From NCBI GenBank assembly GCA_035274465.1, contig DATEOF010000190.1, forward strand, positions 47,967 through 111,966: 64,000 bases of DNA, written 5' to 3'. Positions 1 through 64,000 of this stretch are shown here, piece by piece; the first letter of the stretch is position 1, and every line of letters begins with the position of its first letter. The notes below the pieces were generated by a model. It ran no database searches, was not told where the DNA came from, and saw only the letters and a list, made by a program, of their open reading frames with translations. The position numbers and the translations under genes were made by a program. This DNA is from Polyangiales bacterium (GTDB lineage: Bacteria > Myxococcota_A > Polyangia > Polyangiales > JAFGIB01).

Positions 1-850
1 CCGGGACGTAATAGATGTTCAACCAGTACTCGCGCATGAGCGGCTTGTCGGTGAAATTGAAGTAGTGCATGTCCGACTGGATGGTCGCCTTGGCGACGAT
101 CTTGCGTCCGACGTCCGAGTACTCTGGCGCCACCGGGGTGCGCGGCATGTAAGACTTGGATGCGCCGGGAATGCTGCCGAGCGCCTTGGTCGGATCGCCG
201 CTGCAGGCCCCAAACCCGCCGCTCGCGATCGAGCCCGATTGGTACATGGTGCTGATGATGTGGTGCGTGCCGGCGCGGCCACTCAAGACGCTACCTTGGT
301 AGTAGATGTCCTTGTCGTTCGGCGTCTGAAACGTGAAGCACTGCGAGCTCTCGTCACCGGGCTGCATCAGAAACTTCGAGACGTCGGCCATACTGTCGTA
401 CTTCGCGGGCCCGACGTGGAGCTGCATGCCTTCAGCCTCGGCAGGCGCGCTGATGCACGCGTCATCGCTGGGGTAACCGCTGTTCAGCCCGCACTTGCCG
501 CGCAGATCGGGAAACGCCGCCCCCATGTCGGGTTTCTGCGGCTCGGCCGGCTTCTCCGCCGGCGGCTGCTGCTCCGGCGTCTTCGCAGCTGGCGGCTGCA
601 CGGCCGGCGGTGTTTGCATCGCGGGCGGCGTGTTCGCAGCCGGTGGCGTGGTGGGCATCGCCGCGGGCGTCATCGTCGGGATCGCAGGCGTGCTCGGCGG
701 AGTCGCAGCTGCCGGCGGCGGGTTCGCTGCGGCTGGATTTGCGGCGGGCGCACCGGCCGCTCCGATCATCTGCGAGGGCGGCGTCATCACCTCGGACCCG
801 CATCCGATCAAACACAATCCCACGAGCACGATCGACCTGTACGTAGTCAT
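1..850 (-). CDS. Lipoprotein with Pro/Ala/Thr-rich linker and PHM/DBH-like copper monooxygenase-type domain; partial, C-terminus lies beyond the window start
   Basis: Open minus-strand frame from the ATG at 850 to the window edge, with high GC3, which the ORF track missed. The N-terminus is MTTYRSIVLVGLCLIGCGS (lipobox). A PAxTP low-complexity linker follows, then a domain with the motif C-x(n)-GTHHIISTMY that matches the HH copper-site region of the two paralogs at 9782-11284 and 50327-52069. Confidence 0.5.
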   Translation of the reverse strand, partial: MTTYRSIVLVGLCLIGCGSEVMTPPSQMIGAAGAPAANPAAANPPPAAATPPSTPAIPTMTPAAMPTTPPAANTPPAMQTPPAVQPPAAKTPEQQPPAEKPAEPQKPDMGAAFPDLRGKCGLNSGYPSDDACISAPAEAEGMQLHVGPAKYDSMADVSKFLMQPGDESSQCFTFQTPNDKDIYYQGSVLSGRAGTHHIISTMYQSGSIASGGFGACSGDPTKALGSIPGASKSYMPRTPVAPEYSDVGRKIVAKATIQSDMHYFNFTDKPLMREYWLNIYYVP

Positions 851-1028
851 GCTGGCTCTCCGGCTGCCGGCACTGTACGCCGTACAGACGCGAGAGAGGA
901 GGTCGTCCAGCGGAATGCTCGCGCCACTCACCGCCTGAGACTCTCGGCTTGAGTCCACGGCGCCATCCATCGGCGCGAGCCGGCACAAAACTGCCCATTG
1001 CGTCCCCAGAGTGTGTACAACGCCGCGT

Positions 1029-1454
1029 TTAGACCGAGCCGCGCAACGCTTCGTGTTGTCGCAACTCCCGGTCGGCCGCTCGCATCTCTACGCCGAGCCT
1101 CAAGCATCGGTAGGCGCCCCAGGTGAACACCACCAGGAAGCCGAGAGCGAAGAAATTGAACGTGCCTATCGCGAACGCCCAACTCGTGCACCAGCCGAGC
1201 CACAGCGCGAAGCTCAGCGCGGTAGACGCCAGTGGAAGGCGCCGCGAGAGCATAGCCAGAGCGAAGAGGACGGCGGTGAACACGAACCCTGCGGGCAGGG
1301 CGCCCTCGGCGCTCGACGTGACGTACTCCCGCAACTGTGACTCGGACCAGCCCGCGTGCACCGTGCTGAGCCGGGCCATCGCTGCCTGTGGATCGCGGAG
1401 CGTGAAGAAGGACCAACTCGCCAGGATGAGCAGCATCCCCGACCGCGACGCCAT
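1029..1454 (-). CDS. Small hypothetical membrane protein
   Basis: ORF with three or four hydrophobic segments. The internal start at MASRSGMLLIL was chosen; there is no recognisable family. Confidence 0.3.
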   Translation of the reverse strand: MASRSGMLLILASWSFFTLRDPQAAMARLSTVHAGWSESQLREYVTSSAEGALPAGFVFTAVLFALAMLSRRLPLASTALSFALWLGWCTSWAFAIGTFNFFALGFLVVFTWGAYRCLRLGVEMRAADRELRQHEALRGSV

Positions 1455-1518
1455 CTGCTGGAACAGGCTCCTGGCTCGCAGCTCCTGAACCCGCGCTGCG
1501 CGCGTTGTCAGCTGGGCG

Positions 1519-2760
1519 TTGCAGCTGCTGCACGTGCGTTGCGGCGCCATCGTCGGGTGGCGGTGGTCGACGGCGCTGCTTACGATAGGGCTCATGCGAC
1601 GACACGCGCTCCTGATCGGCACCTGTTTGAGCCTCGCGTTACACGGCTATATCGCCTGGCGCTTGCTGCCGGCGCTCGAGCTGGGGCCGGCGACGTTCTC
1701 GCTCGCACTCTGCGCAGCCCTCGTGTCCGGCTTGTTGACGCCTGCACCGCTGCTGATTCGCCTCGCCCACCTGCCGGAGCGCGCCGCCGATGCGCTGGCG
1801 TGGGCCGGGTACCTCGCGATGGGCGTGTTTTCCAGCACGCTGGTGCTGTGCCTGTTACGCGACGTACTGCTGGTGTCGCTGACGTTCTGGAACCTGGTGC
1901 AGCCAGCGGCGGTCGACCTCGGCGCGCTTCGCCATGTGTCCGCACTGGCAGTGCTGGCGCTGAGCGGCGCGATGAGCGTGATCGGCGTGGTGAACGCGCG
2001 GAGGCTCGCGTCCGTGGTGAACGTCGAGGTGCCGATCGACGGACTGCCCAGCGCACTCGATGGCTTCACCATCGTCCAGCTCAGCGATATTCACGTCGGC
2101 CCCACGATCAAGCGCGGCTACCTGGATGCGATCGTCCAGCGCGTCAACAGCCTGAACGCCGACGTCGTGACGATCACGGGCGATCTGGTCGATGGCCATG
2201 TCGAGCGTCTACGCTCACACGTCGCGCCCCTCGGCGACTTGCGCTCGCGTCACGGCACCTATTGTGTGACAGGCAATCATGAGTACTACCACGGCGTCGA
2301 AGCCTGGGTGAACGAGTGGCGCCGCCTCGGGTTGCGCGTGCTGCTCAACGAGAACTCAGTCTTGGAGCACGATGGGGAATCCTTGCTGATCGGTGGCGTC
2401 ACTGACTTCGGCGCGCATCACTACGCTGCCGCGCACCGCAGTGATCCGATCGCGGCGGCGCACACCACGACGCCGGTTGCGCTGAAGATTCTGCTGGCAC
2501 ATCAACCACGCACGGCCGCCGTCGCGGCGGATGCGGGCTTCGATGTCCAGCTCTCCGGCCACACGCACGGCGGCCAGTTCCTACCGTGGAACTTCTTCGT
2601 CCCGCTGCAACAACCGTTCGTCTCCGGCTTGAAGCGTTTTCAGTCCCTCTGGGTCTACACGAGCCGTGGCACCGGCTACTGGGGACCACCGCTGCGTTTT
2701 CTCGCGCCTTCCGAGATCACGCGCCTGCTCCTCCGCACGGCCTCTCACAAGCTGGCGTAG
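1519..2760 (+). CDS. Membrane-anchored metallophosphoesterase (calcineurin-like phosphoesterase)
   Basis: N-terminal TM helices are followed by the motifs DIHVG, GDLVDGH and GNHEYY, which are typical of the metallophosphatase (MPP) superfamily. Confidence 0.8.
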   Translation: MQLLHVRCGAIVGWRWSTALLTIGLMRRHALLIGTCLSLALHGYIAWRLLPALELGPATFSLALCAALVSGLLTPAPLLIRLAHLPERAADALAWAGYLAMGVFSSTLVLCLLRDVLLVSLTFWNLVQPAAVDLGALRHVSALAVLALSGAMSVIGVVNARRLASVVNVEVPIDGLPSALDGFTIVQLSDIHVGPTIKRGYLDAIVQRVNSLNADVVTITGDLVDGHVERLRSHVAPLGDLRSRHGTYCVTGNHEYYHGVEAWVNEWRRLGLRVLLNENSVLEHDGESLLIGGVTDFGAHHYAAAHRSDPIAAAHTTTPVALKILLAHQPRTAAVAADAGFDVQLSGHTHGGQFLPWNFFVPLQQPFVSGLKRFQSLWVYTSRGTGYWGPPLRFLAPSEITRLLLRTASHKLA

Positions 2761-3572
2761 AGGCTGTCGATCAGCGCGCGGTTGCGTGGGTTCTGCCAGC
2801 GCGATCCCATGTCGTTCATCACGTAGCCGAAGCCGATGCCGGCTTCCGGATCGCAGAAGCCGAGCGAGCCGCCCGCGCCGAAGTGCCCGAACGCACCGGC
2901 GTTGGGTCCCAGCGGTCGCTCGGGTTGCGTCAGCTGGAACCCGAGGCCGAATCGCGAGGGGCGATCGAGGACGCGGTCGATGCCCTGCGCGTGTTCGCGC
3001 GTGGCGTCGTGCAGGAGTGAGGCCGGGAGTAGATCGCCTTCGATCAACCCCGCGTACACACGCGCCACACCGCAGGCGCTCGCGTGCAAGCCGAACGTGT
3101 TGACGTGATATCCGTGCGCCTCGCCGGGTTGCCACCACGGCTCTTGCTGTTCGAGCGCCCGGGCCATGCGCAGTGGATCGAGCCCGGCACCGGCCGGCAA
3201 TGGTTCGCGGATCGCCGGCAGACCCGCCCGATGCGCCAGGACGTGCCGGAGCGTGATGCCGCCCTTGCCCGCCGTGCCAAACTCGGGCCAGTAGCGCGCG
3301 ATCGCGGCGTCGAGCGCCAACTCTCCGCGCGTGACGGCATCGAGCACGATGAGGGTCGCGATGCCTTTGCCGACCGAAAACACGTCGACCAGCGTGTGTT
3401 GATGCCAGGCCCGCGTACGTGCGGGGTCGCAGTGTCCGCCCCACAGATTCACGACGAGCCGTCCAGCGACGTACACCGCAACGGCCGCGCCGATCTCTGC
3501 GTGCTGAGTGAAGTTCGAGCGAAACGCGTCGCGCACGCGAGCGAATCGCACATCGCAGGTACCCTCGATCAT
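2745..3572 (-). CDS. Serine hydrolase, beta-lactamase / esterase family
   Basis: Carries the S-x-x-K motif (FSVGKGIATL) and overall beta-lactamase-fold signatures (YAxG, HxxG). Confidence 0.75.
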   Translation of the reverse strand: MIEGTCDVRFARVRDAFRSNFTQHAEIGAAVAVYVAGRLVVNLWGGHCDPARTRAWHQHTLVDVFSVGKGIATLIVLDAVTRGELALDAAIARYWPEFGTAGKGGITLRHVLAHRAGLPAIREPLPAGAGLDPLRMARALEQQEPWWQPGEAHGYHVNTFGLHASACGVARVYAGLIEGDLLPASLLHDATREHAQGIDRVLDRPSRFGLGFQLTQPERPLGPNAGAFGHFGAGGSLGFCDPEAGIGFGYVMNDMGSRWQNPRNRALIDSLYASL

Positions 3573-3853
3573 CGGCTCCGGACTTCTAGAGCATACGGAG
3601 CCAGATTATACAAGCGCGTGAAACGGATCGTGCGAAACAGCGACAGCGCTTGGCCGTCATCCTGCTTGCAGGCTGCATGCAGCGTCAACGCGCTCCATCG
3701 TTGACCCACGGAAAATGCACGATGTAGTCGACGCCGTTGGGCGTGCTCGCACCGACCTTCGCCGCGGCGTTTGCAGCCAACCGGGTCGAACCGTTCGAGC
3801 AAACCGCTCCGATCGCGATCTGGCAGGGCGCTGCCGACAGTACCGTCCCCGAG

Positions 3854-6594
3854 CTACTTCTTCTCGGGCTTGCACAGCTTGAAGCACATGCCCCTGTACT
3901 CGATCGGCTTCCCATCGGTGTACTTGTCCATCAGGTACGCCTCGAGCTCTTTGCTGTACGGCTGTCGACCGCCGCACTGATAGCCGGCGGGACACGCGGG
4001 CAACTGCGCGCCACCGTCACATGGACCCCACGCCTGACCCGGCTTCCACTTGAGCGGATTGCCAGTCTCCCAGCCGTCGTAGATGCAATAGTTCAGCTCG
4101 AGACCCTGGTTGTTCGGCACGTTGTAACAAGTCGTGGGCACGGACTGGCCGTCGATCGGCAGCGGCGAGCAGCCCTCGGGCTGCACCGTGCCGTTCACCG
4201 GACACACCGCGTCGTCGATCAGCTGCGATGCGGGCGGAGTCTCGCACTTCGGCTTGCCCGACGCATCGAGCGCGCCGCCTTCGTTCGGATGGATGCGCGG
4301 ATCGAGATCGTTGCAGTCGAACGCACGCGCTGCGCCGAGGCTCTGATCGCGCGGATCGGTCCAGCCGTCGCCGTCCATGTCCGTCACGAAGCCATCGCAG
4401 TTGCGATCCGTCATCAGGTAGTACAAGTAACTATTCGGTCGACCGTCGTCGTTGAAGTAGCTGCAGAACTGCTCGGTGCGCGCGTAGCGACCGTCCCCGA
4501 TCTGCCGGTAGAGCCGCTGCAGCGGGCCGACCTCCTTCTCGATCGCGACGCCCGGGTGGACGGAGGGATCGCCGTCGTGACAGTCGCCGAAACGCTCCGG
4601 TGACTTGTCAGGATCCACGCCGAGTTGCTCCAGCGCGGCCCACTCTTGGCCCCAGGCGAAGTAGCCGTCGCCGTCGTAGTCCAACGCGTAGCCGTCGCAG
4701 TCCTCATCGATCCGGTTGCCGGCGACCTCCTGGCCGCCCGGGTGCGCCTCGGCGCTCGTCTCATCGCAGTCGCGCGGTTCGGCGTAGTACGTGAAGCCGT
4801 CGCCATCGGGATCTTCGACGCGCCCGTCGCAGTCCTCGTCGTACAAGTTGCCCGAGGTCTCTGCGGCGTCTTTGGTCGCGCAGCTCGCCGGGCAGAGCTT
4901 GTTGTTCCACAACCACGGATCCTGCACGTCGCGCCAGCTCACCTGCTCCTCGGGGGGAATCACCCCGTCGCAGTCGTAGTCGATGCCGCCGCACCCCAGC
5001 TCGAAGGCGTACGGATGCACCCTGGAGTCTTTGTCGTTGCAGTCGGCCTTGCCGAGCAGCGGGGGCACAGACTGGCCCTCTTCAGCCACGAAGTAGTGAT
5101 CCGCATCCTCGTCCGCGTAACGTGGCAAGCCTTCGAGGGCGCTCTCGTCGAGCGTGATCGCGACCTGCGCGCACAGCAGCTGACAGTCAGACGCAGGCTC
5201 GAAGGTCTGGTTGAGCATGACTTGCGAGCCGAGCTTCTCCTTGAACGACTGGAGGTTCACCGGCTCGGTCACGTACATATACGTGCCCCCTGCCAGCATC
5301 GACCCGGACGTCTTCTGCTTCTGCTCGACCTGCAGCTGAACGACCACGCGAACGTCGCTACTCGCAGAGGTGACGCCGCACAGCGCTTCGGGGTGCCCCT
5401 GGTCGTCGTGCAAGTACAGCGCTTGTCCCTCGCTCCACATCACGCTGGCCGAACACTCCTCGCCCTTGCATTGCATGACGTGGATGTCCTGCGTGTTGGC
5501 CGCGTATTCCGCGGGCAGCTGCACATCGAGCGTGACGTTCAGACAGCCCACACTGCCAGGCTTGTAGATGTCCCACTCGATGCCGGCAGCCCAGGTGGAG
5601 AAGTGAGAGACCACGCCCGCGCATACCTTGCGCGCGCCGGCGCCGCTACCTTCCACAGCCACGCTGCACGAGCTCTCCTGCAGCCACAGGCCGGCGGTTT
5701 CGTCCAGCGCCCACAGGGCGATGCTGTCGCCCTTCGCGACCGGCGCATCCGTAGGCAAGTCGATCGAAAGCATCGCCGTCGAACCGGGGCCGAGCTGCAG
5801 CTTCGTACCCTGGGCATCCGCGAACTCGGCGTGCACGCCGCCCAGCCAGCGCTCGACCAGCGTCGGTTCACCCGAAGCGTTGCGCGCCTGTCGATCTCCC
5901 GGCCAGGCGCGATCAGCCAGCGCGCTCGGCGCGAAGCTGGTAATACGTGCGGCGATCTCGCCCTGGATGCGCTTGCGGTCCGAACCCACGAAAGCGCGGG
6001 CGGGCAGCATCAGGCCGACGTTGCCCGCTTGCAGCGTCGTACGAGACGCGGCGTCGAACTTCTGGGCCTTGGCCTGCTCGACCAACTCGATGCTCCGCTC
6101 GCGCAAACCCGCGTTGGCGATCGAGAGCTGGCGCACGACGGGCACATAGCCGTCAGCCGAGATCCGAATCGAGGACAGTGCGTCCGCCGGAAGTTTCGTG
6201 AACCCACCGCGACCTTCGACGTCGGTCTTCAGCGCCCGCGTGCCCACACGCAGCGTCGCGCCTTCGATCGGTTCGCCGTCTCCGTTGACGATCCGGACGT
6301 GCGCAGTGAAGTCCTGGGCGCCGCTGGAATTGATCGAGCTCCCCGCGATGCCGGGACTCCAGCTATCGGTGCTCGCGCAACCGCCAGTGCCGTTCGACAC
6401 CAGACCGTCGTCACAAGCACACACCGCTTTCTTGTCGACGACCTCACAGCTGCTCTTCCCAGTCTGCTTGCATGGGTTCGGGTCGCACGGGTCTCTGTCG
6501 GACTCCATCTCTGCGCCGGGTGCACAACCCGCAGCGCCGACGACCCAGATCGAACTCACGAGACCAAGCAAGACACCCGTGCGCAATTTCATCC
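3854..6594 (-). CDS. Large secreted lipoprotein with a carboxypeptidase-regulatory-like domain and thrombospondin type-3 (Ca-binding DxDxDG) repeats
   Basis: The internal start at MKLRTGVLLGLVSSIWVVGAAGC is a lipoprotein signal. The protein has an HVRIVNGDGEPIEGATLRVG segment and multiple D-x-D-x-DG-x-x-D-x-x-D motifs (DEDCDGRVEDPDGDGF, DEDCDGYALDYDGDGYF, DMDGDGWTDPRD). Confidence 0.75.
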
Positions 6595-6740
6595 AATCGA
6601 TACTACTGCCGCCGATCGCCGCGCGAGAAGTCGTAGGCGAGCAGCCCGCTTCGCCCACAGGTATGGAAGCTTGCCGCTCCCAGCTGCAGCGCACGACGGG
6701 TCGCTCGAGCGATCTGACACAATCGGCCAGTACGTTTTGT

Positions 6741-7352
6741 CTACTCCTGACGCACCAGAATGAAGTAGTGCCCGAGCGCCTTCTCGCCCTTGTAGGCGGC
6801 ACCGATCGACACGTGATGTGAGACGCGGCGCATGAAGTCGCGCGTGCCGTAGAACACGAAGCGCTGCAGGCCGTGCGAGTTCGGCACCAGCTTCGGCCAT
6901 TGCGCGGGCATCTCGCCCTCGGGTGTCAGAACGTAGTCCACGACCACCGCCCCGCGCTCAATCCAACTCGGCTCCTCGCGCGTGGAGCGGGCGACGAAGT
7001 ACCCCGGGCCGATCCAGCGGTTGGGCAGCGACTCGTTGTAGCCGAACAGGCGCGCGCTGCCGTCGCGCGGCCGGACGAAGCGTTTCTCGAACAACTTGAG
7101 CGCGGGCGGCAACGGCAGCGTGTTGCGGCCCATGTGGTGCACCGGCTGCATGTCAGGGACTTCGCGCGGCACGAAGTGCTCGAGCGTGAGCGGTGCGGCA
7201 GCGGCCGCCCGCCGGTACAACTCGCGCTGTGCGGCGCGGTCGAGCGAATGCGCAGCCTCGAGCCGCTGCGGCGCCCCGGCGCGGTCGAGAAACTCGGCGA
7301 TCTCGGCGATCCCGGCCTGCTCGCTGGCGAGCAACTCTCGTAGCGTGGTCAT
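6741..7352 (-). CDS. Hypothetical protein
   Basis: 203-aa ORF with coding-like composition, lying downstream of and co-directional with the MFS gene. I recognise no family. Confidence 0.45.
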   Translation of the reverse strand: MTTLRELLASEQAGIAEIAEFLDRAGAPQRLEAAHSLDRAAQRELYRRAAAAAPLTLEHFVPREVPDMQPVHHMGRNTLPLPPALKLFEKRFVRPRDGSARLFGYNESLPNRWIGPGYFVARSTREEPSWIERGAVVVDYVLTPEGEMPAQWPKLVPNSHGLQRFVFYGTRDFMRRVSHHVSIGAAYKGEKALGHYFILVRQE

Positions 7353-7373
7353 GTTGGAGTTTCCTCCCCGCGG

Positions 7374-8564
7374 CTAGCGAGCTGCGAATAGTACGCCAAT
7401 CGCGGCAAGCGCGGCAAAACACGCGCCGCCCAGGAACGTGGCCGGCGCCCCGAAGCTACTCCAGAGCACCCCCGCCACGACGCTCGCCAGCAGCAGCGCG
7501 ACGCCACTCGCCAGGTTGAACAGCCCGAAGCCCGTGCCCACCAGCGGCGCGGGGGCGCTGTTTGCGACCAGCTTCGACAGCAGCCCCTGTGTGAACGCCA
7601 TGTGCAGCCCCCAGAGCGCGGCCCCGGCGAACGCGAGCGCCGGCGAACCGGCGTAGGCCAGCAAGACGTCGGCGGCGATCAACAGCAACAACCCGAAACA
7701 CAACATGCCGCGGGCGCTCAGCCGGTCGGCAGCGGCCCCCGCCGGATAGGCGGCCCCGGCATAGAAGAGGTTCATGACGATCATCACGAGCGGCACGAAC
7801 CGGAGCTCGAGCCCGACGTCCTGGGCGCGCAAGACCAGGAACGCTTCACTGAAGCGCGCCAGCGTGAAGACCGCGCCCAGCGCCACGACCAGCCAGTACC
7901 GCTTGGGCAGGAGCTTGGCGTCGGACAGGCTGAGGCGCTTCGCCGCCCGACTCGTCGCCTGCTCCGGCTCCCGGACGAAGACGACCAGCAAGGTCACCGC
8001 GATGAAGGCCGGCACCGAGGCAAACCACATGACAGTCCTGATCTCGTCAGCGAACGCGATCATGAGCGCCACGGCCAGCAGCGGGCCGATCCACGCCCCC
8101 ACCGAATCGAGCGCCTGCCGCAATCCATAGGCCGCACCCCGGACCTCGGGCAGCGTCAGATCGGCGACCAACGCGTCGCGCGGCGCACCGCGGATGCCTT
8201 TACCGACGCGATCGATGAAGCGGGCCGCAAACACCTGGTCGACCGCGGTGGCCAGCGCGAAGACCGGCTTGGTGAACGCCGCGAGCGCGTATCCGAACAC
8301 CATCAGCGGCTTGCGCTTGCCGAAGTAGTCGCTGACCGCGCCGGAGAAGACCTTGGTGATGGCGGCGGTCGCCTCCGCTACCCCCTCGAAGATACCCACT
8401 GTCACCATCGAGGCGCCCAGGACAGTGACCATGAAGATTGGCAGCAGGCTGTGGATCAGCTCCGAGGACATGTCCATGAACAGCGAGCCGAACCCCATCG
8501 CCCAGACGCCCGCCGGCAGCGACCGCAGCGGAGAGGAGCGACTCGTCGTGGGCACAGATGTCAT
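7374..8564 (-). CDS. MFS transporter
   Basis: Twelve predicted TM segments and MFS-type loops (GxxxDRxGRR-like, DYFGKRKPLMV). The start at MTSVPTTS was chosen. Confidence 0.8.
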   Translation of the reverse strand: MTSVPTTSRSSPLRSLPAGVWAMGFGSLFMDMSSELIHSLLPIFMVTVLGASMVTVGIFEGVAEATAAITKVFSGAVSDYFGKRKPLMVFGYALAAFTKPVFALATAVDQVFAARFIDRVGKGIRGAPRDALVADLTLPEVRGAAYGLRQALDSVGAWIGPLLAVALMIAFADEIRTVMWFASVPAFIAVTLLVVFVREPEQATSRAAKRLSLSDAKLLPKRYWLVVALGAVFTLARFSEAFLVLRAQDVGLELRFVPLVMIVMNLFYAGAAYPAGAAADRLSARGMLCFGLLLLIAADVLLAYAGSPALAFAGAALWGLHMAFTQGLLSKLVANSAPAPLVGTGFGLFNLASGVALLLASVVAGVLWSSFGAPATFLGGACFAALAAIGVLFAAR

Positions 8565-8861
8565 GGTTCCGAACCGCGGGCACTCTACTACGCGCGGCGA
8601 CGGACCGGGTACTTCGGCGGCGTGATCTGGTAGCGCAGTCGCGCACCACATCGACTGGCGTGTGGCATCGCGCCTCTCCGAAAGGCCCACGCCTCAGGGC
8701 GCGGCCCTTCCGATGATTATCGGTCGGCGCTTCGCGGCGGCTCCGAATTCGCTTCGCGCGCGAAGTCCGCTCTTGCGTGCGAGGCAGAGTTCGCACGATA
8801 GTCGCTGCATCTTTCGCGCTTAGTCTTACTCCAGTCACGTGAGCAGTGATGCTGGTTCGCC

Positions 8862-9353
8862 ATGAGCGGGCATGACGTTGCAGTTCTGTATCGCGCCTAT
8901 GGCTACGCAGTCTTCAGGCGTTGTCTCGCCTTCCTGGCAGACGTGGACGCCGCGCGCGCGGTGACGGAACAGACGTTCGTGCACGCGCTGCGCAACTCGT
9001 GCAGCTTCCATGCGTTCGCGGATCCGCAAGTTTGGCTGTGCCGGGCCGCAGACGAGCGCTGCGTGCATATCTTGCAGGCCAACATGCGCGACGCCATCCC
9101 GAGACCCGAGGTCAACCTGCGGCAGCTCCGAGCCTACGTGGCGCACGACGATCAGGAACGTCTGATCCAGGTGCTGTCGTGGCTGCGCACGACCCCGCCG
9201 AGCGACATGCGCTTCGCCGTGCTGTTCTGCCTGGACGAGCTCAGCGAGGAAGAGCTCGCCGCCGAGCTCGGCCTGTCGCCTCGAGCAGTGGCAAAGCGTA
9301 CGGCCCAGCTGCTGCGAAGCGCGCCGCTTCGGGACCAGGAGGCGAGCGCATGA
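8862..9353 (+). CDS. ECF-type RNA polymerase sigma-70 family factor
   Basis: Has sigma-70 region 2 and region 4 features. The C-terminus (LSEEELAAELGLSPRAVAKR) is an HTH. The stop codon overlaps the start of the next gene (ATGA). Confidence 0.7.
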   Translation: MSGHDVAVLYRAYGYAVFRRCLAFLADVDAARAVTEQTFVHALRNSCSFHAFADPQVWLCRAADERCVHILQANMRDAIPRPEVNLRQLRAYVAHDDQERLIQVLSWLRTTPPSDMRFAVLFCLDELSEEELAAELGLSPRAVAKRTAQLLRSAPLRDQEASA

Positions 9354-9778
9354 CCAGCAGCCACCTCGCCCGCTTTCAGCTCGAGCGACTCGCCGCAGAC
9401 CACGTGCAGACGCCCGTCGAGCCCAGCCTTCGCGTGCACCTGCGAGGCTGCGATTTCTGCCGGACCCGCCTGCGGGCTTTGACCGCAGCAAAGACGCGCT
9501 TTCTGGATACGCATCCCGCCGTGATCTTCCGGCGCGACGTGCTGACCCAGGTCGCACGACTCGGCCCCGAACGGAAGCTCGCATGGTGGCTCACGCCGCA
9601 TTTCGCGCGCACGATCGTCGGCGCACTGGCGATCGCCGCGGCGATCGGCACCTGGTTCGCGCACGACGCGGCGGCGAGCTGGTCGCGGGCGCATCGAGAT
9701 GCAGCACCAGACGCTGAACATCAGGTCGATCAGCGTCTGGTGTCACAAGCGCGCGACTGGCACGGGACAGAACGCTGA
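9351..9778 (+). CDS. Anti-sigma factor, zinc-binding (ZAS, HxxxCxxC) with C-terminal TM segment
   Basis: Translationally coupled to the sigma gene. Carries the ZAS-type motif HLRGCDFC and one TM helix (IVGALAIAAAIGTWF). Confidence 0.6.
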
Positions 9779-9781
9779 CGC

Positions 9782-11284
9782 TCAGTTCGGGTTCGTGTTC
9801 GGGTACAACACCCCGATCGCGCCCACGCACATTTCGTCCAGCGTGTCTTCTCCCAGCTTCACTTCGACTGGAGCGTTCATGTCGCGTTCGTGCAGCGCCT
9901 GGGCGACGAAGCGGTTCTGCATCGTGTTGTCGTACAGGCAGTGCAGCTTGAGCTTGTCACCGTTCTTGATCGTCGGCAGCTCCGCGTACTGCGCGTCGTA
10001 CGCATAGCCACGTTGCCAGTTGAAGTTCCACTTGGGCGTCTGGATCAGACACTCTTCGCGATCGGCGTCACTCGTCGTGTCGGTGTGCTCCAGCCGAACT
10101 TGCATGTCGCGGCCGACGTAGTGCATGTGCGTGCCGGCTGCGTACACCTTGAGCTGGAAGCCCGGTGGGAGCTTGAAGGTCCAGCTCATGTCCTCGACGT
10201 GATCGGTGACATCGGGCGGGATGACGAACTCGGCCTGGACTTCGCCGGGTTGGCGGACCAACTCCGAGACGCCTTCAGGGTACTCTTCGCGCTCTTTCTG
10301 GGCGTTGCCGACCAGGATGATCTGATTGATCAGCTCGGGGCGCTCATCGGTCAGCATCAGCGAGAGCTTGGTGTCCGCGTCGGTCTCGGACTGGCCCGTG
10401 GGATGGTAGTGGACGTCGAGCAGCACCAGCGCGTCTTTGTCCACGAGCTGAGCGCTGCCCGGCGGCGAGATGTTGGGCATGGCACCGGGTGCCCAGGCGT
10501 CGAGCATCGTGGTCGTCAGGCCGTTGAGACCCGGTCCGCCGAAGCAATCGTAGCGATCGCCCGCGCCGATGCCCTTGCGCTCGCGGAGCACCGCTTCGAG
10601 CTGCGACTTGTCGCGCGGGGCGCCTTCGGCCGTCTTGCCCGGCTCGATCACGTAGGTCACGACGTGATGCAGTACCTTCGCGTTGCCCGCGGTGATCGTG
10701 CGCCCCACCACGTAGCTGTCTTTCTCGAGCCCGGGGTCCACGACCACACAGGTGTGGATGTCTCGGGCACCGCTCACGACGATCGGTTCCGGCAGTCGCA
10801 TGATCACGTCTTCGCGCTCGAGCCGCGGAATCGGGCGCGCCGGGAGATGTGGCGCGTGCGTGGCCTCCGCCCGCGGCATCTCCGGAGCACCGGCGCGGGC
10901 CCAGCGCCGGAGCAAGCTCTTCTGATGATCGCTCAGACGCAGGTCGTCGTACCACGGCCTGCGAGGCTTACAGGCGTCCGTTTCCTGGGCGAGAAACGGC
11001 GGCATCAGGTCTTGCTCGACCGCATCCGCCATCGCACTCGCCCAGCCCTTCACCGTGGCGTACTCCTGCATCGAGAACGGCGCGATACCGCCGTCTTGAT
11101 GGCATTGCGTACACTTCTCGTGAACGATCGGCGCTATATCGGCCTGCCAGCTGACTTGCGGGCGATCCGTGGTGGCTGACTGATCGCCACTATCTTCAGT
11201 GTTGGAGCAGCCCAACAGCAGCACGCCGGCTGCGATAGCGAGCCTCAGGAAACCGCGAGGATTGTTTCGAGCTCGATGGAACAT
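9782..11284 (-). CDS. Lipoprotein: c-type haem motif (CTQCH) fused to a copper type II ascorbate-dependent monooxygenase-like (PHM/DBH-like) domain
   Basis: Lipoprotein signal MFHRARNNPRGFLRLAIAAGVLLLGC. CxxCH at CTQCHQDGG. CuH-like HH (KVLHHVVTYV) and HYHP. CuM-like HMH (GTHMHYVGRD) with a downstream Met (DEMCVG). Convergent with the sigma/anti-sigma pair. Confidence 0.65.
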   Translation of the reverse strand: MFHRARNNPRGFLRLAIAAGVLLLGCSNTEDSGDQSATTDRPQVSWQADIAPIVHEKCTQCHQDGGIAPFSMQEYATVKGWASAMADAVEQDLMPPFLAQETDACKPRRPWYDDLRLSDHQKSLLRRWARAGAPEMPRAEATHAPHLPARPIPRLEREDVIMRLPEPIVVSGARDIHTCVVVDPGLEKDSYVVGRTITAGNAKVLHHVVTYVIEPGKTAEGAPRDKSQLEAVLRERKGIGAGDRYDCFGGPGLNGLTTTMLDAWAPGAMPNISPPGSAQLVDKDALVLLDVHYHPTGQSETDADTKLSLMLTDERPELINQIILVGNAQKEREEYPEGVSELVRQPGEVQAEFVIPPDVTDHVEDMSWTFKLPPGFQLKVYAAGTHMHYVGRDMQVRLEHTDTTSDADREECLIQTPKWNFNWQRGYAYDAQYAELPTIKNGDKLKLHCLYDNTMQNRFVAQALHERDMNAPVEVKLGEDTLDEMCVGAIGVLYPNTNPN

Positions 11285-11353
11285 GTTCACCCCAGGAGTG
11301 CGATGCCTCGCTTGGAACTTCGAGGCAATGATCCACATCACAAGAGTCCGAAC

Positions 11354-11974
11354 ATGACTACGAAGTTCCGCATTGTGAGGTCACTCGCGTTGTTTGTCGC
11401 GTGCACGCAGGGGTCATGCACTGACGAAGGTCAGCGGGCGTCACTCGAGTTGGCGGATGCCGCACCGAAGCAGGTCATGCTCGAAGAGGTAGAGCTGCTC
11501 GATCACACCGGCTGGATCGAATATCCGAGGTCCGAAGATCCGCTGCCTTCACACGAACCCGAGCGGGTCGACTGCGGCCCGGCAGGCTGGTACGTCGAGC
11601 CGCTCCTGGAAGCGCCGGTGCTCGAGATCGACACGCGCTACTGCAACTATGCACTCCTCGAGCACCTCGCCGCCGTCGACGTCGCCGTAAGCGACGAGAT
11701 TACGCTCGAACTACGCCACTTCGATCTGCGCGCACCCGAGCCCACGCAGGCGCACATCGCGATCGTGTTCGACGACGCGGTCGAGTGGCAGACGTTCATC
11801 CCCATCCCGAGCGACGCCAGCGCGCAGGTCTACCAGTGGCGAGCGCGGCGCGCGCTGGCTGCCGGCGCTCCGATTCGGCTGCACCTGCACAATCATGGTC
11901 AGAACACCTGGATCGTAGCCAGCCTGCACGCGCGGGTGCATCCTACGCCGGCCACGAAAGGGGCAGGACCATGA
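11354..11974 (+). CDS. Hypothetical lipoprotein
   Basis: Signal MTTKFRIVRSLALFVACTQGSC. Its stop codon overlaps the start of the downstream crotonase gene (ATGA at 11971). Confidence 0.5.
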   Translation: MTTKFRIVRSLALFVACTQGSCTDEGQRASLELADAAPKQVMLEEVELLDHTGWIEYPRSEDPLPSHEPERVDCGPAGWYVEPLLEAPVLEIDTRYCNYALLEHLAAVDVAVSDEITLELRHFDLRAPEPTQAHIAIVFDDAVEWQTFIPIPSDASAQVYQWRARRALAAGAPIRLHLHNHGQNTWIVASLHARVHPTPATKGAGP

Positions 11975-12741
11975 CCGTCACGAACACGCGCCTGGCCGAG
12001 ATAGCGATCGTCACCATCGACCGACCCGAACGCCGCAACGCGGTCGATCCCGAGACGGCCGATCAGCTCGCAGAGGCGTTTCGCGCGTTCGATCGGGACG
12101 ACTCGTTGTCAGTTGCGATCCTCACCGGTGCAGACGGGAACTTCTGCGCCGGTGCGGACCTCAAGGCCTATGCCAGCGGTGCGGGACGACCGCTGCGCGA
12201 GCAGGGCGACGGCCCGATGGGTCCGACGCGCATGAAGCTGTCCAAGCCCGTGTTGGCTGCCGTCGAAGGCTACGCGGTCGCGGGTGGCTTCGAGCTCGCG
12301 GCGTGGTGCGACATGCGGATCGTCTCCACCACGGCGGTGTTCGGCGTCTTCTGCCGCAGGTTCGGCGTGCCGCTGATCGACCTTGGAACGGTGCGCTTGC
12401 CGCGGCTGATCGGACACAGTCGCGCGATGGATCTGATCCTCACCGGACGCGAGGTACGCGCCGACGAAGCGCTCGCGATGGGCATCGCAAACCGCGTCGT
12501 GCCCGCGGGACAGGCGCTCGCGGCGGCGACCGAGCTCGCGAAACAATTGGCTGCGCTGCCACAACAGTGCATGCGCAACGATCGCTTGTCGGCGATCGAG
12601 CAGTGGGGGCTCGACGACGCCTCCGCGCTGCGCAACGAGATGCAGCGCGGCCTCACCAGCATGCATTCCGGCGAAACGCGAGCAGGCATGCAAGCTTTCG
12701 CGAACGGCGCCGGTAGACACGGCGTGCCGCGCTCCGAGTGA
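11971..12741 (+). CDS. Enoyl-CoA hydratase/isomerase (crotonase) family protein
   Basis: Classic crotonase N-terminus: IAIVTIDRPERRNAVD...ILTGADGNFCAGADLKAY. Confidence 0.85.
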   Translation: MTVTNTRLAEIAIVTIDRPERRNAVDPETADQLAEAFRAFDRDDSLSVAILTGADGNFCAGADLKAYASGAGRPLREQGDGPMGPTRMKLSKPVLAAVEGYAVAGGFELAAWCDMRIVSTTAVFGVFCRRFGVPLIDLGTVRLPRLIGHSRAMDLILTGREVRADEALAMGIANRVVPAGQALAAATELAKQLAALPQQCMRNDRLSAIEQWGLDDASALRNEMQRGLTSMHSGETRAGMQAFANGAGRHGVPRSE

Positions 12742-12859
12742 GAAGCACTGCGTAAGCAGCTGCACCTGCGCGAACCAAAGCCAACTTTCTGTGGCCGGTC
12801 TTCGTAAATGGGCCCGACTCGCGGACATGGCTCCATACGTCGCGTCGCAGGGAGGCTCT

Positions 12860-14047
12860 ATGTTCGTTCTGACGGCCAACAAACTGTTGGCTGCCACGTC
12901 AATTGTGATCGCGCTGTGCAGCGCGACGGGTTGTGGTGATGACGACGGCGCTGACGAAGCGCGCGATGGGGGACCGCCGACGCCTCGCGCTGGGCGGGGT
13001 GGCAGCGGTGGCAGAGCAGGCGCGGGAGGCGCGTCTTCGCTCGTGCCGCTGCCGGACAAGACTGCCGGCAAGAGCTGCGACGCAGACAAGGACTGCGGAA
13101 GCGGCATGTGCCTGCAAACTTTTCAGGGCGCGTTCGGTGGCAGCGCCATGCAAGCGCCGGGCGGCTACTGCTCCGCCACTTGCATGACGAATGTCGATTG
13201 CGGAGCGGGGGGCACCTGTTCGGGCGCCTTCGCCGGCATCGGAGGAATCGGCGCCACAGCGGGGCGATGCTTGAAGAGTTGCAGCACGGACACCGAGTGT
13301 CGCGAGGGCTATCGATGCGTAAATGCGCTGGGAATGTCCGTGACCGATGCCGGCGTCCAGGACCCGACCGGCGGTCTGTTCGGCTCGAGTGGCTGCGAAC
13401 CCCTGCCTGCGGTCGACAAGCTCGGCGATGGAGTCGTCGGTTCGCCGTGCGAGGAGGCGAAAGACTGCGGAGCCGGACGTTGTCAGAAGACCACCGGCGG
13501 CATGACGTATCCCGGCGGTTACTGCACCGGCGCCTGCTTGAAGGACTCGGATTGTGGAGCCAAAGGCTCGTGCACGCCGGCGCTCTCGGGTGCGGGCACG
13601 TGCTACCTGGGCTGCGGTTCGGACAGCGATTGTCGCGAGGGCTATCGCTGCCGAGGAAACGGCGCGGTCATGCAATGCGTGCCGGGTGCACCGCCGCTCG
13701 CGGATGGCATCGCAGGCAGCGCATGCACTGCGGACGCGGATTGCGGCGGCGCAGCCATGTCGTGCGCGGCGCGCGTGGGCAACAGCAGCGCACCCGGTGG
13801 CTATTGCAGCCTGGCATGCGTCGACGACAGCGACTGCGGTTCGTCGGGGGCGTGCGTGGGCGGGCTCGGCGCGACCCTGGCAGGCATCCTGGGTCCGACC
13901 GGCGCCTGCTACGCAGCCTGCAGCGAGGCGGCCGATTGCCGCGAAGGCTACAGCTGCGCTCAGGCCGGCGGCTTCGGAAACATGTCGATGCAGAAAGTCT
14001 GCTCGGTCACGCCGCCCTCCGCTGCCGAGGACGCAGGCGTCGAATGA
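12860..14047 (+). CDS. Cys-rich repeat lipoprotein (about nine alternating DCGxGxC / DCREGYRC modules)
   Basis: Has an RBS GGAGG and signal MFVLTANKLLAATSIVIALCSATGC. Internal repeats include DKDCGSGMC, DTECREGYRC, AKDCGAGRC, DSDCREGYRC and AADCREGYSC. Confidence 0.7.
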   Translation: MFVLTANKLLAATSIVIALCSATGCGDDDGADEARDGGPPTPRAGRGGSGGRAGAGGASSLVPLPDKTAGKSCDADKDCGSGMCLQTFQGAFGGSAMQAPGGYCSATCMTNVDCGAGGTCSGAFAGIGGIGATAGRCLKSCSTDTECREGYRCVNALGMSVTDAGVQDPTGGLFGSSGCEPLPAVDKLGDGVVGSPCEEAKDCGAGRCQKTTGGMTYPGGYCTGACLKDSDCGAKGSCTPALSGAGTCYLGCGSDSDCREGYRCRGNGAVMQCVPGAPPLADGIAGSACTADADCGGAAMSCAARVGNSSAPGGYCSLACVDDSDCGSSGACVGGLGATLAGILGPTGACYAACSEAADCREGYSCAQAGGFGNMSMQKVCSVTPPSAAEDAGVE

Positions 14048-14049
14048 CG

Positions 14050-14910
14050 CTAGCGCAATAGGGGTTCGAGCGCGGCTGCGACGGTCGTCGTACCGCGGAT
14101 CGTCTCGCCACGGCCTTCCCACGCGAGACGACCGCTGCGGATGCACGCGAAGAGCTCGCGGTACAATTCGGCGAAGTCGCTGGAGCAGCCGAGATTCTTG
14201 AACGTCGGGACCACGGCTTCGAGCGGTGCTTCTGCGACGCTCACGCTGCGGCCGAGCAGCTGGCTGACGCTCCGGGCCACGTCGTTCGGGCTCGGGTCCT
14301 CGGGGCCCGAGAGCTCGATCACGCGCACGCCGCGAGGTCCGTCGAGGAGGGCTTGCGCCGCGACCTCGCCGATGTCGCGCGTCGCGACCATCGGGATGCG
14401 CAGATCGGCAGGGAAGAAGGCGGGCAGCACGCCATCCTGCTTCGCCGCCGGCAATACAGTGGCCCAGTTCTCGATGAAGTACGCCGCACGCACGAAGGTG
14501 GACGGCACGCCCGCAGCTCGCAGCTGCAGCTCGGCGTTGCGTGTGGAAATGATCGGGCCCGTGCCCTCGGCCTGGTCCGCCCCGATCGACGAGAGCAACA
14601 CCACGTGCTTCACGCCTGCCCGCGCGATGCTGCCGGCGATGCGCTCGGTGAGCTGCTTGCGTTCGGCGAGGAACGACTCGGACGTGGGGTCCGGAGGAGA
14701 CAGGTAGTAGAGGCCGTCGGCTCCGCGCAGCGCCTCGGTGAGCGCGGTCTGGTCGTTCAAATCCGCGATCACCACCTCGGCACCTTGCGCTGCCAGCGCC
14801 GACACCTTCTCCGGCTTTCGCACGATCAACCTGACGCGCTTGCCCGAGGCGAGCAGGCGCTTGGCGACGATGCTTCCCGTGTTGCCCGTGGCTCCTGTGA
14901 CGACGTACAT
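14050..14910 (-). CDS. NmrA-like / atypical SDR NAD(P)-binding oxidoreductase
   Basis: Rossmann-type N-terminus MYVVTGATGNTGSIVAKRLL. Divergent from the LysR regulator gene. Confidence 0.8.
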   Translation of the reverse strand: MYVVTGATGNTGSIVAKRLLASGKRVRLIVRKPEKVSALAAQGAEVVIADLNDQTALTEALRGADGLYYLSPPDPTSESFLAERKQLTERIAGSIARAGVKHVVLLSSIGADQAEGTGPIISTRNAELQLRAAGVPSTFVRAAYFIENWATVLPAAKQDGVLPAFFPADLRIPMVATRDIGEVAAQALLDGPRGVRVIELSGPEDPSPNDVARSVSQLLGRSVSVAEAPLEAVVPTFKNLGCSSDFAELYRELFACIRSGRLAWEGRGETIRGTTTVAAALEPLLR

Positions 14911-14987
14911 GGTTCCGCTCCTTGTGTTGACACGGCAGTCTGCGCGGGACACGGGCATCGATCCAATGCATACTTGGCACGGTCATC

Positions 14988-15896
14988 ATGTATTCCATGC
15001 ATAGTCCGAAGCTCAGCTCGATCGATCTCAACCTGCTCGTCGTGCTGGAGGCGTTGCTGAGCGAGCGCCACGTGACACGGGCGGCCGCCCGCGTCGGCTT
15101 GAGCCAATCCGCGACGAGCCACGCGCTCACGCGGTTGCGCGCGCTGTATCGTGATCCGCTGCTCGTGCGCAGCGCCGGAAAGCTGGCGCTCACGCCTCGC
15201 GCGCACGCCGTGGTGCCGGTGGTCACGCGCGCGCTGGCGGAGCTACACGGCACGATCACCGGCGAGCCGGCGTTCGAACCGCGCGCCTCCGAGCGCGTGT
15301 TTCGGGTGGGCGCCCACGACTACGCGCAAGCCGCGGTGCTGCCGCTGCTGCTCTCGCACATGGAGCAGGAGGCTCCCGGCATCGGCCTGTCCTTCGTACA
15401 CGCGCCCAACCTGACCGAGCTGCTGGCGGAGGGACAGCTGGACTTGGCGTTCCATGTCGGGGCCGTGCCGAGCCCGCTGCAACAGCAGACGTTGTTCAGC
15501 GAGGGCTTCGTGTGCATGGTGCGCAAGCAGCACCCGAGCGTGAAGGGCAAGCTCACGCTGGCGCAGTACTTGAGCCAACGCCACATCGTGGTCGCACCTT
15601 CGGGAGCACCGGGCAGCGTCGTCGACACCGAGCTCGCCAAGCGCGGCAAGCAACGGCGCGTCGCCTTGCACGTGTCCAGCTTCCTGGTGGTGCCGGTGCT
15701 CGTCATCAAGTCCGACCTGATCAGCACGGGACCCGAACGCCTCGCACGCAGGTTCGCCACGGTCTACCCGGTGCGCCTGCTGCCGCCGCCGTTGCCCTTG
15801 CCGCGCTTCACGTTCTCGATGGTCTGGCACGCGCGCGTCGAGAACGATCCGGCGCACGTCTGGTTGCGCAACACCATCGCGAGCCTCCTGCGCTAG
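14988..15896 (+). CDS. LysR family transcriptional regulator
   Basis: N-terminal HTH (LNLLVVLEALLSERHVTRAAARVGLSQSATSHAL) plus a substrate-binding domain. Shows the classic divergent arrangement. Confidence 0.85.
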   Translation: MYSMHSPKLSSIDLNLLVVLEALLSERHVTRAAARVGLSQSATSHALTRLRALYRDPLLVRSAGKLALTPRAHAVVPVVTRALAELHGTITGEPAFEPRASERVFRVGAHDYAQAAVLPLLLSHMEQEAPGIGLSFVHAPNLTELLAEGQLDLAFHVGAVPSPLQQQTLFSEGFVCMVRKQHPSVKGKLTLAQYLSQRHIVVAPSGAPGSVVDTELAKRGKQRRVALHVSSFLVVPVLVIKSDLISTGPERLARRFATVYPVRLLPPPLPLPRFTFSMVWHARVENDPAHVWLRNTIASLLR

Positions 15897-15900
15897 CAGC

Positions 15901-16839
15901 TCACCAGTGGATCAGGTGCATGTTGATCAGCGCGGCCGCCTCGGGTGGCTCCGAGGCCGCGACGATGCTGCGCACCTCGCGAAACGTCGCGGTCAGCAGC
16001 TCGCGAATCCGCGCGAGATCGGCCGCGTTGCACGAGATGACGTTGTATGCGAGCCAGTCGACTTCCTTCGGCGCCAGCGCACGCGCGCCCGCGACTTCGG
16101 CCCAGTGGTGGCGGAGCCTTTGCATCGCGCGCGGATCCGTGCCCGTATCGACCGTCAGTGGGTGCGTTCGATAGCGCTCGCCGTCCCAGGCGATCACGTT
16201 CGCGCGCGTCAGCGCCGAGAGGCAGCGCGCTTCGTCCGCGACCGAGATGCCGAGCCGCTCTGCGAAATCTCCGGGTTGGTTCGAGTACGAACCCCGCGCG
16301 TCCTCGGTCTCGAGCAGGCGCAGGATGGCTTCCGTCCACGGTTCGTCGAAGGCCAACCGCTTGGCTGCGACGATCGCCTGGTGACGCGCCGCGAGCGCGG
16401 GGATCTCCTCGATCGGTACGAGCTCCGCGACCAGCTCCGGAACGCGGCCGGTGATCACGTCGACCAGGTGCAAGAAGTCGGGCAACCGCGGCTCCGAGCC
16501 GCCGGATAGCCAGCGTGCCAGGGCGGCGCGGGAGTGCCCCGTTCCGCGGGCGAGCGCGGCGATCGACGTGTTGCCCGCGAGGCGAGTGAGCCAGCTCCCG
16601 AGCTGAAAACCCGCCTCCGAGGGCTGCAAGGCCACGCGCGGCGTGAAGCGAGCAAACGCGGCCGCGACGTCCTTGCCGACGCGTGCCGCCGCCCTCAGCG
16701 CCTCCCCCGCGGTGGGGTAGCGGCGGCCATGCTCCCAGTCGGTGATTGGATTCGCGCGGTAGCCGAGGCGCCGTGCGAATGCACGCTGTGAGCGGCGGCC
16801 GCGCAGGGCGCGCAGTAGCTGCGATGCGACGAGCTCCAT
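15901..16839 (-). CDS. HTH-containing regulator-like protein (TIGR02147 / DUF4423-type family)
   Basis: N-terminal HTH-like segment (QRAFARRLGYRANPITDWEHGRRYP). The overall pattern is that of the myxobacterial/Fibrobacter paralogous family. Confidence 0.5.
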   Translation of the reverse strand: MELVASQLLRALRGRRSQRAFARRLGYRANPITDWEHGRRYPTAGEALRAAARVGKDVAAAFARFTPRVALQPSEAGFQLGSWLTRLAGNTSIAALARGTGHSRAALARWLSGGSEPRLPDFLHLVDVITGRVPELVAELVPIEEIPALAARHQAIVAAKRLAFDEPWTEAILRLLETEDARGSYSNQPGDFAERLGISVADEARCLSALTRANVIAWDGERYRTHPLTVDTGTDPRAMQRLRHHWAEVAGARALAPKEVDWLAYNVISCNAADLARIRELLTATFREVRSIVAASEPPEAAALINMHLIHW

Positions 16840-16964
16840 TTGCCCAGATTAGCGCAGCTTCTGTCCATTCTGCAGTATGTTTTGCACTAAATCGGGCAAC
16901 TAGCACCTTGCTGCAGGGTCGGTGACTTGTCAGTCTGGCTTTCAGTCGAAGTGGGGAGAGAACC

Positions 16965-18497
16965 ATGTCTCAGCGTTCGGTCTGCTTTGCCGCACTGGCG
17001 TTGCTGCTCGTAGCTGCATCCGCTTGCGAATACTCGGCTCGGGTCTCCCTGCCGAAGCGCGGCGTGGGTAGCGAGCCGCCCCCGATCGATCCGATCGGGG
17101 GCGGGCAGTCCGGCGGTGAAGGACAGACCGCGTGCACCAAGAGCGACCAGCCGCTCGCTGCAGCCGTCAGCGACGGGCTGCACGTGGCAGCGCTCGTCGG
17201 TCGTTTCGAGGCGGCGCTCGAGTCCAGCCCGCCGTTGCAGTGGTTTCCCAAGATCCGCGGGCGCACTCCGATCGCGCTCACGCGTCTCGCGCTCACGCTG
17301 GAGAGCACTGCCGATACGGCTGACGTCGGGTGCAGCTGCTTCACGCTCCCCGCACAGCTGCGCCTGCGCAGCGAAGACGGTCTGCTCGACGCACGCTTCG
17401 AGGGCACCTTGAATGGCATGACCTCCGGCGCGCCCGCGATCTCGGTCGTGGCCACGCTGGTGGACGGCGAGTTGCGGGAAGGCCCCGAGACAGCCGGCGT
17501 CGACGTGCGAGGACCGATCGCGCTCGAGCTGACGTGGGTCGCCGGCACGCCCGAGACGCTCTCCGGAAACCTGAACGACCTGACTGCCAGCGCCGAACCC
17601 ATCGCGTACATCGGTCAGCCGGCCGGCGTGAACTGGAGCGACGCGGGTCAGCTCGCAGGGCTGCACACGTTCAAGTCGTCCGACCTGCAACGCCGCGTGT
17701 GCGCCGCGCAGACGCCGACCACGCGCGCGGAGTTCGCGTCGGAGGAAGAGCTACGCGACAAGATGACGAGGATTTGGGTGGTGTGCAGCGGCACGGGCGC
17801 CGTCTCCGCGGATTTCGCTGGATTCAGGGTCGACGCCCTCGGCCGCTGGCACGAGCTGCGCGTCGAAGCTGGCGAGCTGTGGGCCGTACAAGGCTTCGAG
17901 CACGAGGGACAGTTCGCGCGCAACGTGTTCGGCGACGACTTCAACTTGGCGCTCCTCGACTGGCTTCCGGCGCGCTACGAGTTCGCGACGGCCGAGCTCT
18001 CGGCCGACGAACAGACACTACGCATCAAGGCGCAACAGACGGATTCGTACCTCGACGCCACGTTCCAGGCGATGAACGGAGGCATCCTGTACCCGCAGAC
18101 GGGGCGCAGCGAGGGCGAGCGCGCCGGCCTCGCCGGCTGTGACGAGCAGGAGGTCGACGTGATCAGTCGACCTGGATCCAAGGCCGAGTTGCGTGAGCTG
18201 TTGGTCGGACGCTGGCTGTTCTGCCGCGGCCGCTTCGGTACGCAGCACGCCGGCATCGAGATCTCGGCAGACAACACGTATCGCTACCTACAGGCCGACG
18301 GCAGCCCGGTACGTGGTTCCGATGGCACGTACCTGATCATCGACACCTCGGAAGCCAACGGCCCCAATGCCTTCCAGATCAACCTGAGGAGTGGAGGAGT
18401 GGACGGCGACGTCACGCTCGGCATGCCGATCTTCGCCAAAACACCCCTCAAGATGCTCGCGCGCGACGACTTCGCCAGCGTGCTCAGCGCGTTCTGA
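16965..18497 (+). CDS. Secreted hypothetical lipoprotein
   Basis: Signal MSQRSVCFAALALLLVAASAC; 510 aa; no family recognised. Confidence 0.55.
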   Translation: MSQRSVCFAALALLLVAASACEYSARVSLPKRGVGSEPPPIDPIGGGQSGGEGQTACTKSDQPLAAAVSDGLHVAALVGRFEAALESSPPLQWFPKIRGRTPIALTRLALTLESTADTADVGCSCFTLPAQLRLRSEDGLLDARFEGTLNGMTSGAPAISVVATLVDGELREGPETAGVDVRGPIALELTWVAGTPETLSGNLNDLTASAEPIAYIGQPAGVNWSDAGQLAGLHTFKSSDLQRRVCAAQTPTTRAEFASEEELRDKMTRIWVVCSGTGAVSADFAGFRVDALGRWHELRVEAGELWAVQGFEHEGQFARNVFGDDFNLALLDWLPARYEFATAELSADEQTLRIKAQQTDSYLDATFQAMNGGILYPQTGRSEGERAGLAGCDEQEVDVISRPGSKAELRELLVGRWLFCRGRFGTQHAGIEISADNTYRYLQADGSPVRGSDGTYLIIDTSEANGPNAFQINLRSGGVDGDVTLGMPIFAKTPLKMLARDDFASVLSAF

Positions 18498-18501
18498 GGC
18501 T

Positions 18502-19509
18502 TCAGCGCGCCTTGCAGCCGATCCACGGCTGTTCGACGCTCGCGGGGTCGTGGATCACGATGCTCGGCACGTCTTGCTGCGTCTCGACGAACGCCAGGCG
18601 CTGGTTCAAGCGAAACACGCCCGCCGCCGTCAGCTGCTCACCCTCGACGTGCATCTTGTCACCGTGCAGCGAGCACACGCGTTTACCCGCGGCGAAGTAG
18701 TAGGCGCCGTCGAGCTCGGCGATGCCGTGGAAGCCGTCCGGGCCGTTGCCGACCAGACGAAATCCCTTCGGATCCCCGCGGAACACGCCGCCAGTGCTCG
18801 AGCAGATGTGCACCTGCTCCGGCGTGACCCAGACGCCGCTCAGGTCCTCGCGCTCGTAGCCCTCGGGCATCGCGACGTGCTTCCAGCCTTTGCCCGCGTA
18901 GTGCAGGATCACCCCGCGGCGTCCGACGGCCCAGACGTTGTCGGCGGCGCTACCGTGCACGGCCTGAATCGCGTAGCCGCCTTCGACGTAGCTGTGGCGC
19001 CAGACCTTGCCGTTCCAGTGCAGCAGCTTGCCTTCGCGCGTGCTCGCGTGCACGTCGGAGTCCGAGCTGCCCCAGAGCGCCGTCACGCGGCAAATGGTCT
19101 CGTCCGGACGCAACGGCAGCTCGATCGCCTTCCATTGAAAGTCGGGATCGACCTGCTCCCAATCGACGCCGTCGATCGCGCTCGTGTCCCAGTCGACCGC
19201 AGCGGTGGTCCAGACGTTGCCGAGCGCGGAACCGACCCACAGGTTACCTTCCGGCGATGCCCAGATGGTCGCGAGGTTGTCGTTCGTGCTGAGCGCCGTA
19301 GCCGCCTTGGCCTTCACGCCGTCGAGCTCGAAGCGGTACACCTGACCGACTGCATTCTTCGGATCGGCTTCCGGGTAGTCGGTCAGCACCGCGTACGGCG
19401 TCCACTTGTTCGCGGGCTCGGCCACGCTGATGAAGCGACGGATCGATTTCGGTTCGGAACCTTCTTGCGAGCTCACGATCCCCTCCGGAGTGTTCTCGGC
19501 CTCTAGCAC
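18502..19509 (-). CDS. Beta-propeller-like repeat protein (Ycf48/BNR-like repeats), hypothetical
   Basis: Repeated GxxxxVW(A/T) segments (NLWVGSALGNVWTT, NVWAVGRRGVILHY, GVWVTPEQV). Confidence 0.55.
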   Translation of the reverse strand: MLEAENTPEGIVSSQEGSEPKSIRRFISVAEPANKWTPYAVLTDYPEADPKNAVGQVYRFELDGVKAKAATALSTNDNLATIWASPEGNLWVGSALGNVWTTAAVDWDTSAIDGVDWEQVDPDFQWKAIELPLRPDETICRVTALWGSSDSDVHASTREGKLLHWNGKVWRHSYVEGGYAIQAVHGSAADNVWAVGRRGVILHYAGKGWKHVAMPEGYEREDLSGVWVTPEQVHICSSTGGVFRGDPKGFRLVGNGPDGFHGIAELDGAYYFAAGKRVCSLHGDKMHVEGEQLTAAGVFRLNQRLAFVETQQDVPSIVIHDPASVEQPWIGCKAR

Positions 19510-19599
19510 TAAGCCCCGCCCCGGTAAAGTGCGCCACCCCGACCCGCAACGGTTGGCGGCGCCGCCTACAGCGGCTTTGCCTGCGCCACTCGAAAGCGC

Positions 19600-20226
19600 C
19601 TACGCGAGCGGCACGTCGAGCACGCCGCGCGTCGCAGGTCGGGTACTCACCTGATCATACCAGCGCTCCAGTTGCGGGTGCGGCGCGTGGTCGCGCGGCA
19701 AGCTCCAGAAACGATGCACCTCACAGGCGATCGGGATGTCCGCCATCGTGAAGCCCTCGCCGGCGATGAAGCGTCGCGTGGCGAGCAGACTGTCCAGCAT
19801 CGACAACAAGGGCTCGGTCGCGGCGACCGACTTCGCGAGCACCGACTCGTCGCGGGCGGCAGCAGGCGTACGGATCAGCTGCCAGAACGCGTCGCGACCC
19901 GCGGGATTGAGCGTGGTCTGCTGCCAGTCCATCCAGCGCTCGGCTTCGAAACGCTCGCGCAGCGGCGAAGGACACAGCGCGCCGTTTGAATGCTTCGCGC
20001 ACAGATAGCGCACGATGACGTTCGACTCCCAGAGCACGAAGCCACCGTCGTCGATGACCGGCACCTTCGCATTTGGATTCATGCGCAGATACTCGGGCGT
20101 GTTCACCACACCGAACTCGCGCCCAGCCTTCACGTGCTGAAACTCCAACCCGAGCTCCCGCGCCACCCAAACCACCTTGCGAACATTGATCGAGGTGATC
20201 CGGCCCCAGATCGTGAGGTTGGCCAT
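19600..20226 (-). CDS. Glutathione S-transferase
   Basis: GST N-terminal thioredoxin-like fold (ITIWGRITSINVRKV...VPVIDDGGFVLWESNVI) and a C-terminal helical domain. Confidence 0.85.
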   Translation of the reverse strand: MANLTIWGRITSINVRKVVWVARELGLEFQHVKAGREFGVVNTPEYLRMNPNAKVPVIDDGGFVLWESNVIVRYLCAKHSNGALCPSPLRERFEAERWMDWQQTTLNPAGRDAFWQLIRTPAAARDESVLAKSVAATEPLLSMLDSLLATRRFIAGEGFTMADIPIACEVHRFWSLPRDHAPHPQLERWYDQVSTRPATRGVLDVPLA

Positions 20227-20236
20227 GACTTGCTCC

Positions 20237-20755
20237 TCAACGCTGGATGCGTAGCCTACCCATGAAGTCGCGCTTGCCCAGCGGCACGCCCTTGCCGCGC
20301 AGGATGTCGTACGCGGTCGTGGCGTGGAAGTAGAGGTTGGGCAGCGAGAACGAGAGCACGAAATCGGCGGCAGTGAAGCGCAGCTTGCGCTCGCCGGCCT
20401 CGAACGTCACCTCGGCGGATTCGCGCGCGTTGAACTGCTCGGGCGTGATGTGCCCGAGCATGTCGAGCACCTGCCCGACCTTGGCCTGTAGCGCCGCGTA
20501 GTCCTCCCGCTGACCTCGACTCGGCATGAACGTTCCCTGCTCGATGGCCCGCACGGTGCCGAGCGAGTGATGGACGACGGAGTGGATCTGGAAGTGAAAC
20601 GGCAGCATGTCGGGATGGATCCGTGCATCCACCAGCTCATCCAGCGCAATGCCATGCTCGCGACAGTGACCCGCCGCGCGCTCCAGGAAGTGGCTGACCG
20701 CGCCGAGCGTTTGGAGATAGTTCGCAATACTCACGTCGTAGAGGGAAATCGCCAT
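20237..20755 (-). CDS. DUF1993 family protein
   Basis: Characteristic C-terminus NLYFHATTAYDILRGKGVPLGKRDFMG. A paralog lies at 45775-46281. Confidence 0.7.
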   Translation of the reverse strand: MAISLYDVSIANYLQTLGAVSHFLERAAGHCREHGIALDELVDARIHPDMLPFHFQIHSVVHHSLGTVRAIEQGTFMPSRGQREDYAALQAKVGQVLDMLGHITPEQFNARESAEVTFEAGERKLRFTAADFVLSFSLPNLYFHATTAYDILRGKGVPLGKRDFMGRLRIQR

Positions 20756-20802
20756 GGGCGCGGATGATATCTCCACCCCGGCGCGTTCGCGAGCATCCCC
20801 GC

Positions 20803-20834
20803 TTGACTCTGGAATCGATTCCAGGGCGTAGAGT
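20803..20834 (+). promoter_or_regulatory. MerR-type promoter: TTGACT, then a 20-bp spacer containing the perfect dyad CTGGAATCGATTCCAG, then TAGAGT
   Basis: The -35-like TTGACT is at 20803-20808 and the -10-like TAGAGT at 20829-20834. The 16-bp perfect palindrome at 20809-20824 sits inside the elongated spacer, which is the hallmark of MerR/CueR-regulated promoters. The GTG start of merR is at 20841. Confidence 0.5.
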
Positions 20835-20840
20835 GCCCGG

Positions 20841-21314
20841 GTGACTCACGAGAACCGAGGCCTGCGCATCGGGGAGCTGGCTCGCCAGTCCGGGCTGAGC
20901 GTCGATACGCTCCGGCACTACGAACGCCTGCAGCTGTTGCCAGTCTTGCGCCGCACCGAGGGCGGGTTCCGGCAATATCCGCCCGACGCCGTGCGGCGCG
21001 TGAAGGTGATCCAGCAGGCGCTTGCGATCGGCTTCGGCCTGGAAGAGCTGTCCAGCTTCTTCAAGGAGCGCACAGCCGGCCGCGCGCCGTGTCGAGCGGT
21101 GCGGCGTCTCGCGCAAGCGAAGTTCGAGGCGCTCGAGCAGTACATCCAGCGCTTGCTCGCGGGGCGCGAAGCGTTGCATGCGCTGCTCGAGAACTGGGAT
21201 GAGCGCTTGCACGCAGCACAAGGCCAGCCAGCGCGCTTGCTCGACTCGCTCGCCGAGCTCGAACCGTTCCCCGCAAACCTCTCGCCGCGCCTGCCCCGAA
21301 AACGGTCCCGTTGA
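20841..21314 (+). CDS. MerR family transcriptional regulator
   Basis: HTH LRIGELARQSGLSVDTLRHYERLQLL and a coiled-coil dimerisation region. A Cys is present near the C-terminal part (GRAPC). Confidence 0.8.
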   Translation: MTHENRGLRIGELARQSGLSVDTLRHYERLQLLPVLRRTEGGFRQYPPDAVRRVKVIQQALAIGFGLEELSSFFKERTAGRAPCRAVRRLAQAKFEALEQYIQRLLAGREALHALLENWDERLHAAQGQPARLLDSLAELEPFPANLSPRLPRKRSR

Positions 21315-21331
21315 AAGAAGGAGGCTCGATC

Positions 21332-21892
21332 ATGCGAACCAGTCTTGGATGGATACTTCTGGCCTGGATGACCGCCTGCGGATCGGATCGACCGCAAACC
21401 TCGCCGTACGCCGGGATGAGCTCGGCCTCGGTACCGAGTTTGACCGCGCAGGAAGTAGACGACCTGCTCGCGGGCCGCGGCCTCGGGATGGCGCGCGCGG
21501 CCGAGCTGAACGGCTATCCGGGGCCGCGACACGTGCTGGATCTGCGCTCGGAGTTGGGGCTGGATCAGGCCACGGTCGAAGGCGCCGAGCAGCTGTTCGA
21601 GGAGATGAAGTCCGAGGCTCAACCGCTCGGGGCGCACGTCGTGGCACTCGAGAAGTCGCTCGGCGAGGCGTTCGCCTCGCAATCCGTGGACGAGAGTGCA
21701 CTGTCAGAACGAGTCGGCGCCCTGGCAGAGTTGATGGGTCAGCTGCGCGGCGTCCACTTGCGCGCACACATTCGGATGAAGGAGCTGCTGACTCCCGAGC
21801 AAGTCGCGCGCTACCAGGAGCTTCGGGGATATCCTGCATCCAGCTCCGCGGGTTCCCGGGCGGCAACCGCGGCTCACAATCACGCCAGGTGA
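21332..21892 (+). CDS. Periplasmic Spy/CpxP/ZraP-like (LTXXQ motif) stress protein
   Basis: Signal MRTSLGWILLAWMTAC. LTxxQ-like motifs (LTAQEVDDL, LTPEQVARYQEL). Lies immediately downstream of merR. Confidence 0.6.
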   Translation: MRTSLGWILLAWMTACGSDRPQTSPYAGMSSASVPSLTAQEVDDLLAGRGLGMARAAELNGYPGPRHVLDLRSELGLDQATVEGAEQLFEEMKSEAQPLGAHVVALEKSLGEAFASQSVDESALSERVGALAELMGQLRGVHLRAHIRMKELLTPEQVARYQELRGYPASSSAGSRAATAAHNHAR

Positions 21893-22016
21893 CGCTTGCA
21901 ATCCTCGGACAGTGTGACCGGTGGCTCGATACTTCGCGAAGTGATTCGTACGTGCGTGGCATGCGGGTTGCTTCGTAGGACGCGTTCCCCCCCGGTGTGT
22001 GCCGAGTTGAGCCGCG

Positions 22017-22882
22017 TGCGTATCTCCACGTTTCAATGCTGGTTTCTCGTGCTAGCCGCTGCTGGCTGCAGCGCGCAGGAGCCGCTCGCTCACGCGGGTG
22101 ACCCTGCCGTGGCCAATGGAGTGGCCGCAAATGGTTCAACCCGCACGGCCGGGAGCAGCGGCCAGGCAGGCTCTGCAGGCGAGCCCGCACGGGATGCCGG
22201 TCCGGTGAAGGTCGCCACCGACACCCGTCCTCGCGACGCAGGACAGGGCGCGGCAGGCGCTGCAGCTGACGGCGGCGGCGACGACGCGGGCGTCACCACA
22301 GAAGGGGTTTGCCCGAACACCTCGATGCCGTTCTTCCCGGGCGCCGTAAAGCCCTGCACACGGCAAGAAGACTGTGCCGGCCTGCTCAACGGGCAAGCGG
22401 TCTGCAGCGCAGCCCCGCCTCCGATCTCGGGCTGCGGTCCTGTGGGCCCGCGAGTCGAGTGCCCGAGTTTGCAGGAGTGCTCGGCCGCCGAGGCCTGCGT
22501 GGTCGACGCCTGCGGCGGATCGAAGTGCAAGCCATCGTGTGCAGTGACCGGCTGCGGCGACACCGAGCGCTGCCACGGCGGCATCTGCGTCCCGAAGCGC
22601 TGCGATGAAGCGGGAGCAGCGCCCTGCCCTGACCGCTTCAAGTGCGACCCGACTTCATCCACCATGGCCGAGGCTCGCGGCTGTCGCCCCGTCCGCTGCG
22701 ATCAAGGCGCGCCTTGCGCTCAGGGCTGGGACTGCATGCCCGGTTCCGGGCAGCCCTCGGATGCGCACGGCTGCAAGCACCGAACCTGCACGAAGGCAGC
22801 AGACTGTGACTGCGGCTCCTGCGTGGTCGGCTTTTGCGAACCCTTCCCGGGCGCCTGCTTCAGCAACGTGCGGCCTCCCTGA
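22017..22882 (+). CDS. Cys-rich secreted protein (probable GTG start)
   Basis: Has a hydrophobic N-terminus FQCWFLVLAAAGCSA followed by more than 30 Cys (…CVPKRCDEAGAAPCPDRFKCD…). The start codon is uncertain. Confidence 0.5.
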
Positions 22883-22919
22883 CTTGACAGCGACCGCGGC
22901 GATGCGCCATGCAGGCGAC

Positions 22920-23276
22920 ATGGCGAAACAAGCGGTGCGCATCTACCACAATCCTCGTTGCACGAAGAGCCGGGAGACCTTGGCCCTGCTGCGGGACCGC
23001 GGCGTCGAACCCGAGATCGTGGAGTACCTCAAGCAGCCGCCGACGGCCTCCGAGATCGAGGATCTGATCACCAAGCTCGGCATCCAGCCGCACGATCTGC
23101 TTCGCAGGAAGGAAGAGCCTTACGCGAAGCTGAAGCTCGGGCCGAAGAGTACGCGCGCACAGATCGTCAAGGCCATCGCGAGCGAACCCGTGTTGCTCGA
23201 GCGTCCGATCGTGGTGGTTGGCAAGCGTGCAGCCATCGGCCGGCCTCCCGAGAATGTGCTGAAGATCCTGGGCTGA
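22920..23276 (+). CDS. ArsC/Spx-family (arsenate reductase-like, glutaredoxin fold) protein
   Basis: N-terminus MAKQAVRIYHNPRCTKSRETLALLRDRGVEPEIVEYLK is typical of the ArsC/YffB family. Confidence 0.8.
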   Translation: MAKQAVRIYHNPRCTKSRETLALLRDRGVEPEIVEYLKQPPTASEIEDLITKLGIQPHDLLRRKEEPYAKLKLGPKSTRAQIVKAIASEPVLLERPIVVVGKRAAIGRPPENVLKILG

Positions 23277-23281
23277 GCTGC

Positions 23282-25207
23282 TCAAGCGCGGTGCGGCGAG
23301 GCCAGCACCTCGAAGTCCAGCAGCCACACGTTGTCCAGCGCGTCCACCGCCGCCAGCTGCGAGCCGAAGGTCGCCATGCAGCCGAAAGCGGCGATGCCGT
23401 GGAGCGTGTACAGGCACTCGCCGCTCTCGCTCGACCAGAAGCGCAGCGTGCTGTCGGTCGACGCCGAGACGATCAACGTGTCCGTGGCGTAGGCGCAGGC
23501 ACGGATGCGTCCGTTGTGTCCGCGCAGCCAGCGCAGCTCGCTGCCGTTACGCGCGTCCCACTCGCGAAACGAGCCGTCGTTGGCGCTCGACACGATGCGC
23601 GCGCCATCCGGGCTGTAGGCGCAGGTATCGACCCAGGCGTAGTGGCCCTGGAAGACACCTCGGGTTCGGTAGCTGTTCGCGTCCCACTCGCGCAGCGTGG
23701 CGTCGTCACCGATGGCTGCCAGCACGCGCGCGCCGTCCGGACTGTAGGCACAGGCCGTGACGCGACCTTTCTGGCCCTCGAAGCTGCCGAGCGCTTCACC
23801 GGTGCGCGCGTCCCACTGGCAGAGCTTGCAGTCGTAGGATGCGGTCAAGAAGCGGCTGCCGTCCGGGCTGAACACGCACGCGCTCACGGTTTCAGCGTGC
23901 TTGCCGGAGCGGATCGCCTTGCCGGTGGCGCGATCCCACAACGTCCAGCCGCCATCCGCTGCGCCCGACACGGCACGCGTCCCGTCGGAGCTGTACGCGC
24001 AGCTGGCGATCCACGATCGCGCGGGGTGACCTTCGAAGCGGAACACTTCGCCGCGGGTACGGGCGTCCAGCTCGCGCAGGCTGCCATCGTAGCCGGCCAA
24101 CAACACGCGCGCGCCATCCGGGCTGAGCGCACACGCGCTGATGTTCGCCACGCCACCCTGCGAGGCCTGTGCAGCGTCCACCACGGAGAGATCCCACTCA
24201 CGCAGCGTCCCGTCCGACAGGCCGGAGAGTGCGCGCGCTCCGTCGGGGCTGAACGTGCACGCGCGAACCTGCGCGGGCTGCGCGATCCGCCTCAGCTCGC
24301 GGCTCGAGTCGGCGTCCCACACACGCAACGTGCGATCGTCGGAGCCGGACAGCACGTGCTTCCCATCCGAGCTGTAGGCGCAGCTCCAAACACTCGCGGT
24401 GTGGCCTTCGAAGCTGCGCAGCAACTCGCACGAGGGTGTCGCCCACTCGCGAAGCGTGCCGTCGCGCGCGCTCGCGAGCACGCGCGTGCCATCGGGGCTG
24501 TAGGCACAGGCGAGGATCTGATCGCTCGAACCTTCGAAGCGGCGCAGCTCGTCGCCTGTGTTCGCGTCGTACTCGCGCAGCGTCGTCTCGTGAAATGCCA
24601 GCACGCGCGCTCGATCGGGGCTGCGCGGGCAAGCCGCGGTCCAAAAATTTCCGTAGCGGCCGCGGTGGTGAGGCTGCAGCCACCACACGCGATACGAGCC
24701 GTCGCTGGCCACCGACCAGGCCATCGAGTCGTCGCTGCCGTCGTACGCACACCAGGTGATCGGCTGGGTTTGTCCGACGTGGAGCCGCAACGGAAAGCCA
24801 GTACGCGCGTCCCACTCGCGCAGCGTGCGATCGTACGAGCTCGTCAGCACGCGCGTGCCATCCGCGTTGTACGAACACGCGCTCACCGCGTCCGAGTGCC
24901 CGCGCCAGATGTTCCGTTCGCCGGACTCCATCCGCACCGGTTGCCGCAGCTGCACCGGCGAGTCGAGGCCCGGCAGCAGCTCGCGGATCGCGGCGTGCTC
25001 CACACCGTCCGCGCGCAGCTGTTGATAGAGCACGCTGGGCAGCGAGTCCGGCTCGGCGTGCAACCAGCCGCTGCCGAGGCGCAGCGCGCGCTCGATGCGC
25101 CGCGTCGGCTCGTCCGACCCGCTCGCGACCATCCGCTCCAGCTCGAGCAACAAGCCGCTACTGCCCAACTCGTGAAGCATGCGTGTCAACCGAGCGAGAT
25201 CGAGCAT
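23282..25207 (-). CDS. WD40-repeat protein (about 12 repeats)
   Basis: Many repeats match the pattern GHxxxVxxCAYSPDGxRxLSxxxDxTLREWD. Confidence 0.85.
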   Translation of the reverse strand: MLDLARLTRMLHELGSSGLLLELERMVASGSDEPTRRIERALRLGSGWLHAEPDSLPSVLYQQLRADGVEHAAIRELLPGLDSPVQLRQPVRMESGERNIWRGHSDAVSACSYNADGTRVLTSSYDRTLREWDARTGFPLRLHVGQTQPITWCAYDGSDDSMAWSVASDGSYRVWWLQPHHRGRYGNFWTAACPRSPDRARVLAFHETTLREYDANTGDELRRFEGSSDQILACAYSPDGTRVLASARDGTLREWATPSCELLRSFEGHTASVWSCAYSSDGKHVLSGSDDRTLRVWDADSSRELRRIAQPAQVRACTFSPDGARALSGLSDGTLREWDLSVVDAAQASQGGVANISACALSPDGARVLLAGYDGSLRELDARTRGEVFRFEGHPARSWIASCAYSSDGTRAVSGAADGGWTLWDRATGKAIRSGKHAETVSACVFSPDGSRFLTASYDCKLCQWDARTGEALGSFEGQKGRVTACAYSPDGARVLAAIGDDATLREWDANSYRTRGVFQGHYAWVDTCAYSPDGARIVSSANDGSFREWDARNGSELRWLRGHNGRIRACAYATDTLIVSASTDSTLRFWSSESGECLYTLHGIAAFGCMATFGSQLAAVDALDNVWLLDFEVLASPHRA

Positions 25208-25459
25208 GAAGAGCGAGATAGCTCCCGCTCCGGAGGAAGTAAACGTCGAGCTTACCGCCGTTCCTGCGCACCGCCACTCGCGGCGGTCCTACCCGGCGAA
25301 CTCGGCCGTCGAAGCGCGGTCAGTCAGTGCACGGGCTATGAGTGCGGGATGCGCACCTCGCTCGACAACTCCACCGCATGCCGACAACCAACGCGAGTCG
25401 TAGCGCGGCGCTGCTGTGCTCAGTAACTTGACACTTAGACATAGCGTCGAGGTGGCCAC

Positions 25460-26995
25460 ATGGCGCGTGATTTGTTCGGGCTACTCGATACGTCCGGCTT
25501 CCCGGCTCGTTGGCACTGCGGGAGGTGGTCGGCTCAGCTGGGTTGGCTGCACATCGGTTCGGACGTCGTGATCTTCGGCGCGTACATGGTGATCCCCATC
25601 GCGCTGATCTTCTTCATCCGACAACGGCCGGATCTACCGAAGCCGTTTCCGATCGTGTTCTGGATGTTCGGCGCCTTCATCGTCGCCTGCGGCCTGACGC
25701 ACATCATCGAGGCCGTGATCTTCTGGCACCCGGTGTATCGACTGGCGGGCGCCGTGAAGGCTGCGACTGCCGGTGTTTCGTGGCTCACCCTGGCGTTCCT
25801 CGTGCCTGCGCTTCCGAAGGCGCTCGCGCTCAAGACCCCCGAACAGCTGAAGCGACAGGTGGCCGAGGCGACGCTGCAGCTGCGGCGCGAGCGAGACGCG
25901 GTGGCGCACCTCGCGGCCATCGTGGAGTCTTCGAAGGACGCGATCCTCAGCCAGGACCTCGAGGGTCGCATCCAGAGCTGGAACCGCGGTGCCGTGCGTA
26001 TGTTCGGCTATGCGGCTTCGGAGGTCATAGGCCGGCAACTCGACCTGTTCGTGCCGCAGCCGGGACGTGCCGCCCTGGAAGCGGCGCTCGAGCGCGCGCG
26101 CCACGGAGAGGCAACCGACGAGCTATCGATGGAGTGGGAGCGAAGCGATCGCACGCCCGTCGCGCTGGCGATCACGATCTCGCCCTTCGTGAGCCAGGAT
26201 GGAGAGGTCGGCGGTACGTCGATGATCGCCCGCGACATCTCGGCGTTGCGCACGAAGACGCTCGAGCTCGAGCGCTCGAACGAGGAGCTCGAGCAGTTCG
26301 CCTACGTGGCGTCCCACGATCTCCAGGAACCCCTGCGCATGGTCGTGAACTTCATGGGCCTGCTCAAGCGCACGCACGCCACGGCGCTCGACGACACCGC
26401 GACGAAGTACGTCGACTTCGCGGTGGACGGAGCCACGCGCATGAAGCAGCTGATCGATGCGCTGCTGCAGTACTCCCGCGTGGATGCCCGCGGCGGCGAG
26501 TTTGGACGGGTGCGGCTGCAATCGGCCTTCGACAACGTCGTTCGCAACTTGCCGGTGCTGGTCGAGGAGAGCGGCGCGCGCATCGACTGCGACCCGCTGC
26601 CGGAGGTGTGGGGCGACACGACCCAACTGGAGCAGGTGCTCCAAAACCTGATCTCGAACGCGATCAAGTTCCGCGGCGAGCGCACACCCGAGGTCCAGAT
26701 CCGCTGCACCGAGCACGGCCACCACTGGGAGGTCACGGTCGCGGACAACGGCATCGGCTTCGAGCCGCGGCACGCCGAACGCATCTTCCACATGTTTCAG
26801 CGGCTGAACGAACGCTCGCGCTATGCGGGAAGTGGCATCGGCCTGGCGATCGCGCGCAGAATCATCAGCCGGCACGGCGGGCGCATTTGGGCCAGCGCGG
26901 TCCCTGGACAGGGCGCGGCGTTCAAGTTCACGCTTCCCAAGCTCCCGCCGCTGGAAGGAATGAAAGCAGCTTCCTATGATCAAGCTCTCCAGTGA
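25460..26995 (+). CDS. Sensor histidine kinase with N-terminal ETR1-type ethylene-binding (copper-binding) transmembrane domain plus PAS plus HisKA/HATPase
   Basis: The N-terminal three-TM domain aligns with the plant ETR1 ethylene-binding domain. Compare SDVVIFGAYMVIPIALIFFI with ETR1 SDFFIAIAYFSIPLELIYFV. Compare FGAFIVACGLTHIIE with ETR1 FGAFIVLCGATHLIN, which holds the Cu-ligand Cys and His. The third helix also matches. A PAS domain follows. The H-box is ASHDLQEPLRMV, and N, G1 and G2 boxes are present. Confidence 0.8.
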   Translation: MARDLFGLLDTSGFPARWHCGRWSAQLGWLHIGSDVVIFGAYMVIPIALIFFIRQRPDLPKPFPIVFWMFGAFIVACGLTHIIEAVIFWHPVYRLAGAVKAATAGVSWLTLAFLVPALPKALALKTPEQLKRQVAEATLQLRRERDAVAHLAAIVESSKDAILSQDLEGRIQSWNRGAVRMFGYAASEVIGRQLDLFVPQPGRAALEAALERARHGEATDELSMEWERSDRTPVALAITISPFVSQDGEVGGTSMIARDISALRTKTLELERSNEELEQFAYVASHDLQEPLRMVVNFMGLLKRTHATALDDTATKYVDFAVDGATRMKQLIDALLQYSRVDARGGEFGRVRLQSAFDNVVRNLPVLVEESGARIDCDPLPEVWGDTTQLEQVLQNLISNAIKFRGERTPEVQIRCTEHGHHWEVTVADNGIGFEPRHAERIFHMFQRLNERSRYAGSGIGLAIARRIISRHGGRIWASAVPGQGAAFKFTLPKLPPLEGMKAASYDQALQ

Positions 26996-27380
26996 CGGCC
27001 CGGTCGTGATGGTCGACGACAACGCGGGCGACCTGTTCTTCGTCGAGCGCTGCTTCGACGCATCCAAGCTGGAGAACGCCTGGCTGTCTTTCGCGCGCGG
27101 CGACGCCTTCATGGAGATGCTCGCGCAGGTCAAGGACGGCCTCGCGCCGATGCCCGCGATCGTGCTGCTCGACCTGAACATGCCGGGTATGACCGGCCTC
27201 GACGTGCTGGAGGCGGTGCGCGCCGACACCTATTTCAGCGAGTTGCCGATCTTCTGCATCCTCACGAGCTCGAGCGATCCGCGCGACTTCGAGAAGGCCA
27301 AGCGCCTGGGCGTGAGCGGCTACTGCACGAAGGCCAGCTCGATGGACGAATACGTGGCGTTCTTCGACTCGCTCGTCTAG
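26976..27380 (+). CDS. Single-domain response regulator (CheY-like receiver)
   Basis: REC-domain signatures (VMVDDNAGD, LLDLNMPGMTGL) and a conserved Lys region. Overlaps the end of the kinase gene. Confidence 0.8.
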   Translation: MIKLSSDGPVVMVDDNAGDLFFVERCFDASKLENAWLSFARGDAFMEMLAQVKDGLAPMPAIVLLDLNMPGMTGLDVLEAVRADTYFSELPIFCILTSSSDPRDFEKAKRLGVSGYCTKASSMDEYVAFFDSLV

Positions 27381-28387
27381 CCGACCTGCACGAGCCAGCC
27401 CCGCGTCGATTGGCTGAGCTCCACGCGGCACGGCAGGAACATGCCGATCACTTGCACGTTCGTGCGCGTGTGCAGGCTGGGCTCGGAGGTCCGCAACGCG
27501 CCGCCGCCCGCGAGCGCACACGGGATCAGCAGCTGATCCGCCAGGTGCTCGCCGACCGGGACGTCGCTCAGCAGGTACCTGCGAACCTCGATTGCGAGGT
27601 CACGCGCCAGCTTCTCGGCGCGCAGGCCCACCTCACCGAACGCGGTGAAGGTCTCCGTCAGCGCAGCACTTCGCACGCTCACGCTCGCGACGTTCCCCGG
27701 ACCCGCGCTATCGACGCGCGCCGTCTCGACCTCGATGGGATGCTCGGCGAGCTCCCTGGCGAGCACCTTCATCTCGCGCTCCGCGATGCGCTCGGAGAGC
27801 TTCGAGACGACCGCCTTGATGCTGACGCGCTGCAGCTCGCCGCGCTCCAGCAGCTCGAGCGGCTGGAGCTTCGCGCCGCCCTGGATCTCGACCTCGAAGC
27901 GGCCACCGCCCGCAGGATAGAAGCCAGGGCGCACGAGCTCTGCGCTCACGGTCGCTCCCATGCGCTGCAGCTGCGGCAGGAAGGTTCGTGCGATGAAGTC
28001 GAACGGCGGCGCTAGTGGGTTGTGCGTGCCACCCTCGAACGCGATGCGCGATTCGCCCGCAGCCATCAGCAGCGCAGGCAACACTGTCTGGAACACCAGC
28101 GTGGCGCTGCCCGCCGTGCCCACCGCGAATTGATACTCACCGTGCCTGACCGGCCCCGGCTCGAAGTCGAGCACGTCCGAGCCGAGCTCCGCGCCCGAGA
28201 CGCGCGCGCCGCAGATCTCCGCCATCGCCTTCACCGCGGTGAGGTGCTGGCGCAGCAGCCCGCGCTTGCTCCGCTTGGCGCGGATGCGCTCGATGCGGAA
28301 CGGCTTGCCCGTCACCGCCGCCAGGGCGAGGGAGGTGCGCAGGACCTGCCCGCCTCCCTCGCCCAAACTACCGTCGATCGTCAGCAT
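27377..28387 (-). CDS. rtcA: RNA 3'-terminal phosphate cyclase
   Basis: N-terminus MLTIDGSLGEGGGQVLRTSLALAAVTGKPFRIERIRAKR is characteristic of RtcA. Lies downstream of rtcB. Confidence 0.85.
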   Translation of the reverse strand: MLTIDGSLGEGGGQVLRTSLALAAVTGKPFRIERIRAKRSKRGLLRQHLTAVKAMAEICGARVSGAELGSDVLDFEPGPVRHGEYQFAVGTAGSATLVFQTVLPALLMAAGESRIAFEGGTHNPLAPPFDFIARTFLPQLQRMGATVSAELVRPGFYPAGGGRFEVEIQGGAKLQPLELLERGELQRVSIKAVVSKLSERIAEREMKVLARELAEHPIEVETARVDSAGPGNVASVSVRSAALTETFTAFGEVGLRAEKLARDLAIEVRRYLLSDVPVGEHLADQLLIPCALAGGGALRTSEPSLHTRTNVQVIGMFLPCRVELSQSTRGWLVQVG

Positions 28388-28394
28388 GTTGATG

Positions 28395-29630
28395 CTAGCC
28401 CTTCACACACACCACTTGCTTGAGCGTGTGCACGACGTCGACGAGATCGCGCTGCGCTTCCATGACGGCATCGATGTCCTTGTAGGCACCGGGCGTCTCG
28501 TCGATCACGTCGCGATCCTTGCGACACTCGACGCCTTCGGTCGCCTTCTGGTGATCCTCGAGGGTGAAGCGCTTCTTCGCCGCCGTGCGCGACATCACGC
28601 GCCCTGCGCCGTGGCTGCAGCTCTCGAACGCCTCCGGGTTACCCTTCCCGCGCACGATGTACGAGCGCGCACCCATGCTGCCCGGGATGATCCCGAGCTC
28701 ACCCAGACCTGCGCGCACCGCACCCTTGCGCGTCACGAACACGTGCTTGCCGTAGTGATGTTCCTTCGAGACATAGTTGTGGTGGCAGTTGACCGCCTGC
28801 TTCGCCATTTGAAACGGCGGGATGCCCTTCAAGCGGCGCACCGAGTCGAGCACGGCTTCCATCATCAACTCACGGTTGTGGCGCGCAAACGACTGCGCCC
28901 AGCTCACCGCCTCGACGTAGTCCGCGAAGTGCTCGCTACCTTCCTCGAAGTAGGCGAGGTTCGCGTCCGGCAGGTTGGAGATGTGTCGCTGCATGTCCTT
29001 CTTCGCCAGCTCGATGAAGTAGCTACCGATGCGGTTACCCACGCCGCGCGAGCCGCTGTGCAACATGAACCAGACGTGGTCCGTCTCGTCCAGACACACT
29101 TCGATGAAGTGGTTACCCGTGCCGAGCGTACCGAGGTGCACCACGTGGTTGCAGTTCTTCACAGCTCGATGCTTCTCGCTGATGAGGTTCCAGCCGGCTT
29201 CCAGCTCGGCCCACACGCGCGCGACTCGGTTCGGGATCGCATCCCACGAGCCGTGGTCGCCCTTCCCGCCGTGCTTCCCGCGGCCGTGCGGCACGCTGCG
29301 CTCGATCGTTCCGCGCATCGGCGCGAGGCTGTCCGGGAGATCGCTCGCCTTGAGCGTGGTCTGCACCGCCATCATTCCACAGCCGATGTCGACGCCGACC
29401 GCCGCAGGGATCACCGCGCCGACGGTCGGGATCACACTACCGACCGTCGCACCGATGCCGAGGTGTACGTCCGGCATCGCCGCCACCCAGCGGTGGATGA
29501 TCGGCAGCCGCGCGATGTTCGAGAGCTGCGCCACGGCTTCACCTTCCACGGGCACGCCGCGCGTCCAGGTCTTGATCGGCACGCCGCCGTTCGAATCGCG
29601 AAGCTCGTAGGTCGTGTTCATGGTCGTCAT
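28395..29630 (-). CDS. rtcB: RNA-splicing ligase RtcB
   Basis: Conserved RtcB blocks (PDVHLGIGATVGSVIP, metal-binding His and Cys residues). A GGAGG-like RBS is absent. The ATG is at 29630. Confidence 0.9.
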   Translation of the reverse strand: MTTMNTTYELRDSNGGVPIKTWTRGVPVEGEAVAQLSNIARLPIIHRWVAAMPDVHLGIGATVGSVIPTVGAVIPAAVGVDIGCGMMAVQTTLKASDLPDSLAPMRGTIERSVPHGRGKHGGKGDHGSWDAIPNRVARVWAELEAGWNLISEKHRAVKNCNHVVHLGTLGTGNHFIEVCLDETDHVWFMLHSGSRGVGNRIGSYFIELAKKDMQRHISNLPDANLAYFEEGSEHFADYVEAVSWAQSFARHNRELMMEAVLDSVRRLKGIPPFQMAKQAVNCHHNYVSKEHHYGKHVFVTRKGAVRAGLGELGIIPGSMGARSYIVRGKGNPEAFESCSHGAGRVMSRTAAKKRFTLEDHQKATEGVECRKDRDVIDETPGAYKDIDAVMEAQRDLVDVVHTLKQVVCVKG

Positions 29631-29663
29631 GTCTACTTCTCGTTTCTAGGTTATGCCCGTATC

Positions 29664-29681
29664 TGCAGGGGTCGTGCCAGG
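29664..29681 (-). promoter_or_regulatory. Sigma-54 (-24/-12) promoter upstream of rtcBA
   Basis: The minus strand reads cTGGCACgacccCTGCAg, that is TGGCAC-N5-cTGCA (consensus TGGCAC-N5-TTGCW). It lies about 35 nt upstream of the rtcB ATG, in the region divergent from rtcR. Confidence 0.5.
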
Positions 29682-29757
29682 GTGCGGGGCCCCAAAACGG
29701 GCTGCGGAGCGGCTTTTCACGCATCGTGGGATAGAGCATTATCCGTTCGTATAAACC

Positions 29758-31353
29758 ATGAAGACAGTCGTCGTCGGCCTGCTGGGAACCGTGCTGGATG
29801 CGCTCAAGGGGCGCGGAGACCGCTGGCAGCAATGGCGGCCGACCGTCGACCTCTGCCGACAGCAAGACCTCGTCGTGGACCGGCTGGAGCTGCTGCTGCA
29901 GGCGCGTTTCCAGACTCTCGCAGATCAGGTGATCGGCGACATCGCGTCGGTTTCGCCGGAAACCAAGGTCCGCAGTCACTACGTGGACTTCGCCGATCCC
30001 TGGGACTTCGAGCAGGTCTACGGCGCGTTGCACGACTTCGCCCGCAACTACGAGTGGAAGACCGGACAGGAGCAGTACCTCGTACACATCACCACGGGCA
30101 CGCACGTCGCGCAGATCTGCAAGTTCTTGCTGACCGAGTCGCGACACTTCCCTGCACGCCTGATCCAGACCGGACCGCCGAAGAAGCCCGGGACACCCGG
30201 CAGCTACAACGTCATCGACCTCGACCTGTCCAAGTACGACCGCATCGCGTCGCGCTTCCGGCAGGAGCAGAGCGAGAGCCGAGACTTCCTGAAGTCCGGC
30301 ATCGCCACGCGCAACGCCACCTTCAACAAGCTGATCGATCGCATCGAGCAGGTGGCGATCGCCTCGCGCGCGCCGCTCTTGCTCATGGGCGCGACCGGCG
30401 CCGGCAAGTCGCAGCTGGCTCGACGCATCTACGAGCTGAAGAAGCTGCGCCGTCAGGTCGAAGGCCGCTTCGTCGAGGTGAACTGCGCGACCATCCGCGG
30501 TGATGGCGCGATGAGCGCGCTGTTCGGTCACGTGAAGGGCGCATTCACGGGCGCCGTCGGCGGGCGCGACGGCCTGCTGCGCGAGGCGCACAAGGGCATC
30601 TTGTTCCTGGACGAGATCGGCGAGCTCGGGCTCGAGGAGCAGGCGATGCTGCTGCGCGCCGTGGAGGAGGGCCGCTTCTTCCCCGTGGGCTCCGACCGCG
30701 AGGCCGAGAGCCAGTTTCAGCTGCTGTCCGGGACCAACCGCGACCTGCACGAAGCCGCGGCCAAGGGTACGTTTCGCGACGACCTGCTGGCGCGCATCAA
30801 CCTCTGGACCTTTCGATTGCCCGCGTTGCGCGACCGTCCGGAAGACATGGAGCCCAACCTCGACTACGAGCTCGTGCGTTGGTCCGAGACGCAGGGCAGC
30901 CGTGTCACCTTCAGCAAGGAAGCTCGCAAGCTGTTCCTCGACTTCGCGACGTCGCCCCGCGCGACCTGGTCCGGCAACTTCCGTGACTTCAGCGCAGCCG
31001 TGCAGCGCATGGCCACGCTGGCAGAGGGAGGCCGCATCGCCGTGCCGCACGTGCGCGACGAGATCGAGCGACTCGAGCTCAACTGGCAACGGCCGGTGAG
31101 CGCGAAGCTCACGGGGGACGACGAGCTGCTGAGCCGCTACCTCGGTGCAGGCGCGCTCGCGGGGCTCGATCGCTTCGACCGGGTGCAGCTCGCCGATGTG
31201 CTCGGCGTGTGCACCACGTCCAAGTCGCTGTCCGACGCCGGCCGCACGCTGTTCGCCGAGTCGCGAAAGCGCCGCAGCTCGCAGAACGATGCCGATCGCG
31301 TGCGGAAGTACCTCGCGCGCTTCGGGATCACGTGGTCGGACCTGGGTAACTGA
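29758..31353 (+). CDS. rtcR: Sigma-54-dependent transcriptional activator RtcR (CARF-like N-domain plus AAA+ plus HTH)
   Basis: Conserved RtcR N-terminus. AAA+ Walker A (GATGAGKS). GAFTGA-like motif (VKGAFTGAV). C-terminal HTH. Divergent from rtcBA. Confidence 0.85.
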   Translation: MKTVVVGLLGTVLDALKGRGDRWQQWRPTVDLCRQQDLVVDRLELLLQARFQTLADQVIGDIASVSPETKVRSHYVDFADPWDFEQVYGALHDFARNYEWKTGQEQYLVHITTGTHVAQICKFLLTESRHFPARLIQTGPPKKPGTPGSYNVIDLDLSKYDRIASRFRQEQSESRDFLKSGIATRNATFNKLIDRIEQVAIASRAPLLLMGATGAGKSQLARRIYELKKLRRQVEGRFVEVNCATIRGDGAMSALFGHVKGAFTGAVGGRDGLLREAHKGILFLDEIGELGLEEQAMLLRAVEEGRFFPVGSDREAESQFQLLSGTNRDLHEAAAKGTFRDDLLARINLWTFRLPALRDRPEDMEPNLDYELVRWSETQGSRVTFSKEARKLFLDFATSPRATWSGNFRDFSAAVQRMATLAEGGRIAVPHVRDEIERLELNWQRPVSAKLTGDDELLSRYLGAGALAGLDRFDRVQLADVLGVCTTSKSLSDAGRTLFAESRKRRSSQNDADRVRKYLARFGITWSDLGN

Positions 31354-39318: not shown

Positions 39319-42300
39319 GTGAAGCCTTCCCCGCTGCCGCCGCCAGAAGCGACGCAATCGAACACGCCGCAGCCTTCCGCTCAGACTTCGGACCACAGCG
39401 CGCTACAGGACCGCTATCGCGAGCTCGCGCCGCTCGGCCAAGGCGGCAACGCGTCGGTGTTGCGCGCGTTCGATGCCGTGCGCGAGCAGTGGGTTGCGCT
39501 GAAGCGCTTGCGAACCGCAGGCGACGTGCCCACCAGTGAACTGGCCAAGCGCATGCTCGAGACCGAGTATCACACGCTGCGGCAGGTCCAACATCCGTCG
39601 ATCATCGAAGTCTACGACTACGGCATCGATCGAGAGCTCGGGAGCTACTACACCATGGAGCTCCTGTCCGGAGAGGACCTCCAGACACTTTCGCCGCTGC
39701 CGTGGCGCGACGCATGCCGACTGTTGATGGGCGTGGCCTCATCGCTGGCCGTCGTGCATTCGAGACGGCTCGTGCATCGCGACGTGACCGCGCGCAACGT
39801 GCGCCGCACGGAGGAGGGCAGCGCGAAGCTGATCGACTTCGGCGCGCTCACGCAGATGGGCCCGGTCAGGAACATCGCCGGAACGCCGCCCTACGTACCG
39901 CCCGAGGCGATCTGCCAGCAACCCCTCGACGGTCGCGCCGACCTGTACTCGCTGGGTGCGCTCGCCTACTTCACGCTCACGGGCCGGCACGCATTTCCGG
40001 CGCGGGACTTCGCCGAGCTGCGGCAGCTCTGGCACTCGCCGCCATTCTCGCTGCGCGGCATCGTCTCCAGCATCCCCGAAGCGCTCAACGAGCTGGTGAT
40101 GGCGCTGCTGGATCCCAACGTGCTGGCGCGTCCGCAATCCGCGGCCGAGGTCATGGTGCGCTTGAGCGCGATCGCGGACCTGCCGCTGACGGAGGCGGCG
40201 GCCGTGGAGCACGCCTACCTCGCAGCGCCCCGCCTGGTCGCGCGCGACGCAGCCCTGGTTCAGGCGCGCACGCACCTGCTGCGCGCAGCGCGCGGGCAAT
40301 CCCACACGCTGCTGCTCGGCGGTGCAGCCGGCATGGGCCGCTCGCGCATGCTCGATGCCTGCGTGCTCGACGCGGAGCTCGCCGGAGCGCTGGTGCTGCG
40401 CGCGGATGCCACGGACGGCACGCTCGCCTACGGCGTGTTGCGGCGGCTCGTGCGGCGCTTGCTCGACGCGCGGCCTGGGCTACGCGCGCGCGCAAGCGAG
40501 CTGGGCCTGGATCCGCTCGTCGCGTCCGGCAACGAGGGCAGCGCTGCATTGCCGCGCCGCGATGCGCTGATCGCCGCCGGCGTGCGCCTACTCGCTGGGG
40601 CGTGCTCGCGCCGGGTGCTCGCGATCGCGGTCGACGATGCGCACGCGATCGACGAACCCTCACTCGCATGCCTCGCGAGCCTCGCCGAGGACCCGAGCGC
40701 GCAACGCCTGATCCTGCTACTCAGCCGCGAAACCGGCGCTCCGCTCGCGGCCAAGCTCGCCTGGGACTTGCTCGAGCAACGCGCCGATCGGCTGGAGCTC
40801 GCCCCGCTCGAGGCAACCGACGCACGCCTGCTGCTGACCTCGGTGTTCGGCGAGGTGCCACAGCTCGACATGCTGGCCACGCTGCTGAACAGCAGCGCAC
40901 GGGGCAACCCGCGCGACCTGATGGACGCGGCGCAGCGCATCGTCGACGCCCAGCTGGTGCGCTACTCGGGCGGGCAGTGGTTCATCACGGCCGAGCCCGC
41001 GCGAATCTCCGCGTGCCTGGAACGCCCGAGCGACGTGCGCTCGCGGCTCGCGCAGCTGCCGGCGGCGGGGCGCGTACTGCTTGCGCTGCTCGCGCTCGAC
41101 CGAGATCACCGCCTGCGCGAGGCAGACTACGCCGCGCTCTGCCCCGAGCACGACGTGGCGAGCCTGCACTGGGCGCTGAACGATCTGCTGCGCGAGCGCT
41201 GGCTGGTGCGCGCGGAGGACGCGCATCACTTCGTGCGTGCGAGCGATCAGCGCGGCGTCGAGGCGGCGCTCGCACCCGAGCATCGGGCAACACTGCACCT
41301 GGGCATCGCGCGACACCTGGAGAGCTCCCAGCGCGACCCCGTCTACGAGGTGTATCACTTCGTGCAGGGTCAACGCGCAGAGCTCGCGCACGCCGCGATG
41401 GCACGTTACATCGACATGGCGGACAAGAACCCGCAGCGCGTGCGCGCGGCGATCGAGCTCGACATGGTCGAACGCATGGTCGAGCTCGGCGCGAGCCAGG
41501 GCTGGCCGTTGCCGCTGCTCACGCTGTACCGGATGCAGAGCATGCTGCTCGCCGCAGCATTCGGCATCTGGGAGCGCGCGTTGCCGCAGGCAGACGCCAC
41601 GCTGCAAGCGCTGTCCGAATTCGCAGGCCTGCGCGACTACCACGCCCTCGCGCAGCTGCCGGCGGCGGAGCGTTTGCAGGCCGCGCTGGGAGCGGCTCAA
41701 GAGCGCTTCGCGGCCGCAGCTCCGGGCACACATCCGCTGCCGCCGATCAACGCCGTGCGAGCGCTGACCCGCGTGTCGACGATCGCGGCCGCGAGCGCCT
41801 ACTGGATGACCGAACCCGGTGCGTTCGACCGCATCCCTTCGCTCGCGCCGCTCTTGCCACTCTCACCCGCGCTCTCGCTCACCGAGCGCATCGTCAACGC
41901 GTTCCGTGCCCTGGTCACCGGCCAGGAGTGGACCGGCTGGGATGCGTTCAAGCAGCTCTTCGCCGACGTGCGCGCCATGCCGGAAGCGCAGCTCGACGCG
42001 CGCAACCGCTACACGCTCGAGCTGGTCGTGCTCTCGCCGGTCTGCTTCCGCGACGCGCGGCACGCGGCCGCGAGCACGCTCCAGCACTGCGCCGCACTCG
42101 CCGCGAAGCAACCCGATCAGGCGCAGAACTACGCCATGCTCTACCACATGGTCATGGGCGACGCGGTGGCTGCCGAGCACGCGCGCGGCCAGTGCGAGCT
42201 CTCGACGCTGCGCGCCGGCGCCACCAGCGACGCGCGCTCCACCCGGCTGCAAGTCAGCTCGATCTTGTTCCCGCTCACCAGCGACCTGATGGCGCTCAAG

Positions 42301-43365
42301 CGCCTGTGCGGCGAGCTCGAGGAGGTTCGCCAACAGCGGCCGGGCTGGCGCTTCGGCAGCGAGATCATCGCGGCGCACGCGCTGCGCTGCCAGGGCAAGC
42401 TGGAACAAGCGCTGCTGCACATCGAGCGCACGCTCGCGGAGCTGCCGGCAGCGCACCTCGAGTTTGCGCCCTGCGCGCAGGCGCACGTGTGGATCCTGAG
42501 CGACCTCGGCCAGCACGAAGCTGCGGTGAGCGAGGGCATGCGTCACCGCGACAAGGCGCGCGCGCTGGACATTCCGACGGCGTGGCTCGACGTGCTGATC
42601 GCCGAGGCGCTGTCGCGCACCGAGCGCCACGACGAGGCCGAGCGACTCTGGCAGGACGCGCTCACGGCCCTCCAGGGCCGCGCGATCGGCGGCGTACACC
42701 TCGGCTTCGCGTTCGAGGTCGGTGCGCGGGTCGCGCGAGCCCGCGGTGACATGGCCATGTTCGGGGAACGCTGCGATCAGTGCGCGCAGTTCTACCTGAA
42801 CGGCAGCGATGCAGCGCTCGCAGCGCGCTACCGTCGCTTGATCGCCGAACCCACGGCCGAGCCGGAGCAGTATCCGTACGCCGACGTCGGGGCGGTCCAT
42901 ACTGCCCTCTCGCAGTGTGGAAACCGAGGCGAACGCGCCGCGCAAGCGAGCGCCCTCCTGCGCGATCAAGCCCAGAGCAGCGAAGCGCTGATCTTCGGCA
43001 TCCGCGCCGGTCGCCTGGAACCGCTCGACGCCGACAGCGGCGTGGACGACGCGGTGCTCGGCATGGTCCAGAGCTACCTCACGCAGGAGCTCGCAGCTGA
43101 CAGTCAGATCACGCGTACCGCAGCAGCCGGCTCACTCGACGACCTGGGCGAGAGCGAGGTCGTCTCACGCTGTGAGATCGCCGGTTGCAGTTACATGCCC
43201 GTGCTGCTCCACGCCCGCGACGACCAGGGACCCTTCGTCGTCGGCGTGGCGCTGCTGCGCAGCGAGGGTTCTGAAAACCTCGCGGGTTATCAGCGCCTCG
43301 TGCCGAACCTGTCCAAGGCCCTGTTGGCGCTGGGCGACGTCGAGCTGGTACGGCGCAGCGGCTAA
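39319..43365 (+). CDS. Giant Ser/Thr protein kinase with STAND-type P-loop NTPase and TPR-like helical repeats
   Basis: Kinase motifs are present (GQGGNASV…ALK; HRDVTARNV; DFGAL; GTPPYVPPE). A P-loop follows (LLGGAAGMGRSRMLD). The C-terminal region, over 700 aa, is helical and Ala/Leu-rich. Confidence 0.85.
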   Translation: MKPSPLPPPEATQSNTPQPSAQTSDHSALQDRYRELAPLGQGGNASVLRAFDAVREQWVALKRLRTAGDVPTSELAKRMLETEYHTLRQVQHPSIIEVYDYGIDRELGSYYTMELLSGEDLQTLSPLPWRDACRLLMGVASSLAVVHSRRLVHRDVTARNVRRTEEGSAKLIDFGALTQMGPVRNIAGTPPYVPPEAICQQPLDGRADLYSLGALAYFTLTGRHAFPARDFAELRQLWHSPPFSLRGIVSSIPEALNELVMALLDPNVLARPQSAAEVMVRLSAIADLPLTEAAAVEHAYLAAPRLVARDAALVQARTHLLRAARGQSHTLLLGGAAGMGRSRMLDACVLDAELAGALVLRADATDGTLAYGVLRRLVRRLLDARPGLRARASELGLDPLVASGNEGSAALPRRDALIAAGVRLLAGACSRRVLAIAVDDAHAIDEPSLACLASLAEDPSAQRLILLLSRETGAPLAAKLAWDLLEQRADRLELAPLEATDARLLLTSVFGEVPQLDMLATLLNSSARGNPRDLMDAAQRIVDAQLVRYSGGQWFITAEPARISACLERPSDVRSRLAQLPAAGRVLLALLALDRDHRLREADYAALCPEHDVASLHWALNDLLRERWLVRAEDAHHFVRASDQRGVEAALAPEHRATLHLGIARHLESSQRDPVYEVYHFVQGQRAELAHAAMARYIDMADKNPQRVRAAIELDMVERMVELGASQGWPLPLLTLYRMQSMLLAAAFGIWERALPQADATLQALSEFAGLRDYHALAQLPAAERLQAALGAAQERFAAAAPGTHPLPPINAVRALTRVSTIAAASAYWMTEPGAFDRIPSLAPLLPLSPALSLTERIVNAFRALVTGQEWTGWDAFKQLFADVRAMPEAQLDARNRYTLELVVLSPVCFRDARHAAASTLQHCAALAAKQPDQAQNYAMLYHMVMGDAVAAEHARGQCELSTLRAGATSDARSTRLQVSSILFPLTSDLMALKRLCGELEEVRQQRPGWRFGSEIIAAHALRCQGKLEQALLHIERTLAELPAAHLEFAPCAQAHVWILSDLGQHEAAVSEGMRHRDKARALDIPTAWLDVLIAEALSRTERHDEAERLWQDALTALQGRAIGGVHLGFAFEVGARVARARGDMAMFGERCDQCAQFYLNGSDAALAARYRRLIAEPTAEPEQYPYADVGAVHTALSQCGNRGERAAQASALLRDQAQSSEALIFGIRAGRLEPLDADSGVDDAVLGMVQSYLTQELAADSQITRTAAAGSLDDLGESEVVSRCEIAGCSYMPVLLHARDDQGPFVVGVALLRSEGSENLAGYQRLVPNLSKALLALGDVELVRRSG

Positions 43366-43371
43366 CAGTCA

Positions 43372-43685
43372 TTGCGCTCGGCACAGGTCGGCACAGCCAA
43401 GACCTCCCTGTACTTCGAGTGGGCCGGCGAGCGCCTGGACGACGCCGAACGCAATCGGCTCGGCAGCGTGGCAGTACGCGCGCTCGCAGACTATCGACCG
43501 TTGTGGTCCTCGCAGGCCGAAGCGCCCGCCGGAATCACACCGGAGCAAGCACACGAGCTCGGCTGGCTCGAGCGCGAACGTTACTGCCCATGGTGCGGGA
43601 CGTCGTGCGGGGCGAGATCGTCCCCCAGCTGCGAGCACTCGAGCTCGTGCTCCCCGAGGCCGAGCTCGCGCAGCTCCTGAGTTGA
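43372..43685 (+). pseudogene. Small ORF with an apparent internal frameshift (protein-like composition switches frame near 43590)
   Basis: The frame opening at 43372 looks protein-like up to …GWLERERY and then turns into low-complexity Ser/Cys junk. The frame opening at 43419 turns protein-like only in its last 35 aa (…MVRDVVRGEIVPQLRALELVLPEAELAQLL). Confidence 0.25.
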
Positions 43686-43727
43686 ATTGCGGTCGTGCCC
43701 GGGCTGCAGCATGCTTCGGGCGGCGCC

Positions 43728-44102
43728 ATGACGACCGCGACTCGTTTCATGATCCGATTCGACAGCTGGTACCGCGTGCTGTCGAGCGCACTGCTGTTGC
43801 TGCCGGCGGCGTCGTACGTCGACGTCGACGATGCGACCGTGCTCGTACGCATGGGCTGGGGGTTCACCGCGCAGTTTCCTCGCGCATCGGTGAAGCGCGT
43901 GTGGCAGCTGGACTACGCGCCCATCAGCCGCGGCGTGCATGGCCTGATGGGGCGTTGGCTCGTCAATGGCAGCGGCGATCGCATCGCCGTCCTCGAGCTC
44001 GACCCACCGGCGCGGGCGCACGTCATGGGGTTCCCGGTGAAGCTGCGACAACTGCTCGTGAGCGTGGAGGACCCGAGCGCTCTCTCGCGCGCGCTCGGCT
44101 GA
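43728..44102 (+). CDS. Hypothetical protein
   Basis: ORF with coding-like GC3 and one hydrophobic segment. No family recognised. Confidence 0.35.
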   Translation: MTTATRFMIRFDSWYRVLSSALLLLPAASYVDVDDATVLVRMGWGFTAQFPRASVKRVWQLDYAPISRGVHGLMGRWLVNGSGDRIAVLELDPPARAHVMGFPVKLRQLLVSVEDPSALSRALG

Positions 44103-44566
44103 GCGCCGGACTTTGAATGCAAGAGCGGCGGTCGGGGTTCAAAGGGGGGGAAGAACCATCCGACCGCCGCGTCCATGGCTCGAAGGCGGGGGGACACCTT
44201 CTGGGAGCCACGTTTCGAGGTTGTCTATAGCGAGCACCGTGCCAAGCGCGCGGCGCGTCGTAGCGGCTCGAGAGGCCGAATCGCAGCGCAAGCCGTTGCA
44301 GCTCTGCAAGCGGGAGTTGCACCCGCGCAAAGCCGCTGAGCTTGCGCCCCTTCGCTGCGGGTGTATGTGGACGCCCACCGGCACCCCACCCGGCTAGACC
44401 GCTTCGTCAATCGCATTCAGGGCTGGTGGGCCAGCCTCGGCCTGCCGCCGCGCGTCATCGCCATCGCGCCCGCAGGTCGCCAGCACTTCCCGGTCGCGGT
44501 CGATGCGCCGCTCTCCGAGTTCGCGAGCATCGCCGAGCACTACCCGGTCTATCGGATCAATCCTGC

Positions 44567-45667
44567 TCAATCGAGCGGCTGATTGCCGAGATCGACGCCG
44601 CCGACGAACGCCGACCACAGGCCCGGGAACGGTTTGGTTTCATCGACCAGGCCGTTCCACGGTAGATCGTCGCCGATCTCCAGCTTGATGCTGCCCTTCA
44701 AGCTGTGGAATGTCTTGTCCGACAAGAACTCGGCGGGCACGCGCAGCGCGCTGCCGGTACGCGGCGGGAGAAATGCCTGACTCGACGTGGTGCCGCTCGG
44801 GATCGGTGTCAGGTTGATGAAGTCGGGCCACAGGAACTCGTCGCTCTTCGTGCACTGCCCCGTGTACGACGCCTTGAGATCGACCTTGCCATTGGCGCTG
44901 GCCGTGCCGGTCCAGTCGTTGCCGTTGCGCTCCACCGTGACTTGCCCCTGGTACTTCGGAAAGCCCATCGCGCGCCCACCCGTGGTGGCTGCGCGGTTGT
45001 CGAGATCCATGGTCAGGACGTACTTGCCGCTCTGACCCTTGTAGGTGATCGGCAGCAGGATCGCGGCCTCGTGGTAGCGTCCCACGCCGCTGATCTCGAA
45101 GTCGATCGTGTAGAAGCAGACCTGCGGATCGGCTGGCATCTCGAACTTTTCCGGCAGCATCTTGCGGAACAAGGCCAGGTCGGCCGGTGGCGTGCAGCCG
45201 AACAGGCCGTGAAACTTTTGATAGAAGCCGGAGCCGTGCGGCTGCTTGCCGGCCAGGGGATCGCTGCCGCAATCGGGACCGAGTGCGGGCGCAGCAGTGC
45301 CGGCCGCACCGGCGCCGGCGCTGGATCCAGCACGCCCTCCGCCGCTTCCAGCTGCAGGTGCGCCAGACGTACCGGTCCCACCCCCGCCGCTGCCAGCAGC
45401 AGCCGGCGTGCCGCTCGATCCACCCGTTCCACCCGCGCCGCCAGCAGCTGCACTCGCGCCTGCAGCACCACCAGCCGCGCTCTTGCCTGCGCCGCCGCTG
45501 CCCGCGTGAGCGGCTGCTCCACCGCTCGCACCACTGCCGCCGTCCGCTTCAGCCACCCCGCCGGCGCCCGCGACGGTCGACGCAGACTTCGACGTCGAGC
45601 CACTGCACGCGCCGAGCCACAGGATGGCGAGCGCTGCCGCCCAGGAGTCATGCCGCGAACATCTCAC
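44567..45667 (-). CDS. Lipoprotein with Gly/Ala/Ser-rich linker and C-terminal globular domain of unknown function
   Basis: The GTG start gives MRCSRHDSWAAALAILWLGACSG. A 150-aa G/A/S-rich region follows, then a 240-aa domain (…FYTIDFEISGVGRYHEAAILLPITYKG…). Confidence 0.6.
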   Translation of the reverse strand: MRCSRHDSWAAALAILWLGACSGSTSKSASTVAGAGGVAEADGGSGASGGAAAHAGSGGAGKSAAGGAAGASAAAGGAGGTGGSSGTPAAAGSGGGGTGTSGAPAAGSGGGRAGSSAGAGAAGTAAPALGPDCGSDPLAGKQPHGSGFYQKFHGLFGCTPPADLALFRKMLPEKFEMPADPQVCFYTIDFEISGVGRYHEAAILLPITYKGQSGKYVLTMDLDNRAATTGGRAMGFPKYQGQVTVERNGNDWTGTASANGKVDLKASYTGQCTKSDEFLWPDFINLTPIPSGTTSSQAFLPPRTGSALRVPAEFLSDKTFHSLKGSIKLEIGDDLPWNGLVDETKPFPGLWSAFVGGVDLGNQPLD

Positions 45668-45774
45668 ACTCGCGGCATAGTCCCGCAGACACGTGCTGCC
45701 AAGCCGATCCCGTAACCACAGCCGCCGTTCCATGCTCGCCGGAGACGACAGGCGTGGAGGGATTGAAGTGTGTC

Positions 45775-46281
45775 TCAAGTGACGCCGAAATACTCGGCCT
45801 TACCCAGCGGAACCCCACGGTGACGCAAGATCGCGTACGCGGTCACGAGGTGAAAGTAGAAGTTCGGCGTCGCAAAACCGAGCACGTAGCGCGCGGCAGA
45901 CTGCGTGGCCGGATCGTCACCGATCGGAAAGGTCACCTCGCGCTCGTCGCGACCATCGAACTGCTCGCGCACCAAGCTCTTGAGAAACCCGCGCGCCTCC
46001 GAGATCTGCGACTGGAGCGCGGCATGATCCATCGTGCCGTCGAGCGCCGCAGGAACCTCCAGCGAAAGCACCCGGCTGGGCACCTGACGCGCGAAGTCGC
46101 ACACGATCTGCGCCTGCCGGTACAGCGGATACATGTCCGGATAAAGTCGCGCCTCGAGAAACTCGGCCTCCGCGACCCCTCGCTCCGCCGCATGCTGCAT
46201 CCCCTTGCGAAGTACACTGGCGAGACCAGCCAGACCGCGGTCGTACACCCGGACGCAGGACGAGTAGAGATCTGCATGCAT
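45775..46281 (-). CDS. DUF1993 family protein (second copy)
   Basis: C-terminus NFYFHLVTAYAILRHRGVPLGKAEYFG is paralogous to that of 20237-20755. Confidence 0.7.
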   Translation of the reverse strand: MHADLYSSCVRVYDRGLAGLASVLRKGMQHAAERGVAEAEFLEARLYPDMYPLYRQAQIVCDFARQVPSRVLSLEVPAALDGTMDHAALQSQISEARGFLKSLVREQFDGRDEREVTFPIGDDPATQSAARYVLGFATPNFYFHLVTAYAILRHRGVPLGKAEYFGVT

Positions 46282-46381
46282 ACAAGCTGATCTACACGAC
46301 GCCGGATGCTTCGGGTAGCCGACGGAGCGCGAGTGACCCAGTTCACGCGCGCACGATCGTGGATCCGCTAGTGTCACTCTC

Positions 46382-47107
46382 ATGGGCCTGATCGATATCG
46401 TCTCGGCGCCACCTTGCCGCAACTACGCTGAAGTGCTCGCTCGCTTGCAAGCAGTGAACGACGCATTGCCCGCGGACGACGGCTTGCGCTGGTTCGGGGC
46501 GTTGTACGCAGACATGACTGCAGCCGTGGCCAGGCACGCGCACGCGAACCGCTTTCTCGAGCCGCGCTTCCTCGAGGCGCTGGACTGCACGTTCGCCGAG
46601 CTGTACTTCGCCGCCCTGGCCAGCTTTCTTCGCGACGAAGACAGCGCGCCCGGCGCCTGGTACCCACTGTTCGAGCGGCGCTTCGCCCGCGACGTCGCTC
46701 CGCTCCAATTCGCAGTCGCCGGCGTCAACGCCCACATCAATCGCGACCTACCGGTGGCACTGGTGGCCACGTTCGAGCAATTCGCTCTGGCTCCCACGCG
46801 CGCCGGCGAACACTACGTCGACTATCGCGCCGTGGATCAGATCCTGGCGGTCGTCCACGCCGAGGTGAAAACCCGGTTGATCACCGGCCTGCTGGCCGCG
46901 GGCGACGTCGCGCTCGGGCCCGTCGACGATGCGATCGAGCTCTGGAGCCTGGAGCACGCGCGCGAGTCCGCCTGGCGCACCGCCGAGCTACGCTGGCACG
47001 TGCGCGACATCGACTTCTTGGCCGAACAGCAGCTGGCCACGCTGGATGGCCTGGTCGGGCTTGCGTCACGCGGGATTCTGCGACCTGGTCTGGCCCTGCT
47101 CGCCTGA
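46382..47107 (+). CDS. Hypothetical protein (DUF5995-like)
   Basis: 241-aa ORF with coding-like composition. The family assignment is from memory only. Confidence 0.45.
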   Translation: MGLIDIVSAPPCRNYAEVLARLQAVNDALPADDGLRWFGALYADMTAAVARHAHANRFLEPRFLEALDCTFAELYFAALASFLRDEDSAPGAWYPLFERRFARDVAPLQFAVAGVNAHINRDLPVALVATFEQFALAPTRAGEHYVDYRAVDQILAVVHAEVKTRLITGLLAAGDVALGPVDDAIELWSLEHARESAWRTAELRWHVRDIDFLAEQQLATLDGLVGLASRGILRPGLALLA

Positions 47108-47110
47108 ACG

Positions 47111-47698
47111 TCAACCGAGCGAGCTCAGCAGCGAGCTCACCGCGTCGCGCCACATCGCCTCGCCGCGCCGTCGCGAGCCGAAGGCACCGGCGAGCTCGAG
47201 CGTGGTGAGCCCGTGCAACAGCGCCCACAGCATGTGCGCGATCGTGTTCGCGTCGCGGCCGCCGAACGTCCCACCCTCGAGCCCGCGCTCGATGGCTTCG
47301 ATTGCACGCCGCAGGCCTTTGCGCGCGCGCTCGATGCGATCCGGGCCTGGCGTGTAGCCCGGCACCGCAGGACCCACGACCAGCGGGTACAAGTTGGGAT
47401 GCGCGAGCGCCGTTCGACGGTAGGCCAGCGCGAGCTCGAGCAGCTCGGTGAGCACATCGGACCGCGAGGCGACCGCATCGTGCGCGCGGCCGAATGCTTC
47501 GGCCAGCTCGTCGTACATGGCGGACAACAGGCCTTCTTTGCTGCCGAACAGGCTGTAGATGGCGCGCGTGGTGGTGCCGACCTCCTCCGCGACGCGGCGT
47601 AACGACAGCGCGACCGCGCCTTCCTGCGCAAGCACGCGGCCCGCCGCCGACAGCAGCTGGGCACGCGTGGTCTCTCCGTGTTGCTTGGGCCGACCCAC
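47111..47698 (-). CDS. TetR/AcrR family transcriptional regulator (GTG start)
   Basis: N-terminal HTH TRAQLLSAAGRVLAQEGAVALSLRRVAEEVGTTTRAIYSLFGSKEGLL. Confidence 0.8.
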   Translation of the reverse strand: MGRPKQHGETTRAQLLSAAGRVLAQEGAVALSLRRVAEEVGTTTRAIYSLFGSKEGLLSAMYDELAEAFGRAHDAVASRSDVLTELLELALAYRRTALAHPNLYPLVVGPAVPGYTPGPDRIERARKGLRRAIEAIERGLEGGTFGGRDANTIAHMLWALLHGLTTLELAGAFGSRRRGEAMWRDAVSSLLSSLG

Positions 47699-47770
47699 TT
47701 GCGCAGCATAGCGCAACGCTGTATCGTAACAGTGTTTCAAAATACACGAGATCACTCGTCGGGGTCGAAG

Positions 47771-49108
47771 ATGAACACAGCGGATGGGTGGTGGCTCAGC
47801 GCGGGCCTGGGCGCGGCGAGCGGAGTTGCGCTGGCCGCCTCGCGCCGCCGGCCCTGGTTGGGCTGGATCTGCTTGAGCCCGCTGGCCCTCGTGATCCTGC
47901 AGGGACAGCCGGCCCCGGCCGCGCTCGCGGGCGCGCTGACCGGCGCGTTCGGTTGCTTTCCGAGCGTGCGATCGCGCGTGCTTCGACCGTTGCTGGCGAT
48001 GGGGCTGGTGCCGACGATGGCGAACTGGTGCGCGCTCGCGGCCGCGTTGGCCTGGCTGCAGCGCGAGCTCTCTCCCGCGTGGCTGTTGATCACGCTGCCG
48101 ATGGCGACCGTGCTCTCGTCGTTGCCGCTGCGCGTACTGGGAGCGCCGCGCTGGCTGAACAACCTGCTCGCGTGCTCGCAGGAGCCGTGGCTCGCGATCG
48201 TGCACATCGCACGGCTCGGCGGAGATCTCACGGTGTCCGCGTTGCTCGCGCTCGCGGGAGCGGTCCCCGCTGTGCTGCTCGCTGGGACCGACACGTTCCC
48301 CGCCGTCGCAGTGGCGCTGGCGACCGTGCTGGCCGCGGTGTCGTTCGGCACATGGAGCTTGCGGAGCGCGCGCGCACGTGTCGAGCAGTGCTCACGCATT
48401 CGGGTCGCGGCGATCGTCGCAGACGCCGACGTCGGAGACGAGCCAGTGGCGCTGAGCGCGCCGGAGCATTGCGACGTGAGCGCCACCGTCCGCCGCTACG
48501 AGCTGCTGGTGGAGCGCGCTGCCGCCGAGGGCGCGCGGCTGCTGGTACTGCCCGAGGTGTGCGCGCTCGTCGATGACGATGGTCGCACCCGGTGGCTGGA
48601 GACGGTGTCGCGCTGGGCGCGCGCGCACCAGCTGTCGATCGTCGCACCCTTCCTCTACATCGGTGACCGGCCCAAGAACGAGCTGATGCTGGTCGACCCA
48701 GGCGGCATCGTCGCCAGCTACGAAAAGCAGCACCCAGGCCCGCGCATCGAGCCGCCGCGCGAGCAGCGCACGGCCATCGGACCGCACGAGACCGGCAGCT
48801 CGGGGGGCCGCTTCGCGGTATCGACGGTCATCTGCGTCGACCTCGACTACGCCGATCTGGTCGAGCCCGCGCGGCGCGGCGGCGGCATCCTGGCCGTGCC
48901 ATCCAACGACTGGTTCGATGGCTTCGAACAGCTGCACCATCGCACGGCCGTGTGGGCGGCGGTGCTGACGGGCGTAAGCGTCGTTCGCGCGACGGGCCAC
49001 GGCATCTCGTCGATCTACGATGGCGTAGGCCGCGTGATCGCGCAACGCTCGAGTCAAGGAGGTCCGGGGTTACTGCTGGCCGACGCTCCACTCTCGGCAA
49101 GTCAGTAA
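47771..49108 (+). CDS. Apolipoprotein N-acyltransferase-like (multi-TM N-domain plus carbon-nitrogen hydrolase domain)
   Basis: An N-terminal polytopic region of about 200 aa is followed by CN-hydrolase signatures (LLVLPE; VICVDLDY). Confidence 0.7.
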   Translation: MNTADGWWLSAGLGAASGVALAASRRRPWLGWICLSPLALVILQGQPAPAALAGALTGAFGCFPSVRSRVLRPLLAMGLVPTMANWCALAAALAWLQRELSPAWLLITLPMATVLSSLPLRVLGAPRWLNNLLACSQEPWLAIVHIARLGGDLTVSALLALAGAVPAVLLAGTDTFPAVAVALATVLAAVSFGTWSLRSARARVEQCSRIRVAAIVADADVGDEPVALSAPEHCDVSATVRRYELLVERAAAEGARLLVLPEVCALVDDDGRTRWLETVSRWARAHQLSIVAPFLYIGDRPKNELMLVDPGGIVASYEKQHPGPRIEPPREQRTAIGPHETGSSGGRFAVSTVICVDLDYADLVEPARRGGGILAVPSNDWFDGFEQLHHRTAVWAAVLTGVSVVRATGHGISSIYDGVGRVIAQRSSQGGPGLLLADAPLSASQ

Positions 49109-50121
49109 GCGCGACCCGGCACGTTCAGGTCGATCGCGTACAGCTCGCCATACGACGTGATGTACAGGGTGGTCTGGTTCGGCCCACCGAAGGCGACATT
49201 CGTAGCGAATTCGCCGGCGACGATCTCGCCGAGCAGTGCGCCGGTCGGATCGAACACCTTGACGGTGGTCGACGTGACGTAGAGGTTCCCGGCGCAGTCG
49301 ATCGTAAACCCGTCAGACTCGCCAGCTTCCTCGGTGAGCACCGTGCGTTCTCCGACGACGTCGCCTCGATCGTCGAGCTGATACTTGTACACGGCAGGCT
49401 CACGGCCGCCGACGTAGAGCGTTCGCTCGTCGGGCGACAGCGCGATGCCGTTCGGGCGATTGACGCGCCCGTCCACGAGGCTGACGCGGCCGCGCGGGCT
49501 GACCCGATAGACTCCGTAGAGGCGAGTCTCCGATATGCGTGGACCGATCGCGTAGTCTGGATCGGTGAAGTAAATGCTCCCATCCGAGCGCACTGCGAGA
49601 TCGTTCGGTGAGTTGAAGCGCTGGCCGCGATAGCGCAGGCGCAGGTCGTCGCGCTCGCCCGTGTTCGGATCGAAGAACGCGAGGCTCTGGGTATCTTGCG
49701 TGGCTGCGAGCACGCGCCCATCGTTGGCGAGTGCAAGGCCATTGGCGGCTGCTTCAGGTGCAAGCAACTCGACGGTGCTGGGCGGCGTGAAGCGCCAGAT
49801 CTTGGAATCGGGGCCGTCCGGGTTGGTCGACGTCTCGAAGTCGGTGTCCGTCATGTAGAGCGAGCCCTGCGCGGGGAGCCATACCGGACCCTCGAGAAAG
49901 AGATAGCCGCTCAGGACCCGCGTCGCAGTGGCGCTGGGCGTGGGAAGCGGCGACGGATAGGGCTCGGAGCGCGCCCGGCAGTTCAGAGAATTGGAGCGCG
50001 GAGTAGTGTTCGAAGGCTCGTCGATGTCCAACGCGGCCTCGAACGCCGCGCTGTCTCGACTGAGCTCGGAACATGCCATGCAACAAAACACGACCGCTGC
50101 GTACGGGAGTGGGCTTTGCAT
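49102..50121 (-). CDS. SMP-30/gluconolactonase/LRE-like six-bladed beta-propeller protein
   Basis: Repeated blades FNSPNDLAVRSDGSIYFTD, RPNGIALSPDERTLYV and DGFTIDCAGNLYVTS. Confidence 0.8.
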   Translation of the reverse strand: MQSPLPYAAVVFCCMACSELSRDSAAFEAALDIDEPSNTTPRSNSLNCRARSEPYPSPLPTPSATATRVLSGYLFLEGPVWLPAQGSLYMTDTDFETSTNPDGPDSKIWRFTPPSTVELLAPEAAANGLALANDGRVLAATQDTQSLAFFDPNTGERDDLRLRYRGQRFNSPNDLAVRSDGSIYFTDPDYAIGPRISETRLYGVYRVSPRGRVSLVDGRVNRPNGIALSPDERTLYVGGREPAVYKYQLDDRGDVVGERTVLTEEAGESDGFTIDCAGNLYVTSTTVKVFDPTGALLGEIVAGEFATNVAFGGPNQTTLYITSYGELYAIDLNVPGRAY

Positions 50122-50326
50122 CGCGGCATCCTGAAAGCCTCACGCGCGGGTGCCAAGTGGCGGGTCTCACCAAACGCGCGGATCGTGGGCGAGCTGCCTG
50201 TGTAGGCGACGGCCGCACCAAAGAATCGCGGAAGTCGTCACCGCGCGATCGTTAGATCGCTCACGACGAAGGGTCGCCGCGTCGCGGAGAGAAACCTGGC
50301 CGCCGCCGGCCGAGACGCCGCAGACG

Positions 50327-52069
50327 CTAGCGTCTGACGATCGACGGCAGCAGGAAGAACATCTCGTTCTCGGTGGTCACTCCGCCGGTGATCGGGCACG
50401 CATCGCACCAACCGTTGCCGGCACCTGGCGAGGTGTCACACGACGCGCCGTCGCCGGCGCCCTGGCAGGGACTGCCGACCTTGCCTCCGACGCAGCCTAC
50501 CGGCTCGCACGTCGTGCGGTCGGGCATGGTCGAGAGCCGGGTCACGAGGTCGAGATCGGGGCTGCCGTCTTCCATCACGCCGTTGTTGAACTCGGCGCAA
50601 TACGTCAGCGTGCGCGACTTCTCATCGGTGGAGTCGAACAGCATCGGCGGATCGAACACCTTCACGATCGGATCGGAGTAGCGAGCGTTCGTGTAGATGC
50701 GCGTGCCGTCCGCGAGATCGACCGTGAAATTACGACCGCGCTTGTGGGTGTGTGAGGTCAGCGTGTACAGCTGCGAGCCCTGCGGCGCGACCCAGGTGCG
50801 GCAATACATCTGCTTCGTGAAGGGCGCCTGTCCGTGCGCGACCATGCTGGTGCCGACCGTGACGTCCTCGAGCTCGTGGTCGCGTTCGTGCGCGTAGAAC
50901 AGGTTGAGCCAGGCGTGCAGCTGAGTCGCTTCACCCGTCAGGTTGAAGGCGTGAGAGTTCATGTACACGATGCCTTTGATGGGCATGGTCTCGTAGATGC
51001 CCTCGCGCGGCGCTTGGTAGAACTGCGCCGTCTGCGCGCCCCCGATGTTGTTCGAGCCGAGGATCGACGCGCTTCCCGCCGGTCCGAACCCGATGCAAGC
51101 CGTGGTGGGCTTCGGCTCGCTCGCACACATGCCCGACCCGCACGCGCTACGCTCGAGCGGGTCGCACGAGGTGCCTTCGCGGTCGCCGCCGTGGCACGCC
51201 CACTTCCCGAAGCTAGGATCGTGCACGGCCTCGGCGCCGAGACCCGCGTGCGCGATCACGAGGTGATGGCTGTGCGGGTCCTGTCGCAGACGCTGGCCGT
51301 TGACGAAGAACACCCCGCGCTCGCGATCTTGAAACTCCGCGGGTACGACGTCGGAGAAGTCGTAGTATTGCGCGAAACACACCTCGAGCTCCGTCTGACC
51401 GGGCACCGTGAAGGGTGCCATCGCCAGTTGCACGCCCTCTGCGGCCGCGGGCGCTTCGAGCGCGCCGATCGAGACCGGCGTCGCCTCGGGCAAGCACGAG
51501 CCGAGCAACTTGGCGATCGAGTCGGAGCGACCCGTGACGCTGTCGCCGATCGAGCCCGTACGCGGCGCGCCGGCTTCGATCCACTTGCGCACGGCTTCCA
51601 GGTGCTCGCGCTTCAGCGGCGCAGCGCCGCTCGGCATGGGGCTGCCCTCGACATCCACGCTGCCCGGCTCGGTGGCCGCACGCAGCTTGTTGTAGAGGAA
51701 GCTCTCGTCGGGCTCGCCCGGCATCACGCGAAACAGCGAGCTACTCGTGGCCTTGACCTCGATTAGACTCTCGTAGGCGGCTTCTGCCCGCAGGTCGAGG
51801 CCGCCCATGGCTGCAGCGCCATGACACATGCGATTCGTGCAGTTGTTCTTCTCGAAGATCACCTGCTGGATCGCGGCAAACGTCGAGTCGAACTCACCCG
51901 AGCCGCATGCGGCTGAGACATCGTCTGAACGCTTCTCGTCGACGACGGGCCCACCACGCTTGCGCTCGGTCGACTCATCACGAGACGCATCGACTCCGTC
52001 ATCACTACAGCCGCCGCACACTGCCAGCAGGATTGCCACGCTCAGCCCGTGCCGATGCCCGTGAGTCAT
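50327..52069 (-). CDS. Lipoprotein: c-type haem motif (CTNRMCH) fused to PHM/DBH-like copper monooxygenase-type domain (paralog of 9782-11284)
   Basis: Signal MTHGHRHGLSVAILLAVCGGC. CxxCH at NNCTNRMCHG. His clusters HSHHLVIAHAG and TSHTHKRG. Confidence 0.65.
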   Translation of the reverse strand: MTHGHRHGLSVAILLAVCGGCSDDGVDASRDESTERKRGGPVVDEKRSDDVSAACGSGEFDSTFAAIQQVIFEKNNCTNRMCHGAAAMGGLDLRAEAAYESLIEVKATSSSLFRVMPGEPDESFLYNKLRAATEPGSVDVEGSPMPSGAAPLKREHLEAVRKWIEAGAPRTGSIGDSVTGRSDSIAKLLGSCLPEATPVSIGALEAPAAAEGVQLAMAPFTVPGQTELEVCFAQYYDFSDVVPAEFQDRERGVFFVNGQRLRQDPHSHHLVIAHAGLGAEAVHDPSFGKWACHGGDREGTSCDPLERSACGSGMCASEPKPTTACIGFGPAGSASILGSNNIGGAQTAQFYQAPREGIYETMPIKGIVYMNSHAFNLTGEATQLHAWLNLFYAHERDHELEDVTVGTSMVAHGQAPFTKQMYCRTWVAPQGSQLYTLTSHTHKRGRNFTVDLADGTRIYTNARYSDPIVKVFDPPMLFDSTDEKSRTLTYCAEFNNGVMEDGSPDLDLVTRLSTMPDRTTCEPVGCVGGKVGSPCQGAGDGASCDTSPGAGNGWCDACPITGGVTTENEMFFLLPSIVRR

Positions 52070-52192
52070 GTTCGAATCTCCTCGCGACCGGTCGAGTACC
52101 ATCGCTCGATCACGAGTGCAACTGCGCAGTTGCCATTACGGCCGACTGCAGCGAGTTCGCGCCTGCCCGGTGTGATCACGTATGCTAGCTCG

Positions 52193-52597
52193 ATGGACTA
52201 CTTGCGATCGTGCACGCTGGCAGTGTTGCTCGCTCTGGCTGCCAGCTGTGGAGACGACGCACCCGACTCGAAACCGGACGCGAGCGACGCGAAACCCGAT
52301 GCGAGCGACGCGAAGCCCGATGCGAGCGACGCGAAGCCCGATGCCAGCCATGCGAGGCCGGATGCATCCGATACGACACCAGATGCATCTCACGACGCGT
52401 CCGATGCAAAGAACTGCCCCGAGTCCGGCGAGCCCGCCGTCGCAGGCTGCCCCTGCAAGAAACCACGCGGGTTTTACTGCTGCGGCGTCGGCTACGGAAT
52501 GAGTTGCGGCAAGGACATGATCTGGAACCCGTTCGACGACTCCCCCTGTACCCCGGAAGACGAGGACGCGGGGCCCATGATCGAGTGTCGGCGCTGA
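52193..52597 (+). CDS. Lipoprotein with tandem heptad repeats (DAKPDAS x5) and a Cys-rich C-terminus
   Basis: Signal MDYLRSCTLAVLLALAASC. It is encoded by near-perfect 21-nt tandem repeats (gacgcgaagcccgatgcgagc) at about 52262-52345. Confidence 0.55.
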   Translation: MDYLRSCTLAVLLALAASCGDDAPDSKPDASDAKPDASDAKPDASDAKPDASHARPDASDTTPDASHDASDAKNCPESGEPAVAGCPCKKPRGFYCCGVGYGMSCGKDMIWNPFDDSPCTPEDEDAGPMIECRR

Positions 52598-52635
52598 GTC
52601 GCCGTCAGGCACAGCCCGACCTCGCGTCACAAATT

Positions 52636-52652
52636 TAGTTGCATAGCTAATC
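52636..52652. promoter_or_regulatory. Candidate MarR operator, copy 1 (tAGTTGCATAGCTAAtc)
   Basis: A 14-nt core AGTTGCATAGCTAA lies 21 nt upstream of the marR ATG. It is repeated identically upstream of the tautomerase gene. The core contains the palindromes TGCA and TAGCTA. Confidence 0.5.
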
Positions 52653-52672
52653 TTTTGCGCTAGGCTCTGGAT

Positions 52673-53089
52673 ATGTTCGACCAGTGCCTCTACTTCAACA
52701 CGTCCGCGCTCGCGCGGCTCCTGGAGCGGCTCTGGAGCGATGCGTTCCGCAGCTTCGAGTTGACGCCACCGCAAGGTTTCCTGCTGCGCGCGGTGCTGGA
52801 CAGCCCCGGACTCTCGCAGCGAGAGCTCGCCGAGCTGATGCGTATCGCGCGGCCGACCGCGACCCGTGCGCTCGATGGCCTCGAAGCCAAACGGTTGATC
52901 GAGCGGCGCATGTCACCGGCCGACGCACGCGAACAGCTCGTGTTCCCTACCCGCAGCGCAGAGACCATCAAGACGGCGCTCAACGCTGCGAGCGCCAACC
53001 TGACGAAGCAGCTGAAGCAGCAGCTCGGCAAGGACACCTTCGAGCGTACGGTGGAGCGTATCCGCAACCTGCGCAGCGCTCTCGAGTGA
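52673..53089 (+). CDS. MarR family transcriptional regulator
   Basis: Winged HTH LTPPQGFLLRAVLDSPGLSQRELAELMRIARPTATRALDGLEAKRLIER. Confidence 0.85.
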   Translation: MFDQCLYFNTSALARLLERLWSDAFRSFELTPPQGFLLRAVLDSPGLSQRELAELMRIARPTATRALDGLEAKRLIERRMSPADAREQLVFPTRSAETIKTALNAASANLTKQLKQQLGKDTFERTVERIRNLRSALE

Positions 53090-53125
53090 GCAGCGACGAG
53101 CACGCTTGATCCTTGTTCTCCTCAA

Positions 53126-53142
53126 TAGTTGCATAGCTAACC
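53126..53142. promoter_or_regulatory. Candidate MarR operator, copy 2 (tAGTTGCATAGCTAAcc)
   Basis: The core is identical to copy 1 and lies 25 nt upstream of the tautomerase ATG. Confidence 0.5.
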
Positions 53143-53166
53143 ATTTACGATCCAAAGGAACCCGCC

Positions 53167-53610
53167 ATGCCCATCATCAACGTCAAACTGAGCGAGACCC
53201 CCACCCCCGAGCTCATCGAACGGGTCTCAGAGACGGTCCTCCAGCTCACGACGCGCATTCTTCGCAAGCGGCGCGACGTCACGTCGATCGCGCTCGACTT
53301 CGTCCCGCGCGAACACTGGATCGTCGCCGGCGTGCCACTTGCGGCGCAGGGCAAGAGCAGCTTCTATCTCGACATCAAGGTCGTCTCGGGAACCAACACG
53401 AAGGACGAGAAGGCGGCCTACGTGGAAGCCGTGTTCGATGCGTTCGCTGAGCTCCTCGGCGATCTGCATCCGGAGAGCTACGTCTACGTGCACGACGTCG
53501 CGGCCGAAGCCTACGGCTACGGAGGGCTCACGCAGGAGTATCGATACATCCAGGGCCGCAAGCCACCGCAGCCGCTGCCCGACCCGAGTCACGGCGTGGC
53601 TGCAGGCTGA
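53167..53610 (+). CDS. Tautomerase family protein (4-OT-like, Pro1)
   Basis: Begins MPIINVKLSE, with Pro immediately after the Met. About 147 aa, the long-type tautomerase fold. Confidence 0.65.
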   Translation: MPIINVKLSETPTPELIERVSETVLQLTTRILRKRRDVTSIALDFVPREHWIVAGVPLAAQGKSSFYLDIKVVSGTNTKDEKAAYVEAVFDAFAELLGDLHPESYVYVHDVAAEAYGYGGLTQEYRYIQGRKPPQPLPDPSHGVAAG

Positions 53611-54860
53611 GCGGCCGCTCTGCGTGGAGGGCGGCTCCCTCCCTGCGCTGTCAGAAGGTGTTGGACGGCGAGTTGACCGATCTGGCGGCCCATCGCTTCG
53701 CCGATTTCGGTCGAGCTTCGGTAGTGCACGCCTCCCCACACCCGGGCGTTCGAGACCTCGGCGACGTAGTCCGCGATGCGCGTCCAACGGTGTGTGACGC
53801 CGGGAGCCGTGGGGCTGGTCATCGAGATCGGTGCGACCCGCCCTCTGCCGAAGTGGGCTTCGAGCACCGCGCCTACTGCGCTGGCAGTGATGCAATGGGC
53901 ACACGGGTATTCCGGGTGCATGGGGGTGTCGATCAAGGGCAGCCACGCGAGATCGCGGTCGGTGGCTGGGTTATTGTCGCTATCCCCGTTGCGGATGGCC
54001 GTGATCGGTCGCCAAAAACCGTAGAAATATTTGGCTTCGAAGGACGCGACGTAGGCGTCCATCGTCGCCATCCCGACCAGCGCAAACAGGCGTGCGTTGT
54101 CGAGTAGATCCAAACGAGCCGAAAGCGCGACCGAGCGCACCACCGGATTCCACGCGGCTGGGCCGGTCGTCATCCAGAAGCGAGCAGTCTCGGTCTGCTC
54201 CGCGGTCCGAGCAGTGCTCTGTCGTGCGCCGAGAGCTTTGATCTCGTTGTAGTCGCGCACCCATTCTGCACTGGTCAGCTCGACGGGAGAGCGCGGTCTC
54301 AATTCCTCTCCACGTTTCAGCATCCAAGGGCGCACTGCGCCCCACTGGAAGCTGACCGGAAGGGTAGTCGGGACATAGGTGCCCGGCGTGGTTCGAGGTT
54401 TGTAGGTGTTCGGGGCGGTGCTGCCGTCGTCCGCGCGTCGGGCGAGACAGGCGGCGGCTGCACTTTGCCCAATTGCGACGCCCGCGCTTTTGGCTTCGCC
54501 ATCCGGGATTCGCTTCAGAGCCTCGGCGTACGCCGCTTCGATCGCCTGCGCGCCGTTCTCGAACAAGTCCAGGAGCACAGTCCGGGCCGCGGACGCAGCC
54601 GCTGCTTCGGGCGACGCCACACGTGGAGCCGGGTCATGGAATGCGTACGCTGCGTCGCGCGCCTCGATCGCGTTGATCGCGTCGAACATGGCCACGTGCA
54701 GCATCGCCATGCTCCGAGAACCGTCCGGCGGCAGCTGCTGTCCAGACGTCACCTGTGTGAGCGCGATCTCATTCCAGTCCAAGACGGCGTCTGCGAAGCA
54801 GACCGCGGGCCTGCAGCACAGCAACGCCACGATCAGTGAGATGTAGCTGAATCGGTTCAT
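53589..54860 (-). CDS. Secreted vanadium-haloperoxidase-like / PAP2 superfamily protein
   Basis: Signal MNRFSYISLIVALLCCRPAVCFA. PAP2-like motifs (RPxxAIR; EYPCAHC; WGGVHYRSSTE). Confidence 0.6.
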   Translation of the reverse strand: MNRFSYISLIVALLCCRPAVCFADAVLDWNEIALTQVTSGQQLPPDGSRSMAMLHVAMFDAINAIEARDAAYAFHDPAPRVASPEAAAASAARTVLLDLFENGAQAIEAAYAEALKRIPDGEAKSAGVAIGQSAAAACLARRADDGSTAPNTYKPRTTPGTYVPTTLPVSFQWGAVRPWMLKRGEELRPRSPVELTSAEWVRDYNEIKALGARQSTARTAEQTETARFWMTTGPAAWNPVVRSVALSARLDLLDNARLFALVGMATMDAYVASFEAKYFYGFWRPITAIRNGDSDNNPATDRDLAWLPLIDTPMHPEYPCAHCITASAVGAVLEAHFGRGRVAPISMTSPTAPGVTHRWTRIADYVAEVSNARVWGGVHYRSSTEIGEAMGRQIGQLAVQHLLTAQGGSRPPRRAAAQPAATP

Positions 54861-54951
54861 ATTCCCCTCCCGCCACAAACCTCATTCATCGCGAGCACTC
54901 GCGCTAGTTCAAAAAAAGAACCTCGCAACACATCCCGACCTCCGCTATGTT

Positions 54952-55680
54952 TTGAGCATGGGGGTCGGTTTCGGACAGTTCTGTCCTGTCGCGATCGCGT
55001 GCGAGGTCTTCGCGCGTCGCTGGACACCACTGATCCTTCGCGAGCTGTTCTCAGGCGCAGAACACTTCAACGAGATCCAACGCGGCCTGCCACTGCTGTC
55101 GCGATCGCTCCTCGCGCGCAGACTGAAGGAGCTCGAAGCCGCAGGTGTGGTCGTGGTCGAAACGAAAGAGTCGGGTCGCGGTCGCCGCTATCGGCTCACG
55201 GACGCCGGCAAGGAATTTGGCCCGGTGATCGACGGCCTGGGGAATTGGGGCCAGCGTTGGACGCTGCGCGTCAATCCGGAGAACCTAGATCCGAGCTGGT
55301 TGATGTGGAACATGCGGCGCCGCATCGCGCGCGATCGATTGCCGGCAAGCCGCGTGGTCGTGCGGCTGAAGTTTACGGGCGTGCCGACGACGTACCGCGG
55401 ACCGCGGCTCTTCTGGCTGATACTGGAGCGCGAAGCTGTCGATCTCTGCATCGATGATCCAGGCATCGAGATCGATCTGAACGTCGGAGCCGATCTGACC
55501 GCCATGGCCAAGGTCTGGCTCGGGGACTCGGCCTTCGAAAGCGCTCTGCGCGCTGGACAGGTGCAACTCACCGGACCACCGCACCTGGCCGATGCATTCC
55601 CCTCCTGGCTCCTGTTGAGCCGCTTCGCCCGCGTCTCCCGACCGCTCATCGCGGACTCAGGCTCCACGCGACAGCGCTAG
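54952..55680 (+). CDS. HxlR-type winged-helix transcriptional regulator with extended C-terminal domain
   Basis: HxlR signature CPVAIACEVFARRWTPLILRELFSGAEHFNEI. Confidence 0.75.
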   Translation: MSMGVGFGQFCPVAIACEVFARRWTPLILRELFSGAEHFNEIQRGLPLLSRSLLARRLKELEAAGVVVVETKESGRGRRYRLTDAGKEFGPVIDGLGNWGQRWTLRVNPENLDPSWLMWNMRRRIARDRLPASRVVVRLKFTGVPTTYRGPRLFWLILEREAVDLCIDDPGIEIDLNVGADLTAMAKVWLGDSAFESALRAGQVQLTGPPHLADAFPSWLLLSRFARVSRPLIADSGSTRQR

Positions 55681-55743
55681 CTCGAGCCGCTGCAGCCCAC
55701 AGCTGCGGACAAATCCTCTGGCCCGGGACTTGCGTATCACGTT

Positions 55744-56682
55744 GTGATGGCCAACGACCTGGCACGCTCCGGCACACGACCCGCTGTTCTAGCCGTGCTG
55801 GCGCTCCTCACTGCCTGCTACGGCTCGCGCGACACCGATGCCGACGACGTCATGAACAGCTGGGTGGAGCTAGATGGTGCCGCGCGGACTGGAAGTGCTG
55901 GCAACCCTGGAATCGCTAGCCCCACCAAGCTTTCAGCCAGCGGCGGGGCAGGCTGTGCCGCGTTCCGGAAGCCCGGCGACGAGGGGACCTTCGACACGAG
56001 TGCATTCACCGGCATCGGCGGAGCGGGCGCGATGATCGCGGGCACGTGCAAGCGCTGCGGCTGGGATGCTCGTGAGGACGCTTGCCAGGAGCTGGTGTAC
56101 GGCGTGCCCCGCGTCGAGGACGCCAACTACCAACCTTGCTTCGACCTGAGCTACCAGTACGCGCGCTGCCTGGAGGAAGAGAGCTGTGTTTGCGGCGGTT
56201 CGATCCCCGACAAGTGCGCGGTCGCGAAGACTCGCGTCGATGCCTGTTTGAAGACCGGCATGAGTAGTCCACCGCGCGACGCCGACAGCGGCGTGCCGTC
56301 GGATTGGGTGACCGTCGCGACGAAGTGCGGTTTCAAGTTCAAGGCGCCCCCGAACTACCGCGAGCAGCCCCTGCAGGGCACCGACTCGTGCGTGCTGCAA
56401 TTCACCGCCAATGACTGCGATTACTTCGCCGACTACGGCGCATTCTCGGGTGCACTCGAGTCGGACCGACCCTGCGGGAGGGGTCCGGTAACCATCGACG
56501 GGTTCGAGGCCGAGGTGATGGTTTGCCCGAACACGCCGAGGGCCGGACACTTCAAGACCGGCGTCCACTTCCCTTTCACCCGAAAGAGCATGACTCGACT
56601 CACGATGACGGGGACTTGCCCTTCCGGAACCGCCTCGATGGAATCGCAGCTGCTGTACTACTCGATCCGCTTCAGCGAGTAG
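55744..56682 (+). CDS. Cys-rich hypothetical lipoprotein
   Basis: Signal MMANDLARSGTRPAVLAVLALLTAC. 312 aa. Confidence 0.5.
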   Translation: MMANDLARSGTRPAVLAVLALLTACYGSRDTDADDVMNSWVELDGAARTGSAGNPGIASPTKLSASGGAGCAAFRKPGDEGTFDTSAFTGIGGAGAMIAGTCKRCGWDAREDACQELVYGVPRVEDANYQPCFDLSYQYARCLEEESCVCGGSIPDKCAVAKTRVDACLKTGMSSPPRDADSGVPSDWVTVATKCGFKFKAPPNYREQPLQGTDSCVLQFTANDCDYFADYGAFSGALESDRPCGRGPVTIDGFEAEVMVCPNTPRAGHFKTGVHFPFTRKSMTRLTMTGTCPSGTASMESQLLYYSIRFSE

Positions 56683-57674
56683 GAGCTTCTCGCGCGGCGC
56701 CGGCGCAAGCCGAACGCCAATCCAATCACGAACAGGCCGCCGAGCAGGCCATTCCCGCGCAGCGGAGCGCTCGCGGTGCTGCAACCACCCGAGCTCTGCA
56801 CTGGAGTAGGCGCGGCTGCCGGCGCCATCGTTTGTGCACTGGCGGTGGTTCCGGTCCCGGCGCCGCCGGTCGTCGACGCAGGTTTACCTGCGCTTGCAGT
56901 CGTAGTCGTGGTCGGGCTCGACCCAGCCGCCGTGCTCTTCGAACCAGCAGCGGCACCTGCCCCGCCAGTCATCGCACTCGCTCCGGCGCCGCCAGCGGCT
57001 GCCATGCTTCCAGCGCCGCCGGTCATCATCACCGTGCTCCCGCCCGCACCAGCCGCCGTGGACGCGCCGCCCGCACCGCTGCCGCCGCCAGCGGCAGGAG
57101 TACCGGCTGCCCCGCCGCTTCCAGCTGCAGCGCCGCCAGCGGGCATGATCTTGATGTTGGCGCAGTGGTAGTAAAAACATGACGGCGGATGCGGCGTCAT
57201 GAACTGGATCAGCTGGAGCGTGCACTTGTCGCAGGTGAAACCCGCGGGCAGCTTGACCTTCTGGCTGAACATGCGCTTGCCGTCATCGCTCGTGGTTGGA
57301 AACAACCCGTCCGCGAGCACAGGCATTACCGGCGGATTCTGGATCTCCGCACTTTGACAGCTCCCATTCACCTTCGGGTCCTTGAACTCCGAGGGATCCT
57401 TGGCCAGCGAGATCCGGAAGTGACCGTTGTGCGGCACAGTCTCGGTCCACTCGACGGTGATCTCCTCACCTTCCATGAACGTCGTCACCATGTTGGTCGG
57501 GGTGCCCTGTCCTTCGGTCGAGCCCGGTCCACACGGGGGATCTTTCTGCGGACCCCCTGAAGAGTTCTCTTGAACTGCCGACGCCGGCTTGAGCAGCTTG
57601 ATGTGCGCGTGAGCGTGGCCCCCGTACGCGAGCAGTCCGGCTGCGACCGCAACACCAGCGATACGCACGATCAT
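56658..57674 (-). CDS. Secreted LPMO-like (polysaccharide monooxygenase-like) protein with G/A/S/T-rich linker and MYXO-CTERM-type sorting tail
   Basis: Signal MIVRIAGVAVAAGLLAYGGHAHA followed by His (a candidate histidine-brace N-terminus). The C-terminus reads SSGGCSTASAPLRGNGLLGGLFVIGLAFGLRRRRA, that is a Cys, then a hydrophobic helix, then an Arg cluster, which defines MYXO-CTERM. Confidence 0.55.
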   Translation of the reverse strand: MIVRIAGVAVAAGLLAYGGHAHAHIKLLKPASAVQENSSGGPQKDPPCGPGSTEGQGTPTNMVTTFMEGEEITVEWTETVPHNGHFRISLAKDPSEFKDPKVNGSCQSAEIQNPPVMPVLADGLFPTTSDDGKRMFSQKVKLPAGFTCDKCTLQLIQFMTPHPPSCFYYHCANIKIMPAGGAAAGSGGAAGTPAAGGGSGAGGASTAAGAGGSTVMMTGGAGSMAAAGGAGASAMTGGAGAAAGSKSTAAGSSPTTTTTASAGKPASTTGGAGTGTTASAQTMAPAAAPTPVQSSGGCSTASAPLRGNGLLGGLFVIGLAFGLRRRRARSSYSLKRIE

Positions 57675-57815
57675 GACAGCGCCTCCGTCGTATTTCACAG
57701 TACCTGATTCGGGAATGCCGCTCAGAGTTCGTCCCAGTTCTTGGACAACGATCTGGCGGACTGTTCCTTCCAACTAACTCGAATCAAACACACAATCAAA
57801 TGGCGGTTTGCGCCA

Positions 57816-64000: not shown

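What the first reader, a model, noticed from the sequence alone, without database searches (positions are those of the whole stretch)
25460..27380. Ethylene-receptor-like (ETR1-type ethylene/copper-binding domain) histidine kinase with cognate single-domain response regulator, divergent from a WD40 protein
The first roughly 130 residues of the kinase align helix-by-helix with the plant ETR1 ethylene-binding domain. The segment FGAFIVACGLTHIIE matches ETR1 FGAFIVLCGATHLIN, which carries the Cu(I)-ligand Cys65 and His69. Bacterial homologs of this domain are functionally characterised essentially only in cyanobacteria. A myxobacterial copy, coupled to PAS plus a HisKA kinase and a stand-alone receiver, would be a candidate bacterial ethylene or other small-olefin/copper sensor. 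The window also holds several copper-enzyme-like and metal-stress genes: the PHM-like proteins and a MerR-regulated Spy-like operon.
Basis: partly seen in the sequence, partly recalled or inferred. Interest (0 to 1): 0.75.

Follow-up and report, generated by a model that had tools for sequence, protein, structure and literature searches.

The report
Predicted ethylene-sensing kinase in a myxobacterium
A soil myxobacterium (Polyangiales-like) carries a two-gene signalling unit whose membrane sensor is a well-conserved copy of the copper-dependent ethylene-binding domain of plant ethylene receptors; the identification is solid, but thousands of bacteria have such genes and a system with the same layout has already been proven in Azospirillum, so it is a good candidate and not a surprise.

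Summary
Window 25460-26995 (+) encodes a 511-aa histidine kinase. Residues 27-124 match Pfam ETR1_N (PF25487) end to end (E=1.7e-34, 118 bits against a cut-off of 27). A PAS domain, HisKA and HATPase_c follow. A 134-aa receiver-only response regulator (26976-27380) overlaps the kinase gene by 20 nt.

All residues known to matter for copper and ethylene binding are present: D35, Y42, I45, P46, I74, C77, H81 and K100, equivalent to ETR1 D25, Y32, I35, P36, I62, C65, H69 and K91.

The system has the same layout as AzoEtr1/AzoRR of Azospirillum brasilense, a proven ethylene receptor published in 2025.

The domain family is very large: 5,531 clusters at 50% identity match at E<=1e-10. Orthologs 73-78% identical occur in Polyangiales MAGs. 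They always keep the overlapping receiver gene, but their flanking genes differ. The WD40 gene, the rtc genes and the claimed copper context are therefore incidental.

Most likely mechanism: a Cu(I)-loaded sensor whose kinase is switched off by ethylene, acting through an Rcp-like receiver. Verdict: new member of a known kind, modest interest.

The parts
25398..25440 (+). Conserved upstream block: TCGTAGCGCGGCGC at -62, then CTCAGTAACTTGAC, a -35-like element. Probably the promoter or operator region of the kinase-receiver operon.
   Evidence: The 14-mer is identical in the ortholog locus L082 at -66. It is also largely conserved (12 of 14 positions) in L084, where the block aligns together with CTCrGTAmCTTGnC. 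The consensus sigma-70 scan found nothing, so the function is inferred.
25460..26995 (+). Sensor histidine kinase, 511 aa: ethylene-binding-like membrane domain, PAS, HisKA, HATPase_c.
   Evidence: It is 76% identical over its full length to P0276. dN/dS is 0.17 against L082.
25517..25519 (+). Cys20 in the N-terminal RWHCGRW motif, predicted to be periplasmic. Candidate inter-subunit disulfide, equivalent to ETR1 Cys4/Cys6.
   Evidence: Invariant in the 70-sequence alignment and present in 298 of 309 domain copies. The single Cys of bacterial receptors is discussed in PMC6682694. The role is inferred.
25538..25831 (+). ETR1_N (PF25487) ethylene/Cu(I)-binding domain, residues 27-124.
   Evidence: E=1.7e-34, 118.4 bits, model positions 2-97 of 97.
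25532..25624 (+). Transmembrane helix 1 (residues 25-55), carrying D35 (25562-25564), Y42, I45 and P46.
   Evidence: AlphaFold2 model with pLDDT 94.4, hydropathy, alignments.
25646..25717 (+). Transmembrane helix 2 (residues 63-86), carrying I74, the predicted Cu(I) ligands C77 (25688-25690) and H81 (25700-25702), and G78.
   Evidence: C is present in 308 of 309 family members sampled, H in 307 and G in 309.
25736..25825 (+). Transmembrane helix 3 (residues 93-122), carrying K100 (25757-25759), equivalent to ETR1 K91, the partner of the Asp in signal output.
   Evidence: K in 276 and R in 17 of 309. The role of K91 is from PMC10266040.
25838..25888 (+). Cytoplasmic linker helix (residues 127-143) joining helix 3 to the PAS domain.
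25907..26239 (+). PAS domain (residues 150-260). No cofactor signature was identified.
   Evidence: PAS E=5.9e-15, PAS_9 E=4.1e-14.
26288..26488 (+). HisKA dimerisation/phospho-acceptor domain. H286 (26315-26317) lies in SHDLQEPLR.
26612..26941 (+). HATPase_c catalytic domain: N box with N400, G1 DNGIGF at 429-434, G2 GSGIGL at 457-462.
   Evidence: The best solved relatives are 8f71 and bacteriophytochrome kinase modules.
26976..27380 (+). Stand-alone receiver (134 aa). Its start lies 20 nt inside the kinase gene. Acidic pocket D14/D15, phospho-acceptor D66 (27171-27173), T97, K119.
   Evidence: It is 69% identical to the L082 receiver with dN/dS 0.32. The best solved relatives are the phytochrome-partner receivers 6xvu, RcpB and Rcp1.

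Best explanation
This is a two-gene, co-transcribed two-component system whose input module is a bacterial ethylene-binding domain.

Proposed mechanism:
- The kinase is a membrane homodimer with three transmembrane helices per subunit. The N-terminus faces the periplasm and may be disulfide-linked through C20.
- Each subunit holds one Cu(I) ion between C77 and H81 on helix 2. D35 on helix 1 positions or polarises the site.
- Ethylene dissolved in the membrane binds the Cu(I). This perturbs the D35-K100 bridge to helix 3. The movement passes through the linker helix and the PAS domain to the HisKA/HATPase core.
- By analogy with ETR1, SynEtr1 and AzoEtr1 (the inverse-agonist model), the kinase autophosphorylates on H286 and phosphorylates D66 of the receiver in air, and ethylene turns this off.
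- The phosphorylated Rcp-like receiver has no output domain, so it acts by protein-protein interaction on an unidentified target. In the two bacteria studied, that output affects surface and biofilm behaviour.

Shown here: the domain identity, every key residue, the three-helix topology, intact catalytic motifs, operon coupling, conservation of the pair and purifying selection.

Inferred: copper loading, ethylene as the ligand, the sign of regulation, and the downstream target.
For: - Profile match: ETR1_N over its full length, E=1.7e-34.
- Key residues: D35, Y42, I45, P46, I74, C77, H81 and K100 align with ETR1 D25, Y32, I35, P36, I62, C65, H69 and K91. They also align with AzoEtr1 D35, C75, H79 and K98. 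These positions are 97-100% conserved in 309 family members, and the query has the consensus residue at each.
- Structure: the AlphaFold2 model has pLDDT 94.4, with helices at 25-55, 63-86 and 93-122 plus a linker helix.
- Topology: the basic loops at 53-61 and 120-132 fit an N-out, C-in orientation.
- Catalytic motifs: the kinase and receiver motifs are intact.
- Operon: the genes overlap by 20 nt.
- Validated relative: AzoEtr1 has the same domain order with nearly the same boundaries and is 30% identical (E=4e-44). It has an overlapping 135-aa receiver and binds 14C-ethylene. The C-to-A and D-to-A mutants of AzoEtr1 were built as predicted non-binders. The inverse-agonist behaviour is reported in the same paper (PMC11819568).
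- Mechanism literature: the roles of D25, K91, C65 and H69, and one Cu per monomer (PMC10266040; PMC6586836).
- Conservation: the kinase plus overlapping receiver is kept in Polyangiales orthologs despite different flanks. dN/dS is 0.17 for the kinase and 0.32 for the receiver.
- Recurrence: the same pairing of a kinase with a downstream stand-alone receiver occurs in Planctomycetia and cyanobacteria.
Against: - No binding or physiology data exist for this protein or for any myxobacterial copy.
- The source lineage is known only from metagenomes and MAGs.
- No copper-delivery gene is linked.
- The PAS domain could bring in a second, dominant signal.
- The membrane domain has no solved structure, so the geometry rests on models.
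- The sign of regulation is extrapolated from three distant systems. The kinase core is of a different subtype from AzoEtr1 (phytochrome-like SHDLQEPLR H-box against AHEMSQPL).
- The list of seven binding residues is partly from my recollection of Wang et al. 2006. Only D25, C65, H69 and K91 are named in the papers I could read.
Confidence: 0.72

Rival explanations
1. Copper-status sensor. The domain binds Cu(I), but the physiological variable reported to the kinase is membrane or periplasmic copper availability (apo versus holo), not ethylene.
For: The Cys/His/Asp site is first of all a Cu(I) site (PMC10266040; PMC6586836).
Against: Residues needed for ethylene binding but not for copper binding are conserved as strictly as the metal ligands, for example the K91 equivalent K100 along with Y42, I45, P46 and I74. 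No copper efflux or chaperone gene is linked here or in the orthologous loci. The known bacterial members respond to ethylene.
Confidence: 0.08
2. Sensor of another small Cu(I)-binding ligand. The same site detects a different unsaturated or pi-acid volatile relevant to a soil predator, such as other alkenes, CO, or isocyanide-type or fungal and prey volatiles. Ethylene would be only a surrogate ligand.
For: From my own knowledge, plant receptors bind other olefins, CO and isocyanides with lower affinity. This lineage has no demonstrated plant association. The family is enormous and ecologically diverse (7,833 clusters), which makes a single universal ligand less certain.
Against: The pocket residues are identical to those of receptors with nanomolar ethylene affinity, including Asp rather than the low-affinity Asn variant at position 35. 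All three tested lineages bind ethylene.
Confidence: 0.1
3. PAS-driven kinase. The membrane domain serves mainly as a dimerising membrane anchor, and the cytoplasmic PAS domain senses the real signal (redox, oxygen, a metabolite).
For: A clear PAS domain lies between the sensor and the kinase. Relatives carry from zero to four PAS domains, which shows modular signal integration.
Against: An anchor would not keep 97-100% conservation of the ligand-site residues. Some relatives lack PAS entirely but keep the membrane domain plus kinase (P0130, P0132). No cofactor motif was recognised in the PAS domain. AzoEtr1 has the same PAS arrangement and still signals ethylene.
Confidence: 0.07
4. Ion-permeation role. 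Following recent reports that plant subfamily I receptors are Ca2+-permeable, the three-helix dimer might also or instead conduct cations.
For: Two preprints and one paper report Ca2+ permeability for ETR1/ERS1 and OsERS1/2, and they suggest testing bacterial homologs.
Against: No bacterial evidence exists. The intact kinase and its cognate receiver argue for phosphorelay as the output. I could not test this here.
Confidence: 0.03

Closest known systems
AzoEtr1 / AzoRR-etr1 of Azospirillum brasilense Sp7 (PMC11819568)
   Same: The domain order is the same and the boundaries almost coincide: ETR1_N 27-122, PAS 155-266, HisKA 280-347 and HATPase 391-513, against 27-124, 150-260, 277-343 and 385-494 here. 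The lengths are 525 and 511 aa. In both, a 135- or 134-aa receiver-only gene starts inside the end of the kinase gene. The D, C, H and K residues are all conserved.
   Different: Identity is only 30% overall and about 41% in the sensor domain. The kinase core here is of the phytochrome/Cph1-like type and the receiver is Rcp-like. The N-terminal motif is RWHCGRW, against HGVCLFW in AzoEtr1. The host is an uncultured Polyangiales-like myxobacterium, not a plant-associated alphaproteobacterium. No experimental data exist for it.
SynEtr1 (Slr1212/UirS/PixA) of Synechocystis and other cyanobacterial receptors (GeiEtr1/2)
   Same: It has an N-terminal ethylene-binding domain with a single N-terminal Cys, and histidine-kinase output to a neighbouring response regulator. 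Cyanobacterial loci fetched here also pair a kinase carrying this domain with a stand-alone 148-151-aa receiver.
   Different: SynEtr1 carries a cyanobacteriochrome GAF photosensor and signals to a DNA-binding regulator. The protein here has one PAS domain, no GAF and no photosensory module.
Arabidopsis ETR1/ERS1 (plant subfamily I ethylene receptors)
   Same: It has the three-helix Cu(I)/ethylene-binding domain with the same ligand-site residues. Identity to plant domains is 31-38%. It also has a HisKA-type kinase.
   Different: Plants have a GAF domain where this protein has PAS. Plant receptors have two N-terminal Cys, sit in the ER membrane, signal mainly through CTR1/EIN2 rather than phosphorelay, and ETR1 has a fused receiver.
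Cph1/Rcp1 and bacteriophytochrome kinase-receiver pairs
   Same: The transmitter module and the receiver are most similar to these among solved structures. For the kinase the hits are 8avv and 8sgk (E about 1e-34). For the receiver they are 6xvu (E=3e-22), RcpB (1e-14) and Rcp1 (4e-9). The receiver has a single domain, so output must go through protein interaction.
   Different: The input module is the ethylene-binding domain plus PAS, not PAS-GAF-PHY with bilin. The receiver here is 134 aa and lacks the C-terminal FWLxxVxLP tail seen in the 148-155-aa receivers next to other kinases with this domain.

Membership tests
Ethylene-binding domain, Pfam ETR1_N (PF25487) | Profile match above the curated threshold over the whole model | tested here: met
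   118.4 bits against a cut-off of 27, E=1.7e-34, model positions 2-97 of 97, residues 27-124.
Ethylene-binding domain, Pfam ETR1_N (PF25487) | Three transmembrane helices at the N-terminus | tested here: met
   The AlphaFold2 model (pLDDT 94.4) has helices at 25-55, 63-86 and 93-122. Hydropathy peaks are at the same places.
Ethylene-binding domain, Pfam ETR1_N (PF25487) | Cu(I) ligands Cys65 and His69 on helix 2, spaced i and i+4 | tested here: met
   C77 and H81 lie in FGAFIVACGLTH. Both are invariant in alignments with plant, cyanobacterial and Azospirillum receptors.
Ethylene-binding domain, Pfam ETR1_N (PF25487) | Asp25 on helix 1 (the high-affinity Asp, not the Asn variant) and Lys91 on helix 3 | tested here: met
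   D35 and K100. Their roles are described in PMC10266040.
Ethylene-binding domain, Pfam ETR1_N (PF25487) | Remaining residues required for ethylene binding in ETR1 (Y32, I35, P36, I62). This list is from my recollection of Wang et al. 2006; the papers I could read say only 'seven residues'. | tested here: met
   Y42, I45, P46 and I74 are invariant in the 12- and 70-sequence alignments.
Ethylene-binding domain, Pfam ETR1_N (PF25487) | Saturable high-affinity ethylene binding that depends on Cu(I) | not testable with these tools
   This needs a 14C-ethylene binding assay on the expressed domain, as was done for ETR1, SynEtr1 and AzoEtr1.
Class I (HisKA) sensor histidine kinase | H box with phospho-acceptor His, plus N, G1 and G2 boxes in the ATPase domain | tested here: met
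   H286 in SHDLQEPLR, N400 in NLISNAIKF, DNGIGF at 429-434 and GSGIGL at 457-462.
CheY-like receiver (single-domain, Rcp-like) | Acidic pocket, phospho-acceptor Asp, conserved Thr/Ser and Lys, and no output domain | tested here: met
   D14, D15, D66, T97 and K119. Response_reg is the only Pfam match, with no output domain. The nearest solved structures are phytochrome-partner receivers.
AzoEtr1-type two-gene ethylene-receptor module | A kinase built as sensor domain, PAS, HisKA and HATPase, followed by an overlapping receiver-only gene | tested here: met
   The pair is conserved in orthologs.
Plant-type ethylene receptor (ETR1/ERS1 subfamily I) | GAF domain between the sensor and the kinase, and two N-terminal Cys | tested here: not met
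   No GAF match was found; PAS is there instead. Only a single Cys (C20) is present. It is therefore a bacterial-type relative, not a member of the plant subfamily.

The most novel reading that the evidence does not exclude
In this non-photosynthetic, predatory or saprophytic soil lineage with no known plant association, the Cu(I) site may not serve ethylene perception as it does in plants. It may instead be a general gas or olefin sensor whose native cue is another volatile, for example from prey, fungi or anoxic microsites. Alternatively, ethylene itself may act as a cross-kingdom or microbial cue steering myxobacterial social behaviour (motility, biofilm, development) through an Rcp-like receiver.
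Probability: 0.15. Interest if true: 0.6.

Novelty: new member of a known kind. Interest (0 to 1): 0.3.

Why it matters
If the protein binds ethylene, it would extend experimentally supported ethylene perception to Myxococcota. These are social soil predators in which no gas-hormone sensing is known, and I found no paper in the searchable library linking the ethylene-binding domain to myxobacteria.

It would also add a compact, PAS-only, phytochrome-type kinase and receiver pair. Such a pair could serve as a minimal model or biosensor chassis for studying how Cu(I)-ethylene binding is transmitted to a kinase.

It does not open a new question. Predicted receptors are already known to be widespread in bacteria, a Pfam family exists, and a proteobacterial system of the same layout has been validated.

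Tried and rejected
1. Solved-structure searches of the membrane domain found nothing. By sequence, the best hit was PsaK at E=0.46. By fold, Foldseek against the PDB gave no hit at E<=0.001. No experimental structure of this domain exists to compare with. The AlphaFold database library was unavailable.
2. I looked for the source genome. No near-identical protein or locus exists in the collections. The best hit in GTDB representative genomes is 41% identical, and the best proteins are 73-78% identical, from Polyangiales MAGs. Taxonomy is therefore inferred from the nearest relatives and from gene content.
3. I found only a marginal PHM-like ORF (9782-11341), a MopE-motif protein and a MerR regulator beside DUF1993 and GST. 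No Spy/CpxP, CopA, CopZ or Cus genes are present. I rejected this as functional context because nothing is adjacent to the kinase or conserved next to the orthologs.
4. I considered functional linkage to the WD40 gene or the rtcBA/rtcR cassette and rejected it, because both are absent from the orthologous loci.
5. Consensus promoter and terminator scans of 25100-27600 found nothing.
6. I tried to retrieve the published list of the seven ETR1 binding residues. Wang et al. 2006 is not held, and the other papers name only D25, C65, H69 and K91.
7. There is no second copy of the domain in the window.
Full report
**What is there.** Window 25460-26995 (+) is a 511-aa ORF, and 26976-27380 (+) is a 134-aa ORF that begins 20 nt before the first one ends. 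Both show the codon-position GC pattern of genuine genes in this roughly 67% GC sequence, with GC3 of 0.85 and 0.94. A GAGGTGG Shine-Dalgarno-like sequence precedes the first ATG.

Pfam assigns the large protein these domains:
- ETR1_N (PF25487, 'Ethylene receptor 1-like, N-terminal domain') at residues 27-124. The match has E=1.7e-34 and 118.4 bits against a cut-off of 27, and covers model positions 2-97 of 97.
- PAS at 150-260.
- HisKA at 277-343.
- HATPase_c at 385-494.

The small protein matches Response_reg only, so it has no output domain. NCBIfam has no specific model for either protein, only generic kinase and receiver hits far below their cut-offs.

**Residue-level check.** I did not want to rely on memory for the ETR1 sequence. 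I seeded a database search with the query domain plus my recollection of the ETR1 N-terminus, and then used only the named proteins that came back.

I also recovered the experimentally validated proteobacterial receptor AzoEtr1 from the A. brasilense Sp7 plasmid record. Its identity is confirmed because the residue numbers used in the paper (D35, C75, H79, K98) fit the ORF exactly.

In a 12-sequence alignment of plant, cyanobacterial, Azospirillum, Pirellulales and myxobacterial domains, the query's Y42, I45, P46, I74, C77 and H81 are invariant. D35 is conserved in all but one plant fragment, and K100 aligns with ETR1 K91 and AzoEtr1 K98.

The query has Asp at position 35. The Asn variant lowers affinity about 100-fold in ETR1 (PMC10266040; PMC11971883, abstracts).

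The papers I could read name D25, C65, H69 and K91 explicitly. The other four of the 'seven residues required for binding' (Y32, I35, P36, I62) are from my recollection of Wang et al. 2006, which is not held.

**Structure and topology.** An AlphaFold2 model of residues 1-144, built on a 70-sequence alignment, is confident (pLDDT 94.4, pTM 0.79). It shows three long helices at 25-55, 63-86 and 93-122, followed by a linker helix at 127-143. Hydropathy peaks coincide with the helices.

The basic loops (RQRPDLPK at 53-61, and K120, K125, K131 and R132 after helix 3) fit an N-out, C-in orientation, the same topology as ETR1. This is an inference.

C20, in the conserved RWHCGRW motif, would then be periplasmic. 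It corresponds to the single N-terminal Cys noted for bacterial receptors, which may form the dimer disulfide.

No solved structure resembles the domain by sequence or by fold.

**Signalling module.** The kinase has H286 in SHDLQEPLR and intact N, G1 and G2 boxes. Its closest solved relatives are 8f71 and bacteriophytochrome kinase modules.

The receiver has D14, D15, D66, T97 and K119. Its closest solved relatives are the stand-alone receivers that partner phytochromes: 6xvu at E=3e-22, RcpB and Rcp1.

The output is therefore a phosphorylated single-domain protein that must act by binding something else. That target is unknown.

**Comparison with the known systems.** AzoEtr1 is 525 aa, with ETR1_N at 27-122, PAS at 155-266, HisKA at 280-347 and HATPase at 391-513. 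It is 30% identical to the query end to end (E=4e-44). It is followed by a 135-aa receiver-only gene that overlaps its stop codon. The layout is the same as here.

The 2025 paper reports the following (PMC11819568):
- The first 130 residues of AzoEtr1 show saturable 14C-ethylene binding.
- C75A and D35A mutants were built as versions predicted not to bind ethylene.
- Ethylene, or loss of the receptor, reduces biofilm formation and root colonisation.
- An inverse-agonist model, in which ethylene switches the receptor off, fits plants, Synechocystis and Azospirillum.

**How common it is.** A full HMMER scan of 1.84 billion cluster representatives with the 144-aa domain finds 7,833 clusters at E<=1e-3, 5,531 at E<=1e-10 and 674 at E<=1e-30.

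Close relatives show many architectures: one to four PAS domains, hybrid kinases, the domain fused to a receiver, the domain with HisKA_3, and kinases with no PAS.

Among the fetched genome loci, 28 carry the domain and 26 of these have a receiver-like sequence immediately downstream of the kinase. In the eight loci I checked, the receiver is a separate 148-155-aa gene: downstream in Planctomycetia, a cyanobacterial MAG and several Microcoleus, and upstream in the Myxococcota MAG L001.

**Lineage and conservation.** No identical or near-identical sequence exists in the collections. The best GTDB-representative match is 41% identical, from a Myxococcota MAG. There the kinase sits behind a stand-alone receiver and a hybrid kinase.

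The full-length protein search reveals a tight ortholog group: about 14 clusters, 73-78% identical, 506-510 aa, with the same Pfam content. The named members are 'Polyangiales bacterium' MAGs. A further set at about 45% identity comes from 'Polyangiaceae bacterium' MAGs. A Kofleriaceae MAG has a 162-aa protein carrying only this domain. The window is thus most likely from an uncultured or unsampled Polyangiales lineage.

In three orthologous contigs the kinase is always followed by an overlapping 135-aa receiver, but the flanking genes differ completely:
- nrfHA-like cytochromes and a hydrolase in L082/L083;
- caa3 oxidase genes, a methyltransferase and a GST in L084;
- a PETase-like hydrolase and an ECF sigma factor in the P0282 contig.

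The divergent WD40 gene and the convergent rtcBA/rtcR cassette of the window are therefore incidental neighbours. Against L082 the kinase is 76% and the receiver 69% identical, with dN/dS of 0.17 and 0.32.

A 14-nt block, TCGTAGCGCGGCGC, lies at -62. It and a following CTCrGTAmCTTGnC element are shared upstream of the orthologs and probably mark the promoter region.

**The claimed copper context.** I scanned about 45 window ORFs against Pfam and found no copper transporter, chaperone or Cus/Cop regulator.
- ORF 9782-11341, with marginal PHM-domain hits: Cu2_monoox_C at E=4.2e-5 and 23.5 bits against a cut-off of 23, and Cu2_monooxygen at E=0.012, below its cut-off.
- A 982-aa protein with MopE-type metal-binding motifs (3854-6802).
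- A MerR regulator (20841-21314) placed divergently from DUF1993 and GST genes. These are not Spy.

All are at least 4 kb away, in other transcription units, and absent from the orthologous loci. They add nothing to the functional argument.

**Mechanism and rivals.** The best-supported model is a Cu(I)-dependent ethylene receptor kinase working as an inverse-agonist switch through an Rcp-like receiver. I put this at about 0.72.

The main rivals are:
- a sensor of another Cu(I)-binding volatile (about 0.10);
- a copper-status sensor (about 0.08);
- a PAS-dominated kinase in which the membrane domain is only an anchor (about 0.07);
- a cation-permeation role, suggested by recent plant work (about 0.03).

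The strict conservation of residues that affect ethylene binding but not copper binding argues against the copper-only and anchor readings. So do relatives that lack PAS but keep the membrane domain.

**Verdict.** The observation and its central interpretation are correct. This is a new, uncharacterised myxobacterial member of a large, curated and now experimentally anchored family of bacterial ethylene-receptor-like kinases, and it is architecturally equivalent to AzoEtr1/AzoRR. It is a reasonable candidate for biochemical testing, but it is not surprising to a specialist. Interest is about 0.3.

Noticed in passing
P0013, P0022 (Pirellulales), P0080 (Kofleriaceae) and about 30 other proteins: Many relatives of the sensor domain are short stand-alone proteins with no kinase or other output domain. 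They are 219-231 aa (ETR1_N plus a predicted coiled coil) or 162 aa, and all keep the Cys/His site. What such output-less ethylene-binding-domain proteins do is unclear.
   Followed up: partly
window 27377-31353: A complete RNA-repair cassette lies here: rtcA (27377-28387, -), rtcB (28395-29630, -) and the sigma-54 activator rtcR (29758-31353, +). It is convergent with the receiver gene, and the two stop codons overlap by 4 nt. It is absent from the orthologous loci, so it is unrelated to the kinase.
   Followed up: yes
L085 8001-10383 (Polyangiaceae MAG): A 45%-identical ortholog of the kinase is followed by an ECF sigma factor fused to a zf-HC2 anti-sigma domain, not by a receiver. This suggests a different output wiring in that lineage.
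   Followed up: no
L001 1214-4818 (Myxococcota MAG): Here the kinase with the ethylene-binding-like domain is the last gene of a three-gene cluster, behind a stand-alone Rcp-like receiver (148 aa) and a hybrid receiver-kinase-receiver protein (524 aa). This suggests a branched phosphorelay.
   Followed up: no
window 25398-25440; L082 9935-9975; L084 upstream of 8001: A conserved non-coding block (TCGTAGCGCGGCGC, then CTCrGTAmCTTGnC) lies 25-66 nt upstream of the kinase start in three orthologous loci. It is a candidate promoter or operator with no match to the sigma-70 consensus scan.
   Followed up: partly
window 9782-11341 (-): A 519-aa ORF has marginal matches to both domains of copper type II ascorbate-dependent monooxygenases (PHM/DBH-like): E=4.2e-5 and 0.012. 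It is unusual in bacteria if real, but I did not examine it further.
   Followed up: partly
window 39319-43365, 43695-44102 and 46382-47107, compared with L084 12066-17450: A 1348-aa Ser/Thr kinase with an AAA_16 domain and a DUF5995 protein occur near the kinase ortholog in the Polyangiales MAG contig L084 as well. A small ORF between them in the window (43695-44102, no Pfam match) may correspond to the AHSA1/Polyketide_cyc2-like gene of L084. These look like remnants of synteny and support the taxonomic placement of the window.
   Followed up: partly
window 60239-62100 (+): A second, unrelated two-component pair is present: a LytS-type histidine kinase (His_kinase PF06580) and a LytTR response regulator.
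   Followed up: no
window 53589-54878 (-): A 429-aa ORF has weak matches to PAP2 and to vanadium chloroperoxidase N-terminal and second-bundle domains, so it may be a haloperoxidase or acid-phosphatase-like enzyme.
   Followed up: no
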